Notes under the pieces: generated by a model
Databases searched by the model: none
What the model was told of the DNA's origin: nothing
Seen by the model: only the letters and a program-made list of their open reading frames with translations
Program-made: the position numbers and the translations under genes
Source: Squalus acanthias
Lineage: Eukaryota
Direction of reading: 5' to 3'
Assembly: GCA_030390025.1 (NCBI GenBank)
Contig: CM059431.1
Span: 121,770,001 to 121,834,000, forward strand
DNA: 64,000 nt
In this document: positions 1-64,000 of the stretch, one piece after another
Layout: each line of letters opens with the position of its first letter
Numbering within the stretch: the first letter of the stretch is position 1

Positions 1-239
1 TGAGGATATTGGTCCCGGTTCTGCCGAGGTGTAACCCGTCCAGCTTGTACAGGTCCCACCTTCCCCAGAATCGGTCCCAATGCCTCAGGAATTTAAATCC
101 CTCCCTCCGACACCACCTCTCTAGCCATGCATTCATCTGGTCTATTCTCCTATTTCTGCTCTCACTAGCACATGGCACTGGGACTAATCCTGAGAATACT
201 ACCTTTGAGGTCCTGCTTTTTAATTTATTCCACTCTGAG

Positions 240-985
240 ATCCCCTCGTTCCTCTACCCCTCCCATACTCGCACCCTCCAAGTAATAAGTGACCTCCCTA
301 TTCTTCCTACCAAAATGTAATACCTCACATTTACCTGTCTTGAAATTTATTCTGCAAGTTTATTAATGCCTTCTTGTAATTTATTGCAGTCCTCCTCAGT
401 ATTAACTATCCCTCCCAATTTGGTGTCATCCGCAAATTTAGAAATTGTGTTTTTGATTCCAAAGTCTAAATCGTTAATATAAATTGTGAACAACAGTGGT
501 CCCAGCACTGATCCTTGAGGAACACCACTACCTACCTTCTGCCACTCTGAATAGCTACCCTTTACCCCTACTCTCTGCTTTCTGTCTTGAAGCCAGCTAA
601 CTATCCATTCTGCTACTTGTCCCCTAACTCCGCATTCTCTAAGCTTATTTATTAGTCTATGATGTGTTACCTTATCGAAGGCCTTTTGAAAATCTAGATA
701 AATTACATCTACTACATTACCCTTGTCTATTCTCCCTGTTACCTCTTCAAAAAATTCAATGAGGTTGGTCAAGCAAGACTTTCCCTTTTGAAATCCATGC
801 TGACTATTCATTATTATATTTTTGACTTCTAGATGTTCTTCTATTTTCTCCTTTAGTAGGGATTCCATTATTTTTCCTACCACTGATGTTAAGCTGACTG
901 GTCATGTTCTATCTCCCTTCTTAAATATAGATGTTATGTTAGCTATCCGCCAGTCCTCTGGCACTACACCTTTTTCTAATGAATT
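240..985 (-). mobile_element. CR1 LINE reverse-transcriptase fragment; 1-237 is probably another CR1-derived piece
   Basis: ORF 347-883 has the CR1 RT motifs SQHGFQKGKSCLTNL, YLDFQKAFDKV, SGVPQGSVLGPLLF and KFADDTKL. Confidence 0.9.
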
Positions 986-1139
986 ATTAACTCAAGGCTC
1001 ATAGTAACCCTATTTGATCTAAACAGCTCTAGTGTTCATGGCGCCTTCAGTCACAGGCAGCTGCTGTATAGCCTCCTCTTTACAACCCAACTCTTACTGT
1101 AACACTTGGATAACATGCGGTGCCTACATAAAACGCTTT

Positions 1140-1660
1140 TTATAACATGAGCCTTGCTCTAACCATTTCTTTGATATAATGTACATTGTTTATGGCTGCC
1201 TCTCTGTCACACTGCAGATACCGAAAAGTTTTGAATTGATTCTTGTATGACCTATTCCCAGGTATGATCAAACTGAATCTATTCAACAGCAGATTTAAGA
1301 AGCTGGTATTCCTTATGACAGCAAAAAAAAAAATATTTTTCAAAACAGCTTTACAAAGGAGATCACAGAGTTCAACTTTTCATTGATTTTCAAGGTTTTT
1401 AAGTCCTGCTACAGTGAAAAGTTAACCGTTTGTATGAAGCCAGTCAGGCAGCCTTTCAAACCTGAAGAAATGCTTTGAATTGCTTCAATTATTTCCTGAG
1501 CGGTGAACTCTGCAAATAAGGAGCTCTGCACTGTGCTCCCACTTCGAATCAAACCATTCTGCACAATTATCACTCGTATATTTGGACTGTTTCCAGCCCT
1601 GGTTGTGCTGGTAAGTGGAGCTTTGGAAATCAGCTGAAAGTGGTCTGGAACCACTGATTA
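1140..1660 (-). pseudogene. Highly decayed L1/Tx1-like LINE ORF2 remnant
   Basis: FTAQEIIEAIQSISSG resembles FTxxEIxxAIxxLxxGKAPGPDG; LIIPGNRSYKNQFKTFRYLQCD resembles LIPK...NYRPISLLNCD; frameshifted. Confidence 0.35.
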
Positions 1661-2184
1661 CCCTCTCCAAATCCAATCATCTGATTCCGAGGCAATTATG
1701 AATGTTTACATTTATCTGCTGTTTTCAGATCTAAAAAAATATGCTAAGCACAAGAAATAATATAGTAAACAAGTTTGTGGCAATATTTTTGGCAATCATT
1801 GGCCCAGAATTTCCTAGAACTTACACCGTGTTTGTGCCCTGATCTTCCCATTGTCAACTTACTCCGAAATTTCCTGGAAAAGTAATTTGAATACACCGCA
1901 GCAAGTATGATGGTGAATCAGGGACCTCAGAAGTGACGCAGCCAATGCTTTACCCCATCTGCATCAATCAAGCAGATCAATATTGGCTTGTTCTGAGTCA
2001 TAGAACTCTAAAATACAAATCTTTCAAATACACTGAACTTGATCACTTAAACAGAACATTGTTTGAGTTCTGGGCACGGTCAGTTGCTGTATTCAGTTTT
2101 CAGGATGTCTCTAAGTTACAGATGATTTATTTTACCATTTATTCAGGAGATGACATTAATAACCTAAACTACCTAAAAAGTCTC

Positions 2185-2660
2185 AGGGGTAGAAATTATT
2201 CTCGGGCGGCTGGAAAAACGGGCGGTATTGGATTGGCCGCCGTTATAAGCTGCATCTGATATTCAGTTCCATTGATTGAATCACAGAGGGATAGTTTGAT
2301 GGGGATGTGGTGAGCAATGCAGATCTGGGGTTTCAATCAATGGAGCGGAGTCTGATGAGCTGCTGACGGACAGCCCGTCCAGAATGGAGATTTGCTGCCT
2401 GCCTCCTCCTGTTCCTCTTTCTCTTCCTCCTCCTCCTCTTCCTGAGCTGGTCCCACAATCCCTGGTGGTAAGGGCTGTGCTTTCATGATGGCCACATTGT
2501 GGGGCATGCAGCAGACCACCACAATATGGGACAGCCGCTCCGCCGAGTACTGGAGGGCTCCTACCGAGCGGTCAAGGCAGGAACTGTTGCTTCAGTAGCC
2601 CGATGGTCTACTTGGTGATGTTCCTCGTGGCAGCATGGCTATCCTTATATGAGTGCTGGC
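2185..2660 (-). mobile_element. Harbinger remnant: TIR-like GGGGTAGAAATT plus transposase C-terminal fragment
   Basis: VVCCMPHNVAI followed by a poly-E tail matches the C-terminus of the transposase at 55703-56863. Confidence 0.7.
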
Positions 2661-3348
2661 CAAGAGTGGTGGGGTTGCAGACAATGCTCCCTCTAAGGTG
2701 CGTGGCTGTGTGGCCATGCACCGATCCGTAAACTCCCATGCACTTCAATTCAAAGGCCACGACAGAGAGCTGGACAGCGGAGAGGGGTCAAATACACAAT
2801 GGTCTGAAAATCCAGACAGAGAGTCATTTACGAGTCTTACGACCTCAGAGCTGAACTCAATTGGAAATTAACAAAAGAGTTGGGGCAGTGGCCACATGGT
2901 AAGGGGGTGGGTGAAGTGTCGGTTGTGTCGCTGTCTGAGAAGTTCTACATGCTCCAGGCAGAAGCTGTAGAGGAGCCGACCTCAGCCAGCTCCCAGCAGT
3001 TGTGGTGGATTGGAAATCCTAACTCACCACGTAGGTTTGGACCCTACCCGCGTCGGATCAACTTATTCTTTCATATAGTTCACCTTGGAGATCCCTGGCC
3101 CCAAAACTGTTCAGCCAGATCCCATGGTGATGAGGGCAGCATGCCCCCTTCTCCTTTGGCACCATGGTTCCGGGGGCCTGTTTTACCGAAACTCAGCACT
3201 CACTGCGGGGCTGGATGAAGCTTTAAAAATCGGTGGGAGAGATCGGTAAATAACCACGTGTACCTCATCTTCTTAGTAAACCGATTGCAAGTGAGTGAGC
3301 TGCTGAGTTTTACCCACAACAGGTGAGTAAGAAAGTACTTTGTTGCTG

Positions 3349-4032
3349 TCAAATGGCAGTGATATGGTCGCACAACAACTGCACATTAAGTGAGTGGTAG
3401 CCTTTGCGGTTACAGAACATCTTAGCATTGTTACACGGTGCCCATAAAGCCACGTGTGTGCGGTCGATGGCACCCTGCACCATGGGGAAGCCCGCCATCC
3501 TTGCAAAGCCACATACACACTCATTCAGAGAGAAGACAATGAAGTCCCTTCTCCTGGATTGGAGAGTCTCTGTGACCTCCCGGATGCAGCGATGGATGGT
3601 GAATTGGGAGATATTAGCTATGTCTCCTGCTGCAGGCTGGAAGGAGCCACTGGCAAAAAAGTTGAGGGCCACGGTGACCTTGAAGGCCACTGGGAAAGCC
3701 ATTGTTGCCCTGCTCTGCAGGTCTGGTTCCAGGAGGTGGCAGAGTTCTGTGACCACCTCCTTGGTGAAGCGGAGCCTCCTAGTACACTGCTCCTTGCTTA
3801 AGTGGAGGTAAGAGAAGTGCTCTCGGAAGACCCTAGGTGAATAAGGCCTCCTGCTGAGAGCCCTCCTAGCCTTCCTCCTCCTCCTCCAACATCTGTGAGC
3901 ATCTTGTCCTCTTCTTCGCTGCCTCCACTCCATCTCCTGAAGATACTCGAGCGTGAGGGGAACTGCAAGTACAGCTCCCATGACTGGGAGCAAGTGGTGT
4001 GAGCAGAAGCCTTTAAATGATGTTAAACCCAC
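3349..4032 (-). pseudogene. Truncated Harbinger (HARBI1-like) transposase, N-terminal half
   Basis: Motifs VTVALNFFASGSFQ, GFPMVQGAIDRTHV and NRKGYHSLNVQLLCD; the C-terminal half is missing. Confidence 0.85.
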
Positions 4033-4343
4033 TCTTGTGCCTTTATTCTTTCAGATAATCAGCCACCGCCTGCTCAGCCTGTCCCTCAGCCTTGTAAGGG
4101 ATTCCTGACCCTGCGTGTCTCGCAGCCTGTGAGATTCACGCGGCTCTGTGCAGCCTGTATGTCAGTGCGGGTCTAGGCCTGGTTGCCTGTTCTGGTCTCC
4201 AGCCAGTCTGGGAACACTAGACACACCTGTGAGTGGTTCGAATCACTCTCCCTTACGGTTCTAGACACTGGACTTAGATGCGAGAGCAGTAATGGAGATA
4301 AAACTCATGTAGACTTGGTTTGAATGGTACGAAATGGAAAATC

Positions 4344-4349
4344 TTTATT
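4344..4349 (-). terminator. Putative poly(A) signal AATAAA in the 3' LTR
   Basis: tttatt on the plus strand, about 250 nt from the LTR 3' end; present in all three LTR copies. Confidence 0.55.
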
Positions 4350-5146
4350 GCATGATACTTAAGATTATGAAATACATGTCATAAGCACAGATTAATGACA
4401 GTACAATCTTACAAACAGTTATATAGTCGATCTTAGGGAAACGAGGAACGAACGGCACAAAATAAATAGGGGCACACATTACAAATATCCTTAATCCTTA
4501 AACCCTCCCCTATCAATATCTATCCTAAACTAGATTCGTAGGATCTCGAGACTCATGCTCACCACTCGTGATAACTCGGAGAAATTCCGAATAGCTGATC
4601 GGATGTTTTTCACCGCAGCACCCACGTGTCGGTCAGGAGATCTCCTGGTCCCACTTGTTTACTTGCTTCTGCTGCTCCGGCTAGCAGGCTGGACCGTCTG
4701 CTGTGATGAAGACCTGTGTTGGTTGGTTTAACAGGTACTCTTGGAGCACAGTTGTCAATATCGTCGATGCAATATGTTTCGTTATAAGTTCGAAGAAGTC
4801 TTCCTGGCGAGGAAAACTTGGCTAATCGACCTACAGGCGCGGTCGGGATTTACTGACCGTGGCGATGGATATGGTCTTCCTCTCTTCTCATCTCATCTCA
4901 TCTCATCTCATCTCATCTCGGGCCTTTGGTTCCGCTGCCAGTTACCAACATAGGTCTTCGTTACGCGACACGAGGTAGATCCGAACGGATCAGAAAGTTC
5001 AACAGTCTTTTCAGAAGAGGCAACAGGCAAGCAGAAGCCCAACTACGAGTACACAGGAGCAGCCACGAGGTTACGAATCGACCGGATAAAAGCACAGGAG
5101 CAAGAGAGCAAGAGCAAGAGAGCGAATGGACGGTTTGGAGCCTGCA

Positions 5147-5215
5147 ATTATAGTGCAAAAATCTTCCGTTTCCCGCCCAACTATAATGTCCATTCTTTTG
5201 TTTAAGGTTTGGCGC
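5147..5215 (-). promoter_or_regulatory. Putative LTR promoter: TATAAT, GC box and E2F-like sites (equivalent copy in the 5' LTR at about 12865-12933)
   Basis: Minus strand GGGCGGGAAACGGAAG...CACTATAATTGC followed by a pyrimidine-rich initiator-like tract; TTTCCCGC and TTTGGCGC match the TTTSSCGC consensus. Confidence 0.45.
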
Positions 5216-5754
5216 CCAAATGTCTTGTATGGGTGATCTCCGTTCTTAATGGGTTTCGGGGTTACTCGTAAATGTCTGAGTACCTGTTAATATTTCTCCC
5301 ATTGTTAAATCGGTCGGTGTTCTCCCTGGAGGGGTTTGGGGCTTCCAAGTGTCCTGTATAACTACCTGCTAACGGCTCTCTCATCGTAGAGTCGTTGGGA
5401 TTTTACATATTAATGTCTTTTGGATGGGCCCTTGATTACTCGGTACAATGGCTTTCCTTTGTACCTGGGAGACCGATTCCAGTATCTATGTTTATACTGC
5501 AAACCCATAATGTCTCGTGTATTATCTTCACTGTGCTGAATCTTAATCGATCTTGCACAAATGTTTATTGGAACGCCATCTTGTCTGCCTGTTGAAAAAG
5601 TCTAGAATGTTCTGTCACGAGGTGCGGCGGCCATTTTACAGGCTGCTTGTGTCCACTTTAAACTTGCCAGCATTCTACTGAAATAAAAGCTGTTTGAACG
5701 AAACTTTGTGTTTTCTCCTTATTAATAAAATCGCGATATATTGCGAATTCTACA

Positions 5755-5765
5755 GTCCCTCCTGT
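5755..5765 (-). other. Polypurine tract
   Basis: Minus strand ACAGGAGGGAC directly abuts the TG start of the 3' LTR. Confidence 0.8.
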
Positions 5766-6207
5766 TGATGCGAATAACTCCGCTTATCGTATCAAAAATC
5801 ATAGTGGTGAGCAATATTATCTCGATTTCTCTCCGAATCCAGTAAATTAATCCCATAATTTTAACTTAGCTAGGGTCTCTGTGTCGTCCTCATTTCACAA
5901 GAAGATTACATTTTATATCACCGTAGGCATTATTTGCCCTTAAACTTACACCACTTGTTTTCCTTCCCGGCGTAACCAGGCCGATGCCTCTCGTATCACC
6001 TGTATATTCATCTTTTATTCAGGGAAAGGAGAAACAAAACCCAAAACCAAACAATCATTTTTTTAACTATAACACCATCACCAAAATAAATCAACACCAA
6101 CTCTTAAAACATGTCGAGTTCCCAACGTATTTACAATCTCTGAAAATCATGATCGAGTACAAACTTCCGCGGCGCACGTGGCGAGCGGGAGTGACGCCAT
6201 TTTCCGA

Positions 6208-8559
6208 TTACACGGTGCTTTCATCGTGCACGCGCACGTAACGTTCTCGCCACTCTCCCGTGTTTTCATGCTTGGTGAGGCGTTTGTCTCTTTTACAATG
6301 TACGACCAATAGGTACACTACAATGAAAACTTGGCATACGACTAAAATGTGGGAGGCTATTCTGATCCATGAAGGTACTTCAATATTGGTGAACAGATTC
6401 CACCACGGTGGAACTACTATATCCAGAATGTCTGTTCCTATTTCGACAGTTTTCTGCTCTAATGTATAAAAATGTTTCTGTGATACCGCGACGGCTTTCA
6501 AAAGCTTGGTGAGGTGTTCAGGGAGAGGGGGAATGAGGTATCCAAAATGCGCGACGAATTGCTGCAAGTCGGTGAAATTCTCTTTTACTGTGAGATGAAC
6601 AGTGGATGGTTCAGGGATTGGGATAATTCGCTGTTGTGCTACTTGAACTTCCGCCCTGGGTTTAAAACAGAAACTGCTGTCACTCACCGGACACCGGCTA
6701 CGGTTTCCATGCTGGTAGTGTTGCGCTGCAGTGGTAACACAATATGTTCCACCCCCGATGTATGCTACCTGCGGAGGCACATGATCTTGTGCCATTGCCT
6801 CCATGGTGCAATTCATGGACTTGGCGCCAGCCGTTCTGAACCCGCACTGTGGTGTTAAAAAGGCATTCAAGTGCTGGGGGCACAGTATTATGTGTGCTCC
6901 CCTGCCACGACAACCAGAGAGATCTGTACCTGTCATCGTTTGCTCCCAGCGGATGACGTAAGGTGGAACCGCTGCATAACGAATGTGGGCTCCCCCCTGA
7001 ATGACACCGATGTTCTCTACCCGATATACCGGGGCGGGCTTTGCTGTGTCGCCCAAAACCGGCATACGTAAAACTATACCCATAATGGTATGGTTTGATC
7101 GTCCGCAGTCCACGGGGACTGGGTATGCTTCTGAAGCTAGCCTGAGCTGGCACGGGCTTAATGCGTTCTGAAAAGGGTGGAGCGCCCGTAGGTGTTTGTT
7201 ACTTATCCAGGACGGAACCAAACCTTGTTTTAAATCCTCCAAATTACTGCGGCCCTCGCCCAGTAACCACGCCCCGTAAAGCACGCACACCTCGTTCTGC
7301 GCAGCTTGATCGGATGCATTCCGATCTTCCCTAATCAGGGCATTTACCGTCTTTGCATGTTTCTCCAACTCTGCTATAATTTCCTTTAAATGGAGGGTCA
7401 TGGCTTGGTCCTCGTGTAGACCCGACCCTACCACTTTATTCTCATCTGTTAGAATGTCCTTTAATTGTGTCTTTAAACCATTAATCTGGGTCTGCAGCTC
7501 CACACTGTCTAGAGCGTTGACCACAGATGTACCTGTGTTAAAAGCAGTGAACGCATCGTTCACCAAACCCCTTCTTTGCCTCCCTACTTGATCCAAAACT
7601 TCCTGTGGCACGGTGTACAAACTTGTTTTATCAATTTCCGCGAAATCGAATTCGTAAAATTGTCTGAACATCTTGGTCAACAGGACCTGGTACAACTGTT
7701 CCGTCTTTTTGGGGCACCACTCTGGTAACCGTACCTCAGTGAGATTTAAAATCACCGAGGCCACCGCGTAATGTACCCCCTGAAATAGTATCTGGTCTGT
7801 GGGGACCAGTACCAAACCATTCCCGGGTCCCTTACTAGCTTTAGGGCACCCTTCTTCCTCAGCTAGAACCACCGGAATCGTGGGCGGGGCTTTGCGTGGG
7901 CGCGTAATGAGTTCAGTGGCATTTACTGGGATTGGGGAGAATGGGGCTCCGCACCCCCTGGTGCTCGCATCCCACCTCATCCCCTGTCCGTTATCCTGCC
8001 ATTGATTAATAAAAAATATGGAGATGCCTTTGGGGCAAACGTACTTTGACCCCCACATACATACATAAATTCCCTCATCCGGTTCCCACCATTTGTCCCA
8101 ACAGACTTTCACTTGTCCGTCTGTCCCCGTAATTGTCCGATGGGTATTATTACCCAGTCGTTCCCACTCGACCGAAGAGTTTCTCATAGTTTTGCTCAGC
8201 TTTCGCAGCCACCACCATCGGCTCAATGGGACCTTCCCACTACAAGTCAAACAAATCCGTTTGCCGACGGTGACGCTGATCCTGGGTGCGATGATCCTTA
8301 CTTTGGGGCACAGTAAAGAAGTCTCTTGGTAGGCAAACCCCGATGTGCTAGAATACTCCGTTGAGTTCGTTCCCAGCCATCCTGGCCACCTTCCCTTGTG
8401 GAAATAGGTGCTGGTCTCCTCTGCCTCCCGTCTTCCGGTCCCATCCACCGCGATGGGGGCCGTGTCCCCGGAACATCCAAACACCACGACATCCTTGGTG
8501 CGGCCTCGATAGGCCAATCCACATCCGATTGCCACGAGCAATACTAGAATTCGTTCCAT
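6208..8559 (-). CDS. env: Envelope glycoprotein (783 aa from the signal-peptide ATG): Ig-like domain, furin site, class I fusion protein with F-like Cys-rich region, TM anchor
   Basis: Signal peptide MERILVLLVAIGCGLA; C..W..DEGIYVC; RQRR|GLVNDAF at 7570-7581; heptad repeat; Cys-rich block TDLSGC...LCPQ...C...C; TM segment ILVVCQVFIVVYLLVV with a basic tail; several N-x-S/T sites; ORF is open. Confidence 0.9.
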   Translation of the reverse strand: MERILVLLVAIGCGLAYRGRTKDVVVFGCSGDTAPIAVDGTGRREAEETSTYFHKGRWPGWLGTNSTEYSSTSGFAYQETSLLCPKVRIIAPRISVTVGKRICLTCSGKVPLSRWWWLRKLSKTMRNSSVEWERLGNNTHRTITGTDGQVKVCWDKWWEPDEGIYVCMWGSKYVCPKGISIFFINQWQDNGQGMRWDASTRGCGAPFSPIPVNATELITRPRKAPPTIPVVLAEEEGCPKASKGPGNGLVLVPTDQILFQGVHYAVASVILNLTEVRLPEWCPKKTEQLYQVLLTKMFRQFYEFDFAEIDKTSLYTVPQEVLDQVGRQRRGLVNDAFTAFNTGTSVVNALDSVELQTQINGLKTQLKDILTDENKVVGSGLHEDQAMTLHLKEIIAELEKHAKTVNALIREDRNASDQAAQNEVCVLYGAWLLGEGRSNLEDLKQGLVPSWISNKHLRALHPFQNALSPCQLRLASEAYPVPVDCGRSNHTIMGIVLRMPVLGDTAKPAPVYRVENIGVIQGGAHIRYAAVPPYVIRWEQTMTGTDLSGCRGRGAHIILCPQHLNAFLTPQCGFRTAGAKSMNCTMEAMAQDHVPPQVAYIGGGTYCVTTAAQHYQHGNRSRCPVSDSSFCFKPRAEVQVAQQRIIPIPEPSTVHLTVKENFTDLQQFVAHFGYLIPPLPEHLTKLLKAVAVSQKHFYTLEQKTVEIGTDILDIVVPPWWNLFTNIEVPSWIRIASHILVVCQVFIVVYLLVVHCKRDKRLTKHENTGEWRERYVRVHDESTV

Positions 8560-8572
8560 CCTTCCTTGGTTC

Positions 8573-8600
8573 CTGTGATCAGATAGAATGAGGTAGCCAG
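8573..8600 (-). promoter_or_regulatory. Putative env splice acceptor
   Basis: Minus strand CTACCTCATTCTATCTGATCACAG|G lies 13 nt upstream of the env ATG. Confidence 0.5.
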
Positions 8601-8845
8601 CCTCGCAAGAGTCTCTGGCTTTTGTGAAGGGTGAGCGGGTCCCCTGACCTCGCCTCACGTAAACTTCAACGTTCGCTGAATAAACTTCAACTAAACCTAA
8701 ATTTAAAACTCCCATCATTTTATCGTTTTCTGTTAAAAACACTACAAACTTAACCTTATTAAAACTATAAACTTAACCTTGAACTATAAACTTACAACTT
8801 AAAACTTATTACTATACAGTGCCGCCCGTTCTCAGGGCGGCCCCT

Positions 8846-9994
8846 TTAAATTCTGAGAAGGCTGCTGCGAGCTCTTCCCGACGGTGGGAGGGCACTGACC
8901 CTTCCCTCTGATCTGCCGCAGCCTGTTGCTGCGCTGACCCTTCCCTCTGATCTGCCGCAGCCTGTTACTGCTGCGATGTGGCCGGTCTGTACCTGGGTTA
9001 TCTTAACCTGAAATTTTCGCCTTGGGGCAGTCTGGGGACATGACCACATCCTCCTGGGCTGGGGTTCTCTGCTTGACCTACGGGGAGTTGCTATGGGCGG
9101 GGGTTCCGTGACGGACGGACCGGGTTCCGAGACCTCCATCGGGATGACCTGGGGTTCCATCACAGTCGCCGGCTCCGCCTCCGCTGACTCCGCCTCCCTA
9201 ACCTCGGGGCTGGCAGTTCGTGGCTCCGCCCTGCTCGGCCCAGCAGGCGGCCCTTCACTCGTGATCTCTGCCTCCCCTGAGGACTGGACGTTCAAAGCGG
9301 GCGGCCACATCTCTGGGAGCCACACCGGTACTCTCTGTGCTCCTATAGCGGCTGGCCCTGCCTCCTCTAGCTCCTCCCTCCTGTCCTCGGGACCTGCAGC
9401 TTGTGTGTCCACCCTGTGTGGATCTCTACCTACAGCCCCCATTCCCTCCAGACCGTTCCTCAGGAACCACCCGTCATCATCACTATGCTCATCTGCACTA
9501 TCCTCATCTGACCAGGGTACCCTGAATTCTTCCTCATCTAACCCCCAATTCCAGAAAAACGCTGCACGATCGTCCGGGATGTCCCTTCCCCTGATGCAAG
9601 CTGCTATGCCTGCCTGTGTGCCTTGTGGTCCTACCTGGGGCTGTGCTTTCCCATTGGCGGGATTTACCCCTGTAGTTTTCCCCTGCGCACCTGGCTGGTA
9701 CAGTTTGCATTGGTTTACATCCTCATACTCCCGGCTTTTGGCTACCCTGTAGGCTGCTTTTATCTCTCTAAGCTGCGCTTCTAGCCTGAGCACGTCTAAC
9801 TTTCCCATTGCTCGGGCGTTCTCCTCCCGCAGGGCCTGCTCTCTAAGCTGCCCTTCCAGCCCATCTATTTTCCCTAATAAGCGGGCGTTCTCCTCCCGCA
9901 AGGCCTGCTCTTTTAACCTGGCCTCCTCACCGCAGACCCCCTCCTGTGCGTGTCTTTTAAAAGGACACAGGTAGGCAGGCTGCGTGGGCTCTAG
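8846..9994 (-). CDS. Unknown 382-codon ORF in the pol position, in frame with gag after UGA-CUAG (coiled coil, acidic, Pro/Glu-rich, basic tail)
   Basis: 31 stop-free codons (LEPTQPAYLCPFKRH...) link the gag stop to ORF 8846-9901 in the same frame; no protease, RT or integrase motifs. Confidence 0.7.
   Translation of the reverse strand, partial: LEPTQPAYLCPFKRHAQEGVCGEEARLKEQALREENARLLGKIDGLEGQLREQALREENARAMGKLDVLRLEAQLREIKAAYRVAKSREYEDVNQCKLYQPGAQGKTTGVNPANGKAQPQVGPQGTQAGIAACIRGRDIPDDRAAFFWNWGLDEEEFRVPWSDEDSADEHSDDDGWFLRNGLEGMGAVGRDPHRVDTQAAGPEDRREELEEAGPAAIGAQRVPVWLPEMWPPALNVQSSGEAEITSEGPPAGPSRAEPRTASPEVREAESAEAEPATVMEPQVIPMEVSEPGPSVTEPPPIATPRRSSREPQPRRMWSCPQTAPRRKFQVKITQVQTGHIAAVTGCGRSEGRVSAATGCGRSEGRVSALPPSGRARSSLLRI
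8895..8966. repeat. 39-bp in-frame tandem duplication encoding TGCGRSEGRVS twice
   Basis: ctgacccttccctctgatctgccgcagcctgtt at 8895 and 8934. Confidence 0.9.
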
Positions 9995-11806
9995 TCATTG
10001 GGTACTATTAGACGGTCCTGCGGCACCTACGGGGCCGGTTGCGACCGCCACCTGTCCACGCGCATTCAAGACCAGCTTGCGCATGGCTCCTAACACTGCT
10101 TCGAGGTCGTCGGGAGGGGTGGGTGCCTTGGCTTCCTTAGCCGGGACAGGCGCCTGGGCTCGGACCGCGGGATTTTTATCCTTGGAATCCTTCCAAGGGT
10201 TCCTGCAATGCTTGCGCCAGTGCCCTGTCTTCCCACACCCGTAACAAGCATTACTTGCCTGTGGGGCGCGATTACCCTCCTGATGCCACTCTCTTTGATA
10301 CGGGGCTGCGGGTCGTACCTCATGTACTCTTCCCTTAAGGGGACGTGTTGCCATACCCCTTATATTGCGATAACCTAACGTGAGTCGATTCAAGACCGAC
10401 TCTTCCGTAATGTTGGGGTCATTGGGATCAAACCATGCTTTTGCCTGTTCTCTAACGGCTGGTAAACTGTTGGCTATTATGCACCTAAGCCAATGAGTTA
10501 AAGCTAAACCTTCCACATCTTCGCGCTCGGGCGCACCTAGACAGCTGCGCTCATATACTGGCCACAGCCTGTCGGCAAAAACCTTCGGGGGTTCTCCCTC
10601 CATCTGCACTGTCTGTCCCACTCTAGCAAACGGACCTTCGTCGTTCGCCCCCAACACTTCCAGGACCTCATTCTTTAATTCCTCATAACTCTTGGTTCCC
10701 CTCTTGCTCTCGCCTGAGAGACACTGAAGGACCGAGCTGTCTAATGAGAACAGCAGCATTTTTGCTGTCTCCCCATCATCGCAGCCGTTAATGGCTGCGG
10801 CTTGCTCAACTTCTCTGAAATGTACGGAAGGGTCGTCTGCCTCGGTCAGCTTCCGTACGTGATTTATCATAGCTCTCAGCTGATGTGAACTGTGAGGCAA
10901 CACCAGCTGTCCGAGGAGATCCCCCGGTTCTTCCCCACCGTTTCTGCTTGGGCCCCTTTTAATACCCGTTACTGGATACAACGATCCCTTTTCTACTTCC
11001 TTTTCAATGGGCTCTTTTGTTTCTCCCATTGCTTCCTCCCTAACCCAGGTTTCTGAATAGCTGGGTGGCGCGGAGGGCGCAGTGGCTATTACTTCTTCTG
11101 CTTTACTTGGTGGGGATTTTCTAAATCTCTCATTTACTAGCGGCTGGTGCGCCGACGGATTGATAAGGCACACCATGCCGTTCGCATTGTTCACGGCCTT
11201 TTTGAGGTGCTCTATCTCCCTTTGGCAGGCGCTATGATCGGCTCCCTGAAACTTATCCTCAAGGGCCAACTTATATGCCGCCCTAACCCCCATTAAGCTC
11301 TCTTCTTGAGTTCTTATCTGGGCAGCTTGGCGGTTACATCTTTCCTTTAACCTGCTCTCATTCAATTTTGCCTCAGTGACCTGGCACTCGAGATAATCTA
11401 TCCTTGTTTTAAGGTGACTGGAGACTTCCTGGCTTTCTTGGTGTAACTCATTTAAATTCTTAATGAGCACCTCCCCTCCAGAAACCTTCTCCTCCATTTC
11501 TCCCTCTAAATGACTGATTCGAGCTACTAGCGCTGTAATGGTCTGGTTTGAAATCTGAACCTGCCTTTTGTAACACATAAGCCAGACTGCTTTCTCAAGT
11601 GTCTTTTTATGTTCTTTACTATCTGTCCACCTTTCAGCTGCCTCTAGTGGGCTCTTATCCGCTAACAATTCACTTATCCATTTCTTAGTTAGATTAACCT
11701 TTCCAAACACATAATCCGCTATCTTTTCCTGCATAACATTTCGTACAGTCATTCCAAAATCTAACACACTACCCTCTCGCTGCCAGTGTCCTGCCGCGGT
11801 CGCCAT
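9995..11806 (-). CDS. gag: Gag polyprotein (603 aa from the ATG at 11806)
   Basis: N-terminal coiled coil; PSAPPSY; capsid MHR-like QMEGEPPKVFADRL; zinc knuckle CYGCGKTGHWRKHC at 10205-10246; the start codon could instead be a downstream Met. Confidence 0.92.
   Translation of the reverse strand: MATAAGHWQREGSVLDFGMTVRNVMQEKIADYVFGKVNLTKKWISELLADKSPLEAAERWTDSKEHKKTLEKAVWLMCYKRQVQISNQTITALVARISHLEGEMEEKVSGGEVLIKNLNELHQESQEVSSHLKTRIDYLECQVTEAKLNESRLKERCNRQAAQIRTQEESLMGVRAAYKLALEDKFQGADHSACQREIEHLKKAVNNANGMVCLINPSAHQPLVNERFRKSPPSKAEEVIATAPSAPPSYSETWVREEAMGETKEPIEKEVEKGSLYPVTGIKRGPSRNGGEEPGDLLGQLVLPHSSHQLRAMINHVRKLTEADDPSVHFREVEQAAAINGCDDGETAKMLLFSLDSSVLQCLSGESKRGTKSYEELKNEVLEVLGANDEGPFARVGQTVQMEGEPPKVFADRLWPVYERSCLGAPEREDVEGLALTHWLRCIIANSLPAVREQAKAWFDPNDPNITEESVLNRLTLGYRNIRGMATRPLKGRVHEVRPAAPYQREWHQEGNRAPQASNACYGCGKTGHWRKHCRNPWKDSKDKNPAVRAQAPVPAKEAKAPTPPDDLEAVLGAMRKLVLNARGQVAVATGPVGAAGPSNSTQ
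11788..11805 (-). other. Primer-binding site, tRNA-Arg(UCG)
   Basis: TGGCGACCGCGGCAGGAC, 5 nt downstream of the 5' LTR, complementary to the vertebrate tRNA-Arg-TCG 3' end GTCCTGCCGCGGTCGCCA as I recall it. Confidence 0.85.
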
Positions 11807-11810
11807 TTTC

Positions 11811-13472
11811 TGTAAGGGATTCCTGACCCTGCGTGTCTCGCAGCCTGTGAGATTCACGCGGCTCTGTGCAGCCTGTATGTCAGTGCGGGTCTAGGCCTTG
11901 TTGCCTGTTCTGGTCTCCAGCCAGTCTGGGAACACTAGACACACCTGTGAGTGGTTCGAATCACTCTCCCTTACGGTTCTAGACACTGGACTTAGATGCG
12001 AGAGCAGTAATGGAGATAAAACTCATGTAGACTTGGTTTGAATGGTACGAAATGGAAAATCTTTATTGCATGATACTTAAGATTATGAAATACATGTCAT
12101 AAGCACAGATTAATGACAGTACAATCTTACAAACAGTTATATAGTCGATCTTAGGGAAACGAGGAACGAACGGCTCAAAATAAATAGGGGCACACATTAC
12201 AAATATCCTTAATCCTTAAACCCTCCCCTATCAATATCTATCCTAAACTAGATTCGTAGGATCTCGAGACTCATGCTCACCACTCGTGATAACTCGGAGA
12301 AATTCCGAATAGCTGATCGGATGTTTTTCACCGCAGCACCCACGTGTCGGTCAGGAGATCTCCTGGTCCCACTTGTTTACTTGCTTCTGCTGCTCTGGCT
12401 AGCAGGCTGGACCGTCTGCTGTGATGAAGACCTGTGTTGGTTGGTTTAACAGGTACTCTTGGAGCACAGTTGTCAATATCGTCGATGCAATATGTTTCGT
12501 TATAAGTTCGAAGAAGTCTTCCTGGCGAGGAAAACTTGGCTAATCGACCTACAGGCGCGGTCGGGATTTACTGACCGTGGCGTTGGATATGGTCTTCCTC
12601 TCTTCTCATCTCATCTCATCTCATCTCATCTCATCTCGGGCCTTTGGTTCCGCTGCCAGTTACCAACATAGGTCTTCGTTACGCGACACGAGGTAGATCC
12701 GAACGGATCAGAAAGTTCAACAGTCTTTTCAGAAGAGGCAACAGGCAAGCAGAAGCCCAACTACGAGTACACAGGAGCAGCCACGAGGTTACGAATCGAC
12801 CGGATAAAAGCACAGGAGCAAGAGAGCAAGAGCAAGAGAGCGAATGGACGGTTTGGAGCCTGCAATTATAGTGCAAAAATCTTCCGTTTCCCGCCCAACT
12901 ATAATGTCCATTCTTTTGTTTAAGGTTTGGCGCCCAAATGTCTTGTATGGGTGATCTCCGTTCTTAATGGGTTTCGGGGTTACTCGTAAATGTCTGAGTA
13001 CCTGTTAATATTTCTCCCATTGTTAAATCGGTCGGTGTTCTCCCTGGAGGGGTTTGGGGCTTCCAAGTGTCCTGTATAACTACCTGCTAACGGCTCTCTC
13101 ATCGTAGAGTCGTTGGGATTTTACATATTAATGTCTTTTGGATGGGCCCTTGATTACTCGGTACAATGGCTTTCCTTTGTACCTGGGAGACCGATTCCAG
13201 TATCTATGTTTATACTGCAAACCCATAATGTCTCGTGTATTATCTTCACTGTGCTGAATCTTAATCGATCTTGCACAAATGTTTATTGGAACGCCATCTT
13301 GTCTGCCTGTTGAAAAAGTCTAGAATGTTCTGTCACGAGGTGCGGCGGCCATTTTACAGGCTGCTTGTGTCCACTTTAAACTTGCCAGCATTCTACTGAA
13401 ATAAAAGCTGTTTGAACGAAACTTTGTGTTTTCTCCTTATTAATAAAATCGCGATATATTGCGAATTCTACA
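11811..13472 (-). repeat. 5' LTR (1662 bp)
   Basis: Direct repeat of 4093-5754, adjacent to the PBS. Confidence 0.97.
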
Positions 13473-16400
13473 GCCTCCCAGTGGCAGCAACGCTGGAGAG
13501 GAAGAGGAACAAGAAGCCAGAGCCTCACTGCTTGTGTCTCCCAAGGGCGAAAGGTCCAATAATGGGGTCACGCATTTGCTGGAGGGGGACCTAGGAAATG
13601 GGTCTGATGTGGGTGAAGCTCCGGGCCCTAGTGGGCTGCAGCAACACCACGGGAAAAGGGAAGCTTAGGGGCTATCTCCCTGGAGGGTGAGTGCACATGC
13701 GAGCTCTGCTGCACAGGACTCAGATGAGGACCTTGATGTGGAGGCGTTGACCACACAGGCGATGAGCATGCACACTGAGCTCATGGGTGCAATGGCAAGG
13801 GTGCCCGAGAGCATGGATGCACTGGCTAGGAGCGTGGAGGAGTCTGCCTCCAGCATTGCACCCATCTCTGCGCAAACCATCGATCCCATCCTTGGCAGTT
13901 TGCAAAGGATGGTTGCCTCGCAGAGAGACCGTGGGGACCCAGACCTCATGCCACGTGTCATTGGTGAGGTGGCAGCAGCTATTGCAGCACAGCCCAAAGC
14001 AACACAACAGCTTAGTGCTGTAATGGATGCAGTGGTTGGTGACATCTAATCTCAGACTGCTCTCATGCAGTCTCAGATTGATGCCATGCAAGCGCTGACT
14101 GCTGCCATCGTCGCTGGGTCGCCCTCAGTCCACCGGGGATCTCATGGTGCCGCAGCAGGCCAGCAATCTGTGCTTGAGCAGATTGCTCCGGATGCTGAGG
14201 TGCTGCCCCGAGGAAGTGGCAGTGTGTCGGTCGAGCAGGAAGGTGCTGTCCTCTCTCAGGATGACAGCATTCCTGCTCCCACCACTGCCACTCCGCCATT
14301 GCACTTGCCGCAGCCTGTAACCCAGCCATCCCGGACTGCTGCCGCCCATGCTGAGTTTGTGCAGTCTGCAGCTGGGCCTTACAGCCCTGAGGTGGCTGAG
14401 GGCGTCCTGCAAGGCCATCTGCAATCTCTGGCTCCCAGACTCAGCAGCCTTCCCCCAGCCTTGCCGCAGCCACTGGGGCCACATTACTGTGGAGCAGTAG
14501 GGTTGGGAGGGGGGGAATTGCAAAGGGGAGGGCAATCATTGAGGAAGGGCGAGTAAATAATACGTTATTAACAAATGGAGGGAATGTGTGTAAATAATTT
14601 GATGTGTTTGTAAATATATTGTTGAGTTTGGTAACAAATAGTTCCGTTTGCTAAGAAATATTTGTGTTTATTGATAAATTGTTGTGTTTGTTTATTAATT
14701 GGTTATGTTTCCTAAGAGAGAGTTGTGCATAATAATAAATATTTAATTCGACGTTGCACATTTTGTGATGTTTCTCATTTGAGCTTTGCCCGGTGATAGG
14801 GGCTGTGAGCTGGCTGTAATGATGTGGTTGTTCTACGCAAAGGCCATGTGCTGTCTCATTTATTGGAAGCGCTGTGTAATGAGGTGATCACGAATGGCCC
14901 TTGTAGAAGCAACATTGAGTGGCTCCCTCCTCTGTTGCTGCTGCTCCTCCTCCTCTTCATCCTCCTCCTCTGCCTCCTCCTCCTCCTTTCTTTCTTCCTC
15001 CTCCTGAGGTAGACCTCCTCAGTGGTAATAGCTGGGCGCTCGGAATGGCCAGGTTGTGCAGCATGCAGCACACAACAATGAAAAGGGAGACTCGATCAGG
15101 GGAGTACTGCAGGGTTCCTCCAGAGCAGTCAAGGCAGTGGAACAATTGCTTTAGCTCCCCGATAATCTGTTCGATCAGGTTTCTGGTGGTGCTATGGGTG
15201 TCATTGTACGCGTGCTGAGCAGGAGTGTTGGGGTTGTGGAAGGGTGTCATCAGCCAGGTTGCAAGTGGATAACCAATGTCTCCGAGCAGCCATCCGCAAG
15301 CTTCACATGGTGGGTTGAACAGTGTTGGGACTCCGGTCATTGACAGGGAGGATGCGCTGTCTGTGGTCGCACACCAACTGAACATTCAGAAAGTGGTAGT
15401 CTTTGTGGTTACGGAAGACCTCTGCATTGTGATGAGGTGCCCGCAATGCCACGTGGGTGCAGTCAATGGCGCCCTTAACCATGAGGAAGCCTGCTATCCT
15501 TGCAAAGCCACATGAGAATTCATCTTGTTTCTCCCTGGTAATGGGGAATGAGATGTACTCCTTTCTCCTTCTGTACAGAATGTCTATCACCTCACGGTTG
15601 CAGCAATGGATGGTGAACTGTTAAATGTTTGCAATATCCCCTGTTGAAGCCTGAAAGGAACCACTGGCGTAGAAATTGAGAGCGACAGTGACCTTCACTG
15701 CCACTGAGAGAGATGGCCTGGTCCTGAGATGAGGCTGGAACTCTCGCTGCAGGAGGTGGCAAAGCTCTGTGACCACCTCCTTGCTGAAGCGGAGCCTTCT
15801 AAAGCACTGCTCCTCTGACAGATGAATGTAGGAGAACTGCTCCCGGAATACGCTGGGAGGGTAAGGCCTCCTGTTGAGAGCCCTGTTGGCCCTCCTCCCT
15901 GTGGCCATGTTTTCCAATCTTTCTCTCTTCCCCCGCTGCCTCTGACAGTGATGCTGGAGGGTGAGGTCCAGTGCCAGTACAGCCCCCATTAAGTGTTGGA
16001 AATGTTGCACTATCAAATGTAACACAAATGAAAGTGATAAATTTTTCTCAGGATCAAAACTCCTTCAAGTAGAAAAAGCTCAGATCAGTAAAAACACCCG
16101 CCTGCTTCTGTCAAACTGACAAGGCAGCATTGTTTGCTGACAAAAAAAAAACCCTGAAGTTCACGACTTTAAATAGATTTCCTGCAACTCCCAGCCGACT
16201 GCAAACCGCCTCCTCTACCTGTTGTTCCTAATGGCAGGCGCTGAGGCAGGGGTCGACAATAAATTTCCGGTCTGGGGTGCTACCGGGGCGATGCACGGCC
16301 AGATGATGTTACGATCTCCAGCCGCAGGCAGGCATGGCGGTAGTGGTAAGCGCCACCGCAAACCGCCAGGTGAATTTTGCCGGCGGCGCCAACATCGCTG

Positions 16401-16480
16401 CGCCCGGGTGGTAAGTCGTTAGCGCCCCGTTACTGCCCCCCCGGAGGCACTAACGGGAGGTGCTAAGGTAGCCAATTATT
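13473..16480. mobile_element. Defective Harbinger: Myb-like last exon (+), transposase pseudogene (-) and right subterminal region; its left piece 4030-4092 is split off by the LTR element
   Basis: 13473-14556 is similar to the Myb exon 3 at 54427-55408; 14860-15990 carries frameshifted transposase motifs (GAIDCTHV, GDIGY, RNLIEQIIG); the GC-rich end resembles 57100-57374. Confidence 0.85.
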
Positions 16481-16499
16481 GGGGATGGGAGTGATGATT

Positions 16500-17270
16500 C
16501 ACGTGAAATGCTCTTTGATGAGCTGCTCTCTGAGAGCTCTGGCAGCTAGGGGTGCTGGTGATCCATGCTGCTCCTAATCTACATCCTCTTCATACCGCTC
16601 CTCCTTATCCACCTCCTGCTACTTTATCCTCCTGCTGCACTTCTTGCTGCTCTGGTGGAGGTAGGGGCTGGTCCCTCATGATGGAAAACTTATGCATAAT
16701 GCAGCAGACAACCATAAATCTTGTCCCACTTTGCTCTGTCCATGAGGAAAGAGATGTATGTATTCCTCCTAGCATACTCCTTGACAGCAACAGGTAGTGC
16801 TGTCCATAATTTGGACTGACATCGAGTTGTGGCTGAAACAGATTACATAGCTCAGTGCCAGCCTCGTTCATGAAGCACAGGCGCCATTACTCCTTAGTGA
16901 AGTTAAGGTAGAAGAGGTGTTCCCTGAAGACCCACTGTGGCCTTCTTTTCCATCTTCTACCAGTTGCTCCAGCTCTCTCCTTTCTTCTTGGCTGCTCCCA
17001 CCTCATCCTCCAGCCCAAAAGGCAGCCCCTCTAGACCACCCATGACTACAGTGGAACTGTTTTGCAAGCAGCCAAAAACAATGGAGCACCAACAAAAACT
17101 TCTTCTCAGAAATCATGTTACAAAAGTGAGAAAATAGTTCAAAGACACCCAGAAGTTAACCAGCAGCTTAAAATGACAAACCAGCAACTAATCTGTATAT
17201 CGTGGATGAGCCCTTTAATAGTGCTGCTGAAGAGTCCTTGTTGCCCGCTGGTGCCACATTCCTAAACTTG
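16500..17270 (-). mobile_element. Internally deleted Harbinger transposase remnant
   Basis: Fragments ELCNLFQPQL and FMVVCCIMHKFSIMR. Confidence 0.6.
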
Positions 17271-18698
17271 CTCTTGCACAAATTTGAATTTTTATGTTTG
17301 TTAACAGCTTATTAAGCAGAAATTAAAGTTGAATGTGTGAATTTGCTCACAAATGTACTTCATTTCAACAGTGCATTAATTTCTTTAATTTATGCCTGAT
17401 GATAAAATACCTGCGAAAGCTGCCAGAGTTTTAATAGAGGCAATATTATGAAATTGCATCCCTGGTGTGATGCCTTGTTTGTATCTGTAAGGCATCACAC
17501 CAGGGATGTCATGTAATTTGGCACTGCACCCTATGATTTTCCTTCCATTAGTCATTGCTGCTAGTGCTTCAAGTGAAAGAGGCTCCATGGCAGAAGTATG
17601 AGCTTGTAAAATTATCCCTATTGTCTAAAGGAGGCGTATTTTGGGAACATCGCTCCATGGATTTGGAGCAAATCTGTTTTCATTAGATATTTTGAAGATA
17701 GGAGGAGCAATAAGGGCAAAAAACTACAGCTTGGGAGAATCGCAATTAAAAGAGAGGGACATAGAGGACCTGCTCCTACCTAATGCAGGGTAGATAGCAG
17801 CAAAATGTCTCCCAGCTGGTCTTCAGCAAGGAATGATGTGTAAGGAGGCTGTGCATCGATACAGTTGCAATTTCAGACCTGTATCTGCTGCTTGAATCTG
17901 ATCTACATCCATAGAATATTATCTGGAGAGCATTATTTGTGAAAGTGAAAATGACCACCCAAACTTAATTTCTACAATACAGGCACTTCCAGACACCACC
18001 TGATCAACCAGTGTGCAGTTCACTGATAGAGTGCAAAGGTAGCAGGTGCTCTTTTAACAATATGTTGGCTTACAAGTTCAGTAGTGTAATGCAGTGAGAG
18101 CTGGAAAGGCAAACCCAGTCCTAAGGCATTCCCCTAGTACAAGACAACAGTGATTGCAGTCATTTCATCATGTCTGAATCTTCAGGCAGTGCCCTTCCTT
18201 TTATTAATAGAAATGGGTCCGGCTCCCTCAATGTTCACATAGTATGCGATCACTGGCAATAATTATACGTTAATGCTCATTTTGCAGGGAGTGGTCACAA
18301 TGGCAACATCACAGGAAAAGCAGTCCAACCGTGGCTAACAAGAGAAGTTAAAGATAGTATTAGATCAAAGGAAGAGGCTTATAATGTTGCCAAAAAGAGT
18401 AGTAAGCCTGAGGATTGGGAGGATTTTAGTATTCAGCAAAGGAGGACCAAGAAATTGATAAAGAAAGGGAAAATAGAATATGAGAGTAAACTAGCGAGAG
18501 ACATAAAAACAGACTGTAAAAGCTTCTGTAGGTATGTAAAAAGGAAAAGATTCGTGAAAGTAAATGTGGGTCCCTTATAGGCTGAGACAGGAGAAATTAT
18601 AATGGGGAATAAGGAAATGGCTGAGAAATTAAACACATACTTTTTTGTGTCTGTCTTCATGGAAGAAGATGCAAAAAACTTACCAGAAATAGTGGAGA

Positions 18699-20296
18699 AA
18701 CATAGAAACATAGATAGAAACATAGAAACATAGAAAAATAGGAGCAGGAGTAGGCCATTCGGCCCTTCGAACCTGATCTGCCATTCAATATGATCTTGGC
18801 TGATCCTCTATCTCAATACCATATTCCCGCTCTTTCCCCATACCCCTTGATGCCTTTTGTGTCTAGAAATCTATCTATCTCCTACTTAAATATATTCAGT
18901 GACTTGGCCTCCACAGCCTTCTGTGGTAGAGAATTCCACAGGTTCACCACCCTCTGAGTGAAGAAATTTCTCCTCATCTCAGTCCTAAATGTCCTACCCC
19001 GTATCCTGAGACTGTGACCCCTCGTTCTAGACTCCCCAGCCAGGGGAAACATCCTCCCTGCATCCAGTCTGTCTAGCCCTGTCAGAATTTTATACATTTC
19101 AATGAGATCACCTCTCATTCTTCTAAACTCTACTGAATACAGGCCTAGTAGACCCACTCTCTCCTCATACGACAGTCTTGCCATCCCAGGATCAGTCTGG
19201 TGAACCTTCGCTGCACTCCCTCCATGGTAAGCATATCCTTTCTTAGGTAAGGAGAACAAAACTGCACACAGTACTCCAGGTGTGGTCTTACCAAGGCCCT
19301 GTATAACTGTAGTAAGACATCCTTGCTCCTGTACTCAAATCCTCTTGCAATGAAGGCCAAAATACCATTTGCCTTCCTAACTGCTTACAACACCTGCATG
19401 TTTGCTTTCAGTGACTGGTGTACAAGGACGTCCAGGTCCCTTTGTACATCAACATTTCACAATCTATCACCATTTAAATAATACTCTGCCTTTCTGTTTT
19501 TCCGACCGAAGTGGATAACTTCATATTTATCCACGTTATACTGCATCTGCCATGTTTTTGCCCACTCACTCAACTTGTCTAAATCACCTTGAAGCCTCTT
19601 TGCATCCTCCTCACAACTCACAATCCCACCTAGTTTCGTATCGTCAGCAAACGTGGAAATAATACATTTGGTTCCCTCATCCAAATCATTGATATATATT
19701 GTGAATAGCTGGAGCCCAAGCACTGATCCCTGCGGTACCCCACTAGTCACTGCCTGCCACCCCGAAAAAGACCCATTTATTCCTACTCTCTGTTTCCTGT
19801 CTGTTAACCAATTTTCAATCCATGCCAGTGTATTACCCCCAATCCCATGTGCTTTAATTTTGCACACTAACCTCTTATGTGGGACTTTATCAAAGGCCTT
19901 CTGAAAATCCAAATACATCACAACCACTGGTTCTCCTTATCTATTCTACCAGTTACATCCTCAAAAAACTCCAGTAGGTTTGTCAAACACAATTTCCCTT
20001 TCATAAATCCATGTTGACTTTGTCTAATCCCGTTGATATTTTCTAAGTGTCCTGTTATCACATCCTTTATAATCGACTCCAGCATTTTCCCTACTACTGA
20101 TGTTAGGCTAACCGGTCTGTAGTTCCCTGTTTTCTCTGTCCCTCATTTTTTAAATAGTGGGGTTACATTTGCCACCCTCAAATCTGCAGAAACTGTTCCA
20201 TTATCTATAGAATTTTGGAAGATGACAACCAATGCATCCACTATTTCCATGGCTACCTCTTTTAGTACTCTGGGATGCAGATTATCAGGCCCTGGG
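18699..20296 (-). mobile_element. Inner CR1 LINE, 5'-truncated
   Basis: RT motifs YLDFQKAFDKV, SGVPQGSVLG, FADDTKL and RPHLEYCVQF; (TTCTATGT)n tail at 18699-18735. Confidence 0.92.
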
Positions 20297-21624
20297 GAAC
20301 CAAGGATCTAGCGAAAATGAGGAACTGAAAGAAATTAGTATTAGTAAAAACAAATACTGGGGAAATTTATGGGACTGAAAGCCAATAAATCCCCTGGACC
20401 TGATGGCCTACATCCTAGGGTTCTAGAACGGTTCCCGCGGATTGGAAGATAGCAAATGTAACCCCACTATTTAAGAAAGGAGGGAGAGAGAAAACGGGGA
20501 ACTACAGACCAGTTAGCATGACATCAGTAATAGGCAAAATGCTAGAATCTATTATTAAGGATGTGGTAACAGGGCACTTAGAAAATAAAAATAAGATTGG
20601 GCAGAGTCAACACGGATTTATGAAAGGGAACTCGTGTTTGACTAATCTGTTTTTTGAGGTTGTAACTAGCAGAATAGATAAGGGGGAATCAGTGGATGTG
20701 GTGTATTTGGATTTTCAGAAGGCATTCAATAAGATGCCACACAAGAGGTTATTAAACAAAATTAGGGCTCATGGGATTGGGGGTAATATATTAGCATGGA
20801 TTGAGATTGATTAACGGACAGAAAACAGAGAGTAGGAATAAACGGGTCATTTTCGGGTTGGCAGGCTGTAAGTAGTGGGGTACCACAAGGATCAGAGTTT
20901 GGGCCTCAGCTATTCACAATCTATATCAATGATTTGGATGAGGGGACCAAATGTAATATATCCAAGTTTGCTGATGATACAAAGCTGGGTGGGAATGTAA
21001 GTTGTGAGGAGGATGCAAAGCGGCTTCAAAGGGATATAGATAGGCTAAGTGAGTGGGCAAGAACATGGAAAATGGAATATAATGTTGAGAAATGTGAAGT
21101 TATCCACTTTGATAGGCAAAATAGAAAAGCTGAGTAGTTTTTAAATGGTGAGAGATTGGGAAATGTTGGTATTCAGAGAGACCTGGGTGTCCTTGTACAC
21201 GAATCACTGAATGTTACTATGCGGGTACAGCAAGTACTTAAGAAAGCAAATGGTATGTTGGCCTTTATTACAAGAGGATTTGAGTATAAGAGTAAAGACG
21301 TCTTACTGCAATTATATAGGGCCCTGGTGAGACCACACCTGAAGTATTGTGTACAGTTTTGGTCTCCTTACCTAAGGAAGGTTATACGTGCCATAGAGGG
21401 AGTGCAACAAAGGTTCACCAGACTGATTCCTGGGATAGGGGGGATTGTCCTATGAGGAGAGATTGAGTAGACTAGGCCTATATTCTCTAGAGTTTAGAAG
21501 AATGAGAGGTGATCTCATTGAAACATACAACATTTTTACAGGGCTTGACAGGGTAGATGCAGGGAGGATGTTTCCCCTGGCTATGGAGTGTAGAACCAGG
21601 GATCACAGTCTCAGAATAAGGGTC

Positions 21625-21760
21625 ATGATGTGGAGATGCCGACATTGGACTGGGGTGGACAAAAATGAGAAGTCGCACAACACCAGGTTATAGTCCAACA
21701 GATTTATTTAATTTTACAAGCTTTCGGAGCTGTCGCTCCTTCTTCAGGTAGGGTAGCTGT
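21625..21760 (-). mobile_element. Penelope-like element terminal fragment with a minimal hammerhead ribozyme core
   Basis: Interrupts the CR1 between LRIR and GQPFRTEM; minus strand CTGAAGA-A-GGAGC-GACA-GCTCC-GAAA-GCTT at about 21718-21747. Confidence 0.65.
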
Positions 21761-22299
21761 GAGGGGTCAGCCATTTAGGACTGAGATGAGGAGAAATTTC
21801 TTCACTCAGAGGGTGGTGAACCTATGGAATCCTCTAACCCAGAGGGCTGTGGAGGCTCATTTGTTGAGTATATTCAAGACAGAGATCGATAGATTTTTGA
21901 CTATTAAGGGAATCAAGGGATATGGGGATAGTGCAGGAAAGTGGAGTTGATGTAGAAGACCAGCCATGATCTTATTGATTGGCGGAGCAGGCTCGAAGGG
22001 CCGATTGGCCTACTCCTGCTCCTATTTCTTATATTCTTATGTTCTTATAATACAAGTGGAGAAATGTTGTGTACCGTTTGAGGTACAAAGCCCAAGTTTT
22101 CACATGTCATGGCCACTCTTGATTTGCCAGCTTTTTTTTTGGTGGGAAGGATGGTGTGGGGGGTACGGTTGATTGTCTGTTATTTTTTAAGCTGCTGGCC
22201 AGCTTTTGCTAGTTTTCTATGTTGTACGTATGAAATGAATGAACAACCTTTCTCATCTTCTTCTAATCAGATGTGACTTTTCTATTTTGTTGTAATAGT

Positions 22300-23700
22300 T
22301 TGGACGTATCCTCATTGCCTCTCCTTTATGCTTCACTTAAAGCGAGGTACTGGCTACATCCAAATTAACAATTCTCTTGGGTGAAACTATTGAGGCAAAC
22401 CTCACTGACACCTGCAACATGCTTGGATAAGCACTTCTACCAATGCAAGTTAATTGGCACTCACATCCACATATAGCAATGTAAAGTCATTGACAGTTAT
22501 ACCCATATGTAGGAGTATGACATAACTGACAGTGATTCTCTTTGCTTACCTTGGAACTTTTCTTCAAGTTGGACAACTTCTTCTGCATGCCCCTCTCAGC
22601 ATAATAATTGCTTTCCACAGCTGCTGGAGCATCTGCTTAGTGGTGGGTTGCTTATTAGACCCATTAAGAGAATTTCTCCATTCTCTCACACCATTCAGAT
22701 TATTTGACGGGTCTTCATCAGTAATGCAGACCTTTCTATACCTTACTTTTTCTATCAGCAATCCAGTTTGTGCAGTCCACAGATGGATTGATGCATTAGA
22801 TTAAATAATAGCATTTTATGTCTATTAGACATTTAACTGGGGATTTAATTATTTGCTCTTTTTATTTTCTAATTGGCTGTTCACTGTCTGTTAGTTGGAG
22901 TATATCTGAACTCCACAAATGCACTATGAATAAACCTTGTGAGTGTGCTATCAAAATGAGAGAAAAATTAACTCTCATTTAACACGCAAACAGTTTCACT
23001 TTTCTACCCCAGCTTAAATCTCTATTTCTCTATTGCTCCATTGTATTCAGAATTATTGCTCACATTAAGTTTTGTCACTCTCACGTCTATCGGATCCTTT
23101 GGTCTATCCCATCATCCTCAAGTTGGATCCTTCCAAATTTAGCCCTGCCTTTTGCTGTCCCTCGAATCTCTCTTACTTTACTCCAAGTCCAGCTTGATTT
23201 CTCTTAAGAAATGTATTGATGGTCAACCTGTCCCTGAGAAAGGTAATTCATTTATTCATTCCTTGTTAATCTAATATGAATACTTTCTAAAATCATGGAA
23301 GCTGCTGTTAACTTCCAAGATCACTTTGAAGATTGTGGTTTTTCACTGCTGATTTTGTTGCTTATGTTATGCATCTCTGGAAGTCTTCTCTTAAACAATT
23401 TGGTTAATCTTACATCACTTTGGCTAGTTCTGGCACTGTATGCTTCCAAATATGTTAGCATCATATGATCTCCTATGAAAGCTATGTTCATGGGTAGCTA
23501 GTTTCCGCTCAAATTACTCTATCTCTGCTGTGGTTGATGCCTCATCCTCTGACTTATTCTCTATTAACTCATGGGCTCCCTCGTACTCTGCATTCTCTCT
23601 CAGTCTGTTCCCTGTTCATATCATTGAGCACCTCCATTCATCATCAAACACTATGCCCTCTTTTGCTGATGGTTCTTCTCAGGGCTGGATCACAGTGGAG
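22300..23700 (-). pseudogene. Highly decayed L1/Tx1-like RT remnant
   Basis: LRGACRRSCP resembles RGxRQGCPLS; otherwise many stops, so boundaries are approximate. Confidence 0.3.
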
Positions 23701-25019
23701 AATGAGGGAAAATTCAGGCTAGAAGTGGTGGTCAAGGACAGCACTGTGCATAGTGCATGCTGAAAGATGGTAGACCCTAAGAAGATGACAAAGGCTACCC
23801 AACAGTGACATATAACAGTAGATGGTCCAAGTATGAATATCATTAGGTGTTACCTGTCAACCAGTTACACATTTACTGCTGAGTATTACATACAAAATCC
23901 TTAGGAAACCCTACAGCTCTTTTCATTGCTTAGCTTACATGCCCATACTCCAGCAGGACACACATTCATGCTGCAATGTACAGCTAAACTCCTCATCACA
24001 TCTTAAAAAGGCTTCACTCTAAATTATTCTAATACACCCTAGCTGCATGATGTGTGAGCAGTTACTAACACATAGAATGGGCTGCAAGTTGAGCACATGT
24101 CTGCAAGCTGTATTTGTTTTTTAAGTTTACATCTTACAACAAGTCTATTCTACTTGCAGGAAAAGATCACATATGATGGTAAATTTTGCAAGATGAGGAC
24201 CATCGTCTAGATTCTTGCTCTCTGGGAGTGTAGATCAGAGAAATAGGTCGGAGAAAATGTTACCACCATTTCAATCACTTTTTTTTGGATACATGAACAA
24301 ACCACAAATTGAGAGATTATGTTAATGTTATCCTGGAATGAAGCAGAGGCATAACATTGAAAGAGCACTTAACCTTGACTGCCATTGGCAATTCTGACAA
24401 ATGTTGGAAGTGGACTGCAGGTCTCCTTGTAGCAGATGGCACAGCTCTACAACCGACTCCCTCTGACCCAGAATCTGTGGAACCAGTTGCCCTTGATTAT
24501 TGGCAGGTCTTTATAATAATTATGGTAAAATAATAGCAGGTGCAGGCAGTCCAGTTGCTGATTAATCATATATTGCTGTTTGGATGCATTTAAAGCAACC
24601 CCCATAATTAATGTAAAATTGAATTTCCAAACAGCACTGGACTGTATAGCTTTCAGTCTTGCTGTTTCTTGAGCTGGAGGGTAAATTTGTATTCCAGGAG
24701 CCACTTTGCATAATCTCTTCCATCCATATCCATGACCAACCCTTCAAACTTGCCATCTCATACAGCCTCTACATTTTCTAAGTCTAGATCACTAATAAAG
24801 CTATCTCTGGACAGTTCCCCATCTCCTTCATCTCCCACATTTCCCATCCTTCCTCCAACCCTACTACGATCACCCTCTGGTCCTGGACAAAATTACTATC
24901 CAGCTGCCTCAGACATTTATTTTTATACTTGCATTCCTTTGGTCATTGTCCAGTTATGACAACTGTGCTACTGTTGATCTGCTTAACTATGGTGTATTTG
25001 GGGTGCGAGGGATGATTTA

Positions 25020-26642
25020 GGTGAAGCACTCCTCGATACGCTAGTCTATCAGCGCTCTGGTATAGAGGGGCACTGGTGGTCACTGCCTCTCTTCCTCCTG
25101 CTCCTCCTCCTCTTCCAGCTCCTTCTCCTCCTCCTATTCCTAGTCCTCCCCCTCTTCCTGTTCCTGGTCCTCCTCTGCACATGTTGCTGAATAGGATGTG
25201 GTGAAGGCTTATCCCTCATGATGGTGAAGTTGTGGAGCATGCAACAGACAATGATCTGGATACCTGTTTGGGGGTGTAGAGCAAGGCTCTTCCGGAACAG
25301 TCTAGGCAGCGGGAGCATTGCCTGAGCACACCAATTGTTTGTTCAATTCTGTTCGATGTGGCAGCATGACTTTGGTTTAGGTGTGCTGTGCACTGTGCAC
25401 AGCTTCCTGACAGTATTCATGAGCTATTTCCAGAGGGGATAGCCCTTGTCACCCAATAGCTAGCCTGCGGCCTGGTTATAATAAAGCTGGCACTGAGAAC
25501 TGGCACAGGATGAAAGAGTCATGACTGCTGCCAGGATAACGAGCACAGTCCTGCATAATGCACTGTCTGTGGTCGCAAACTAGCTTTCCGTTGAGGAACT
25601 GAAATCCCCTTTGATTGATAAAGATGCCAGGCTGGTGATAGGGAGCACCCAAGGCTAGGTGTGTGCAGTCAATGGCACTTTGCATCTGGGAAAGCCTGCC
25701 ATGTGGGCGAGACCAAGTGCTATTTTGCCCTGCTTTGCTCTGTCCATAGGCAAGGAGATGTAAGTGTTCCTTGGCGTAGAGAGCCTTGGTAACCTCCCTG
25801 ATATATCGGTGTACTGCGAACTGGGAGATGTGGCTGATGTCATCTGTTGCAGCCTGAAAGGAATCTGTTGCATCAAAGTTGAGGGCCATGGTAACCTTGA
25901 CAGCCACAAGCAGTGCTGTCCATGTCTTGGTGCGAGGCTCGAGTTGTGGCTGCAGCAGGTGACATAGCTCAGTGATATGCTACTTGGTGAAACGAAAGAG
26001 CCTGAGAAATTGCTCCTGAGTAAAGTTAATGTAGGAGAAGTGCTCCCTGAAGACCCTCTGTAGATACGGCCTCCTACGCAGTGCCCTCCTCCTCCTCCCT
26101 CTTCTAGCAGCTGTTTCTGCTCTGTGGTGTTTTCCTTGCTGCTCCCCCTCATCTACCAGTCCCGAAGGTAGCCCGATGAGACCACCCATGTCTGCAGCTA
26201 AGCTCTTTCTGAGGTAAACAACATCAGTGCAACATCAGCAAAATCTTGCTCTGTTTATACAAAGTGAACTTTCCAAAGTGATAAAACACACCAAAAACAT
26301 CCAGAATTTGAGTAGCAGCCTAAAATGAGAAACCAGCAACTAACCTGTAAGTACTGCATGATCCCCTTAAATAGTGCTGGCGAGGTGGCCTTCCGGTTAG
26401 TGCCATGTTGTGAATGAAGCGCTGGGACAATCATAAATGGAGACAGGGTCCTGCAAGATGCGCAGGACACTAATTTGAATCAGTTATTCTGGGCTTTAAA
26501 AGTTTCTGATGTGCAGTCCTGCCACCAGCGCATCTTCCGTTAGCAATATGGTGGTTGGCGCACTTCCTGTCCGTCATATTGGGAGCTTAGTATGCCGGTT
26601 AACACCCGAAAATCGAGCGCTGTGCAGCCAAATTTCTAGGCC
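25020..26642 (-). mobile_element. Decayed Harbinger: transposase pseudogene plus terminal region
   Basis: Motifs AVKVTMALNF, SAIDCTHL, ARYPGSSHDSFIL and VCCMLHNFTIMR; ends in AATTTCTAGGCC. Confidence 0.85.
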
Positions 26643-27113
26643 AAGAATTTATAATAGCAAAATTTCACATAAAAATGTGAAAAGAAAATGACAACAGAAA
26701 CTAAGGTGTTGTCGACAGGAAATGTGCACAAACATCAGATTTTAATATATTATAGATAGGTAGCTAGAAACTAGATCCCCAGGTTTGGCACTTCAGTACT
26801 TGATATCTGCCTTTCATTACATTGCATGATTAAGGATCATTCCCACCAGAGTATAATTCTTCTCTGTAACACATCCCAGTCCTATCTATGCAGTCAGATA
26901 GACATTTTCCTGCTGCTTTCTTCCAAAATATGATAGGTTTCAGTCACTTCCAATTGATTTGCATCAAGCCCCAAAATTTCAGAACATTTTTTAAGTTTCT
27001 TGAAATGTCAAACTTGCAAAAAAAAGCAATTTTATTGCATTACAGCAGCAGATGTGAAACATCACAGATTTTGAACTTTTACGGAGCAGCTCAGTCACTT
27101 TGCAGTAGAACAT

Positions 27114-28811
27114 TGTAGAATTCGCAATATATCGCGATTTCATTAATAAGGAGAAAACACAAAGTTTCGTTCAAACAGCTTTTATTTCAGTAGAATGCTG
27201 GCAGGTTTAAAGTGGACACAAGCAGCCTGTAAAATGGCCACCGCACCTCGTGACAGAACATTCTAGACTTTTCAACAGGCAGACAAGATGGCGTTCCAAT
27301 AAACATTTGTGCAAGATCGATTAAGATTCAGCACAGTGAAGATAATACACGAGACATTATGGGTTTGCAGTATACACATAGATACTGAAATCGGTCTCCC
27401 AGGTACAAAGGAAAGCCATTGTACCGAGGAATCAAGGGCCCATCCAAAAGACATTAATATGTAAAATCCCAATGACTCTACGATGAGAGAGCCGTTAGCA
27501 GGTAGTTATACAGGACACTTGGAAGCCCCAAACCCCTCCAGGGAGAACACCGACCGATTTAACAATGGGAGAAATATTAACAGGTACTCAGACATTTACG
27601 AGTAGCCCCGAAACCCATTAAGAACGGAGATCACCCATACAAGACATTTGAGCGCCAGACCTTAAACAAAAGAATGGACATTATAGTTGGGCGGGAAACG
27701 GAAGATTTTGCACTATAATTGCAGGCTCCAAACCGTCCATTCTCTCTCTTGCTCCTGTGCTTTTATCCGGTCGATTCGTAACCTCGTGGCTGCTCCTGTG
27801 TACTCGTAGTTGGGCTCGCTCCTGCTTGCCTGTTGCCTCTTCTGAAAAGACTGTTGAACTTTCTGATCCGTTCGGATCTACCTCGTGTCGCGTAACGAAG
27901 ACCTATGTTGGTAACTGGCAGCGGAACCGAAGGCCCGAGATGAGATAAGATGAGATGAGATGAGAAGAGAGGAAGACCATATCCATCGCCACGGTCAGTA
28001 AATCCCGACCGCGCCTGTAGGTCGATTAGCCAAGTTTTCCTCGCCAGGAAGACTTCTTCGAACTTATAACGAAACATATTGCATCGATGATAACTGGACT
28101 GTGCCCAAAGTAACTGGAACGTGAAAACATATCGTATCGACGATATTGACAACTGTGCTCGAAGAGTACCTGTTAAACCAACCAACACAGGTCTTCATCA
28201 CAGCAGACGGTCCAGCCTGCTAGCCGGAGCAGCAGAAGCAAGTAAACAAGTGGGACCAGGAGATCTCCTGACCGACACGTGGGTGCTGCGGTGAAAAACA
28301 TCCGATCAGCTATTCGGAATTTCTCCGAGTTATCACGAGTGGTGAGCATGAGTCTCGAAATCCTACGAATCTAGTTTAGGATAGATATTGATAGGGGAGG
28401 GTTTAAGGATTAAGGATATTTGTAATGTGTGCCCCTATTTATTTTGTGCCGTTCGTTCCTCGTTTCCCTAAGATCGACTATATAACTGTTTGTAAGATTG
28501 TACTGTCATTAATCTGTGCTTATGACATGTATTTCATAATCTTAAGTAACATGCAATAAAGATTTTCCATTTCGTACCATTCAAACCAAGTCTACATGAG
28601 TTTTATCTCCATTACTGCTCTCGCATCTAAGTCCAGTGTCTAGAACCGTAAGGGAGAGTGATTCGAACCACTCACAGGTGTGTCTAGTGTTCCCAGACTG
28701 GCTGGAGACCAGAACAGGCAGCAAGGCCTAGACCCGCACTGACATACAGGCTGCACAGAGCCGCGTGAATCCCACAGGCCACGAGACACGCAGGGTCAGG
28801 AATCCCTTACA
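27114..28811 (+). mobile_element. Solo LTR (1698 bp) of the same family as 4093-13472, in the opposite orientation
   Basis: Reverse complement of the proviral LTRs; TGTAG...TTACA ends; ACAT TSD at 27110-27113 and 28812-28815. Confidence 0.97.
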
Positions 28812-29769
28812 ACATCTATTTCTGAAATGACAGCAAAATGTCACTTCAATCTCTCTGAATTTGCAAAGGTTCAGGAATGGTGAATTCTGACTAACAGGTC
28901 ATACAGACCAAAATAGAGGAAAGCCTTATCATGTCAAGAGGGAACAACAATCTTCAGGCCAAATCTTCAGGTTAACTTATTGATATTGCAATATGTTACT
29001 GACCAGCTGCATCCCCTTTTAAAGCTGAATAAGTTGCTTGCTGTTGAATTCGACTATCGCTGTATCGGGGCAACCATTGTGACTGGAACAAAGATGCTGG
29101 GCATTGCACCTGCACAAATTGTACCAGTCACTAAAATGTTTAAAATGCATTGTAGAGCCTCTGTGAACAGAGCGCTTGGAGATCTGTTTTCCAGATGATG
29201 AATCACCAAACCACCTACACATTCCTGGGCTGCTTTCCAAACCCTCGAATACCTTGTCATGCTATAATTCTTCACACTGAATGGGCATGTTTGCTTTTCC
29301 TGCAATACAGCCTTAGAACAATTGAGCTGCAGCTGAAGTTTACTTAGAGTAATGCGTCAGCAATTAGAGAACAAAACTGCGGTCTAAAGATCACGAACTG
29401 CAGAGTCATAAATATTTGAAGGAACAATAGACAAATGCGCCTGCTGCCAGTATTCTGCTTTTAATGACATTTCTCTCAATGGATCTAAACAGTGTTGCAC
29501 AAAATATTCAAAGCATTGATGACTGATGACCCAGAATCATTCAAGAGTGTTGTTGATTAAAATCTTCTTGATAATAATGATTATTTACCAAAGTTCAACA
29601 AGCATGTTGCTGTGGTTTTACTGCACAAAAGGTGGAAATTTGAAATTTCAATACTGTTCTCATAAATGCGACTCTAGCACCCGTAGCAGATTTCAAAGTG
29701 CAGGACACAGATACGATTATTTTAAATGAATACATTTTCACATTTGTATTATAAATATTCTTGAAGTAT

Positions 29770-30145
29770 TAGGCTGTCTCAGCTGATAAGTACTCTTGGC
29801 TCTGAAGGTTGTGGGTTCAAGTCTTGGTACAGATTTGAGTATGTAATCTAGGCTAACACCTCAGTATGGTACTGAGGGAGTGCTGCATTGTTGGTGGTGC
29901 CGTTTTCAGATGAGGTGTTAAGATAATGCTTTGTCAACCGTTCAAGTGAACGTAAAAGATCCAGCAGCCAACATTTCTCCCTTAACTTATGTCATCAAAT
30001 ACAGATTATCTGGTCATTAATTTCTTTTGCTACTGCATTTTCCGGCAAGACTACAGTGACTGCGCTTCAAAAGTAATCCATTTGACTGTAAAATATTTTG
30101 GGATGTCCTGAAAACTGATGATACGTGATATATAATTGCAAGGAA
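29770..30145 (+). mobile_element. tRNA-derived Deu-domain SINE (SacSINE1/AmnSINE-like), decayed
   Basis: B-box-like GGGTTCAAGTC followed by the Deu-like core GTACTGAGGGAGTGCTGCA...GTGCCG...GATGAG...GTAAAAGATCC. Confidence 0.7.
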
Positions 30146-31404
30146 CTTTTTTCTTTGAAGTTAATGGATGTCACCATGTTACCTCCAGGTGGCTCAAAGC
30201 TTCATTCAATGGATCAGAAAACTGGCCATGGAGATCAGCATGCCCAGTTCTCAACACACTGACCTCTATACCTTATTCTCCACTCTGCTCTCCTGTCAAG
30301 CAAAGCTCTGCATTGGGAGCACAGCCTCACAGCAACAGATTTACCTTAAAATGTAAGGCAAAATTACAGAGAACAGCCACACAGAGCTTTTCTGTTTTGG
30401 ACAGTTGTTTGCACTTTCAAAACCTTTCCAGTTTCTGTGTTTTGCATCATTGACATTCATGATAGCATATAATTGACAGACCTGATTAAACTGTGGAAAG
30501 GTTAGCCACGTTGTTTTTGCTGCTTATATTTCTGATTTGGACAGGTCAGGTTAATTCTAATTTAAGCCAGACAGATAAGCTTTAATTTTCTGACTTGACA
30601 GTGGCAGCAGGAAGCGTTGCTTTCTCAGAGCTTGTATTGAAAATTCAGACCCAAATTTCCACTATGGGTTCTAGGCAGATCAGGTTCCCTGCTAGTCACC
30701 CTTCTGCATTTCCCCCCACCTCACCATACACACAACTGTTCAAAAACTGTTCAATTCTGGATCTTGCAAACTGTAAAGTATAAGTTCTAAGACTTCACAA
30801 CCCACACTCTTTAACTCAGTTGATTTGCTGACAACTGAATGATTCTTGCCGATGGGGTGCTAGAGATGTTTTGGTTTTATACTAAACATTCTATCAGGTT
30901 CAGTATCACTGACCACTCCAGTGAGTGGACCTTCTACCCGCAAGATCCAGAGTGTGCCTTTGTCTGCCGACACCACTTCCTGAATTTTCCACTGCTAGTG
31001 ATGTCAGGCATATAATACAGCTGCCCAAATATGGATGTATGTACTATATTCGGACGCAAATTACTAGATTACATCATATCGGTGGGTTTCCAGCATCCAG
31101 CGCTATCGTGGGCCACAGAGGGGAGAGAGGGATTTAAAATTAAAACTTCATACCTTTAAAAAAATGTTTTAATCGTCAGCCAGTCATGCAATGCTTTCAT
31201 CAGAACTCTGCAGCAATTTCTCTCCACCCTCCAACCTCAGCTCCGCCACAGTTCTCTAAATGGTCTTGATGCCTACCCTCAGTATGCAAATATCCTTCGT
31301 CCTTGGAAATGGTTCATGATCGGGGGAGTAGGCAAGGAGTGGAACGCAGTCCCATCCCATTGTGGAGCCACTGCTATTACAGAAAAAAAGGAGACCAGAA
31401 TGTT

Positions 31405-31662
31405 TTGCTCCACCATTGGCGGCTGTGCCTTCAGTTGCCAGGGCCCTAAGCTATGGAATTGGCCTCCCTAATCCTTTCTGCCTCTCTACCTCTCTCTCCT
31501 TCTTTAAAACGCTCCTTACAGCCAACCTCTTTGACCAAGCTTTTTGGTCACCTGTCTTAATATCTGTTTATGTGGCTCTGTGTTTGATAACGCTCCTGTG
31601 AAGCGCCTTGGGACATTTTACTACATTCAAGGCACTATATGAATGCAGGTTGCTGTTGTTTC
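31405..31662 (+). mobile_element. L2 LINE 3' end fragment
   Basis: Similar to the reverse complement of 38560-38820; ends in a (GTT)n tail. Confidence 0.75.
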
Positions 31663-32189
31663 TGGTGTTAAACTGAATGCAATAGCTTGATACATTGACA
31701 ACACAGTCTTGAGAAAGGGTTTGCACCCGCAACGTTAATTTCTCTGCTCTCTCCACAGCTGTTGCCTGACCTGTGAGTGTTTGCACCATCTTCTGTTTTT
31801 GTTTCAGAATTCCAAAATCTGCTGCTTTATTTTTGCTTTTTGTTCATACTGATTCAGTGAGCTGGGCCAGATCCTTCAAACACCTTTGATGACTTTGGCC
31901 AAACAACTTTCAAAAGGACGACATCATTGAGTCTGCAATTGGATCCTGAGGCCCGGGATCCCCAGCTGGCCACAGTTAAAACTGCAAAGCGGGTTAAATA
32001 CGAGGCTTCCGGGCCTCATTATCATATTTAAATAGACGACCCGCCTCCGGGCAGTGGGTTGGCTGCCTGTACCCCCCATACTGCTACCATTAAACCCGGA
32101 AGTGGGCAGGTTGGAGACAGGTTGGGATTCGGGATTCAGATTTTTAATACTTTAACTTCCCCCATGCCCCCAACCCACCCATTTTTTTA

Positions 32190-32618
32190 GGTTTACATCA
32201 TCGGGGACTTCGATGATACTATTCACAGTGAAAAACATTTCTAGCCACTCCACATAAGCTCCGAAAGTCTATCGGTCACGATCGAACTCACTCAAGCACC
32301 CTATTATTCCCCTAGGTGCTGCCATCTGGATTCTGGCAACGTCGACAGTTCAACTACGTGTGCTCGAAATTACCTCAGATTTTTAATTTTTTTCTGCAAA
32401 ACAAATAACAACCAACAGTCCCTCTGTTGGTTGGCAGGATTGTCCTCCAACAAAAATTTAAGCTAGGGAATCCGCAATCCCATCCTCGTCGCCAATTCTG
32501 AGATATCTTGGGACACAGCATATATCTACAATTGCACAACATGGCTTCTGGTAAGAACTGGACTGCCCATGTGCTTTATTATTATATACATCAGTAGTCA
32601 CCAGGTGGCGCTATTACA
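32190..32618 (-). mobile_element. Truncated Gypsy-type LTR retrotransposon: candidate short LTR (32499-32618), tRNA-Ser(GCU) PBS (32476-32494), gag N-terminus (ATG 32325)
   Basis: TGGCGACGAGGATGGGATT; translation MAAPRGIIGCLSEFDRDR*TFGAYVEWLEMFFTVN resembles Gypsy gag starts (FD...W..YVERLE.FF.AN); the LTR extent is uncertain. Confidence 0.7.
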
Positions 32619-32896
32619 GGAAGAAGTTGGAAGGAGAGAGAGAGAGAGAGCTCTACTGATTATAAAGTGTTCTTCTGCAATCACATCTTATGTAATGTTG
32701 GTTGTGAGTTTGTCTGTTCATTTAACCCTTAATAAACCTTCAAGTTTTTGACTGTGTGTTGAACTCCTTCTTGTCATATAGATGCAAGATAGCCTTTGTC
32801 TATAATATTACAAAGTTCACATTCCTAACAGCACCTGGTCACAGTGCCTCACTCACAGCAATAATCACCCATGCATCACATTCCTTAACACTGTAC

Positions 32897-33463
32897 AGTG
32901 AGACCACACCTGGATTACTGCGTACAGTTTTGGTTTCCTTATTTAAGGAGGGATATACTTGCATTGGAGGCAGTTCAGAGAAGGTTCACGAGGTTGATTC
33001 CTGAGATGAAGGGGTTGTCTTATGAAGAAAGGTTAAGCAGGTTGGGCCTATACTCATTGGAGTTTAGAAGAATGAGAGGTGATCTTATTGAAACATATAA
33101 GATGCTGAGGGGGCTTGACAAGGTAGATGCAGAGAGGATGTTTCCCCTCGTGGAGGAATCTAGAACTAGGTGGCATAGTTTCAGAATTTAATATGGAGAT
33201 GAGGAGGAATTTCTTCTCTCAAAGGGTCGTGAATCTGTGGAATTCTCTACCCCAGAGAGTTGTGGAGGCTGGGTCATTGAATATATTCAAGGTGGAGATA
33301 GACAGATTTTTGAACGATCAGGGAGTCAAGGGTTATGGGGAGTGGGCAGAGAAGTGGGGTTGAGGCCAAGATCAGATCAACCATGATCTTATTGAATGGT
33401 GGAGCAGGCTCAAGGGGTCAAATGGCCTACTCTTGCTCCTATCTCTTATGCTCTTATTATGTT
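32897..33463 (+). mobile_element. CR1 LINE 3' fragment
   Basis: RPHLDYCVQFW, RRMRGDLIE, FFSQRVVNLWNSLP and a TCTTATG tail. Confidence 0.92.
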
Positions 33464-35019
33464 CAACCAAAAGGGCACACTATATCATCTCTAATGCTCA
33501 CTCCTAACAACACTCACCTGCTGTCAGTTGCAGAAACTGCACCGCTTCTCATGACTTCTTCTTCAACTGTCAATTCACACTCCAGCCTTATAATTCCCAC
33601 TCAATACCTCCCCATTCTCCTAGCATATTGCTTCTTCCCCCTCTCAGCTTATGTACTATATACAGAAGCCGACACATGTGCACTTGCCTTCTCAGTAGCT
33701 ACTTATAACTTTCTTCTCTTTCTGCAGGAGAAGGAAAGAAATAAGATGAGGGGAGGACCACCCAAAATCATGGCCCTTAACCAAGTGGAGCAGGAGGCCC
33801 TGGAAATAAATGCAAACAGATCCACAAAAATCTTGCAAAAGATTTATTTTGGTAAGCTGACAGCCACATTTCTGGCAATGTAGAACTCCCTATCAGCGTA
33901 ACAAAGTTATATTAAATATTATTAAATATTAATCTGTTAAGCAAGAAACTGTAACTTTGGGTGCCTTATTTTCTAGTCTGGCACATTTTGTCGCACATAT
34001 GGGGATGGATTATCCGTTGCCCACACGACTGCCTTAATCGTACATGACTGTTCTTGAATTAATTTTAATTTCCAGCTTCATTACATGTTCACAGCAAGGT
34101 CTCAGTGGGGAACCTGTCAGCCATAGGGAGCTCACTGATTTGGGGGTGACAAATCAGGGACTGCTGCACCTATTTAAAGGGTTGCAGTAGCCATTTAAAG
34201 GACAGGACCATTTTGGCAGGTAAACGTTTTCAAGGAATCTACAATGAGAAATGAGCGCCATCAAGGCAAAGCGGCAGATTTACAGATGCAATACCTGAGG
34301 TACTATTGCAAAAAGAAGGATGATTTTGTTACACTCGAGAGCATCCTATCCACAGGAGAGCAACCGACAGTATTCAACATTAGATGGTGCAGCATATTAA
34401 TTTGGTCTACACCACCCAAGAGATTTGGAAAATTGGGCAGGTTCTACAATGGACAGGTGATCTGCTCCACCAGGCTACCGCCCAGGTGGCGAAGTTGAAA
34501 ATCACCCTAAAAATTCATCCTCTTCTCCAAAACCTCCACCCGACTACATTGACAGGAGTCAAACTTCTCTTTACTCGGTTAGAATGATACCATGAAGAAA
34601 GAGCATCATTTTCTTTTACAGGTTCGGATAATTGCTGTTGCCCAGTCATAGATGGCAGCTCTGGCCTGTCCCATCATGATAAAAGGGAAATAAAGCAAAG
34701 AAAATAACTGAATGAAAAGAGAAACATTAAAGTGCAGACATATTGTGACTTTATACTATCTAAGAGACAGTATAACTCCAGAATTAGGTCCTGATCTGAC
34801 TTCAGAGCACACAGAGCAAAAACCCCTGGGTAAGGAGGCCACGTCACGCAGCCTGGTGTATAATTCCAGTGTGGTTATAAGGCAGGTTTAGCTAGCACTC
34901 AGAGGGTCTGATAGACCTACTTGGCAATTTATACATGTTAGTGGAGCTGTTTTACTCTTTTGAAAAATGTGGACAGTTCCACCGTAATTCTCATTCAGCA
35001 TTCTGAAGGCAGTACTTCT

Positions 35020-35315
35020 TGCAATTTAGTATATTGTATTCGCTGCTCACGATGACCCTGAGCTTCCGGTTGCCAGTCACTTTAATTTCCCGCTCCACTC
35101 CCACTCTGACCTCTCTGTCCTCGGCCTCTCATGCTGTTCCAATGAAGCTCAAAGTAAGCTCGAGGAACAGCACCTCATCTTTCGATTAGGCACTTTACAG
35201 CCTTCTGGACTCAGCATTGAGCTCAACAATTTCAGATCATAACATCTGCCCCCATTTTTTCAGACGGCAGCTGTTGACGATTCTGCTATTCCCATTTACA
35301 CCTCTTCTAGACCTT
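35020..35315 (+). mobile_element. Penelope-like GIY-YIG fragment with an internal deletion
   Basis: Similar to the reverse complement of 37160-37530 (VYCIRCSR...HFN...LEEQHLIFRLGTLQP). Confidence 0.75.
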
Positions 35316-36185
35316 TTCTAATGCAGCTTTTTTACATGAAGAGCAGGCCAACTTGTATCTGATGTGCCCAAATGGAGCTCAGCTTTGCTAAACATCAGAT
35401 TCAGAATTTGGTTCAGCACGCAACGTTACATAATTGTGCTCAAGGATGAACTGCCGCACAGTTCTCAGAAAGTTGCCCACATCCTTGTTTGTTGCGTGTT
35501 ATACATCATTGCTGCCTGATGTGGACTTAAAACTGAATTGGATGAGGCAAGGTCAAATCCTGATAGCAATAATGAAGTATATGAAATACATTTGCAGATC
35601 ATTGCAAGTTTATCCCCTCATTTCACTAAGACTGTGCAGCCTGAACTAATAAGATATTCATTCACATAATTGGAAACTTGTTAATTTTCTTTTTAATTTG
35701 CCCTTGTCAAATTAAATTAGTCACAAATCAAAGTCATTATTAAAGCATATTTAATATATGAAAGACAACAGGATTTACTTTGTATAGGATTTGGGAAGTG
35801 GGCATAGTGGGGAGTACTGTTACATATTTGGATCTTTTCTACTTTTGCTTTAATCTAGATTATCAACTTTTGTGCCTCTATTCACTTTCATAGATGAGTC
35901 TCAACTATACCTTCGAGAGTGTCTTCACCAATCCTGATATACGAACATATGAAAATGACGGGCAGGAAAACACCATCTGGTTCATCAACTCTGCCCAAAG
36001 CCAATGATTAGAAGTCCCCTACCCACCAGTAATCTCCTGGGAGAGGCAAACAATCAGATAAAGACCCAAGGCCATTTGGAGAAAAAAGTCTGGAAAATTC
36101 CTCTTTGCTGATCAAAAATTGATCCAGGAGACCACATTGTCCATGCTGTTATTGTCTAGTATTGCAGCTACCTTTTCGAAGAAGT

Positions 36186-36860
36186 GGGGGGAAAAATTGG
36201 GTTGCGCCCCCTTTGGGGGGCTAACTTTGCCGGGGCCAAAATTCACCGGTAGCGCTCCAAGAGGGAGGCGGGGTACTACTGGAAGTGCCCCGCCTCCCTC
36301 TTGGGGTGCTGCGAGTGACTATCGCGGCGCTACATGCAGCGGTACTGCAGGCCTTCCTCCCCTTATTAAAGGGGAGGGGCCTAGCACAGCACGACCCAGG
36401 GCCCAGCTAGGCCACCAGGGATCGGAGTGCCGGCAAAAAAGCCCAGCACGCAAGAGAAGTGCCGGGCTTACGGAGCGCAGCCAGCACCCTGCGGGGGGGG
36501 TGGGGGGGGGGGTGGCTGCACAGAAGGCCGGGGACAGCAACGGGGGCAGTAGCTGGCAGGTGGCCAGCAACAAAAATGACCGCCCAGCACCTCCCCTTTA
36601 ATTTGCGCCTCCCGGCCGCAGGTAGGCCCCCCTGACCCCGGACATAGCTGGGGCGCGAGCGGGGCGCTGTGCACAGTGATGACTTCATCGCCGGCGGTGC
36701 AGAGCAGCGGGATGCTAATGGTTACCGCCGCCGCTAACCTCCCGCTGAATTTCGCAGGAGGCATTGGCGGCGCCACGCCCAGGCGCTAGTTGTTTTGCGC
36801 CCTGTTAACGCCCTCTTAGGGCGCTAATGGGAGGCACAAATCAACTGAATTTTTAGGCCG
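36186..36860. mobile_element. Non-autonomous Harbinger (MITE)
   Basis: Ends GGGGGAAAAATT...AATTTTTAGGCC; subterminal sequences resemble 53010-57374. Confidence 0.7.
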
Positions 36861-36874
36861 TAATCTCTGTCCCA

Positions 36875-37985
36875 GAAACAGAAAATGCTGGAAATACTAA
36901 GCAGATCAGGCTGCATACGTGGAGAGAGAAACAGAGTTAACATTTCAGGTTGACAACCTTTTGTCAGAACTGGAAAAGGTTAGTGGTGTTACAGGTTTTT
37001 AAGCAAGTGCAGAGGCATGGAAAGGGGTGAGGGGAGGAAAGAACAAAATGGAAGGTCTGTGATAGGGCGGAAGGCAGGAGAGATTAAATGACAAAAGGTA
37101 TGATTGTACAAAGCAAAAGGAGATGGTAATGGGACAAATAAAGAAACAAAAGATGAGTCTAGAAGAGGTGTAAACGGGAATAACAGAATCATCAACAGCT
37201 GCCATCTGAAAAAATGGGGGCAGAGGTTATGATCTGAAATTGTTGAACTCAATGTTGAGTCCAGAAGGCTGTAGAGTACCTAATCGAAAGATGAGGTGCT
37301 ATTCCTCGAGCTTACGTTAAGCTTCATTGGAACAGTGTAAGAGGCCGAGAACAGAGAGGTAGGAGTGGGAGTGGAATGGAGAATTAAAGCGACTAGCGAC
37401 CGGAATCTCAGGGTCAAGCTTGCGGACTGAACGGAGGTGTTCCGCAACATGGTCACTCAATCCGCGTTTGGTCTCCCCAATGTAGAGGAGACCGCATCGT
37501 GAGCAGCGAATACAGTACACTAAATTGCAAGAACTACAAGTAAATCACTGTTTCACCTGGAAGGAGTGTTTGTGGCCCTGGACAGTGGGAAGGGAGGAGG
37601 TAAAAGGGCAGGTATTGCCTCTCTTGCACTTGCAGGGGAAAGTTCCATGGGAAGGGGAGGGGGGTATTGGGTGTGATTGAGAAGTGGACCAGGGTGTCGC
37701 AGAGGGAATGGTCCCTTCGGAATGCTGAAAGGGGAGGGGAGAGGAAGATGTGTTTGGTGGTGGGATCACGCTGGAAGTGACGGAAATGGCAGAGGATGAT
37801 CTGTTGAATGTGGAGGCTGGTGTGTTGAAAGGTGAGGACAAGGGGAACCCTATCGTGGTTCTGGGAGGGAGGGGAAGGGGTGAGAGCAGAGGTGTGGGAA
37901 ATGGAATGGACACGGTCGAGGGCCATGTCAACTACGGTAGTGGGGAATCTTCGGCTGAGGAAAAAGGAAGACATATCGGAAGCAT
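36875..37985 (-). mobile_element. Penelope-like retroelement 3' portion (GIY-YIG endonuclease pseudogene plus 3' repeat)
   Basis: YCIRCSRCGLLYIGETKR and RVPLVLTF; degenerate hammerhead-like core at about 36935-36967. Confidence 0.88.
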
Positions 37986-38289
37986 TTTTGTAAAGTTTTG
38001 TAAAGATTTTTTAAGCTGGTAATCATTCTCGTGGTCCACCTCTGAGCTTTTTCCATAGCCTCTACATCACCCACCCATATCTAGGCAAGCTTTCGGTTAT
38101 GTACCCAGAATACCAAACAGGACAAACTTTTAGTTCTACCTATAATAAGGATGCAGCCCCAACACTGGACAATTTTCCTTGGTAAGATCATTTGTAATTC
38201 CTCAGTTAATGAAGCAGTCCATGCCCACATGCAGCAAGACCTGGATGACATTCAGTCTTGGGCTGATAAGTGGCAAGTAATCATTGTGC

Positions 38290-40850
38290 CAACCTTCGAT
38301 ATGGATCATCCACTTGGCACTTCTGGTTGAAAATGGTTGCAAATGCTTCAGCCTTGTCTTTTGCAATCGTGTGCTGGGCACCGCCATCATTGAGGATGGG
38401 AATATTCATGGAGCCTCCTTCTCCGGTCAGTTGTTTAATTGTCCACCACCATTCATGACTGGATGTGGCAGGACTGCAGAATTTTGATCTGATCCCTTAA
38501 TTGTGGGATCGCTTAGCTCTGTCTATGGCATGCTGCTTCCGTTGTTTATCATACAACAACAACAAAAACAACTTGTATTTATATAGTGCCTTTAACGTAG
38601 TAAAATGTCCCAAGGCGCTTCACAGGTGTATTATTAGACAAAACATTTGACACCGAGCCACATAAGGTGAAATTAGGGCAGGTGACCAAAACATTGGTCA
38701 AAGAGGTAGGTTTTAAGGAGCGTTTTAAAAGCGGAAAGAGAGGTAGAGAGGCGGAGAGGTTTAGGCAGGGAATTCCAGAGCTTAGGGCCTAGGCAACAGA
38801 AACATGGCCGCCAATAGTTGAGCGTTTATAATCAGGGATGCTCAAGAGGGCAGAATTAGAGGAGCGCAGATATCTCGGGGAGTTGTGAGGCTGAAGGATA
38901 TTAAAGAGATTGGGCGGGGCGAAGCCATGGAGGGATTTGAAAACAAGGATGAGAATTTTGAAATTGAGGCATTGCTTATCCAGGAGCCAATGTAGGTCAG
39001 CAAGCACGGGGTGATGGGCGAACAGGACTTCGTGCGAGTTATGACATGGGCAGCCGAGTTTTGGATGACCTCAAGTTTACATAGGGTAGAATGTGGGAGT
39101 TCAGCCAAGTCAAGTCTAGAGGTAACAAAGACGTGGATGATGGTTTCAACAGCGGATGAGCTGCAGCAAGGGCGGAGACGGGCGATGTTACGAAGGTGGA
39201 AATAGGCGGTCTTTTTTATGCTGCGGATATGTGGTCGGAAGCTCATTTCAGGGTCAAGTATGACACCAAGGTTGCGAACAGTGTGGTTCAGGCTCATACT
39301 GATGTTAGTGAGAGGGATGGAGTCAGTGGCTAGGGAACTGTGTTTGTGGCAGGGAACGAAAACAATGACTTCGGTCTTCCCAATATTTAATTGGAGAAAA
39401 TTTCTGCTCATCCAGAACTGGATGTCAGACAAGCAGTCTAACAATTTAGAGACCGTGGAGGGGTCGAAAGAAGTGGTGGTGAGGTAGAGCTGGGTGTCAT
39501 TAGTGTACATGTGGAAACTGACGCTGTGTTTTCGGATGATGTCGCCAAGGTGCACCATGTAGATGAGAAATAGGAGGAGGCCAAGGATAGATTATTGGGG
39601 GACACCAGAGGTAATGATGCGGGAGCGGGAAGAGAAGTCGTTGCAGGTGATTGTCTGGTTATGATTAGATAGATAAGAATGGAACCAGGCGAGTGCAGTC
39701 CCACCCAGCTGGAGGACAGTGGAGAGGTGTTGGAGAAGGATGGAGTGGTCAACCGTGTCAAAGGCTGCCGACAAGTCAAGAAGGACAAGGAGGGATAGTT
39801 TACCTTTGTCACAGTCACAAAGGATGTCATTTGTGACTTTGATGAGAGCCGTTTTGGTACTGTGGCAAGGGCGGAAACCTGATTGGAGGGATTCAAACAT
39901 GGAGTTGCGGGAAAGGTGAGCATGGATTTGGAAGTCATGTAGTAATGTTGCAGCTTGCCCAAGTTGGCACCTCATTTTTAGGTACCCCTGGTGCTGCTCC
40001 TGGCATGCCCTTCTGCACTCCTCATTAAACCAGGGTTGGTCCCCTGGCTTGATGGGAATGGTACAGTGAGGGATATGCTGGGCCATGAGGTTACAGATTG
40101 TGGTGGAATACAATTCTGCTGCTGCTGATGGCCCACAGTGCCTCATGGATGCCCAGTTTTGAGCTGCTAGATCTGTTCTGAATCTATTCCTTTTAGCATG
40201 GTGGTAGTTGCATACAACACAATGGAGGGTGTCCTCAGTGTGAAGATGGGACTTCATCTCCACAAGGACAGTGCTGTGGTCACTGCTACCAATGTTGTCA
40301 TGGACAAATGCATCTGTGACAGGTAGATTGGTGAGGATGAGGTCAAGTAGGTTTTTCCCTCGTGTTGGTTCACTCACCACCTGTGTCGCAGGCCCAGTCT
40401 GGCAGCTACGTCTTTCAGGACTTGGCCAGCTCGGTCAGTAGTGGTGCTACCGAGCCACACTTGGTAATGGACATTGTGCTCTTGCTACCCTCAGTGCTTC
40501 TTCCAAGTCGTGTTCAACATGTTGAGTGAGGGCAGTAGGTGGTAATCAGCAAGAGGTTTCCTTGCCCATGCTTGACCTGAAGCCATGAGACTTCACTGGG
40601 TCCGGAGTCAATGTTGAGGGCTCCCAGGGTCACTGCCTCCCGACTGTATACCACTGTACTGCCACCTCTGGTGGGGCTGTCCTGCCGGTGGGATAGGACA
40701 TACGCAGGGATGCTGATGGAGGAGTCTGCGACCTTGGCTGAAAGATATGATTCTGTGAGTATGACTATGCCAGGCTGTTGCTTAACTATTCTGTGGGACA
40801 GTGCTCCCAATTTTGGCACAAGTCACCAGATGTAAGTCAGGAGGACTTTC
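38290..40850 (-). mobile_element. Non-LTR retrotransposon with APE endonuclease (CR1-group), split by the L2 insertion
   Basis: IVILTESYL, RQDSPTRGGSTVVY, PTRGKNLLDLILTN, GSSDHSTV and PWFNEEC; continues at 38290-38552. Confidence 0.8.
38553..39940 (-). mobile_element. L2 LINE 3' portion nested in another LINE
   Basis: QSGFRPCHSTKTAL, LLDLSAAFDTVDH, HMYTNDTQLY and LADLHWL; (GTT)n tail. Confidence 0.9.
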
Positions 40851-41579
40851 CAGGGTCGACTGGGCTGGGTGTGCTGTTGTTCTGTCTGAAGCCGGTGCAT
40901 AGGTTGATGCCAGGTGTTCTGTCCGAATTTATTCTTATTATTGTTTTTTGTAGCAGTTTGTTACAACTGAGTGGCTTGCTTGGCCATTTCAGAGGGCAGT
41001 TAGCGTCAACCACATTGCTGTGGGTCTGGAGTCACATATAGGCCAGGCCAGGTAAGGACGGCAGATTTCCTTCCCTAAAGGACATTAGTGAATTTACGAC
41101 AATCCAATAGTTTCATGGTCACTATTACTGATACTAGCTTTTTATTCCAGATTCATTTAAGTAACTGAATTTAAAGTGATAATAACAAGTAAGCTCACAT
41201 TTTTCACGCATAGAAATTTTTTGTATTACTTTAGCTTTATTTAAACTATTTCGGTCTATTCTTTTGCATACTGAAGAGCAAAAGCATTTTTCCAAACAGG
41301 AAAAGACCAAACCCTCCCTTCCCACTACAATTCCACACCAACCTTCTCCACAATCAACTAATGCTGCACTGTACACAGGGCATCATCACCCATGCACATT
41401 GCTGCCTGGGAGGCCAGGGATGGCCTCACCATGGCAATATTTACTTCACTTAACACTGTACACCCAGGCTGCCACATGATGCACCAGGTTGGCACCACCC
41501 CACACCAGCACCATAAAGCAGCCCTATAATGTCCAAGCCATTCCTTTCACACTCATCACCATTGGGGGTGGGAGACAAT

Positions 41580-41841
41580 GGGCTGGATTTTGTCTTGGGG
41601 TCGGGTTGGGGTCATGTCATCCGCATTTCGTGTGTCCCCCCTGACTCCAGATGAATGTGGATGAATGATGCAATTTTCACTATATTGGGCAATTGAGTTC
41701 CAGCATGTGGGAACCCCTGAACTAATTAGTGGTTTCAGTCTGAAAGTCGCCTCTGATGATGTCATCATTGCTGACTGCCTGGTCTCAGAGACTGTCTGGC
41801 TGTTGGTGAGAGAGGACCTGCCTGAGATCTGGATGTGAAAG

Positions 41842-41878
<37 letters not shown>

Positions 41879-42320
41879 TTTTTGCATCCAAGTCCATGCA
41901 GCCTCTGAAGACATTCAATGCAGCAGCATCAGAGGCGACTTTCACACCTAATACTACTACTACCTTCATCACATCTCCGTTGTAATGGTGGACCTGCAGC
42001 TGATAGTCAGCTATCCACTTGTGGTCCCGCCAGGTTTCACTGGAGTGTTTCACATCAGGCGTACTTCACGTCAGAAAAGGGTTAAACTAGCTAAAACGTT
42101 TCAAAATGGCATTACAGAGCCAATTTAGGGCTTGTTAAGGGCTTTAATGGCTTCTCCCGCCTCTTGGAGGTGGGACGAAGTCGGGAACCCCGTGACTGAT
42201 TTTGTCAAAATTGCGTGGAGGCGGGATGGAGTTGGGATGGGGTCAGGACCCCCGACCCCGCAAATTTAACCCCCCACACGCCTCCAAACCCGACTCCATG
42301 GGTCATTCAAAATCCAGCCC
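41580..42320. mobile_element. Harbinger-type MITE inserted in an older Harbinger-derived repeat
   Basis: TIRs GGGCTGGATTTTG and CAAAATCCAGCCC; the joined flanks match 62250-62640. Confidence 0.8.
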
Positions 42321-42896
42321 GTTATGTCTCAACATTCACTGGAACTCACTAAGACACTTCCAAAGGTGCGCACAAATCTGTCCAAGAAAATAAAAATGTC
42401 ATTGCTTGACAACACATTAACAGAAACTTTAAACGAACGTTGGCTAAAGCACACAAGTGCCTACCCTTGTGTGTTGTTAGTTTGAATGATTGGACAAGGA
42501 TGAGGGTGAGTGTGAGTGGTGGCTAGTGAGATGGGGAAGTGATAACGTAGACAGATGCGGGGTCCCCACATGCCACGGATGCCGTCTGCCACGGACCCGC
42601 TGAGGTTGGTAAAATTCTGCCCTATCTCTCTACTAATGTAACCCACGGGTTGAATATCTGTGGGAAATCTCCTAATTGTCCATTGTAACTTCAACAGAAG
42701 ATCCATCGAATCCTGGAAAGACAGTGCAAGTGGTTGATTAGGAGAGGCCCACGGAAATTCAACCCTCAATATGTTAATTAACACTTTTTCCTCAACGAAG
42801 CACAAAGCTGACTGGTTCAAGATTCATCCATTATAAATCATAGATCAAGTTTCTGATCAGCACACTTATGTGACAGTCCCATTTAACAGACACCTT

Positions 42897-43732
42897 GGGG
42901 GAAAAATTCAGTCAGTTAGTGCCTCCCATTAGCGCCCCCGGGGGGCGATATTGGGGCGCCAAGGACTTACCGCCCGGGGCGCTATGGGGGCGATGCGCAT
43001 GGCAATGATGTCACGACCTCTGGGCGAAAGAAATCGTGGCGCAAAGTCTTACCGCCACCGCAAACCTCTCACCGAAGTTCGCGGGAGTCGTTTATCTCAC
43101 CGCGGAGAGATAAACGACTCCCGCGAACTTCGGTGAGAGGTTTGCGGTGGCGATAAGACTTTGCGCCATGATCTCTTTCACCCAGAGGTCGTGACATCAT
43201 TGCCGTGCACATCGCCCCCATAGCGCCCCGGACCCGAACTTCGGTTGCGCCCCCTGCAGCATTACCGGCCATGACACCGACAGCTGCAGGAGGCGTTGAT
43301 CGGAAGGCCGGGCGTTTCGGTGGCGAAAGTTAAAGGGGAGGTTGCCGAGGTAAGTAGGAAAATTTCTGAAATGGTTTTGTTCAATTTTTTTTACTGGGCT
43401 GTGATCGATCAGCCCAGCACTCTAATAGGGTGCATGGGACTGATCGGGCTGGATTGCGGCTGCCGTCGGGGACCAGTTAACTGGTCCCAATGCAGAGCCT
43501 GCAGCGATGGCCCTTCCCTTTAAGGGAGGGAAGGAGCCTCGGATGGCGGCAGCACTGCACAACTACCACCCCGCCTGCGTCCTTTAGCGCTCCAGGAAGG
43601 AAGTGGAGTGCTTGATTTAGCGCTCCACTTCCTTCCTGGAGCGCTAAAGCCCAAAAGCTGCGAATCATGGCACTAAGTTTCCCAGCTTTCAAAATTTACC
43701 GCCCCCAAATGGGGTGATAGTGAATTTCTCCC
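42897..43732. mobile_element. Harbinger MITE containing a 258-bp palindrome and a 68-bp hairpin
   Basis: Ends GGGGGAAAAATTC...GAATTTCTCCC; inverted repeats at 42974-43231 and 43582-43649. Confidence 0.75.
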
Positions 43733-44638
43733 TCCATCTCTTTTGCTCCCTTGCTCCTAATTGTTTTACACCTCACTCATAAGCTCTTTCCAACTAGCAA
43801 AGTTTCCATTTATGGTCAACTTTTTGTAGCCTGGTTTTAAGCTGATTATCTATCATAGTTCACACATTAAATTGATTCCTTACCATAGCTATTAATTAAC
43901 AGTACAGAATCCTGTCAAATACTATCTGAAAATCCAAATATATAATATCTACTACATTTCCTTGCTATGATTTAACTAATATTTTTAGTACAGCAGCAAA
44001 TTGGTTAAGAATGACCTTTTCCTGAATCCACACTGACGATCATTTAACATGTTGTTTTTCCAAGCTCCAATTTAATATGCTATAGTAGTATGAAAAATGT
44101 AATGAAAAATCACCATGGGGCCAATTGCACACTCCCAGCAGGGAATAGTGCTCAGGGAGTGAATTGGGGGAAATTATCAGCACACAACCCATGTTAACAT
44201 GTTCTCTTTTAGATGCTGATTATTCCGTTGTGCATTTCCAAAATTTTCTTTTTTTCAAATTTCACATTTCCAGCATAATGGTCCTGTTTTATCTCTACTA
44301 TATGAGGAAAGTTAATCAGGTAAATACATTAAGCCTCAAGTTACATTCCATAACTAGCCCATGACTCATCCTGTAATAAACAAATTGCACCCTCACTGTC
44401 TGCATCAGTGAAGAATACATTCTACAATGCGGTACAAATGACTGTCTCCATAATTAATGTATACCAATTGCTCTCCAGTAACATTGCTCATGGACAAAAA
44501 AATGTTTTATATGAATACATTTACAGACATAAACTTGATGCAATAAACTCTGGGAATTAGACTTTCTGGCTCTGAAACTCTGCTGGAAATTGATTTACTA
44601 TATTTGGTTTATGCCCGAGTTAAGCATATGAATACATT

Positions 44639-45384
44639 GGCCTCGATATTAACCCCCCCATGACAGGTGGGAGAGGATCAGCTGGGGGGTTTAAAGAGTT
44701 AAATACGGGGAACGTGCCGCCAACATGCCAAGCCCACCGCCTTTTTTTATGGCGGTGGATATCGGGCGTCTGAATTTCCCACCGTGGAGAGGTGGTACAC
44801 TTAATTAACATGTTTTAATAGGACTCCGACTGTGCAATTGGGAGCCCAATTTAAAATTTACTGCTGCTGCGTGGGTTTCCCAGTGATCGGGAAACCCGGC
44901 AGTGAAAGGGAGGCAGGAGTTTCCAGCTCCACAAGGTAGGTGCCTTTCTCAGTAATCCTTGTGGGCCAGGAGGAGCAGGAGTTTTTTCCCCAGCCGCTCA
45001 AGGAAGCCATCGGCCTCCCCCAGCCCCGATTGCTAGACTCCCCCCAACCCAGCCTTCCCGAGTGCCGAGCTCCCCCCCCCCCCCCCCACCCTACCGCTCA
45101 CAGACTCTCTGCCCCCCTCCCGATTGCGGGCTCTCTGCCCCCCTCCCGATTGCTGGCAACTGTCCCCAAGGTTCCCTGGCTGTGACTTCCTGCTGCTGGT
45201 GTTCCCTCCCAGCTGCCAGCCAAGCTGTCCTTTACCTGACTATCAGGCGGGAAAGAGACTAAAAAATGTTAATGAGGTCCTGCCCGTAAGTTCGGCAGGA
45301 CCTCCGTGTCCCCGGGCTCACTGGGTTCTTTGGCATTTTTCAGCCTCCCCCACACCCTCCCCGCATCCCTGTAAATATCGGGGC
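44639..45384. mobile_element. Harbinger-type MITE
   Basis: Imperfect TIRs GGCCTCGATATT...AATATCGGGGC. Confidence 0.6.
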
Positions 45385-48300
45385 AGTGTGTCTGAAATGA
45401 CATGCATGACTGCGTGACATGTGTGACCAAAATCAACCTAAAGTCAGTTTGCAACAGCCACAAGATTTCTGTAAAAACATGTAGAGCACCTTATTGTAAG
45501 GAGAATGAAAGTTTACCTACCTTGCAGGGTCCTCTTCATTTTTTGTATGATATGTACACTCCACACGCTGTGAGTATTTAGCCTTGATTTTGAGGTTCGG
45601 ATGAAACCATGCGATGAGTATGCATGCACAAAAGTCTTCATTACTTTGCAGATAGAAGGATGCCACATAGGGGCAGGTGGTAATTTCCCAAGAACAAGCT
45701 GGCACCTTGACCATCACCAATGCATATGAGAAAAGTCATGTGCCGTCCATCTGCCACCAGCACTATTCCAAACATTACCCCCAGTGTCGACAAATCCTGC
45801 ATCATATGAAGCTCAAGAAGGCTGTTCAGTTTGATCTTCGGAAAACTGAAACATCCATGTGAATTTTGTCCTCCCTGAATTCCTCAAGGAATATATTGGG
45901 GTGAACGAATAGCTTGTGGGTGACATGGCATAACCCTTGCTGCTATGAATAATGACCCCTAAGAGTTGCAAGAATAGCAGTTGAGGAGCTGTACAACGAG
46001 GCATATATCTCGACCAGAGTCGTCATTGAGAGTACAATAGGGGTCTTAAAGTAATGTGTCACTGCCTTGACAGAACAGGAAGGGCTCTGCAATTTGCTCC
46101 CTAATGTGCTTTTCACATAGTTGCAGCTTGCTGTGCCCTGCATAACTTTTCCATCCAAAAAATAAAATCAATGTAGATTCCTGGGCAGGTGACCTTAGCT
46201 GCTTTGGAGGCAGAAGGACATGGAGTGGAGCATCATGAGGACCATCACTCAGAGGACTCCTCAGTGATGATTGCAAGGGGCATCAGGACTCAAATCATCA
46301 ATCTCCTCACTTAACACACTCTACCATTGTCACTACTGACATAACTCTTCCTCCCCCACCTTTAGAAACTTAAAAAATCCTGCCAACCAGTGCATGTCTT
46401 AGAACATCACATCACATCACATCAGACCTCTTTAATTCTACATGACCATGCAAGTCTAAATAATCGTATTTAATTAGTGAGAATGAGATAAGCACATGTT
46501 TTCCTGTTCGTCTCTAATTTCCATGAACAACAGAGCATGAAGTAAGTGCACTCTCTCCTTTAATGCAAAACACTCTAAAGTAAATATAAGCCATCCACTC
46601 CTTTTTCACACTTTGTTTTCCCTAGTTGTCTAAATGTGCCTTCCTTTCTCCTAGTGTTTCTCCGTGGACCAGTATTGTAAGAGGTGTTTGGTTGCTCTTG
46701 TGTCACAAAAGGCTCATGGGACTAAGGTGGCCCTCCTATCATGGCAGCTTGACTCTGGGAGGGAGCCACTGCAACACTGGAAGCCTCTGCCTGAGAAGCC
46801 TGGTGTCACCTTCCATGTGCTACTTGTGTGATGCTAGCTGGAGCAAGACCGGATACCTGGCCTGTGTTGCTGTCTTGACAATCAGCAGCCTCATACAGGT
46901 CTACTCCTGTGGTGTCCATTCTACCGGCCTCTAGATTTGTGTCACAACTGACCAGCAGGCTAGCTGATCTCAGGGCAGCTGGCATATTATGAAAACTCTG
47001 GGAGACAATGCCCTGGAATCCTGGTCTCCAGGGTTTGAAAGCTAGTATGCCAGATACTGTCTAAGCTGTGCACTACTAACACCCGGTCATGAATGTATCA
47101 CTCATGTGATGATTGCTGACATAGTTACTGATAAATTACTGTAGCAAATAATTAATTGTGAGTCTTTTGAATAAATTTTAAAAGATATCCATAATTTTCA
47201 GCTTGATTATGACCCATAAATGTGTACAATTGGGGTGCAAAAGAATGAAAATGTGGGCAGAGATGAATTGTGTCAGTTCTCCAGTCATTATGTTCATGAT
47301 TTGCCTTTCTTGTGGGTATTTTTAGTGCTGCAATTTCCACAACTTTACCATCCAGCAAGGCATCGATATGTACTACTCAGAAGTGGAAGGCAATGAACAG
47401 CAGCAAGGACACTATCTAGATAAGCAGGAGGAACTGAAGATGCAGCTGATGAATCACATATTCCAGCTGCTAGAGAGGTTCATCAGATTCTTATTGAGGA
47501 GATATTCTGCTAACCATCCATGCACCCATTGCATCAACAGTCCTCAGGGTGGTCAGATGTGTTGATATCCTGAGAGACAATCATCTGTGTCCACTCCATC
47601 AATCTCCCTGCTGCTGAGCACTGCCACACCATGCCAACTGATGTGCATGACAGCAGACTTAGTGGCAACAATGAGACTGTTGAAGCACAGAGCAAATGCT
47701 TTCGTCATGCAATTCTCCAAGCTGGAAGAGAAAGTCTGTTGCACACGGGGGCCCATGGCTTTTGGCAGCAGTTTGAGCATTCATGCGAAACACCATGACT
47801 GGCCTTAAGGCTCTGTGACGGGGGCTCCAGTACAGATGTCCCTAGAAGCAAATAGTGGACTCATCCACACCAGCCATTATCTGTTGCTTGGCGCAGTTTC
47901 CAATAACTGCACCAATCTTTGATTCTTGGAATGCTGTCTTTTTTTAAAAGCAGATCTGCTAACGTCCAGATCCGTGACCTCATCAGCTGAGGTTGACATG
48001 AGCTGGTTCTCCAATCAGCAGGTTCCTGTTCCTCTTCTGTCACCACCAGCTGCTCTTGTGCATGAGTGCTCTGTGTATCACCCAGTGCAGCCTCCTCTAC
48101 CTCTGTCTCAAAGCTCCCTGGGGCAAATGTGCTTGAGGCGGTGCTTTGAAGGGTTAGAGAGAGTTCATCTACATGCTGGGAGTTGCTGCCTTGCTCAGTG
48201 TACTGGGCCCTGACTCGTCTTTCAGTAGCAACCGAAAGAAAAAGCAAATAAATATATATTACGTACTATCTTTATCAGGACCTTCAGCAGAATGAGTAAC

Positions 48301-48782
48301 ATGATAATGTTGTTCAGGTAGTGTTTTGGTACCAGTGAATGAGTGAGTAAGTGAATGAATAGGATGAGAAGAAAGAGCAGAATAAGGCTCGTACCAACTC
48401 TGAACTAGGTCAGATTTCTTACTTTCCCATCCTGACTTCCTCATGGTATCTCTTTCCATTATCTCCAGGGTTGCCTCCTCAAGCAGGGTAAGAGGAGATA
48501 CCTCAAGGGCCCTTCTCCTGTGTGTGGGTTCTTCCCCCACTTGTTAGAAGCTGTTTTCTGATGGAAACAGAGTTGAAGAGATGACAAATTGAAACTGCCA
48601 TTATGCAGCCCACAGTGACTGTGGTTACATGTACATGCATCATACAGCTACACTACATGGAAGGATTTGTTTGGGGGAAATGCATTTAAGGAATTGAGAG
48701 AATCAACTATATGATGATTTAACTTTTCAGGTGTTGACCCTTCATAAAAAAAATCCACACCTGAAAGGTTAACTCATCTGTT

Positions 48783-49443
48783 TGTTATGGAGTGGATGTA
48801 TTAACTTATACATTTACAAGTTATTCCACCAGATAATAGGGTTCAACAGCATTTATTGGCTTTCATAGGAATTAAGCATACAATGATAATGATTATTACC
48901 AATAATCACACATGTACAATGAAAATGATTATTAATAATAATTACACATATACTTAGGGTAACACTTACGGTACATGGTACCGGAGAATTCACCACGTCA
49001 CAGGTTTCGAGCTTGCTTGACGGTTTAACAGCTGGCCAAGCCTTGTTGAATTCTGAAGTATCCATTTTAACACACCTCTTTTTATACCTTTCTTTCACTA
49101 TGGTTACATGAGAATTTGCATGTTTCAAAGTATTATCTCATCCAATACAAAAGCAAAAGCAAAGGTATTATCTCATCCAATTAGCTGGACTTCAGTTTTA
49201 ACAAGAACCAGTCCCTAATTTTCCAGATCTATGCCAGGTGCCTTTGCATGGCTAGAGCTAATGAAGTTTGTTGCGTTGCTGAATCTCTAATCAGCAAAGA
49301 CTGTCCCTGCTTGTTCTGTCCCTGTGCAGTAAATTATCAGCTAAAGCTCTCGGACTGAAATTCCTTTAAATTAAACTGTCTTTTTAACAGAAACTTACTT
49401 AACAGGCAAAAGCTAAAAGTTAAGAATTATTTGTTTCCTTACA
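48783..49443 (-). mobile_element. Solo LTR of a second family (661 bp), inserted in a Penelope-derived repeat
   Basis: TG...CA ends; TGTT TSD at 48779-48782 and 49444-49447; minus-strand TATAAA (~49080) upstream of AATAAA (~48852); the flanks rejoin as a PLE-type 3' repeat. Confidence 0.7.
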
Positions 49444-51970
49444 TGTTCTCGCCATAAATACTCTGACTGACCTGTCAGTGTGTTTCCAGCACTTTTAGTT
49501 TTGTTTCAGATTTTCAGCATCTGAAGTTTTTTTTTGCTTTTTGTTCACAGGGGGAGATGGCTGCTGCAAAGTGCATCCTGCTGCATAATCGGCATTCCTG
49601 GTAGGCATTCAAATTACTGTAAGGCAGTGTGAGGATGCAGCAACTCATGTATGCTCAGTATACAGCATTAATATAAGGTTATGGTGGATTACCTTGCTTC
49701 GCCTGATCTAGTGAAGTAATTAAAATATTTGCAGCACTGCAGCCAGGTCATGCTAAATGGTGCACACTACTTTCACAATAGTAGCACCATATCTAATATA
49801 CCCCGAGTAGCTCAACGAGAGACTTGTCTGTGATTGCCAAATGGAGACTACCTGCACTCACTCAATTGCCCCATCTAAAAAAAATCTCTTTTAAACTGCT
49901 GCAGCTCTTTAAGCACATAATTTGTCACCCGAATAGGCCAAGCCCCCAATCAGAGGTGCTATTGATGACGAGCGCTCACTCCCTCAATGCTAATTAAACT
50001 GCTCTTGGAAATACGACCAGGGTCAGCACACTAATGGACAGTCATGTGCTAACTACTTACTGCCTGACTGCCATCCAATTGAAGGCCCAATCTGAAAATC
50101 CAGGCTGATATAACATTTACATTAGTTGGACTCTAGATGTTAGCGATCAGCACCAAAACTGAACTATATATCTGAAATGACCCGGTTCAAGTCAATTTGC
50201 TCTTGAATGGTTTTTCAGTGTCAAAGCCAATTAGCAGTGAAAGCACATCAGTTTATTTAACAATGTGGTGAGGCAGCACCATCTGTCAGCATTAATCGTT
50301 CACCATCCTAAATAAAGGTATTTTATTTTTGAGATTTAAAAAAATGGCAAATTCTGAAAGTCTAAAATAAAAGCAGAAAATGCTGTACAGAAACAGGTCT
50401 GTCAGTACCCAGAGAGGAAGAGCAGGATTGAGGACCTTTCCTCCGAATGAATTCTACTGAAGGATCTCTGCCTGAAATGTTAATCTATTTTTTTCTCATT
50501 TCAGATGCTAATGGGCTTATATTTCTAGCATTTCTAATTTAATTAGATAATTAGACACTTTAAGTTCCACACAAAGATTTTATGAATTCCTGCTCCCAGA
50601 CGAGAAATCTTGTGGGGCCTGCTGACCTTGCACCTAAATTTGTAGCAGTAATTCTTCCTCATGACTTTCATAGATTAGACCCTCTAATTTTCACAAAGAC
50701 ATGATTTATCTTCTATTATCTTCTAACTATTCTCTCCTGTGCCATCCATTTTGAACTTGCAAAATCAGGCCATCATAAACTTGGATTGCCATTCCCCCAA
50801 AAGATACCAACGGAATCCAAAATATAACTTCAAGCCAAGCTTTATGCATAGTTTTTGTACTTCTTAAATTTTATGCTGTGAATAGTCAACATTTTCTGAT
50901 TTGTAGTCAGGCATTCTTACTTTTACAGTCCATGAGAAAGGCTGGTATAGGAACAAGAAATGTCACTCTGATGAAGTAGGATGAGGTAGAGTCTGAGGCA
51001 AAGACTTATTGGATATGATTTTTCTCTGACTGGGTGCCAACAGTCTGTAGGGAAAAAGTGATATTTAGCACTGCCTATTCATCACAGTCATTCCGATCAA
51101 TTGAATTATAGTATAGTTTAAATGCTAATGAGATAAATAACGATTTAAATGTACAGGATTCAGCCTGTGTTTTGGAAAAAGTGAACAAGATGATGTAGTG
51201 GAAGCAATAAATGTCTAGCAGACAATTTAGAGAATTATTTCAGATGTAACAAATGGCAGAAATCCTGAGGCACAAAGACATCTGCCAGGGGGGCAGCAGG
51301 CAGCAATGTCACCCATAAAAGAAGATTTTTCTCTTATAAAAAAGTGTTAAAAAATTTCCCCCATGAATGTTTAGACTCTTGTCACCTTTAGATTTAGACT
51401 CCAGGCTGTCATCCTGTTTGTAGGATTGTAAAGCCTTGGCGTTTTACAGTTCAGCAGTGGGAATAAAACCAGGTCCCACAGAGCTCCACCAACAGCAGTA
51501 CAGTTAAGACATAATGGCCCGTATTTTCCAATCCCTACGGGTGCGTACGAGCTGTGTACAGACCCGTAGGGACCCGTGCAAGTGCCGGTTTCAGGCATGC
51601 GAAGCGCATGCGCTGAAAACCGGCCCTTCCGATCTGCCAAGAATCCTCTTGACAGATCCTCCGCCTGCCCTGGAGAAGGGCCTCTGCAGGGCAGAGAGTT
51701 CCGCTTTCTGCACAACCTCTGCCCGCTGAAATCCCTTAAAAACCTTACGCCTGGTAAAAGCCTGCGTAAGGCCTGTTTTTACCAGCATAAGAGTTTTAAA
51801 AAGTAAAAAAATTTTTTTTTTTCACTCATTTATAATTTAAAAATACTTTTTTAAAAAGGTACATTTATTTTTAGCCCCGTAAAAAACTTTAATTTTCTTT
51901 TCAAAAACTGTAGCCAAATTTGCTGACGATGCAAAGATAGGTGAGAAAGCAAGTTGTGAGGAGAACATTT

Positions 51971-52815
51971 GGGGGTGATTTTGCCAGCCCTGGGGAGGCA
52001 GGTTTGGAGGCCAGACTGCCGGGAAAATGGCAGAATCTGGGGGCGGGTACCCATCCCGCCCCCAACCCTCCTCCATGCCATCTTCCCAGGAGGCGGGTAC
52101 CCGACCCGCGCCGGGTCCCATCTCCTCGAGGCGGGAAGGGGATTACAGCCACTTAACTGCCTGTTAACAGGTAGTTAACAGACAGTTTTTTGGCTAATCC
52201 CTATTTTGAGCCCTGAAATGTGGGCTTCCCAACGGCTCCAAACCTCGCCAGGGTCAGGGAAGCGGGCCGTCAGTCTGCGGGAGTCGGAGGGGCCGAGATG
52301 TCCGGTGTGTAGGTGAGTGATGGGTGCATGTGTGCAGAGGTAAGTGTGTGAGGTGAGTGTAAAGTGTTTTAATAAGTTTTACTTACCTTTACTTCTTCCT
52401 GCAGGCTTCCTCCCTTCAGGTCTCGGGAGTCCCTTAGCTCACCAGCACAGAAAGCAGAATGGCCGCTGAACTGTCAAAAGCTGCAGCCTTCTGCTTTCTG
52501 CTCAGGAAGGCTTTCTAATTGAGTCTTGAGTAAAGACTCAACATAGAAGACAGATTGTCAGTGTTTGACAGCTGCACAGAGCTGTCAAACACTGACATTT
52601 CATCTGTCAAAAGCTCTTGACAGATGAAACGTCGCTCGTTGACGTCACATGTAACCGGCTTTCCCTTAATTGGCCTGCTAAGCCTACTGTGCGGGCTTAA
52701 CAAGGTCAATCAAGGGAAAATAGCGTGGGTTGGCCACAAGTCGATGGAGGTGGGACTAAAACCCGACAAGTGGGAGTCCCGCCTCCAAAAGCTCCCCATT
52801 GACAAAATCCAGCCC
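51971..52815. mobile_element. Harbinger-type MITE with an internal 18-bp hairpin
   Basis: Ends GGGGGTGATTTTGCC...GACAAAATCCAGCCC; interrupts the CR1; related to 58541-59375. Confidence 0.8.
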
Positions 52816-53367
52816 AAAGAGTCTGCAAAGTGATATAGATAGGTTAAGTGAGTGGGCAAAAAATTGGCAGATGGAGTTTCATGTGGGAAAATGAGAGGTT
52901 ATCAACTTTGGTAGGAAGAATAGAAAAGCAAAATATTATTTAAATGGAGAGAGACTACAGAATGCTGCGGTACAGAGGGATCTGGGTGTCTTCGTACATG
53001 AAACACAAAGGGGTAGAAATTAGGTCGCGCCCCATTTGGGGCGCAAATATCGTCCGGACGCAAATATTAGCGCCTGGCGCTAATTATCGGCACTGACAGG
53101 AAACTTCACTTTTACCGCCCCGGGAGGTGAGTGGAGCGCTAAAGCAGGCGCTGCACACCTCTCTTAAGGCGCAAAGACCAAGGAGTGAGGCGCTAACTCA
53201 GCGCGCGAGCGCAGCACAGCTGCTGCCAGTTAGCGAGGGAACACAGACACACTGGCGCCGGACACTTCTTAAAGCGGGGGGGGCCACTTGCTCCCCAGCC
53301 ACACCCTGCTCATTGCAGCCTTGAATCTCAGCCTGGAGAGACCTGTGAATCCATTTTGCTGCCAAGC

Positions 53368-55408
53368 ATGGAGAGGGTGAGAGAACGCGCTCATCACTTC
53401 ACCGAGCGGGCCTTGGATGCTCTGGTTGACGCAGTGGAGCGCAGACGATGTATGCTGTTCCCTGAGAGTGGCAGGAGGCCTTTGCCACGCGAGTTCAGAA
53501 GAGTGTGGAGGGAGGTGGCTCAGAGCGTCTCCTCCAGGAGCATGGTGCCCAGGACCCATACTCAATGCCGCAAAAAGTTCAACGACCTCACTCGGGTCGT
53601 CAGGGTGAGTGGCTTTTTCTCAATACCTCTCCATCCCTCCATCTCAACCTCACTCTATGGCCAGAGGGTCTTAAAACCCCAATGCACAACACTCATCCAA
53701 CACCTATGGCCCTTTCATCAAACACACACACACATTCCACACTTTGCATACAGTAAGGGCTATTCACCTATGGGAGGCACATCAGGCAAGACCATGGCTG
53801 TATATTGTAAGGGCTATTCACCTATGGGAGGCACATCAGACAAGACCATGGCTGTATATTGTAAGGGCTATTCACCTATGGGAGGCACATCAGACAAGAC
53901 CATGGCTGTATATTGTAAGGGCTATTCACCTATGGGAGGCACATCAGACAAGACCATGGCTGTATATTGTAAGGGCTATTCACCTATGGGAGGCACATCA
54001 GGCAAGACCATGGCTGTATATTGTAAGGGCTATTCACCTATGGGAGGCACATCAGGCAAGACCATGGCTGTATATTTACTCAGATGCTGTCCTTTTTCTT
54101 GCAGGCTAAGCTGGCTCATAATAGGAGACAGCAGCAACGGACAGGTGGAGGGCGGCTTCAGCTGCAACCCCTCAGCGATCTGGAGGAGCGCGTCCACAGG
54201 ATTGTGGCAAGCCGGGTGATCGGTCCCGTCGCCACTGGAGACGCCGACCCCGTTCTGGACAGCAATGGTAAGGTCATCACCTTTTTGTCCTCTGTCCTTC
54301 CACTTGTCCCTCACAACACCAGCCTTTGACACTTTCAATCCAACTTGCTAACTCGCTGCACTTATTCCTCCCTTACTGCCACCCTGTCCTCACGCTAAAG
54401 CCACTCTTGTACCTCCCTGCTTTCAGATGGTGATTCACCAGCTGAGGAGACGGGCCCTGAAGCTGCCACTGGGAGTGATGCTGCAGCTGAGGAGGAAGAG
54501 GAAGCCAGAGCATCAGTGCGACCCTCTCCCGAGGAAGCCCATGCCCACACTGGGAACACGCCTTCCCCGGAGGGGAGCAGGGGGGAAGGGGCTGATGATG
54601 GTGAAGCTCCAGGACCCAGCGGGCTGCAGCGACGCCATGGGGGGGGGTAGGGGAAGAACGGGGGCCTTCTCCCCAGAGGGAGAGTATGCCAGACACTCCT
54701 ACTGCAATGGACGCAGAGGAGGAGCGGCTGATTGCAGAAATGAACACCCAGGCGGTGGGCATGGACACTGAGCTCATGGGTGCAGTGGGAAGGGTGCCCG
54801 ATTGCATTGAGTCACTGGCAAGGAGTGTGGAGCACTTCGCTGTAGCACAGGCGGATGCCACACTAACGCTTAGTGCTGCAATTCAGTCACTGGCTGCCGT
54901 GATCCCACCTCTGACTGCTCTCATACAGACTCAGATGGAGGCCACGCGAGCACAGACTGCTGCCAACCTCGATGGTTCGTGCACATGTCCCCGGGGCTGA
55001 CACCGCGCCGCAGCAGGCCAGCAATCTGTTCTCCGGCAAATTGCTCCGGATGCTGAAGTGCTGCCCCGTGGGAGTGCCAGTGTGTCGGGCGAGCAGGGAG
55101 TTGCTGGCCTCTCTCACGATGACAACATTCCTGCTGCCAACACTGTCACTTCTCCACTGCACTTGCCACCGCCTGTAGGACAGACTGCTGCCGCCCATGC
55201 AGAGTTGGTGCAGTCTGCAGCCAGGCCCTCCAGGCCCAGAAGTGGTCGAGGCCGTCCTTCAGGGGCATCTGCAGTGTCAGGGTCTGACGAGCAGCAGCCT
55301 TCCACCAGCCTTGCTGCAGCCACTGAGGTCCCATTACGGAGGAGCAGTAGGGTTAGAAGGGGGGAAGTGCGCAAGGGAAGGAGATCACCCTCGAAGGGCA
55401 AAAAGTAG
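53368..55408 (+). pseudogene. Harbinger Myb/SANT-like DNA-binding protein gene, 3 exons (53368-53604, 54105-54267, 54427-55408), disrupted
   Basis: FTERALDALVDAV...W..VA...RTHTQCRKKFNDL; GT-AG introns in matching phase; frameshift in the G9 run at 54639-54647 and an in-frame TGA at 54998-55000. Confidence 0.85.
53753..54076. repeat. 54-bp minisatellite, 6 copies, in Myb intron 1
   Basis: Unit gtaagggctattcacctatgggaggcacatcag(a/g)caagaccatggctgtatatt. Confidence 0.97.
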
Positions 55409-55702
55409 GAGGTGTGACAAAATGCTGGTCATTTTTTTATTAAAGGCCGAGGTTCATGGTCCAACTTTTGTTTAGTGTTTTGGACATTATCTCCAGGTTG
55501 TGAGAACCAGTTATGTTATTGACTGTTTTTTTGTGTTTATTTCTATGAGTTTGTCATGAGGAATTGACACACACAGAGTTTGTAAAATAAATAAGTTTCT
55601 GTATTCAAAATATACATGGCTGGTGGTTGGAATTATTGGTGCCTTGGCCGGCTTAGAGGTTGCGTGCTGGGTTGATTAGTGTTTGTAGCAATGGCAGGGG
55701 CC

Positions 55703-56863
55703 CTAGAAGCGGCTTGCTATTAGTCGTTGACGGACGGCCCTTGCAGTTTGACCATTGTGGGCCGCCCTCCTGCCTTGGTGCTGCTGATGATCATCGTCCT
55801 CGTCCTCTTCCTCCTCTTCCTCCTCCTCCTCTGGTGGTGCTACAAGGCCTGGTGGCATTGGCTGGGTCCTGAGGATTGCCATGTTGTGCAACATGCAGCA
55901 CACGACTACGAAGTTCGAAACTTGCTCAGGCGAGTACTGCAGGGCTCCTCCGGAATGGTCCAGACAGCGGAACCGTTGTTTCAGCACGCCGATTGTGCGC
56001 TCAATAATGTTCCTGGTTGCTTGATGGCTTTCATTGTACCGCAGCTCAGCAGGGGTGTTTGGCGTACGGAGCGGTGTCATCAGCCAGGTGCTCAATGCGT
56101 ACCCCTTGTCCCCCAGAAGCCAACCAACTGGCTGATGCGGTGCCTCGAAAACTTCTGCCACAGTAGTCTGGCGCAGGATGAAAGCATCGTGGCAGCTGCC
56201 CGGATAGTGGGCATTGACAGCGAGTATCACCTGTCTGTGGTCACAGACCAACTGCACATTCAAGGAATGGAACCCCTTTCTGTTCCTGAATTCCTCTGCA
56301 TTCTCTCGCGGAGCACGCAAAGCCACATGCGTGCAGTCAATGGCGCCCTGCACCATGGGGAAGCCCGCTACCCTCGCAAAGCCCAGAGCACGGTCACGCT
56401 GCTTGTCTGGGGTCATAGGGAAAGAGATGAAGTCTCGTCTCCTTCTGAAGAGGGCATTGGTGACCTGCCGGATGCAGCGATGCACCGCAAACTGGGAGAT
56501 ATTGGCGAGGTCCCCAACAGCAGCTTGGAATGAGCCAGTGGCGTAGAAGTTCAAAGCCACTGTGACCTTCACTGCCACCGACAGAGACGTCCTGGACCTC
56601 AGCTGAGGCTGCAGATCTGGCTGCAGCAGGTGGCAGAGCTCAGTGACCAGCTCCTTGCTGAATCGCAGCCTTCGCAAACACAGCTCCTCGGACATATGGA
56701 TGTAGGAGAGCTGTTCACGATATACCCTGGGAGGGTAAGCTCTCCTGTACATGCGCCTGATGGCCCTCCTCCGTCTGGCCATCATTGCCACTCTCTGTCT
56801 GCGTCTTGGTATCCTCCGATTCAGCTGGAGCAGGACGAGGCCCCCAATCATTGCAGCCCCCAT
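55703..56863 (-). CDS. Intact Harbinger DDE transposase (HARBI1-like, 386 aa)
   Basis: GAIDCTHV, NRKGFHSLNVQLVCD, YPGSCHDAFIL, GDKGY and RNIIERTIGVLKQRFRCL in an uninterrupted ORF. Confidence 0.95.
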   Translation of the reverse strand: MGAAMIGGLVLLQLNRRIPRRRQRVAMMARRRRAIRRMYRRAYPPRVYREQLSYIHMSEELCLRRLRFSKELVTELCHLLQPDLQPQLRSRTSLSVAVKVTVALNFYATGSFQAAVGDLANISQFAVHRCIRQVTNALFRRRRDFISFPMTPDKQRDRALGFARVAGFPMVQGAIDCTHVALRAPRENAEEFRNRKGFHSLNVQLVCDHRQVILAVNAHYPGSCHDAFILRQTTVAEVFEAPHQPVGWLLGDKGYALSTWLMTPLRTPNTPAELRYNESHQATRNIIERTIGVLKQRFRCLDHSGGALQYSPEQVSNFVVVCCMLHNMAILRTQPMPPGLVAPPEEEEEEEEEDEDDDHQQHQGRRAAHNGQTARAVRQRLIASRF

Positions 56864-58540
56864 ATTCTCTTTGCCAGAAAAGTAATGAGGTACAGCAACT
56901 AAAGTAGCAACAAAGTTAGGATGAATAGGCAAAACTACCTCACAAAGCGTTGAGTCAATGTAGAAGTCTCTCTCTCTCTCTCTCCGAATCTCTCTCTCTC
57001 TCTCAGAACGAGTGGTGCATAAATGTCGACCACAGAAAAAGACAGGAAGAGGCCCCCTTTAAATAGCGCCCCCCCCAGCCCCACACCGATTGATAACGTT
57101 CCAGTCTTCCGGTCGTTGGAAGCGCCAGGCGGTAAGGCAGGGGGCGCCACTCAATTTCTGCTCCGGGGCGCCCCAAGGGCGTTGCACCATGGAATGACGT
57201 CACAATCTGCGCGCGCAGGTGGTCGCAGCGGTAAGTTTTAGCGCCGCCGCACAATCTCAAGTTAAGTTCTCGAGCGGCGCAAACATCGCTGCGCCCGGGC
57301 GTTAGCGGCTTAACGCCCCATTAGCGCCCTCTTAAGGCGCTAACGGGAGGCGCAACCAAGTGAATTTTTACCCCAAAAAGTTAGCTTGCAGGTACAGCAA
57401 GTAATTAGGAAGGCAAATGAAATGTTGGCCTTTATTGCAAGGGGATTGGAGTATAAAAGTAGGGAAGTCTTGCTAAAAATGTACAGGACGTTGGTGAGAC
57501 CACACCTAGAGTACTGCGTACAGCTTTGGTCTCCTTATTTAAGAAGGGATATACTTGCATTAGAGGCAGTTCAGAGAAGGTTCACTAGGTTGATTCCTGG
57601 GATGAAGGGGTTGTCTTATGAGAAAAGGTTGAGCAGGTTGGGCCTATAATCATTGGAGTTTAGAAGAATAGTGATCTTATTGAAACATGTAAGATTCTGA
57701 GGGGGCTTGACAGGGTAGATGCTGAGAAGATGTTTCCTCTCGTGTGAAATCTACAAATAGGGGGCATAGTTTCAGAATAAGGGGCCCCCAATTTAAGACA
57801 GAGAGGAGGAATTTCTTCTCTCAGAGGGTCGTAAATCTTTGGAATTCTCTACCCCAGAGAGCTGTGGAGGCTGAGTTATTGAATATATTCAAGGCTGAGA
57901 TAGACCGATTTTTGAACTACAGGGGAATCAAGGGTTATGGGAAACAGACAGAAAACTGGAGTTAAGGCCAAGATCAGATCAGCCATGATCTTATTGAATG
58001 GCGGAGCAGGCTCAAGGGGCCAACTGGCCTACTCCTGCTCCTATTTCTTATGTTCTTAGACAGTGAAGACAAAAGCTGCTGTCCCAGGAATTCCACTATT
58101 TACGCCAGAATTGCACCTGACTTAGGTTAAGCTTGCAGAAAAGAAGGGCAAGTTATCTGAATGACTTGTCAAACCAGGAATGCTTGAGTTCACAGCCTTT
58201 TAATAACCACAAACTTTGAAACATCAACTTTGACTGAATTAATTAGAAAGAAAATACAGCTATGCAACTAAAAAGAGATTCTGCAAGCTGCTTTTCAGCA
58301 TTTGCAGTAATGTAATTTTTTGCAGCCCACCCTTCTATCATGGTTTCTTACCATGGGGTTTGCTATGGAGGCAGAAGAAAATCAGGAGGAAGAGGCAAAG
58401 AGTGACATCAAAGATGAAGAACAACAACTAGGAGATACCCTTTCAGCAGTCTGCAGACCACGCTGCTCCCTCTATGATGTCTTGGAAGAGGTATAAAAAT
58501 AAGCCAACGGTTAGGTGAGGAGGCATAGAACAAACTCTAT

Positions 58541-59375
58541 GGGCTGGATTTTGCCAGCCCCGAGGAGGCGGGACTGCCGGTAAAGTTGCAAAAAGTAGGG
58601 GCGGATGGCAAACCCGCCCCCATCTCCCTTCCGTGCCCTTTTGCCAAGAGGCGGGAAGCCGTTCTGACCCAGGGTCCCATCTCCTCGAGGCGGGAAAGGG
58701 ATTAAATCCTTTTAACTGCCTCTTAACAGGTAGTTAAAAGGCAGAAAAAAGGATTAGTCCCATTTTACCTTTTCAAGTGCAGGCTTCCCGACCTCGGAGA
58801 ACCCCAACGGAGTGGAGGAGTCGAGTAGGAGGTCTGCAGGGGTCGGAGGGGTCTGAAAGTGCAATGTAGAGGTGAGTGAATGGGTGCAAGTGTGGAGTGG
58901 TAAGTATGTGAGGTGAGTGTGAAGTGTTAGAAAATGTTCACTTACCTTTGTTTCTGACTACAGCCTTCAGCCGCCCTGGATCCGGAGTCCCGACATCTTC
59001 ATTGTAGATTTCACAGACTGGCTGATGGATCCTCCGAACCAACAGTCATCTGATTTCTACAACGTAGAAAGGTTTGATGAGTCCTGAACACAAGGGCTCA
59101 TCAAACTATACAGAATATCAGTGTTTGACAGCTTCACAGAGCTGTCAAATGCTGACATTTCTTCTTTCAAGAAATCTTGACAGATGGCACGTCAGACGTT
59201 GGCGTGCTCTGTCAGTGACTTCCTCCTAATTGGCCTGCTGAGCCCGCAGGGCAGGCTTAACAAGGTCAATCAGGGGAAAATCCCGCTGGTTGGCCAGAAG
59301 ATGATGGAGGTGGGACTGAGACCCGACAAGCAGCAGTCCCGCCTCCAACACGTCTCCATTCAGAAAATCTAGCCC
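58541..59375. mobile_element. Harbinger-type MITE, same family as 51971-52815
   Basis: Ends GGGCTGGATTTT...AAAATCTAGCCC; colinear similarity including the hairpin. Confidence 0.8.
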
Positions 59376-61204
59376 AGAGTCTCATTGCAAAATGACTTCC
59401 AAACATCCTCTCAAATGAAAAAACAGAAAGAACAGAGTTACTTCAGAATATTGGACTTCAAATTACTAAGTATTTTTACTGCACACATATATATTTACAG
59501 CAGTGCTTCTTATTACCACCATCCCTACTCTTGGTGCTGTAGCACTTTCTCTTACTACTGTTCGGACCTCGAGAATTACAAATTAGCTTAACAATGACAG
59601 ACAAGGATGTGATCAATAAAATTGGTCTTTTAATCAGACTATAGTTCAAAATTCAAGTGTACAAGAAGCACCTTTGTCAATAAATGCAAAGAAATCCCGG
59701 CAATAAATATGCCTGCAACTTATCAATTCAAAGTATATAAAAGTGCCCCTTTAATGATTCAAATGTACATAAAAGTACCCCCTTTAACAATATCTAAGCC
59801 CATGTCCAACTTTCATACATACTCCTTCATTTCTGGGTGATCGGTCAAAGAAACTGTAAGTCGAAACATAAACTGGCCGGCTTTCTCATTTCAATCTTCC
59901 TCCTGCTTTGTCTTCTGTGTTCTTCTTCTTATCTCTGAAAACTCCCGCCACTGGGTTATAAGGCCTCGTTGATCGTAAATTACTCTCTGCCTCCCTTGGA
60001 TCGGTCTGTTCCACTCCAAACCTTCCCTGATTGGAGTTCCATCCACATGACACATTCCTGCTCCTGTGAGATGTATGTTCTCCCCTTCTTGTCCAGGTGG
60101 CCTCTCAAACAAAGAAGACATACTGACCACCATTTTGTGTCTTCACAAACAAAGACCACCTGCTGATTTCTTACATTTTAAATCCGTCCGTTATCATCTT
60201 ACAATTCGTTCGCAATTTTGATCTCCACACGGTAGCAGCGGTTTTATTACACTTTTCAGAATCTTACAGTGCCTCTCTGCATTGTCCTTAAAACAGTCCT
60301 GGTGCTGCTCTGAGGCGACACCTGAAGGCCAGGGTCACTAGCAGTGCTTGTTTGCACTGTGATATCATAAGTTTCTTGGGACTGAGACAGTCCTCATCTC
60401 AGGGCTTCTAAGTTCTGAGAAAACTTACCAGCAGGTTGTGTCACCATTGCAGGTGCATGGACAGCCCAGTCCTGAAACCTGTGTGAAGAGATATCTGAGA
60501 GGATTGGGTGGAAAAGTCACCTGATCTGTCATCAGAAGAGAGGTCAGCATCATGAAGGTAGATTCTAGCAACACCACAGGGCAGACCTGATGGTATTCAT
60601 TAGATTTTGAAGACACTGAGAGATGTTGCCCCAAAGCTTTCCATCATTCTTTTAAAACAATCCCGCAAGGCCTGTAGGTCAATAGTCAAAGCATCCATTT
60701 TGAATGCATGACTGGTCTGGAGACCACTCTGTCATGAGGGATGGATGCGGATGCACAGGGTGCCATTACTCGCTCCAAGTAGTGCTGCATTCTGTTGAAT
60801 CCCTCTCTGATTTTGGCGCTGAGGATGCAATGGACTCTGCTGTGATCTCTGCCACCTGTCTGTGCACTCTTCCTAATTGGTTGCTGCTGCTCCTCATCCT
60901 CCAGTCCCAAAAGGTGAACCCAGCAGAACACCTGGATAAAAGCAGCGAGAGTAAAACATTTAAGACAGCTGTCAACCTGAATAGTCCTGAATTCAAAGCA
61001 CAGAAAACTCAAAAAAGTTCCTTGGAGAAATTTTGAAACACTGCGACTGCAGCCAAAACAGCCAAAAGAAAAAGATCCGCAAGCGCTCTAACGGCCTAAA
61101 ACGAACAACAAGAGACTTATCTTAATGGAGGTGAAGATCCCTCTAAAGCACTTCAGAAGCTTGCTTCCTCACTGTTCCCACAATGAGTTGCTAGGCAGGC
61201 TTAA

Positions 61205-61516
61205 GGACTCAACATTGAGTTCAACAATTTCAGATCCATATTTTTTGGACGTCAGCTGTTGGTAATGTTCTGCTATTGTCATTTACACCTCCTCTAGACC
61301 CATCTTTTGTTTCTTTACATGTCCCATTACCATCCCCTTTTGCCTTGCGTCATCGTCCCTTTTGTCATTTATCTCTCCTGCCTTCCACCCTATCACAGAA
61401 ACTTCCCTTCAGATCTTTTCTCCCCAACCCCCTTTGCCTGCCTCAACACTTGCTTAAAACCTGTTCCATCTCTAACTTTTTCCAGTTCTGATGCAAGGAC
61501 ATCGACCTGAAACGTT
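61205..61516 (+). mobile_element. Penelope-like 3' repeat with a degenerate hammerhead-like core
   Basis: Similar to the reverse complement of 36935-37260; CTGATGC-AAGGACATCGACCT-GAAACGTT. Confidence 0.75.
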
Positions 61517-63080
61517 GGGCTGAATTTTGCCGGCGCTCAGAGGACGGGTTCGGAGACGTGTCAGCTGTCAAAATAGCAAAGATTGACAGCGGGTGGGGAA
61601 CCCACTGTCAACCCGTCTCCACGCGAGTCTCCCAGACTCGACACCAAGTGGTGGGGGTGGCAATTCACATCATTATAAGGGTTGTTAACATCCAATTAAC
61701 TGTTATTTTAAGCATATATTTCAATATTACGTGCTCCCCCACGGGTTACCTGCTGCTCGGGGAACACGTCAGCTCAGCATGTCGTGAGTGGATTCAGCAT
61801 TGAATTGTCTCATTACCTGACAGCTGCCAAGGTGTATAAAATATTCCACGTTACAGCTGTTCACTTTCAAAGCTCAGAAACTGTTGGTTACTACATTTGG
61901 AAGACATATTGAGCTTTCTGCAGCTTGCAAGTATTTGGAGCAAACTCTCTATCCAGTGCCACCTCATTGGAACAACCTCTCTCACCATTGACAGATCGCT
62001 TCTGTCATTTCAACCTCACCTGCCATCTATTCCATCAGCATCGTTGGCCTTGAAAATATCTCACTTTTTCCTCAGAATCCCACCAAGATCAGCCCCAACA
62101 CCAGTAGCACCAGACACACCAGCAGCAACAACAACAACTCCAGCCTTCTCAGCAATCAACTGATGCTGCACAGGGCACAGGGCATCAGCACTCGACCACA
62201 TTGCTGTCCGGGACTCCAGGGATGGCCTCACCATAGCCAGATTTATTTCTCTTGATGATGTAAACCCTGGCTGCCACATGATGCGCCAGGTTGCCACCAT
62301 CCCACATCAACACCATAAAGCATCCCTACAATGCCCAAGCTATTCCTTTCACATTCATCACCATTGCAGGGGGCGGAGGGGGGGTGGGGAACCCTTATGT
62401 CTCACCATTCACTACAACTCACTAAGCCACTTCCAAAGGTGCACACAAATCTGTCCAAGAACGCAAAGTGCTGAAAATTAAGGTTTCAATGTTTGACAGC
62501 ACATCAACAGAAACTTCACATGAACATTGGCTAAACCACACAAGTGCCTACGCTTGTGTGTTGTTAGTTGGTATGCTTGCAGTAGGATGAAGGTGAGTGT
62601 GAGGGGTGGTTAGTGAAATGGGGAAGTGATAATGTAGATAGAGAGGGATGGGTGGAGGTGCAAGGTAAGTTGGTGTGAGTAAAGGTGTGCAGGAGTAGGG
62701 TAGGGAAGGCAGAGTGATGGGGATGTGATGAGTGGCACAGCAGGATGAGGCTGAGTGTGGCTTTGCAGTAACGCTTCGTGATGTACTGAGAACATTGAAA
62801 GGTTTGCTCCACTGCAGCCTGGTCCTCCTGATGAAATCCCTGCTTGTGCCCTCCTGTGCAATGTGCAACCAGGCTGCTTTAATCTCCTGGGGAGGTGTCT
62901 TCCGCCCATGGGAAGGGAAGAGAACCTCACTGCATGCTGTGATTCCCTCTATAAGCATATGGAGGGAGTCATGGCAGACCTGCACTTTTGTGCAATTCTT
63001 GTCAGTGTTTGCAGCACCTCAATGCTGTAGAATACTGACAGCAGAACTGTCAAAATCAATTTGGACATGGCCCCTTTAAT
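61517..63080. mobile_element. Harbinger-derived remnant with a decayed Myb/SANT exon on the minus strand (about 62770-62985)
   Basis: TIR-like GGGCTGAATTTT start; translation EVLFPSHGRK...AAWLHIAQE...RTRLQWSKPFN. Confidence 0.65.
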
Positions 63081-63089
63081 ATAGGGGCT

Positions 63090-64000
63090 ATGATTAAGAA
63101 GTTTGCAGATGATATTAAAATCGGCTGTGTGGTTGATACTGAAGAAGGAAGCTGTAGACTGCAGGAAGATATCAATAAATTGGTCAGGTGGGAAGAACAG
63201 TGGCAAATGGAATTCAATCCGGAGAAGTGTGAGGTAATGGGGAGGGCTAACAAGGAAAGGGAATCCACATTAAATGGTAGGATACTGAGTAGTGTAGAGG
63301 AACAAAGGGACCTTGGAGTGCATGTCCACAGATCCCTGAAGGTAGCAGGCCAAGTAGATAAGGTGGTTAAGAAGGCATACGGAATGCTTGCCTATATTAG
63401 CCGTGGCATAGAATACAAGAGCAGGGGGCTTATGCTTCAACTGTATAAAACACTTGTTAGGCCTCAGCTAGAGTACTGCGTGCAGTTCTGGTCACCGCAT
63501 TACAAGAAAGATGGGATTGCACAAGAGAGGGTACAGAGGAGATTTACAAGGATGTTGCTGGGGGTAGAGAATCTTAGCTATGAGGAAAGACTGGATAGGC
63601 TGGGTCTGTTTTCCTTGGAACAGAGGAGGCTGAGGGGAGACCTTATTGAGGTGTATAAAATTATGAGGGGCATAGATAAAGTGGATAGAAAGGACCTATT
63701 TCCCTTAGCAGAGGGGTCAAAAGCCAAGGGCCACAGATTTAAAGTAATGAGGGAAGGTTTAGAGGGGATTTGAGGGGAACTTTCTTCACCCAGAGGGTTG
63801 TGGGGGTCTGGAACTCACTGCCTGAAAGGGTGGTAGAGGCAGGAACCTTAACCACATTTAAAAAGTACTTGGATGTGCACTTGGGATGCTCTAACCTGCA
63901 GGGCTACGGACCAAGAGCTGGGAAGTGGGATTAGGCTGGATAGCTCTTTGTTGGCCGGCGCAGACACAATGGGCTGAAATGGCCTCCTTCCGTGCTGTAA
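63090..64000 (+). mobile_element. CR1 LINE 3' fragment
   Basis: KFADDIKI, DLGVHVH, RPQLEYCVQFWSP and RRLRGDLIE. Confidence 0.92.

Follow-up and report, generated by a model that had tools for sequence, protein, structure and literature searches.

A high-copy endogenous retrovirus family of a cartilaginous fish keeps gag and env and apparently spreads with borrowed enzymes

The window analysed here, a 64-kb stretch of the 3.7-Gb genome of a cartilaginous fish, contains a minus-strand provirus (4093-13472) that is a young copy of an endogenous retrovirus (ERV) family, called family A, with the layout gag-delta-pol-env. Family A, with about 1,100 copies, is a genuine non-autonomous family that resembles a satellite, and its layout is no private deletion of this copy. 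We consider it probable that this high-copy family spreads with the enzymes of a pol-bearing sister family, called family D, or of a D-like virus.

Structure of the provirus

The following features delimit the provirus, in element order:

13473-13476, no strand: target-site duplication GCCT on the 5' LTR flank in element sense, 4 bases common to both flanks
11811-13472, minus strand: 5' LTR, 1662 bp, TG...CA, 99.76% identical to the 3' LTR
11806-11810, minus strand: spacer of 5 nt between 5' LTR and primer binding site
11788-11805, minus strand: primer binding site for tRNA-Arg(TCG), 18 nt, 18/18 complement of the host tRNA 3' end plus CCA
9995-11806, minus strand: gag, 603 aa, open frame, assigned by motifs, structural model, and identity to family D gag
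6208-8718, minus strand: env, 836 aa from the first ATG, open frame, assigned by motifs, model, and Foldseek
5755-5763, minus strand: polypurine tract, 9 nt, AGGAGGGAC, adjoining the 3' LTR; a presumed function, from its position only
4093-5754, minus strand: 3' LTR, 1662 bp, TG...CA
4089-4092, no strand: target-site duplication GCCT on the other flank, 4 bases common to both flanks

The LTRs align with 4 mismatches and no gaps, and the complete set of cis signals described in the earlier note (LTRs, duplication, primer site, and purine tract) was verified. The primer-site match is based on a host tRNA-Arg(TCG) gene that ARAGORN called at two genomic loci; the gag ATG (11804-11806) overlaps both the spacer and the primer binding site. 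Two direct LTRs, a short duplication, a tRNA primer site, and a purine tract are together the marks of an LTR retroelement or provirus.

The two long open structural genes that had been claimed were also present, and the claimed absence of protease, reverse transcriptase, RNase H, and integrase was borne out: none of the 45 stop-to-stop frames of at least 50 aa, taken from all six frames of the interior, matched RVT, rve, RVP, or RNase H in Pfam at E <= 0.1. The provirus thus lacks the encoded reverse transcriptase and integrase that define autonomy. The pol-less layout recurs in all 17 copies that could be delimited, so this is not the only copy without pol.

The frame between gag and env

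The region between gag and env is made up of the following parts:

8846-9808, minus strand: ORFX from its own ATG, 320 aa, open frame
9963-9994, minus strand: retained pol leader, first 11 codons, from DNA alignment with family D
9755-9962, minus strand: inserted coiled-coil segment, about 65 codons, similar to the coiled coil in the gag of family C, which is more distant
8846-9754, minus strand: remnant of the pol 3' end, the disordered C-terminal tail of integrase, about 300 codons, from alignment to D integrase

According to the earlier note, the pol slot held a different open reading frame rather than a deletion scar. The alignments indicate instead that ORFX is an in-frame remnant of pol (delta-pol) behind a retained gag stop, and no foreign gene. 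Its frame opens with the codon next to the gag stop, runs for 382 codons (8846-9994), and is in phase with gag; the extent up to the gag stop had been overlooked. Pol domains were not found in this interval by Pfam (E <= 0.1), though the frame aligns with the pol leader and the integrase tail. DNA alignment between A and D spans gag and stops 32 nt past the gag stop; beyond this leader D has a protease with a DTG motif, whereas A has none, and the 5' deletion breakpoint in A lies after 9963. At the other end, ORFX aa 81-304 align with the C-terminal tail that follows the SH3-like domain in D integrase (51.5% aa and 72% nt identity), and the ORFX stop (8846-8848) aligns with the stop of D pol and is therefore pol's own.

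The inserted stretch of about 65 codons is the sole extra part of ORFX. Amino acids 33-95 match the gag region of a family C copy (39.7% over 68 aa, E 1.2e-5), with 79% identity over 58 nt at the DNA level, and repeats lie within the insert, one of 30 nt (96.7%) and another of 23 nt. With the pol leader, the integrase tail, and pol's own stop all present, the idea of a different gene in the pol slot found no support.

Gag and delta-pol are separated by a single stop codon:

9991-9997, minus strand: TGA stop codon of gag, with CTAG directly after it (a leaky-stop context) and the downstream frame in phase with gag

Gamma- and epsilonretroviruses express gag-pol through stop-codon readthrough. 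At the level of sequence, a single leaky stop followed by in-frame pol (D) or delta-pol (A) is the arrangement of such expression. The TGA-CTAG context was identical in 19/19 A copies holding the site, and CAA-TGA-CTAG is common to A and D; in D, the protease follows in frame after TGA. UGA CUAG favours readthrough, according to the available portion of a preprint (bioRxiv 10.1101/2021.04.18.440353). As a possible stimulatory RNA structure, a hairpin is predicted to begin 6 nt past the gag stop (-39.1 kcal/mol, z -2.06; 10 of 200 shuffles fold equally well). Because its 3' arm falls past the point of deletion, this hairpin was not inherited from pol. The whole 382-codon frame evolves almost neutrally (dN/dS 0.759, 19 copies), and any Gag-delta-pol made by readthrough is probably no more than a by-product that is tolerated.

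Copies of family A and selection on their genes

A 32-mer specific for the deletion junction of A matched 1,105 times genome-wide (<= 2 mismatches), and its reversed control not once. All 40 full-length scored matches spanned the end of gag, ORFX, and the start of env at 97-100% identity. A detailed set was made of the copy at 4093-13472 and 20 further copies, which were fetched as its top-scoring matches, so that their intactness and youth may overstate the family average. In the 17 copies with both LTRs delimited, the interior measured 6,004-6,078 bp and the LTR pairs were 99.58-100% identical, 4 of them fully so. Of the 17 copies whose two LTR ends could be seen, 15 were flanked by perfect and mutually different 4-bp duplications; matching duplications were absent in the other 2. 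A pol-less interior is thus common to many copies, each at an independent integration site, as expected of a non-autonomous family. Here the interpretation in the earlier note of a replicating non-autonomous family held, while its reading of the pol slot did not.

Some copies stand in tandem at 7.7-kb spacing with LTRs in common, and others lie in 19.4-kb repeats, as would be seen if A had multiplied through segmental duplication or had been inflated by assembly artefacts, without retrotransposition. The distinct duplications of the 15 copies, their differing flanks on many chromosomes, and a solo LTR with its own duplication within the same window all argue against this explanation, which we regard as hardly credible for the family. 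One A copy is nested in a D-like gag, with flanks that overlap by 4 bp.

The reading frames were well preserved. Gag was open in 18 of the 20 A copies holding it, the delta-pol frame was open at exactly 1,149 nt in 19/20, and env was open at full length in 16/21. Rates across copies, a comparison that the earlier note had suggested, gave a dN/dS of 0.226 for gag (17 copies) and 0.098 for env (16 copies), next to the value for delta-pol given above. Changes found in a single copy numbered 21 nonsynonymous against 29 synonymous in gag and 27 against 38 in env, where neutrality predicts about 3.4 nonsynonymous changes per synonymous one. Between A copies, purifying selection acts on both gag and env. 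The env ratio may partly reflect selection within D, imported through recombination.

These rates bear on the possibility that the A proteins are irrelevant and that A is a passive RNA, packaged and enveloped by D proteins as ETn is with MusD, its low dN/dS being a legacy of recent origin or recombination. Env is common to A and D, and its constraint could be imported; moreover, the known non-autonomous ERVs are as a rule passive and have no functional genes, for example the D-type elements of cattle (in the available portion of PMC10924933). Gag, however, is A's own, being only 67% identical to D at the amino acid level, yet its dN/dS is 0.23, its single-copy changes are biased to synonymous ones, and it is open in nearly all copies holding it. 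Delta-pol drifts at 0.76 in the same copies, which makes the contrast with gag internal to the element. We therefore consider a passive role for A quite improbable.

The Gag and Env proteins

The A Gag protein has a long N-terminal helix or coiled coil (about aa 69-183), followed by a disordered linker with the late-budding motifs PSAP (244) and PPSY (247), kept as PSAPPSY in family D. Structure prediction places a two-lobed capsid-like domain at about aa 307-492, and a single CCHC knuckle lies at aa 521-534 (weak Pfam zf-CCHC match, E 0.29). Nine of the 10 best VIA-align rows for the Gag model were retroviral or retrotransposon capsids, led by MLV CA (Z 9.1, rmsd 3.5, 92 aligned residues) and including copia, PEG10, Ty1, Arc, HERV-K, and FIV; these matches (Z 7-9) are below the tool's caution line for helical folds and so not decisive, and confidence in the Gag model is low (mean pLDDT 52.4). 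MLV CA was also the best Foldseek match to this model (E 0.18), and the protein language-model neighbours of A Gag belonged to Retrotrans_gag/PEG10 clusters.

In Env, a likely alternative start is M54 (8559), ahead of a signal-like hydrophobic stretch. A furin-type site, RQRR, lies at 7570-7581 (aa 380-383) and is followed by a fusion-peptide-like stretch; the membrane anchor is at 6295-6366 (aa 785-808), and there are 10 N-glycosylation sequons. The signal peptide, basic cleavage site, fusion peptide, coiled coil, and membrane anchor of lokiretrovirus Env proteins were all found in A Env. The best matches listed by Foldseek against the PDB were all paramyxo- or pneumovirus F proteins, with E 4.4e-11 and probability 1.00 for the best of them and about 490-510 aligned columns among them. 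The Env model is moderately confident (pLDDT 56.8 overall; 75-93 over about aa 290-360 and 480-700), and it indicates that the ectodomain has a paramyxovirus-F-like fold, that of a class I fusion glycoprotein of the lokiretrovirus type. The Pfam model of paramyxovirus F, PF00523, was not detected in any of the 22 members of the env alignment at E <= 1, and a profile search of PDB sequences with Env gave no match, so that the likeness to F is visible at the fold level only.

Family D as a candidate helper

The earlier note had proposed a search for pol-bearing relatives with the same LTR end and primer site, and these were found in family D. A gag-protease 32-mer of this sister family matched 2,152 times in the genome. 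D shares with A the LTR terminus TTACA, the spacer GAAAA, and the tRNA-Arg primer site, and many of its pol frames are open: of 150 scored integrase matches, 24 fell within open frames exactly 1,496 aa long and 38 within open frames of 1,481-1,520 aa. The same genome thus contains an autonomous partner with compatible cis signals.

In U5, gag, and the pol tail, A and D are about 25-28% divergent. Their env genes are far closer, at 96% aa and 93.5% nt identity over env aa 371-668 (the F1 region) against one D copy. The change is abrupt:

8600-8690, minus strand: approximate A-D recombination breakpoint, about 8645 (element position 4828), from the shift in identity to a D copy

Per 100 nt, identity to the D copy was 39-82 upstream of about 8645 and 98 and 95 downstream, a sharp switch from about 75% to 95-98% near element position 4828. 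An env 32-mer matched 3,270 times, near the sum of 1,105 and 2,152. The near identity of env (93-98%) comes from about 1.2 kb compared with one D copy, together with this count. As env is 93-98% identical and gag 67%, A and D appear to have recombined recently and hence to have been co-packaged; together these make D the likely helper of A.

In the mechanism that we propose, particles assembled at least in part from A Gag would package A RNA and take up the Gag-Pro-Pol that D, or a D-like virus, makes in the same cell. This assumes that A Gag can co-assemble with D Gag-Pol, the Gags being only 67% identical. No splice joints were seen in the sequencing runs compared, which consist of contigs of presumed kind. 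D reverse transcriptase would then prime on the common tRNA-Arg site, and D integrase would recognise the common LTR ends and leave 4-bp duplications. The common Env could carry A from cell to cell in the germ line, and co-packaging of A and D RNA would account for the recombinant env. A would thus behave like a satellite virus, with its own coat and a borrowed replicase.

The helper could also be an autonomous twin of A, with A-type gag and pol, that is exogenous, segregates at low frequency, or is absent from the assembly, with D as an env-exchanging cousin only. The divergence of about 28% in gag and U5 is large if D protease must cut A Gag and D Gag-Pol must co-assemble with it, and a like proposal has been made for zebrafish Bik-1 (available portion of bioRxiv 10.1101/2024.03.25.586437). 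In addition, ORFX-bearing subfamilies only 70-90% identical to A exist; therefore the deletion is old, and the parent may be gone. However, the A-type pol leader was never seen to continue into a protease: an exact 28-mer search, which diverged copies would escape, gave 2 matches with a base other than the next one of the deletion junction, and both look like point changes. D, on the other hand, is abundant, has many open pol frames, shares all tested cis signals, and has recombined with A. A twin as the helper therefore seems unlikely to us, though less so than a passive A, and D or a D-like virus remains the preferred source of the enzymes.

Among the relatives of A, a family C copy carries RVT_1 (Pfam). 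RT_RNaseH_2/RT_RNaseH together with RNase_H, that is, a degenerate RNase H "tether" and an active RNase H, were found in the family C copy only.

Comparison with known systems

Like A, ETn/MusD of mouse and the pol-deleted EAV-HP of chicken are ERV-derived families without pol function, and they multiplied with enzymes supplied in trans, as A apparently did. ETn differs from A in having no coding capacity, and EAV-HP has tens of copies against about a thousand for A; neither is known to us to have both genes, gag and env, preserved by selection. The division of labour proposed for A is that of satellite viruses, which combine their own capsid gene with the replicase of a helper. Known satellite viruses are mostly RNA viruses or small DNA viruses of plants, arthropods, and giant viruses, and a retroviral satellite resident in the germ line would be their analogue, not their relative.

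Lokiretroviruses share with A an Env with the features given above and a kinship to paramyxovirus F, a second, degenerate RNase H in pol (seen in the pol of A's relatives), and anamniote vertebrate hosts (available portion of PMC7947760). Unlike lokiretrovirus Env as described there, the Env family of A has no PF00523 match (0/22) and is akin to F by predicted fold only. The main text of that paper (PMC7947760) contains none of the words "cartilaginous", "shark", and "Chondrichthyes".

The ERVK[2-1-LTR] D-type elements of cattle and their C-type helpers resemble A and D in forming non-autonomous and autonomous subclades with the same LTRs, and the defective D-type partner has been very successful, a "parasite of a parasite" (available portion of PMC10924933). 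The cattle D-type, as described there, has no functional genes at all, whereas the structural genes of A are intact and selected. A and D are also far more diverged in gag than the cattle pair, yet have env in common (PMC10924933).

Close parallels are Bik-1 and Bik-2 (BHIKHARI), non-autonomous endogenous lokiretroviruses of zebrafish, here compared with the cartilaginous-fish family A from the available portion of their description (bioRxiv 10.1101/2024.03.25.586437). Both are recently active, multi-copy LTR elements of fish with a Gag of about 600 aa, composed of an N-terminal coiled coil and a capsid domain, and both have pol in no copy and need enzymes from a partner. In place of the CCHC knuckle of A Gag, Bik-1 carries a glycine-rich patch. 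Bik is described there as lacking env along with pol, whereas A keeps an open and strongly constrained env and, unlike Bik, an in-frame pol remnant behind the gag stop. Unlike Bik as there described, A also has a concrete helper candidate in D, with cis signals in common and evidence of recombination.

Structure of the pol-less provirus

The provirus lies on the minus strand at 4093-13472 and is made up of the features listed here.

Features of the provirus, in window coordinates
4093-5754, minus strand: 3' LTR, 1662 bp, TG...CA, GCCT at the outer flank
6208-8718, minus strand: env, 836 aa
8846-9808, minus strand: ORFX, the frame between gag and env, counted from its own ATG
9995-11806, minus strand: gag, 603 aa
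11811-13472, minus strand: 5' LTR, 1662 bp, TG...CA, GCCT at the outer flank

Pairwise comparison of the two LTRs was gap-free, with 4 differing positions. A 5-nt spacer separates the 5' LTR from 18 nt that perfectly complement the 3' end plus CCA of the host tRNA-Arg(TCG), the gene for which was located by a pattern search of the same genome and verified with ARAGORN. The gag start codon overlaps the spacer and primer site, and a purine run of 9 nt adjoins the 3' LTR. Three long frames occupy the interior of 6,056 bp. When all six frames of this interior were scanned from stop to stop, none of the 45 frames of at least 50 aa matched a protease, reverse transcriptase (RT), RNase H, or integrase family. 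The LTRs, GCCT flanks, primer site, frames, and lack of pol matches therefore fully confirm an earlier note on this sequence, which had described LTRs, a duplication, a primer site, and gag and env without pol, and which is borne out in every particular.

Other elements are present in the window. A solo LTR of the same family (27114-28811, plus strand, 1,698 bp, 94% identical to the LTRs of the provirus) has its own 4-bp duplication, ACAT, and marks an older insertion cut down through LTR-LTR recombination. A Harbinger/PIF-like DNA transposon at 53197-57058 comprises a Myb/SANT-like ORF (53197-54216, plus strand) and a DDE_Tnp_4 transposase ORF (55706-57058, minus strand, E 3.8e-39), and a decayed DDE_Tnp_4 fragment (3349-3981, minus strand) sits directly beside the provirus. 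Fragments of RVT_1 at 39595-40434 (minus strand, E 2.7e-8) and 63039-63770 (plus strand, E 9.6e-5) belong to other, unrelated retroelements.

A family of near-identical, independently integrated copies

A query of 1,401 nt, covering the end of gag, ORFX, and the start of env, gave 41 scored matches in the 3.7-Gb host assembly, of which 40 were full-length at 97-100% identity, spread over many chromosomes, and the remaining one was partial. We refer to these pol-less elements as family A. With up to 2 mismatches allowed, 1,105 matches were counted for a 32-mer that spans the 5' deletion junction specific to the family, against 0 for its reversed control. The 1,586 matches of a 29-mer over the gag stop were rejected as a measure of family size; this count is too high, because some copies of a pol-bearing sister family (family D) are one base off the 29-mer.

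The 20 top-scoring copies were fetched, a non-random sample biased to the window copy's own subfamily. Both LTRs could be delimited in 17 elements (the window copy and 16 fetched ones), which have interiors of 6,004-6,078 bp and LTR pairs of 99.58-100% identity, with 4 of the 17 pairs identical. We call the family young solely in the sense of this LTR-pair divergence of 0-0.42%, which is no calendar age. Perfect 4-bp duplications, all mutually different, flank 15 of the 17 elements, while the other 2 are without a match. Of the 20 copies with gag, 18 have an uninterrupted gag frame. A full-length env frame is present in 16 of 21 copies, with 2 more open from Met54, and in 19 of 20 a 382-codon frame behind gag is open at exactly 1,149 nt. 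With some 1,105 junctions, independent duplications, and a common pol-less interior in the same gag-ORFX-env layout, the earlier proposal of a replicating non-autonomous family holds, and family A is almost certainly non-autonomous and mobilized in trans.

Some copies lie in larger repeats. Head-to-tail arrays of family A with a spacing of 7.72 kb (host assembly contig C1:143655215-143673390) suggest neighbors sharing LTRs, and three identical primer-site matches spaced 19.39 kb apart (C1:115480831-115519638) suggest a segmental triplication. In public sequencing runs under five organism labels from six studies, 43-74% of the sampled 31-mers of the element were present, so that more than one species or label may harbor near-identical copies. 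In contigs of such runs, whose kind is guessed, the sole joint was a skip of 85 nt in a single contig from a single run, and no splice typical of an env mRNA was seen; this is uninformative on expression.

The frame between gag and env derives from pol

ORFX is open from the first codon past the gag stop and in phase with gag. In 19 of 19 family A copies, CTAG comes directly after the TGA stop of gag, a context reported to favor readthrough (bioRxiv 10.1101/2021.04.18.440353). Relatives were searched for with a pattern of LTR end, short spacer, tRNA-Arg site, and any next base except that of family A, which gave 292 sites of several classes. The 600 nt downstream of gag, sampled at 12 of these 292 sites, contained protease/RT sequence in four cases, were ORFX-like in seven (70-95% identical to family A), and were gag-like in one. 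At 92-98% similarity to each other, the four pol-bearing samples constitute one family, D, in which the same CAA-TGA-CTAG is followed by an in-frame protease with a DTG motif.

Between the provirus and one D copy, DNA similarity (72%) spans U5 through gag and ends 32 nt past the gag stop; eleven pol codons are therefore kept in ORFX. Residues 81-304 of ORFX are 51.5% identical (72% at the DNA level) to the long disordered tail after the SH3-like domain of the D integrase, and ORFX and the D pol frame terminate at the same stop. The middle stretch of ORFX, absent from D pol, is a coiled coil with a 30-nt internal repeat and resembles the gag coiled coil of a more distant family, C (39.7% over 68 aa, E 1.2e-5; 79% over 58 nt). 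With its eleven pol codons, integrase tail, and gag-like middle, ORFX is thus, on sequence comparison, a pol frame (delta-pol) minus protease, RT, RNase H, and integrase core, plus a gag-like patch, with the frame preserved. Template switching during reverse transcription would be expected to yield a product of this type. The pol start codons, integrase tail, and shared stop do not bear out the earlier reading of the pol slot as a different ORF rather than a deletion scar. We read the predicted Gag-delta-pol readthrough product as a tolerated leftover; it may also have a function.

The same delta-pol architecture occurs in other subfamilies (loci L042, L044, L047, and L050-L052) that are just 70-95% identical to the window copy, and the deletion derivative for this reason seems old and diversified rather than a recent one-off.

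Gag and Env

Protein searches found no sequence relatives of Gag, including with gag plus the readthrough frame as query, and sequence comparison with the PDB gave only weak zinc-knuckle matches. The protein is built like a Gag, with a long helix at its N terminus, a disordered linker carrying PSAP and PPSY motifs, a helical two-lobed domain, and one CCHC knuckle. In a structural search against representatives, capsids accounted for 9 of the 10 best matches of the modeled two-lobed domain (MLV, copia, PEG10, Ty1, Arc, HERV-K, FIV), at Z-scores of 7-9 that are suggestive yet not decisive for helical folds. Its language-model neighbors are clusters of the Retrotrans_gag/PEG10 type. The assignment of the 603-aa frame as gag is settled by its sequence homology to gag of pol-bearing elements.

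Relatives of Env were found by protein searches in sharks, skates, and frogs only, all of them unannotated or inside chimeric gene models, one of which, from a shark, has a weak Baculo_F match (E 0.0011). A protein-cluster search with Env returned one chordate cluster at 0.84. The Pfam F-protein family was detected in none of 22 Env family members, and a sequence-profile search of the PDB with Env gave nothing meaningful. A structure model built from the 22 members was confident at approximately residues 290-360 and 480-700, and all listed best matches of this model in a Foldseek search against the PDB were paramyxovirus or pneumovirus F proteins (best E 4.4e-11). A furin-type site (RQRR, aa 380-383) in Env is followed by a stretch resembling a fusion peptide, and the protein further has long heptad helices, an anchor at its C terminus, and ten glycosylation sequons. 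Together, the modeled fold and these features make it a predicted class I, F-type fusion glycoprotein. Env proteins of this type are described for lokiretroviruses (PMC7947760).

Selection on gag and env

Between copies, delta-pol evolves nearly neutrally, with a dN/dS of 0.76 (49 non-synonymous and 18 synonymous changes, vs a neutral ratio of 3.2). In the same copies dN/dS is 0.23 for gag and 0.10 for env, which amounts to purifying selection on both, and changes private to a single copy are also enriched for synonymous ones in the two genes. Since mutations in an ERV copy are neutral once it has inserted, replicating lineages that needed working Gag and Env must be the source of most differences between copies. 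A constrained env is the classical sign of spread by reinfection, as opposed to purely intracellular transposition.

Synonymous divergence between copies is 0.047 for env, twice that of gag (0.023), and lowest for the pol stump (0.014). The high value for env would be consistent with env variants having repeatedly come in from family D by recombination.

A pol-bearing sister family as candidate helper

The search for autonomous relatives with the same LTR end and primer site, as the earlier note had proposed, led to family D. A 32-mer over its gag-protease junction had 2,152 matches. Of the 150 places scored with a 200-aa piece of the D integrase, all at 96-100% identity, 38 fall within open frames of 1,481-1,520 aa, as long as a whole pro-pol should be, and 24 within a stop-free frame of exactly 1,496 aa. 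With so many near-identical sites in full-length open pol frames, family D looks young and competent. In an exact-match test, the pol leader of family A was not found to continue into pol; there were 2 matches, both single-base variants of the junction.

Families A and D have the LTR terminus, GAAAA spacer, primer site, and stop cassette in common, and are far apart in U5, gag (67% at the aa level), and the pol tail. Within approximately 100 nt near window position 8645, between the first ATG of env and its signal sequence, their identity jumps from approximately 75% to 95-98%. Over env residues 371-668, family A and one D copy are 93.5% identical in DNA and 96% in protein, and the 3,270 occurrences of an env 32-mer come very close to the sum of the A and D counts; the near identity in env rests on this one D copy and the counts. 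Since retroviral recombination needs two RNAs in one particle, the env they share points indirectly to co-packaging of A and D genomes, as a helper relation predicts. Family D, or a close D-like element, is probably the enzyme donor, with family A using its own Gag and Env. One family A copy sits inside a D-like gag.

Two further families were considered. Family B (L033-L039; contigs C18, C7, C8, C4, C3146, and C24 of the host assembly, G000) is unrelated to family A. It encodes integrase and RNase H of its own, its gag contains two zinc knuckles, and its env, which is F-type, is approximately 45% identical to a Mustelus protein. It was rejected as helper or parent: its LTR ends differ, its gag is without detectable similarity, and its env is only approximately 35% identical to that of family A. 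In its C8 copy the integrase core lies directly behind gag, so family B too has internally pol-deleted members. Family C (L040) was rejected as a close relative, as it has the same primer site but a gag just 34-43% identical, which makes it a distant cousin; it was useful for domain content and gave the best match of the ORFX coiled-coil insert. The tRNA-Arg(TCG) that serves as primer for families A, C, and D had 572 genome-wide matches to its 3'-end pattern. Its genes form tandem arrays with a period of approximately 1,623 bp on contig C26 (approximately 38.99-42.2 Mb; L030-L032), where some units also hold tRNA-Ser(GCT).

A proposed mechanism

The cis signals, coding content, copy number, independent integrations, selection pattern, origin of ORFX, abundance and open pol of family D, and recombinant env are the observations on which a mechanism can be proposed. 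One cell would express both families, and the family A Gag, with its late-budding motifs, would build particles and package family A RNA. Gag-Pro-Pol of family D, made by readthrough of the same stop cassette, would enter these particles via Gag-Gag contacts. The D RT could then prime from tRNA-Arg at the shared primer site, and the D integrase could act on the shared LTR ends, yielding the 4-bp duplications. Finally, the common F-type Env would take particles to new germ-line cells.

Extending this scheme, we tentatively consider family A a long-lived germ-line satellite retrovirus, a reading we hold to be possible but somewhat short of probable. Such an element would be obligately helper-dependent, with its own capsid gene selected through approximately 28% divergence from its helper, would repeatedly have taken up helper env by recombination, and would still be spreading from cell to cell in living cartilaginous fishes. 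If true, this would give retroviruses their first equivalent of a satellite virus, and coat and replicase would here be split naturally between two co-evolving genomes.

Comparison with known systems

ETn/MusD and chicken EAV-HP are analogues of family A. To our knowledge, the non-autonomous ERVs described so far either are passengers that have no functional genes (ETn, cattle D-type) or retain just gag (BHIKHARI). No pol-less ERV family with gag and env, in sharks or elsewhere, turned up in word searches of open-access text. The nearest described system is BHIKHARI of zebrafish, reported as non-autonomous endogenous lokiretroviruses with a Gag of approximately 617 aa (coiled coil and capsid) and a partner left unnamed there (bioRxiv 10.1101/2024.03.25.586437); it has neither pol nor env, whereas family A keeps env. 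Cattle ERVK[2-1-LTR], as described in PMC10924933, resembles A and D in its dynamic of helper and defective partner, but the cattle defective partner is without genes. Membership of family A among the lokiretroviruses is plausible, given the F-type Env, the dual RNase H in relatives, and the Gag architecture, although the Pfam F-protein model used in the original paper (PMC7947760) does not detect its Env.

As a feature, family A is real and well supported, and it can be seen as a natural "satellite" retrovirus system whose dependent partner keeps both structural genes, intact and under constraint in about a thousand young copies, and lacks all enzymes. Its pairing with a concrete, abundant, apparently competent candidate helper that exchanged env makes several questions directly testable: what share of its functions a retrovirus can hand over to others, whether parasitic defective partners contribute to the extinction of ERV families, and how helper and dependant evolve in capsid compatibility and in the sharing of envelopes. 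It also puts both F-type (lokiretrovirus-like) envelopes and retroviral activity of very recent date in the cartilaginous fishes. What sets family A apart from BHIKHARI, the cattle elements, ETn/MusD, and EAV-HP is that gag and env are both intact and constrained and that an in-frame pol stump lies behind a leaky stop, together with its copy number, its host group, and an identifiable candidate helper that shares its env.

Follow-up and report, generated by a model that had tools for sequence, protein, structure and literature searches.

On its minus strand, the window, a 64,000-nt stretch of the Squalus acanthias genome, contains an LTR element with gag, a remnant of pol and an intact env. 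Its 5' LTR (11811..13472, minus strand) and 3' LTR (4093..5754, minus strand) are both 1,662 nt long, show 4 differences from each other and have TG..CA ends, and the element is flanked by a 4-bp target-site duplication, GCCT. An identity as Troyka was rejected on the basis of these ends and the 4-bp duplication (PMC12440569). The primer-binding site (11788..11805, minus strand) is complementary to the 3' end of the host tRNA-Arg(TCG), for which 424 pattern matches were counted genome-wide. The gag ORF (9995..11803, minus strand) encodes a coiled coil and one CCHC knuckle; it ends in a TGA with CTAG behind it (9991-9997, minus strand), and pol continues in the same frame. TGA-CTAG is a strong readthrough context. 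The same gag end with pol in frame was seen in loci L026 and L027 and in L182, a locus with lokiretrovirus motifs, and L143 has TAG at this position. The pol remnant (8846..9994, minus strand) retains the start and the tail of pol. About 3.6 kb encoding PR-RT-RH-IN is absent relative to copy L026, whose pol encodes PR, RT, tether, RNase H and IN; in place of most of pol there are ~245 nt with internal repeats that code for a coiled coil (9718-9962, minus strand) and leave the frame open (382 aa).

The short spacing between gag and env is common to many copies in the genome, indicating the spread of a non-autonomous subfamily that carries gag and env. The first 204 residues of Env were covered at 99-100% identity by all 150 matches that were scored (of 5,910 candidates in the 3.7-Gb genome); hence, the ERV family is young and abundant. 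A solo LTR of the same family, with ACAT as its duplication, is present at 27114-28811 (plus strand; 94% overall and 97-99% in blocks). In genome G000, several copies on C7, C16, C9, C11 and C23 lie ~7.7 kb apart, a distance equal to one unit with a shared LTR, and are either tandem proviruses or an assembly duplication. C26 carries, at ~39-42 Mb, large tandem arrays with a 1.62-kb period that contain genes for tRNA-Arg(TCG), the predicted primer tRNA. Degraded transposase copies, which we take to be of Harbinger type, are located at 3336-4050, 15022-15898, 25772-26101 and 55852-56772, and the provirus is inserted beside one of them. The window also holds CR1-like LINE fragments (347-901 and 18263-22039) and a tandem array of 54-nt units (53691-54122). 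The search for transcripts of env listed no RNA holder. Contigs from four runs span the element, but they equally span the repeats of a control stretch and are uninformative on expression. At least half of the words sampled from the 5' region of env occur in runs of six coded organisms, and near-identical copies may therefore occur in several species.

The env ORF (6208..8559, minus strand) is intact and encodes 783 aa in the order signal peptide, module, proline-rich linker, core, furin-type site and transmembrane segment, all parts being given here on the minus strand. A putative signal peptide (8509..8559), recognized by hydropathy with hydrophobic residues 4-15, is followed by an N-terminal extension (aa 18-83; 8311..8508) that is conserved across the Env group, including Cys29. 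Motifs, Pfam, ESM and structure searches place an Ig-like domain at aa 84-183 (8011..8310), behind which lie a C-terminal extension with Cys203 and the proline-rich linker (together aa 184-237; 7849..8010). The F-type fusion core begins at Cys238 (6361..7848) and was delimited by its conserved CP...GP start and by homology. Within it, RQRR (aa 327-330; 7570..7581) precedes the presumed fusion peptide and would serve as a furin-type cleavage site. Hydropathy indicates a transmembrane segment at about aa 734-752 (6304..6360).

From Cys238 onwards, we found 51 database proteins that match Env or parts of it, the named sources being sharks, a skate, frogs and coelacanth. A core profile built from 30 of these proteins matched the lokiretrovirus-motif Envs L181 and L182 with E values of 2e-23 to 3e-23 (the best of 500 shuffles scored 3.4 bits), and one of these two Envs matches PF00523 at E=1.2e-5. 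By ESM features the core resembled Baculo_F and Fusion_gly (0.91-0.92, with 196-197 shared), and the family member L061 matched PF00523 weakly (E=0.036). The studied Env (P0001) gave no direct Pfam or PDB match to F, and a profile search of the PDB that started from the core alignment returned coiled coils and a coronavirus spike stalk only, with no F protein. The sequence-only reading had described the fusogen as F-like, which is supported by the homology to lokiretrovirus Env, itself a match to PF00523, together with the ESM features. A gamma-type Env was not supported, as there was no Pfam match to a retroviral TM family.

Among 37 RT sequences compared, the nearest to that of L026 was L143 (43.9%, 225 bits); the three loci with lokiretrovirus motifs reached 34% and the other 33 at most 38%. 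The L143 RT matches the one that Wang and Han give for SnRV (PMC7947760). The RT of L026 carries LPQGF and lacks the lokiretrovirus CPFG motif. It was sister to L143 in both RT trees (support 85/63 and 64/53, with long branches) and outside the 100/100 clade of the three lokiretrovirus-motif loci, and a tree joining it to them was not rejected (p-AU 0.25). The studied ERV and L143 have in common a tRNA-Arg primer-binding site, a CCHC Gag and a protease region that is short (204 and 189 aa, versus 636), traits that were of our own choosing and follow no published definition. On the lokiretrovirus side are the TGA-CTAG gag-pol junction and the better core score, and an F-like Env and dual RNase H, which are lokiretrovirus traits, are both present. 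These sequence comparisons lead us to class it tentatively as an SnRV-like ERV with a loki-type Env. Wang and Han (PMC7947760) reported lokiretroviruses in none of six cartilaginous-fish genomes, and Han (PMC4422223) described SnRV-related ERVs, including the SnRV-like CmiERV lineage I, from elephant shark. No lokiretrovirus-motif locus was found in viral_contigs, and peptide patterns found no RT relative.

The Env of the SnRV-type record (L143:6131-9535, plus strand) matched the core profile at E=1.7e-7, with the best of 500 shuffles at 3.9 bits. Its N-terminus is weakly Ig-like, with perlecan (E=0.06) and contactin-3 (E=0.08) as best PDB matches and Pfam V-set at E=0.16; this segment fits neither motif pattern and is unmatched by any module profile. 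SnRV is a culturable fish retrovirus that needs Env for spread (PMC12193657).

The immunoglobulin hallmarks first noticed in the sequence-only reading, a B-strand Cys, a C-strand Trp and D-x-G-x-Y-x-C, are in frame and followed by the proline-rich linker. They correspond to Cys106, Trp116/117 and a GxYxC ending at Cys167, with a canonical Cys-Cys spacing of 61. In a 28-row alignment, the Cys, Trp, Gly and Tyr of these hallmarks are retained in 25-27 of the 26-27 filled rows; 20 of the rows come from the source genome (30 older copies fetched, minus 7 with stops and 4 near-duplicates); the motif Asp is mostly Glu among homologues. Cysteines 29, 84, 103, 153, 175 and 203 are conserved as well as the hallmarks in the same alignment. 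A Pfam scan matched the module to Ig_3 at E=0.016 with 16.1 bits, under the family cut-off of 30; the best homologue reached E=6.7e-4. The two leading matches in a sequence search of the PDB were JAM-A and the light chain of an antibody (E 0.11); most of the 49 matches were light chains. The ten best family-assigned matches in the ESM Atlas all belonged to the Ig clan (scores 0.88-0.90). The predicted model of the module is all-beta, and the searches with it by two structure aligners were both filled with Ig-superfamily chains, the best matches including CD147, TCR V, CD8 and IgNAR V. A single-sequence fold had a pLDDT of 45.7 and gave uninformative structural matches. The BFVD structure search yielded weak herpes- and poxvirus rows, none below E=0.098 and no retroviral Env among the matches listed. 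These lines of evidence support an Ig fold with moderate strength, and the prediction that aa 84-183 of Env adopt a divergent immunoglobulin-superfamily fold is probably correct.

We compared the domain with six older copies from other subfamilies, which were picked from 30 for long core coverage. Identity to them reached 71-82% in the core and 58-66% in the domain, against 43-57% in the regions flanking the domain. In the domain, pS was saturated (0.74-0.80) and pN was 0.20-0.24, indicating that it is maintained by purifying selection. The closest named proteins, one from a skate and one from a sawshark, both carry the domain. The idea that the Ig fold was captured fared less well, as we found neither a host donor nor a close host relative: profile searches, which miss distant relatives, returned Env-derived proteins only (2 and 7 matches), and host Ig proteins were represented only by weak matches to CRTAM and JAM-A. 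It is plausible that a host Ig gene gave rise to the module in the distant past.

The region ahead of the core varies between relatives. The core starts directly after the signal peptide in P0037 and P0047, in the lokiretrovirus loci L181 and L182 and in the published Loki-Xtr Env; other relatives have 130-230 residues ahead of the core start. In the frog protein P0019 this slot matched antibody heavy chains in 50 of 50 matches (best E=0.005), and that of P0034 had a weak V-set match (E=0.045) and no PDB match at E<=1. P0013 is termed 'Ig-like domain-containing' in UniRef, and P0012 and P0023 contain a different, cysteine-rich module. From 10 cores we made a quick tree, without bootstrap and with long branches, which grouped P0001 with P0012, which has the different module (SH-aLRT 99), and P0034 with P0037, which has none (97). 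Hence, close cores differ in the content of the slot, which is apparently exchangeable. Profile-profile comparisons gave no link between the studied module and the modules in L061, L068, P0013, the frog Envs and P0034 (4-31 of 40 shuffles were as good); its match to the P0012/P0023 module, equalled in 0 of 40 shuffles, covered no more than 14 columns. The L061, L068 and P0013 modules were linked to one another via P0013. Loci L058-L112 of G000 comprise at least two more Env groups that are older, belong to the same core family and have modules of their own, one of the L061 type and one of the L068/P0013 type.

The module on this F-type retroviral Env is real, under selection and probably of Ig fold. 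We propose, with a probability of roughly 0.55, that aa 84-183 form an Ig-fold module that is appended to the F-type core and likely functions in cell attachment by binding a receptor. Because a retrovirus has one envelope protein, attachment must reside in Env. After furin cleavage the module would remain on the N-terminal, F2-like subunit, extend on the proline-rich linker and bind a cell-surface protein, and this binding could help or trigger the core, as proposed here by analogy with the IgV-like RBD-C of gamma-type Env. In Hotzel 2024 (10.1101/2024.03.17.585361), IgV-like N-terminal RBDs are located ahead of a proline-rich region and have been transferred between Envs, one of them having been captured from host SIRP.

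Alternatively, the Ig-like domain could be structural, packing on the F2/F1 head to steady the prefusion state or aid folding, with the receptor site in the core. Its conserved Trp and Cys are unusually many (eight conserved Cys within aa 29-203), it is better conserved than its flanks, which is unusual for a surface under antibody pressure, and module-less Envs exist. However, the proline-rich linker between module and core, and close core relatives with another module or none, fit a loosely attached unit, and we regard a structural role as unlikely. Somewhat less likely again is an immune modulator or decoy that has no role in entry and engages an inhibitory receptor or masks the core from antibodies. 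The best structural matches are cell-surface or immune Ig domains, and Ig-domain decoys are carried by large DNA viruses, the BFVD search having given its weak rows from herpes- and poxviruses. Hotzel (10.1101/2024.03.17.585361) also raises immune evasion as an advantage that a captured RBD could bring early on. Against a decoy, profile and sequence searches revealed no resemblance to a specific host ligand or receptor, and the domain belongs to the sole envelope protein, at the place that RBD-C has in gamma-type Env. Its position, the linker, the exchange between lineages and the gamma-type precedent lead us to favour attachment over a decoy. A non-Ig, disulfide-rich beta domain, perhaps with a CxxC redox motif (Cys103-Cys106) and an Ig pattern arising by chance, is improbable, as Ig domains are indicated alike by the sequence HMM, the language-model features and two structure aligners, the strict motif pattern (written post hoc) occurred in only 12 of 20,000 shuffles, and CLTC lies in a beta strand of the model, where its two Cys would face opposite sides.

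The modular design is known already from gamma-type Env, and the F-type carrier is new. In the mostly open-access papers and passages searched, which included PMC9040795, PMC4977317, 10.1101/2023.10.26.564294 and 10.1101/2021.11.23.469661, nothing came up that describes an Ig domain on an F-type or SnRV-like Env, or an F-type-related core with a weak Ig-like segment in SnRV. The word 'immunoglobulin' is not in the portion of the Wang and Han text consulted (PMC7947760). More tentatively, F-type retroviral Envs might form one wide family that spans lokiretroviruses, SnRV and the SnRV-like ERVs found in sharks, coelacanth and frogs, whose slot took up Ig domains several times, so that a host-type Ig head replaces the separate H/G protein and the culturable SnRV is an unnoticed living example. 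If the main reading holds, the arrangement of Ig head, linker and fusion core would have arisen again on an unrelated, F-type fusogen, showing how such a protein can carry its own attachment part. F-type Env would also reach beyond lokiretroviruses, into a lineage whose RT lies nearer to that of SnRV, and SnRV itself would gain a candidate receptor-binding domain.

In paramyxoviruses the attachment protein is separate from F, and we know of no appended Ig domain in the F0 of paramyxo- and pneumoviruses or the F of baculoviruses and errantiviruses. Both F0 (PF00523) and F (PF12259) have the F2-furin site-F1 layout of the studied Env. Lokiretroviruses (PMC7947760) share with the studied ERV the homologous core, the furin-type site, dual RNase H and the in-frame gag-pol TGA-CTAG, but differ in RT motif, primer-binding site, protease-region length and Gag knuckle, and the three Envs examined have no N-terminal module. 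The Env of SnRV is much longer, its core beginning at aa 519 of a 1,134-aa frame, and it matches the studied core less well than lokiretrovirus Env does; SnRV gag ends in TAG, whereas that of the studied ERV ends in TGA. Among the gamma-type Envs of 10.1101/2024.03.17.585361, Env-Dbi carries a SIRP-like IgV RBD whose host donor is clear, whereas none was found for the studied module, and RBD-C lacks the B-F disulfide, whereas the studied module has both canonical Cys. RBD-C as present in MLV, FeLV, Env-Pb(1) and ZFERV resembles the studied module in the succession of N-terminal Ig-fold module, proline-rich region and fusion part, and in gamma-type Envs, too, modules are gained, lost and exchanged. 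The carrier differs, being a gamma-type SU/TM for RBD-C and an F-type core for the module studied here.

Follow-up and report, generated by a model that had tools for sequence, protein, structure and literature searches.

What kind of retrovirus carries the minus-strand env gene found in the window, the 64,000-nt stretch of the Squalus acanthias genome analyzed here, given that its product resembles the paramyxo- and pneumovirus fusion protein F? Where the Env of retroviruses came from is still debated in the field. In the available parts of PMC7947760 and PMC9040795, an F-like Env is treated as a lokiretrovirus trait absent in canonical retroviruses, whereas the available text of PMC11468914 treats it as a foamy trait and assigns orthoretroviral Env to a separate class, Ia. 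A sequence-only reading of the locus had proposed a lokiretrovirus-related element. Our analysis favors, with a probability of roughly 80%, a different assignment: a copy, deleted for pol, of an endogenous retrovirus (ERV) that has amplified recently and comes from a deep canonical lineage shared with frog and coelacanth ERVs, with an organization like that of snakehead retrovirus (SnRV) and a class Ib Env. Such an element would be neither lokiretroviral nor gamma/epsilonretroviral, and probably not foamy.

Provirus in the window

The provirus is oriented along the minus strand, and a solo LTR of the same family lies elsewhere in the window:

13473-13476 and 4089..4092, no strand: 4-bp target-site duplication
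11811..13472, minus strand: 5' LTR, 1662 nt, TG...CA ends
11788..11805, minus strand: primer-binding site complementary to tRNA-Arg(TCG), 5 nt past the LTR, overlapping the gag ATG
9995..11806, minus strand: gag, 603 aa, with an N-terminal coiled coil and one CCHC knuckle
9991..9997, minus strand: gag stop in a UGA-CUAG context, the pol frame running on in phase
8846..9994, minus strand: pol remnant, 382 codons, between gag and env
6208..8559, minus strand: env, 783 aa, open
5756..5766, minus strand: polypurine tract preceding the 3' LTR
4093..5754, minus strand: 3' LTR, 1662 nt
27114..28811, plus strand: solo LTR of the same family in opposite orientation, with its own 4-bp duplication, about 98.6% identical

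The LTR pair displays four mismatches and no gaps (99.8% identity, 0.24% divergence). With the mammalian rate, this corresponds to an age of 0.55 million years, and with the shark rate assumed in PMC4422223 to 5.5 million years. The primer-binding site is matched by tRNA-Arg(TCG) genes of the same genome. The gag product is 50% identical to a skate protein carrying zf-CCHC, and its middle part is presumably capsid-like. UGA-CUAG is described as a type II read-through context in the available text of PMC13517186, and the gag stop is probably read through into pol. Compared with a pol-bearing locus, the pol remnant starts with the initial 32 nt of pol, continues with a Gag-like coiled-coil insert of 245 nt (9718-9962) and ends with the post-integrase Pol tail; the window copy contains no PR, RT, RNase H or IN. 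The same 382-codon frame (ORF2) had also been considered as an smc-like accessory gene, but this was rejected in favor of a pol remnant with a Gag-like insert, the best BLASTP match of the frame being to a related Gag (E = 6e-6).

Layout of the Env protein

On the minus strand, env forms an open frame of 854 aa from stop to stop (8772 to 6208), and its start is likely M72 at 8559, which is followed by a hydrophobic signal peptide. The stretch flagged initially, 6208..7600, covers aa 391-854, i.e. the C-terminal 464 codons. The following elements can be defined along the protein:

8509..8559, minus strand: signal peptide, predicted from hydropathy only
8059..8298, minus strand: probable, weakly indicated Ig-like domain in the N-terminal module
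6373..7848, minus strand: F-like fusion module, F2-like for 93 aa upstream of the cleavage site and F1-like downstream
7570..7581, minus strand: RQRR furin-type site, aa 398-401, a basic site aligned across relatives
7510..7569, minus strand: fusion-peptide-like segment, aa 402-421, mean hydropathy 0.68 (moderately hydrophobic)
7228..7506, minus strand: heptad repeat A region, aa about 423-515, helical in the model
6667..6912, minus strand: Cys-rich beta domain with six Cys, aa 621-702
6295..6372, minus strand: transmembrane (TM) anchor, aa 801-826, followed by a 28-aa tail

The heptad region is 56-59% hydrophobic at the best a/d registers, and the RQRR site is 399 aa away from the TM anchor. 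RQRR, fusion-peptide-like segment, long heptad repeat, Cys-rich block and TM anchor thus follow one another in the order given by the sequence-only reading, and the post-cleavage subunit is long as claimed there, with about 285 aa (including the six Cys) measured between heptad region and anchor against an estimate of about 300. CX6CC and the LQNRxxLD-type immunosuppressive motif (CKS-17) are patterns of gamma-type Envs. A pattern scan of env detected neither, as had been noted before, whereas both were found in all four gamma-type Env control frames. Env therefore displays neither the combination of CX6CC with an immunosuppressive domain nor the short TM subunit that characterizes gamma-type Envs.

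The N-terminal part differs in how well it could be modeled. The model of the N-terminal 213 aa is poor (pLDDT 39), too poor for a firm fold call; its Foldseek matches are antibody and TCR chains (E = 0.048 or worse) and Pfam Ig_3 matches this module at E = 0.09-0.5, which hints at an Ig-like module. A CXXC motif is located at aa 174-177, within this Ig-like part. Neither the 220-aa N-terminal module nor the lack of pol in this copy figures in the sequence-only reading.

Fold of Env

The Env model has a pLDDT of 69 and a pTM of 0.56, with the fusion peptide and the C-terminal part below 50. A Foldseek search against PDB gave 142 matches at E <= 0.001, and those listed are paramyxo/pneumovirus F proteins or stabilized class I fusion-protein designs, with the exception of foamy Env (8RM0) at rank 31. 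The best matches are the F proteins of hPIV3, RSV, NDV and henipavirus (best E = 2.6e-10, TM-score 0.43). VIA aligned 334 residues with Langya F (Z 12.6, rmsd 12.4) and 310 residues with foamy Env 8RM0 (Z 9.7, rmsd 5.5), the aligned range being model residues 12-425, which span the cleavage site in the predicted monomer. Whole-chain TM-scores of the structural matches are just 0.3-0.47, and sequence identity to any matched Mononegavirales F is 7-15%. In a viral structure library, lispivirus and thamnovirus glycoproteins are at the top, with paramyxovirus and baculovirus proteins interleaved (baculovirus F at ranks 8, 10, 15 and 18); the Env models matched there include WEHV1 (E = 3e-6), feline foamy virus (3e-4) and walleye dermal sarcoma virus (WDSV; 8e-4), whereas SnRV Env is not named among the best 50 rows. 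No gamma-type TM is present among the structural matches listed.

Sequence searches gave a different picture. Neither Fusion_gly (PF00523) nor TLV_coat was matched by env in Pfam, Fusion_gly was likewise missing from 29 relatives, and phmmer and profile searches of PDB with env returned nothing under E = 0.9. One env relative matches Baculo_F at E = 0.001, short of the cut-off, and a search of the ESM Atlas with the whole env found one chordate cluster at 0.84, which can serve only as a lead. Since the Pfam and PDB sequence searches miss F, the likeness to F rests on structure. Judging by the predicted model, Env is almost certainly an F-like fusion protein, and it is modeled as an F-type (class Ib) fusogen with a three-domain core contributed from both sides of the cleavage site. 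This agrees with the earlier proposal of a paramyxo/pneumovirus F-like rather than gamma-type protein (Foldseek E = 3e-10 after rounding, VIA Z 12.6). Of the comparison suggested with that proposal, the structural half succeeded, with Foldseek matching F structures in PDB, while the Pfam Fusion_gly and PDB sequence searches came back empty; the lokiretrovirus trait of an Env like Mononegavirales F is accordingly seen in the structure, PF00523 itself being undetected. The outcome that would have spoken against the proposal, best hits to gamma-type TM or baculovirus F with no similarity to Mononegavirales F, was not observed, although baculovirus F does interleave.

Indeed, structure fails to separate Mononegavirales F from baculovirus F for this env. 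The baculovirus ranks and the Baculo_F match would fit an env-bearing Ty3/gypsy element of the errantivirus type with a baculovirus-like F, and F-type env is widespread in gypsy elements according to the available text of bioRxiv 2023.10.26.564294. By contrast, the family encodes a tether together with a retroviral RNase H, and its RT is separated from gypsy RTs by two branches with supports of 99-100, so that the RT tree refutes a Ty3/gypsy origin and leaves it a negligible probability.

Phylogenetic placement of RT

Lokiretroviruses are defined by RT phylogeny, as the sister clade to canonical retroviruses. As the window copy lacks pol, a pol-bearing family member supplied the RT. It carries the motifs of canonical retroviruses, which agree with the SnRV row but not with the Loki rows in the available alignments of PMC7947760. 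On the basis of motifs and of comparison by eye with the same partial alignment, the label Loki-type was given to four of 120 RT homologues and the label SnRV to one; a 10,688-nt viral record matches the SnRV-labeled RT and the published SnRV length. An integrase closest to CGIN1 is a further lokiretrovirus trait; 'NYNRIN-like' names among the RT homologues are automatic annotations.

Trees were built from chosen subsets of 76 (quick tree), 36 and 33 rows, with two to four Loki-type RTs and one foamy RT. In all three, gypsy and Loki fall outside the canonical clade that holds the query (supports 98; 100/98; 99/97), and the nearest kin in the trees are frog and coelacanth ERVs (87/93; 92/82), which are also the nearest by identity (51-53%). 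The closest named virus is SnRV, with 44% identity (best of the 18 viral records found). The approximately unbiased (AU) test rejected the grouping of the query with Loki (p = 0.015 and 0.004) and with gamma/epsilonretroviruses (p = 0.023), whose clade (100/96) does not include this RT. In the tree with the foamy RT added, SnRV joins a group (96/95) without the query, where the 36-row tree had an open fork; the AU test rejected neither the query clade with SnRV (p = 0.19) nor the query with foamy (p = 0.12), the latter resting on one long-branched foamy RT. As far as sequence comparison goes, the safe statement is that the family appears to represent a deep canonical lineage organized like SnRV.

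These results contradict the assignment to lokiretroviruses made from the sequence alone, given the RT motifs, the canonical clade (99/97) and the AU tests (p = 0.004-0.015). Several features would fit a lokiretrovirus in a new host class. Env runs from a signal peptide and RxxR through a fusion peptide and coiled coil to a TM, in agreement with the available description in PMC7947760. The family has the arrangement LTR-gag-pol-env-LTR (the window copy being without pol) and, like zebrafish BHIKHARI, a coiled-coil Gag and derivatives lacking pol. The beginning of the Loki-Bsp Env looks, by eye, like that of the present F module. The pol-bearing member also has a dual RNase H (tether and new RH). 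To our knowledge, this trait is found throughout the retroviruses and therefore is not diagnostic of lokiretroviruses. Moreover, the F core of Loki-Bsp directly follows the signal peptide without the 220-aa module (by eye). With the RT motifs, trees and AU tests, lokiretroviral identity is largely refuted and has become highly improbable.

A foamy-like ERV (spumaretrovirus) of cartilaginous fish has to be weighed as well, since foamy Env shares the fold, the AU test tolerates the query with foamy and foamy RT structures reach 183-196 bits (gamma RT, 206-212 bits). In foamy viruses, Gag is not known to carry a CCHC, nor Pol to be a Gag-Pol read-through product. By contrast, the shark family has CCHC and a gag stop in phase with pol, and its tRNA-Arg primer is likewise unlike foamy viruses as generally known; indeed, a foamy record shows gag and pol overlapping and out of phase. 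Furthermore, the extra Env module is N-terminal here and not between the subunits, and foamy Env scores just 7.6 bits against the Env family profile described below. A foamy affiliation is thus quite improbable, and the deep canonical lineage with an SnRV-like organization is retained.

Relatives of Env in hosts and viruses

A search of 1.8 billion representatives with env recovered 51 relatives, 22 of which were looked up: 14 are from sharks or rays, three from frogs, two from coelacanth and three unnamed. Among these 22, all named relatives above 50% identity belong to sharks or rays, the closest being from skate (76%) and sawshark (up to 74%), and at 19-31% identity relatives are found in frogs, coelacanth and several shark orders. 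By itself, this distribution makes a cartilaginous fish the probable host. Consistent with the earlier remark that cartilaginous fish were outside the original lokiretrovirus hosts, the available Fig. S1 of PMC7947760 records lokiretroviruses in none of six chondrichthyan genomes. A search of the available text of the lokiretrovirus supplement, in which line breaks limit matching, for four 12-mers back-translated from the env relative of Xenopus tropicalis gave no match, and the frog Loki Env text given there differs from this relative by eye.

A family alignment was prepared from aa 305-800, 33 of the 51 relatives and two members of clusters; gene models that were chimeric, pieces of the N-terminus and part of the short fragments were excluded. 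The resulting profile scores WDSV Env at 37.2 bits (<=4.2 in 200 shuffles), and hhalign gives a probability of 96.5% (E = 9e-10, 348 columns). SnRV Env scores 13.5 bits (shuffled, 3.2; hhalign 54.8%, E = 1e-4), foamy Env scores as above and five other Envs reach <=4.8 bits, with shuffled maxima of 4.2, 3.2 and 4.3. The alignments of WDSV Env and of SnRV Env are both colinear: each begins at the same Cys-Pro and extends over the cleavage site through the Cys block. Furthermore, the top ESM Atlas cluster for the SnRV Env segment is Fusion_gly F0 (score 0.91), independently of the family alignment. In direct BLASTP searches with env, neither SnRV Env (E = 0.06 or worse) nor WDSV Env (E = 0.17) was significant. 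The profile comparisons indicate that WDSV Env is homologous to the shark Env family, to which SnRV Env probably belongs. Since the profile detects WDSV Env and, weakly, SnRV Env, F-type Env appears to occur in several canonical retroviral lineages. An F-like Env is thus not diagnostic of lokiretroviruses, because foamy Env has the fold and the Envs of WDSV and probably SnRV are of the same family.

Could the env of a canonical gag-pol be a recent capture, with a lokiretrovirus or negative-strand RNA virus as donor? A class III ERV carrying a class I env is reportedly on record by title, and the available text of PMC9967133 describes Env swaps as common among retroviruses. The lispivirus and thamnovirus glycoproteins, as best viral-library matches, would point to such a donor. 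However, the hosts of env relatives at 19-31% identity are also those in which the nearest RTs occur (env and pol proteins from frogs and coelacanth being compared as separate proteins), which argues for a long association of Env and gag-pol. Moreover, the colinearity with WDSV and SnRV Env and the low identity to any Mononegavirales F speak against recent capture. We consider it improbable and prefer an Env that belongs to the canonical lineage.

Copies, selection and spread

The 3.7-Gb genome contains at least 57 open env copies with 99-100% identity, and the family is young and recently amplified. Among the best 20 env loci, 15 share the deletion junction of the window copy and five continue upstream into integrase; one pol-bearing locus encodes PR-RT-tether-RNase H-IN. 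The deletion junction matches at least 40 places, and so does RT. Selection was assessed in 12 of 40 junction copies, which were plus-strand rows chosen blind to env. In eight of the 12, env is free of stops or indels. Shared env variants are 76 synonymous and 14 non-synonymous (omega about 0.055), and private ones 72 and 44, respectively. An earlier count of 66 synonymous and seven non-synonymous variants in the first 20 loci was set aside because these loci had been chosen by protein score, and the 12-copy sample replaced it. Env is under purifying selection. It seems to have been kept functional during spread, either in the deleted copies or in helpers recombining with them; indeed, deleted copies differ from one another more in env than at the junction, and env acquired from helper genomes by recombination may account for the selection signal.

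Env was matched in 20 of the 24 runs listed, from eight studies and under five organism names. In one of these organisms, contigs span env as well as the insert region and show few differences. The contigs from this run set contained no usable splice or empty-site joint, their flanks being repeats, and no RNA is on record among the runs listed with env.

By analogy with RSV and paramyxovirus F and with foamy Env (PMC11468914, available text), Env would trimerize and be cut by furin at RQRR, after which the N-terminal F part would stay woven into the head. A trigger would then free the fusion peptide for membrane insertion, and heptad repeat A and a membrane-proximal helix would zip into a six-helix bundle, fusing the membranes. 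More speculatively, the 220-aa N-terminal Ig-like module might bind the receptor, a role considered because there is no separate attachment gene. Complementation in trans, which the available text of PMC10435555 mentions as a route, may have enabled the pol-deleted copies to spread: they would be packaged with read-through Gag-Pol from pol-bearing members and re-enter the germ line via Env.

Implications for the origin of retroviral Env

SnRV-like ERVs of chondrichthyans and the F-like Env of loki, foamy and gypsy elements are already in print. The shark family adds a canonical, probably non-foamy retrovirus with a class Ib Env, which ties the unexplained Env of WDSV to F. Our literature search did not reveal a report of an F-like Env in SnRV or WDSV, nor a description of the shark family; some key papers and supplements lie beyond the reach of the search and may contain the point. 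F-type Env is thus more widespread among retroviruses than the available parts of PMC7947760, PMC9040795, PMC11468914 and PMC9967133 describe. The shark family bridges their views, as a single profile of shark, frog and coelacanth ERVs ties the F-fold Env to that of WDSV and probably SnRV. This has two consequences. That class Ib fusogens are in use among some orthoretroviruses becomes a claim open to testing, and caution is needed because an F-like env is insufficient to call a lokiretrovirus. Moreover, the many near-identical open env copies make structure and expression studies practical.

A broader reading, which we regard as possible but rather doubtful, is that F-type (class Ib) is the ancestral retroviral Env, surviving in loki and foamy viruses, walleye epsilonretroviruses, SnRV and the shark-frog-coelacanth lineage, with gamma- and beta-type Envs as later replacements. 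If true, the shark family would exemplify this type in a form that was recently infectious and occurs in more than one host species, and scenario 3 of PMC7947760 (Fig. 5A) would be favored over the independent origin preferred in PMC9040795, as far as the available parts of both papers describe them.

Comparison with known systems

SnRV shares with the shark family the in-phase gag-stop-pol, a Gag with coiled coil and CCHC, and a tRNA-Arg primer, traits that are not exclusive, as well as an Env with a long N-terminal module followed by a probable F-like module. By contrast, its stop context is UAG-GGC and not UGA-CUAG, its Env has 1134 codons and a 136-aa tail (783 and 28 aa in the shark family), pairwise Env identity is about 21% and not significant, and SnRV was not recovered as the RT sister. 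Spliced accessory ORFs are a further trait of SnRV-like retroviruses. SnRV-like ERVs are grouped as clade Huo in the available text of PMC6001957 and are known in a chimaera, the elephant shark (CmiERV lineage I, PMC4422223). WDSV Env is the top-scoring named-virus Env for the shark profile, WDSV and WEHV1 models are also Foldseek matches, and WDSV and WEHV use gag-pol read-through, as is probable for the shark family, whereas epsilonretroviral RT belongs to the gamma/epsilon clade, outside of which the shark RT is placed. The available part of PMC9967133 calls WDSV Env distinct and recent, leaving its fold unnamed.

Lokiretroviruses resemble the shark family in the F-like Env layout, dual RNase H and pol-less derivatives, but differ in RT clade and in the compact F of Loki-Bsp, which by eye is without the 220-aa N-terminal module; BHIKHARI-2 is without env, whereas the deleted shark copies retain it. 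According to the available text of PMC11468914, foamy Env (8RM0) has the class Ib core common to paramyxo/pneumovirus F and seen here in the shark Env model, but its RBD is inserted between the subunits, while the extra module of the shark protein is N-terminal, and it has two TM segments; foamy Gag and pol expression also differ. Finally, paramyxo/pneumovirus F proteins (1ZTM, 3RKI, 8TVE) are the best structural matches and have the same order of F2, cleavage site and F1, whereas identity is only 7-15% and the shark Env, encoded by a provirus, adds the N-terminal module.

The deleted provirus and its surroundings

In the deleted provirus, the place of the missing pol sequence is filled by a short Gag-like insert, which adjoins the remaining Pol tail:

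8846-9717, Pol tail, Pro/Glu-rich, ~290 aa, C-terminal to the integrase SH3-like domain
9718-9962, Gag-like coiled coil, 245 nt, in the place of the pol deletion

The insert contains a 90-nt duplication, and a short tandem repeat lies close to the end of the Pol tail. The frame is open through the insert to the Pol tail in 14 of the 15 deleted copies examined, so that read-through in such copies could yield a Gag fusion devoid of enzymes. The provirus inserted adjoining a transposase remnant, and further repeats are scattered over the window:

347-901, LINE reverse transcriptase fragment (Pfam RVT_1, E 3e-27)
3349-4050, DDE_Tnp_4 (Harbinger-like) transposase remnant, adjoining the provirus
15335-15898, 25772-26101 and 56209-56772, further occurrences of the DDE_Tnp_4 (Harbinger-like) remnant
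53691-54122, 54-nt tandem repeat

Copies and relatives elsewhere

In the host genome, three pairs of env copies lie ~7.7 kb apart (C7:29046441/29054163, C7:117257578/117265335 and C352:58900/66596; C7 and C352 are contigs). Because this spacing equals the length of one LTR plus the internal region, the pairs are read as tandem arrays of the deleted form. The same genome also harbors other families of this type that carry pol and have diverged further (loci L021 and L022 and other matches). Separately, a large tandem array with a period of ~1623 nt (contig C26, 38.99-42.2 Mb) matches the tRNA-Arg(TCG) 3' end, which has 424 matches genome-wide; one array unit also includes tRNA-Ser(GCT). Outside the shark, 16 near-identical env relatives (P0056-P0069) were found in a single frog, Mantella aurantiaca, suggesting a further recent burst of the same Env family.

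Env of named fish retroviruses

Two viral records are concerned:

L063:5962-9648, Env of a record whose RT matches walleye dermal sarcoma virus (WDSV)
L042:6131-9535, Env of snakehead retrovirus (SnRV)

The sequence profile of the shark ERV Env family picks up WDSV Env, which is thus probably an F-type fusogen. The C-terminal half of SnRV Env looks F-like, and an Ig-like Cys/Trp pattern is discernible by eye at its N-terminus.

Follow-up and report, generated by a model that had tools for sequence, protein, structure and literature searches.

A provirus of 9.4 kb, lying at 13472-4093 on the minus strand of the window (the whole 64,000-nucleotide stretch of Squalus acanthias contig CM059431.1 analysed here) with the gene order gag - X - env, is best explained as a young copy of a non-autonomous class I (gamma/epsilon-like) endogenous retrovirus (ERV). 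X, the open frame behind the gag stop, is by its alignment to autonomous relatives an in-frame leftover of pro-pol and not a new gene, with only a helix of 60-80 residues for which no source was detected. The element is probably (roughly 0.7; our estimate is 0.72) a helper-dependent deletion derivative of a class I ERV, and its Gag-X readthrough product an inherited by-product. The anatomy of the element, its homologies, its copy numbers and the contrasts in selection between its genes are all direct observations.

The two long terminal repeats (LTRs) are 99.76% alike over 1663 nt (11811-13473 versus 4093-5755, self-BLAST), and the 4-bp duplication of the target site is MLV-like (Table 1). The primer-binding site, whose complementarity was checked against a tRNA-Arg gene called by ARAGORN in locus L060, overlaps the gag ATG (11806-11804), and its pattern has 435 matches in the genome, with 0 for the control. 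The gag product shares 50% identity with a protein of Rhinoraja longicauda, and the env product 76% with a Rhinoraja protein. Pfam finds no protease, reverse transcriptase or integrase in the window provirus, and neither X, gag nor env reaches the curated cutoff of any Pfam family; of the three, gag comes closest, with its CCHC zinc knuckle (E 0.29, below the curated cutoff), and X yields sub-threshold coiled-coil noise only. A search of Rfam over the whole provirus returned nothing relevant. No description of such an element was found among the matches listed in the chondrichthyan ERV literature, and the available text of the Lokiretrovirus paper (PMC7947760) makes no mention of stop codon readthrough, frameshifting, or shark or other cartilaginous hosts. 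Contigs from four sequencing runs that cover the stretch contain no GT-AG joint and are uninformative on strand, level and translation; their depth is higher over env, a difference that is uninterpretable given the 85% identity between env and another family.

Table 1. Features of the provirus and of the gag-X junction, in window coordinates.
Feature	Position	Strand	Basis or remark
5' LTR, TG...CA, 1662 bp	11811..13472	minus	self-BLAST; ends and flanks inspected
3' LTR, 1662 bp	4093..5754	minus	self-BLAST; ends and flanks inspected
Target-site duplication AGGC, 4 bp	13476-13473 and 4092-4089		flanks provirus
Primer-binding site	11788..11805	minus	18/18 complementary to 3' end (+CCA) of host tRNA-Arg gene
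gag, 603 codons	9998..11806	minus	N-terminal coiled coil and one CCHC knuckle
CAA-UGA-CUAG gag stop (TGA 9997-9995)	9991..10000	minus	readthrough-type context
X codons 1-12, protease N-terminus remnant (LEPTQPAYLCPF)	9959..9994	minus	aligned with 11 autonomous junctions
Predicted imperfect hairpin 3' of stop	9931..9984	minus	-26.1 kcal/mol, z -2.17
X codons 17-80, source-less helix part	9755..9946	minus	AlphaFold2; blastn
X codons 81-382 and stop: last strand of integrase C-terminal domain and ~290-residue disordered Pol tail	8846..9754	minus	
Nucleotide-conserved block across X/pol stop	8821..8860	minus	alignment of pol-less copy, L059 and L048
env, 836 codons	6208..8718	minus	RQRR furin-like site and C-terminal membrane anchor

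The sequence-only reading described gag as ending in CAA TGA CTAG, with the same frame then open for 382 codons and a Gag-X frame of 986 positions. This description holds: CAA TGA CTA G occupies 10000-9991 of the minus strand with gag (11806-9998) upstream, and the X frame runs from 9994 to 8849 and closes with a TAA at 8848-8846, giving 603+1+382 positions. The same reading had X in the place of pol, in a provirus that is indeed pol-less. It also took the gag stop for a retained gag-pol recoding site and raised the possibility that LEPTQPAYLCPF is the original protease N-terminus, and autonomous relatives, which carry the same junction as gag-TGA-LEPAQPVYLCPL...DTGA in one frame, bear out both. 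In the autonomous copy L048, an ORF at 459-2324 is followed directly by another at 2325-5402 in the same frame, with a single TGA between them and DTGA 36 codons after the gag stop; Pfam recognizes RVP, RVT_1, RNase_H, Integrase_H2C2 and rve in this copy, and among solved structures its reverse transcriptase is closest to that of XMRV/MLV (E 2.6e-69). Like MoMLV, WDSV, SSSV, ZFERV and SnRV, the autonomous relatives keep gag and pro-pol in the same frame, interrupted by one stop codon that comes after the NC zinc knuckle and before DTGA, and it is the frame behind this stop that, unlike the pro-pol of gamma- and epsilonretroviruses, is without enzymes in the window copy.

The stop and its context are widely shared. 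Of 12 aligned junctions, which represent at least two subfamilies, 11 have UGA-CUAG (L048 has CUAA), and among 39 pol-less siblings, picked by their similarity to X, TGA is present in all 39, CTAG in 38 and the full CAA-TGA-CTAG in 37. The flanks of the stop have 756 matches in the genome; of the first 100 listed, 98 have TGA at the stop position, one has TAA and one AGA. Judged by these alignments, CAA-UGA-CUAG is the ancestral gag-pro junction of the lineage; the gag ends nearest to the pol-less family are those of junctions L049, L053 and L057. Gamma- and epsilonretroviruses express pro-pol by readthrough, according to PMC13517186, and nothing but a single UGA separates gag from pro-pol in the autonomous relatives, from which we infer by analogy that this UGA is read through at a low rate. 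The context nevertheless sets the lineage apart from gamma- and epsilonretroviruses, since UGA-CUAG is absent from the retroviral contexts given in section 4.1.2 of that 2026 review (UAGGGA, UGAAGA, UGACGA, UGAAGU and UAGGGC). It does promote efficient readthrough in vertebrate cells, as described in the accessible part of PMC4132726, where the genes with UGA-CUAG are OPRL1, OPRK1, AQP4 and MAPK10, alphaviruses have UGA-CUA, and reporter mutagenesis found UGA preferred and CUAG required.

The X region contains no stop in the X frame, although the two remaining sense frames have 22 and 18 and the three antisense ones 15, 3 and 16; when X is shuffled with its dinucleotides preserved it carries a mean of 13.7 stops, and with 0 of 2000 shuffles open a chance ORF can be rejected. 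Nor is the frame novel, as had been proposed. From codon 81 to codon 382 it runs colinear with autonomous copies, first with the integrase C-terminus and then with the Pol tail, matching L059 with 59% amino acid identity over 306 aa and 78% nucleotide identity (tblastn, E 2.5e-104). When 1.84 billion representatives were searched exhaustively with HMMER, X had a sole external match, P0006, which consists of an integrase C-terminus and Pol tail (BLASTP, E 2e-17). In the ESM Atlas no cluster scored above 0.81 with X, and recognition was low. The peptides quoted from the sequence (LEPTQPAYLCPF, WSDEDSADEHSDDDGW and RRSSREPQPRR) are all present, and the acidic and basic motifs that had been listed as features of X are conserved islands of the Pol tail. 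The islands kept in X are NQCKxYxPGAQG, the acidic patch W..DEEE, RRSxxxPQPRKxW and AATGCGxS, and they are conserved in lineages whose identity elsewhere is only 33-65%, which suggests that they act at the protein level in the autonomous viruses.

Upstream of these islands, blastn homology to L048 stops 32 nt after the gag stop, and the 3' junction of the deletion maps to X codons 81-93. The segment between is dominated by a long helix predicted by AlphaFold2 at residues 21-96, with pLDDT of 84-97 in the 10-residue blocks covering 21-80; the tail has pLDDT below 50. A 75-nt tandem duplication (9764-9924) makes up about half of the helix, and a 39-nt duplication lies in the tail (8892-8971). 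A blastn-short comparison of the helix with L048 and the rest of the element returned words of 11-12 nt only. Against gag, the helix gives E 1.7 in BLASTP, E 0.003 in tblastn to the gag coiled coil, and 17.6% probability in hhalign; derivation from the gag coiled coil would be a lead only, because coiled coils match each other by composition.

The small GTGTC/GACAC hairpin that had also been noted downstream of the stop is real, though it forms just the tip of a longer imperfect hairpin (9984-9931), which is predicted to begin 10 nt after the stop codon and which 5 of 200 shuffles match in folding energy. Its 5' arm is formed by the conserved N-terminal codons of protease and its 3' arm by sequence specific to pol-less copies. 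The 39 siblings show singleton variants only in this hairpin, which precludes a covariation test of it. Across 11 autonomous junctions RNAalifold predicts a stem in which every change is one-sided and 0 pairs are compensatory, and the predicted 3' arm of that stem (GAGAUGGAGGUAGA) has been lost from the pol-less copy. A pseudoknot of the MLV type, which follows an 8-nt spacer, was found neither by Rfam nor by RNAalifold, which gave the stem alone, an apparent difference from MLV. As modelled, a new 3' arm still pairs with the ancestral 5' one, perhaps because selection has maintained readthrough.

These observations fit an internal deletion of ~3.5 kb that would have taken out the core of protease, all of reverse transcriptase and RNase H, and the greater part of integrase without breaking the frame, leaving gag, the UGA, the first ~12 protease codons, the source-less helix of ~65 codons, the last integrase strand, the whole disordered Pol tail and env. 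The pol-less element would have inherited CAA-UGA-CUAG unchanged from the autonomous gag-pro junction, and a small share of ribosomes would make the 986-residue Gag-X (Gag-deltaPol), a protein that we read as an inherited and presumably dispensable by-product, and not as a selected accessory protein. Such an element would make its own Gag and Env and would borrow protease, reverse transcriptase and integrase in trans from autonomous relatives, for which L048 and L059 are candidate suppliers in the same genome.

The 28-mer at the 5' breakpoint has 925 exact matches in the genome (control 0), and autonomous junctions, counted as matches to CAATGACTAGAGCCC-N(80-110)-DTGA codons, number 736 (control 0); the defective family thus about equals or outnumbers the motif-bearing autonomous junctions. 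All 39 siblings share the gag-X-env layout and are colinear over 6.4 kb at 96-99.6% identity. Because the family multiplied to this number once the deletion had occurred, and because the LTR pair is young, we infer mobilisation in trans. In this respect the family resembles IAP I-delta-1, ETn/MusD, the ERVK[2-1-LTR] D-type elements of cattle and recKoRV, all of which have the enzymatic genes deleted at one shared breakpoint, retain their LTRs and primer site, share the genome with autonomous relatives, and are at least as numerous as these. The available text on I-delta-1 describes a 1.9-kb gag-pol deletion and a requirement for complementation (PMC1331978), and that on the bovine D-type elements describes their dominance among new insertions (PMC10924933). 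Unlike the bovine D-type, which is without intact ORFs, and I-delta-1, in which part of gag is deleted, the shark element has lost only pro-pol and retains full-length gag and env under purifying selection, with the leftover pol in frame behind a readthrough-type stop.

Selection within the pol-less family bears most directly on whether X is a by-product. On the internal branches of the family tree, synonymous to non-synonymous substitutions number 56:24 in gag and 170:40 in env versus 17:33 in X (X versus gag and env, p 2e-9), and the internal ratio of X is like its terminal one (62:127, p 0.87). Shared substitutions give a rough dN/dS of 0.12 in both gag and env and of 0.55 in X, with off-frame controls at 0.95-1.9, and Fisher comparisons of shared versus singleton changes give p values of 6e-4 (gag), 1e-12 (env) and 0.70 (X). 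On these counts gag and env are clearly constrained, under strong purifying selection, and X has no detectable amino acid constraint distinguishable from post-insertion decay. The proposal that the recoding signal was kept to make a Gag extension is therefore not supported.

The main alternative, which we consider unlikely, is that Gag-X is nonetheless a selected functional product that carries an oligomerising helix and Pol-tail motifs into particles, where it would co-assemble with, compete for or interfere with helper Gag-Pro-Pol or its host partners. The X frame is indeed open in 37 of 39 siblings, a figure that overstates the true rate because those copies were chosen by similarity to X. 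In a set of 150 copies ranked solely on X codons 1-100, which corrects that bias, X, whose disruption in sibling copies had been named as evidence against a retained extension, is truncated in 20 copies (13%, a rate like that of env decay), and the other 130 keep a frame of 368-408 codons. Per codon, X decays in this set no more slowly than env does in the 39 siblings, 27 of which have an open env frame. The ~290 tail codons are still open despite a dS of 0.26 from the nearest sampled autonomous tail, all indels of the X tail relative to L059 are in frame, and long neutral drift is disfavoured by a neutral simulation in which the tail stayed open 5.8% of the time at 85 substitutions and 27% at 40. 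Site counting alone also yields a mild synonymous excess among shared changes in X (18/50, binomial p 0.03), but the first 100 codons carry 2 synonymous versus 9 non-synonymous shared changes, and the tail is nearly neutral even between autonomous copies (dN/dS 0.71 for two autonomous tails versus each other, 0.86 for X versus L059). A selected product would likewise suit the confidently predicted new helix, the retention of every tail island conserved across lineages, the hairpin rebuilt with a new 3' arm, and copies at least as numerous as the autonomous junctions; motif retention is equally predicted by recent descent. Taken together, the open tail, in-frame indels, synonymous excess, intact islands and rebuilt hairpin speak against the by-product reading, but none of them tells selection acting on X apart from a recent origin in a Pol tail that was under constraint.

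A bolder form of this idea, and in our view quite an unlikely one, casts the pol-less family as a 'parasite of a parasite', in which alphavirus/OPRL1-type UGA-CUAG readthrough would produce a Gag - coiled-coil - Pol-tail adaptor that places enzyme-free motifs in particles and competes for, or exploits, helper Gag-Pro-Pol or host partners. If true, it would explain why the pol-less family equals or outnumbers its helpers, and the lineage would be the first among retroviruses with demonstrated use of a readthrough signal of the UGA-CUAG class.

It is improbable, too, that X is not usefully translated, with a lost or altered stimulator leaving the UGA to terminate, and that its DNA persists as spacer and for cis functions of the RNA, namely an env splice acceptor, a hairpin after pol, or signals for packaging or transport. 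Such a role would account for the near-neutral amino acid evolution, for the missing 3' arm of the autonomous stem, and for the location of the best-conserved nucleotides across three lineages, which are the last ~110 nt of X and ~100 nt past its stop, the conservation continuing straight through the stop codon. The conserved block there includes a 7-bp GC hairpin (8841-8821) by fold prediction, and CCTTCTCAG (8861-8853) may be read as splice-acceptor-like. A cis role, however, covers the 3' ~200 nt and leaves ~900 nt of open frame unexplained; CAA-UGA-CUAG is unchanged in nearly all siblings; and UGA-CUAG needs no downstream structure in reporter work, where the available text of PMC4132726 gives readthrough of several percent.

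Capture of a host gene, as in the Gag-onc fusions of acutely transforming retroviruses, would match the layout (gag in frame with a non-viral-looking ORF that replaces pol) and the helix without a viral homologue, but is rejected as extremely unlikely, since HMMER, Pfam and the ESM Atlas reveal no cellular homologue of the insert, 302 of the 382 codons are colinear with autonomous Pol, and half of the helix is an internal tandem duplication. The comparison with defective gammaretroviruses of the MoMSV type, which PMC13517186 lists as helper-dependent in its Table 2, extends to the helper dependence expected under the by-product reading and to retention of the gag-pol junction region; MoMSV-type viruses are exogenous laboratory isolates with a captured host oncogene, whereas nothing host-derived was found here, in a germline multi-copy family.

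For the recoding field, the lineage offers a natural and massively replicated retroviral gag-pro junction in the UGA-CUAG context, which has been documented so far for a few vertebrate genes and alphaviruses and does not figure in the retroviral list of PMC13517186, section 4.1.2. The junction shares with OPRL1, OPRK1, AQP4 and MAPK10 the same seven nucleotides after the last sense codon, and differs from the vertebrate-gene and alphavirus cases in lying between gag and pro, in more than 1,400 proviral copies, as a putative readthrough signal with a candidate hairpin alongside. What began as a claim for an accessory gene becomes a testable null, namely that X is a Pol remnant without detectable constraint. 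For ERV biology, the family cleanly exemplifies a defective element whose losses are confined to the enzymes, with gag and env under selection and a copy number, in a large genome, about that of its helpers, and it bears on how non-autonomous ERVs compete with autonomous ones and may extinguish them.

X, the 382-codon frame that follows the gag stop of the pol-less provirus, was described in the sequence-only reading as a novel ORF, but its codons 1-12 and 81-382 match the Pol of autonomous relatives in the same genome, and a helix at codons 17-80 is the one part for which sequence comparison detected no source. The first 12 codons (LEPTQPAYLCPF) correspond in alignment to the protease N-terminus (LEPAQPVYLCPL) at 11 autonomous junctions, bearing out the possibility raised earlier that X begins with the original protease N-terminus; the homology past the stop is clear over 35 nt and debatable out to about 95 nt. 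The match of codons 81-382 to L059 runs through with no break in the frame (59% protein and 78% DNA identity, E 2.5e-104); L059 is the Pol end of an autonomous copy that, judged by its gag end, is one of the nearest to the pol-less family. These codons also align with the autonomous relative L048 and with P0006, which was the only match when 1.84 billion representative proteins were searched exhaustively and which starts with an integrase SH3-like domain. The alignment with Pol starts in the last integrase strand (AVKVPRRTKWFHVNQCKLYKPG versus AYRVAKSREYEDVNQCKLYQPG) and ends at a shared ...SLLRI. The acidic patch and basic RRSxxxPQPRKxW singled out earlier in X are present, but as conserved islands of the Pol tail they are not new. 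In single-sequence mode AlphaFold2 predicts a long helix at residues 21-96, with 10-residue block means of 84-97 in confidence over residues 21-80, and disorder elsewhere; the source-less codons, peculiar to the pol-less family, include a 75-nt tandem duplication, and the helix weakly resembles the gag coiled coil. Thus X consists of a protease N-terminus, a helix without a source, the end of integrase and the Pol tail, and about 3.5 kb of enzyme-coding sequence is absent relative to autonomous elements. Near the end of X, a 39-nt (13-codon) repeat varies in copy number from one family member to another; one to four repeat units would give the open frames of 369, 382, 395 and 408 codons, and a separate 4-codon indel yields 373, 386 and 399.

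In L048, gag is followed by a single TGA and then, in the same frame, by LKPAQPVYLCPL...DTGA, the order after the stop being protease, reverse transcriptase, RNase H and integrase, next a long C-terminal tail that closes with ...SLFRI, and finally env; among solved structures, its reverse transcriptase is closest to that of XMRV/MLV. Across the 3.7-Gb assembly, CAATGACTAGAGCCC followed by 80-110 nt and the DTGA codons has 736 matches, and a 28-mer covering the site at which the window copy diverges from autonomous elements has 925 (control 0 in each case), counts that, because they rest on exact patterns, are lower bounds and not strictly comparable. The 736 matches make CAA-UGA-CUAG the ordinary gag-pro junction of autonomous elements, L048 itself having a CUAA variant of the context. 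Each of the 39 siblings fetched follows the window copy colinearly for 6.4 kb (identity 96-99.6%), and together with the breakpoint matches they make the pol-less layout a family trait, one that multiplied once a single deletion had occurred. The autonomous subfamily with the nearest gag end is represented by a single copy, sampled as 261 nt at the junction (L053) and 1.3 kb at the end of Pol (L059). Many of the pol-less copies sit in head-to-tail arrays with a spacing of one LTR plus the internal region, 7718 nt for the window copy, examples being three matches 7718-7723 nt apart on C1 and pairs on C6, C9, C11, C12, C16 and C23; these arrays are proviral tandems with shared LTRs. The window provirus and L048 have 85% nucleotide identity in the env region and just 71-73% in gag and the LTR end, and the gag ends of three other autonomous junctions (L049, L053 and L057) are much nearer the pol-less family than that of L048; the families look like mosaics formed through recombination. 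Of the internal-region 31-mers, 43-74% are present in public runs that carry five coded organism labels, which points to near-identical copies in more than one labelled source.

The window copy is a complete provirus, bordered on both sides by AGGC, a 4-bp duplication, and its LTRs, 1662 bp each and running TG...CA, differ at 4 of 1663 positions aligned by self-BLAST. A target duplication of 4 bp is found in MLV. The internal region of 6.05 kb holds gag, the TGA, X, a spacer and env. The primer-binding site is exactly complementary (18/18) to the 3' end (+CCA) of a host tRNA-Arg gene, whose identity is that of one ARAGORN prediction (locus L060); this gene has 435 exact genome matches, and most of those listed are spaced about 1.62 kb apart in tandem arrays on a single contig. 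Because the primer-binding site and the ATG that starts gag overlap, the site encodes the first six Gag codons (MATAAG) and no leader separates the two; L048 has a different version of the site at the same place, and a related Rhinoraja protein likewise begins MATTKG. Neither gag, X nor env matches Pfam at the curated cutoff, the best being a CCHC knuckle in gag (E 0.29), and none of the three matches a protease, reverse transcriptase, RNase H or integrase family there; the nearest outside proteins come from skate and sawshark, pointing to a cartilaginous fish as the probable host. Searches with Env gave no Pfam family and no PDB sequence (E up to 1); about 440 residues lie beyond its RQRR cleavage-like site, a long stretch for a retroviral TM subunit. 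The window also holds a solo LTR of the same family, with 95.6-98.5% identity to the provirus LTRs, and other repeats, namely a PIF/Harbinger-like pair made up of a DDE_Tnp_4 transposase and a Myb/SANT-like ORF, and several pieces of reverse transcriptase not related to the provirus.

Features of the pol-less provirus and other repeats, in window positions
Feature	Position	Strand	Detail
Provirus	13472-4093	-	complete
Primer-binding site	11788-11806 region	-	18 nt, four bases past 5' LTR
gag	11806-9998	-	603 codons
X	9994-8849, TAA 8848-8846	-	382 codons
Predicted hairpin	9984-9931		54 nt, imperfect
Repeat near X end	8892-8971		39-nt units
Conserved block	8821-8960		3' end of X and beyond
Spacer X-env		-	127 nt
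env	8718-6208	-	836 codons
Solo LTR	27114-28812		orientation opposite to provirus
Other repeats	53197-57058; 347-901; 39592-40434; 63039-63773		PIF/Harbinger-like pair, reverse-transcriptase fragments

The end of gag reads CAA-TGA-CTAG with X in the same frame, just as the sequence-only reading had it; this frame has no stops, the other five have 22, 18, 15, 3 and 16, and dinucleotide shuffles were open in 0 of 2000 cases. The GTGTC/GACAC pairing noted downstream is also present, but as the tip of a longer imperfect hairpin (predicted -26.1 kcal/mol, z -2.17). At autonomous junctions UCUACCUGUGUC is predicted to pair with GAGAUGGAGGUAGA, with one-sided changes only and no compensatory ones; the pol-less copy has the same 5' arm and a different, family-specific sequence as predicted partner. 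Since the 39 siblings carry singleton variants only in the hairpin region, both downstream structures remain predicted, and Rfam returned no match for the structure downstream of the gag stop. Retroviruses with an in-frame gag-stop-pro-pol arrangement express Pol via readthrough, according to part of a 2026 review (PMC13517186), and figures within one study put readthrough at UGA-CUAG alone between a few percent and about 30% in vertebrate cells (PMC4132726); on these grounds, autonomous elements most likely make Gag-Pro-Pol by UGA-CUAG readthrough, and some Gag-X is to be expected from the pol-less element via the inherited stop. Section 4.1.2 of that review gives five other retroviral stop contexts, not UGA-CUAG (PMC13517186), and among the papers listed by further literature searches none concerned a retroviral junction of this type; at a gag-pro junction the context is unusual.

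The final ~110 nt of X and the ~100 nt past its stop codon hardly vary between the pol-less copy, L059 and L048, and the nucleotide conservation crosses the stop; the Pol tails of the same lineages are otherwise 48-65% identical in protein. This block holds CCTTCTCAG, a pyrimidine-CAG sequence that could plausibly serve as the env splice acceptor, and a GC hairpin of 7 bp (GCCGCCC-loop-GGGCGGC) whose loop varies; it is a coding-independent reason to retain the 3' end of pol.

In a 40-copy alignment, where changes in at least two copies are presumed to come mostly from replicating lineages, gag and env are under purifying selection and X is under none detectable. By simple counting, used throughout for dN/dS, shared changes give rough values of 0.12 for both gag and env and of 0.55 for X, with out-of-frame controls at 0.95-1.9; shared versus singleton changes give p 6e-4 for gag, p 1e-12 for env and p 0.70 for X. 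Tree-based parsimony yields internal-branch counts of 56:24 for gag, 170:40 for env and 17:33 for X (X versus gag plus env, p 2e-9), and for X internal and terminal branches do not differ (p 0.87), so that the proposal that the stop was kept to make a Gag extension is not upheld. Between the window copy and L048, dN/dS is 0.21 for gag and 0.11 for env; it is 0.86 for X against the L059 tail and 0.71 for two autonomous tails, and the Pol tail evolves fast everywhere. Gag-X is best regarded as an inherited by-product, with a probability of about 0.7.

That Gag-X is a functional adaptor is unlikely. Open frames are found for X in 37 of 39 siblings, a share biased upward because the siblings were chosen by similarity to X, for gag in 34 and for env in 27. 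In a less biased table of 150 copies, ranked on X codons 1-100 only, 130 have a frame of 368-408 codons, whose length classes the variable 13-codon repeat and the 4-codon indel explain, and 20 are truncated at 109-332 codons; X is open in most of these copies, not in all, and decays per codon no more slowly than env. In favour of selection on X, site counting alone finds shared X changes mildly in excess at synonymous positions (p 0.03), every indel that separates X from L059 keeps the frame, and in neutral simulation the tail is still open in only 5.8% of runs after 85 substitutions and 27% after 40; synonymous excess, open tail and in-frame indels cannot be told apart from divergence inside a still-working Pol. 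Still less probable is an X without meaningful translation.

The pol-less provirus belongs to a known kind of element, the ERV deletion derivative that retains its ancestral recoding site. Because it is without all enzymes, the pol-less element needs the proteins of autonomous relatives, whose enzymes would copy it; in this it would be like IAP I-delta-1, ETn, bovine D-type ERVK and recKoRV, which passages in the reports on them describe as copied by autonomous relatives' proteins (PMC1331978, PMC10924933). It is nonetheless an unusual parasite, in that only pro-pol has been lost, gag and env are under selection, and about 925 copies stand against 736 motif-bearing autonomous junctions.
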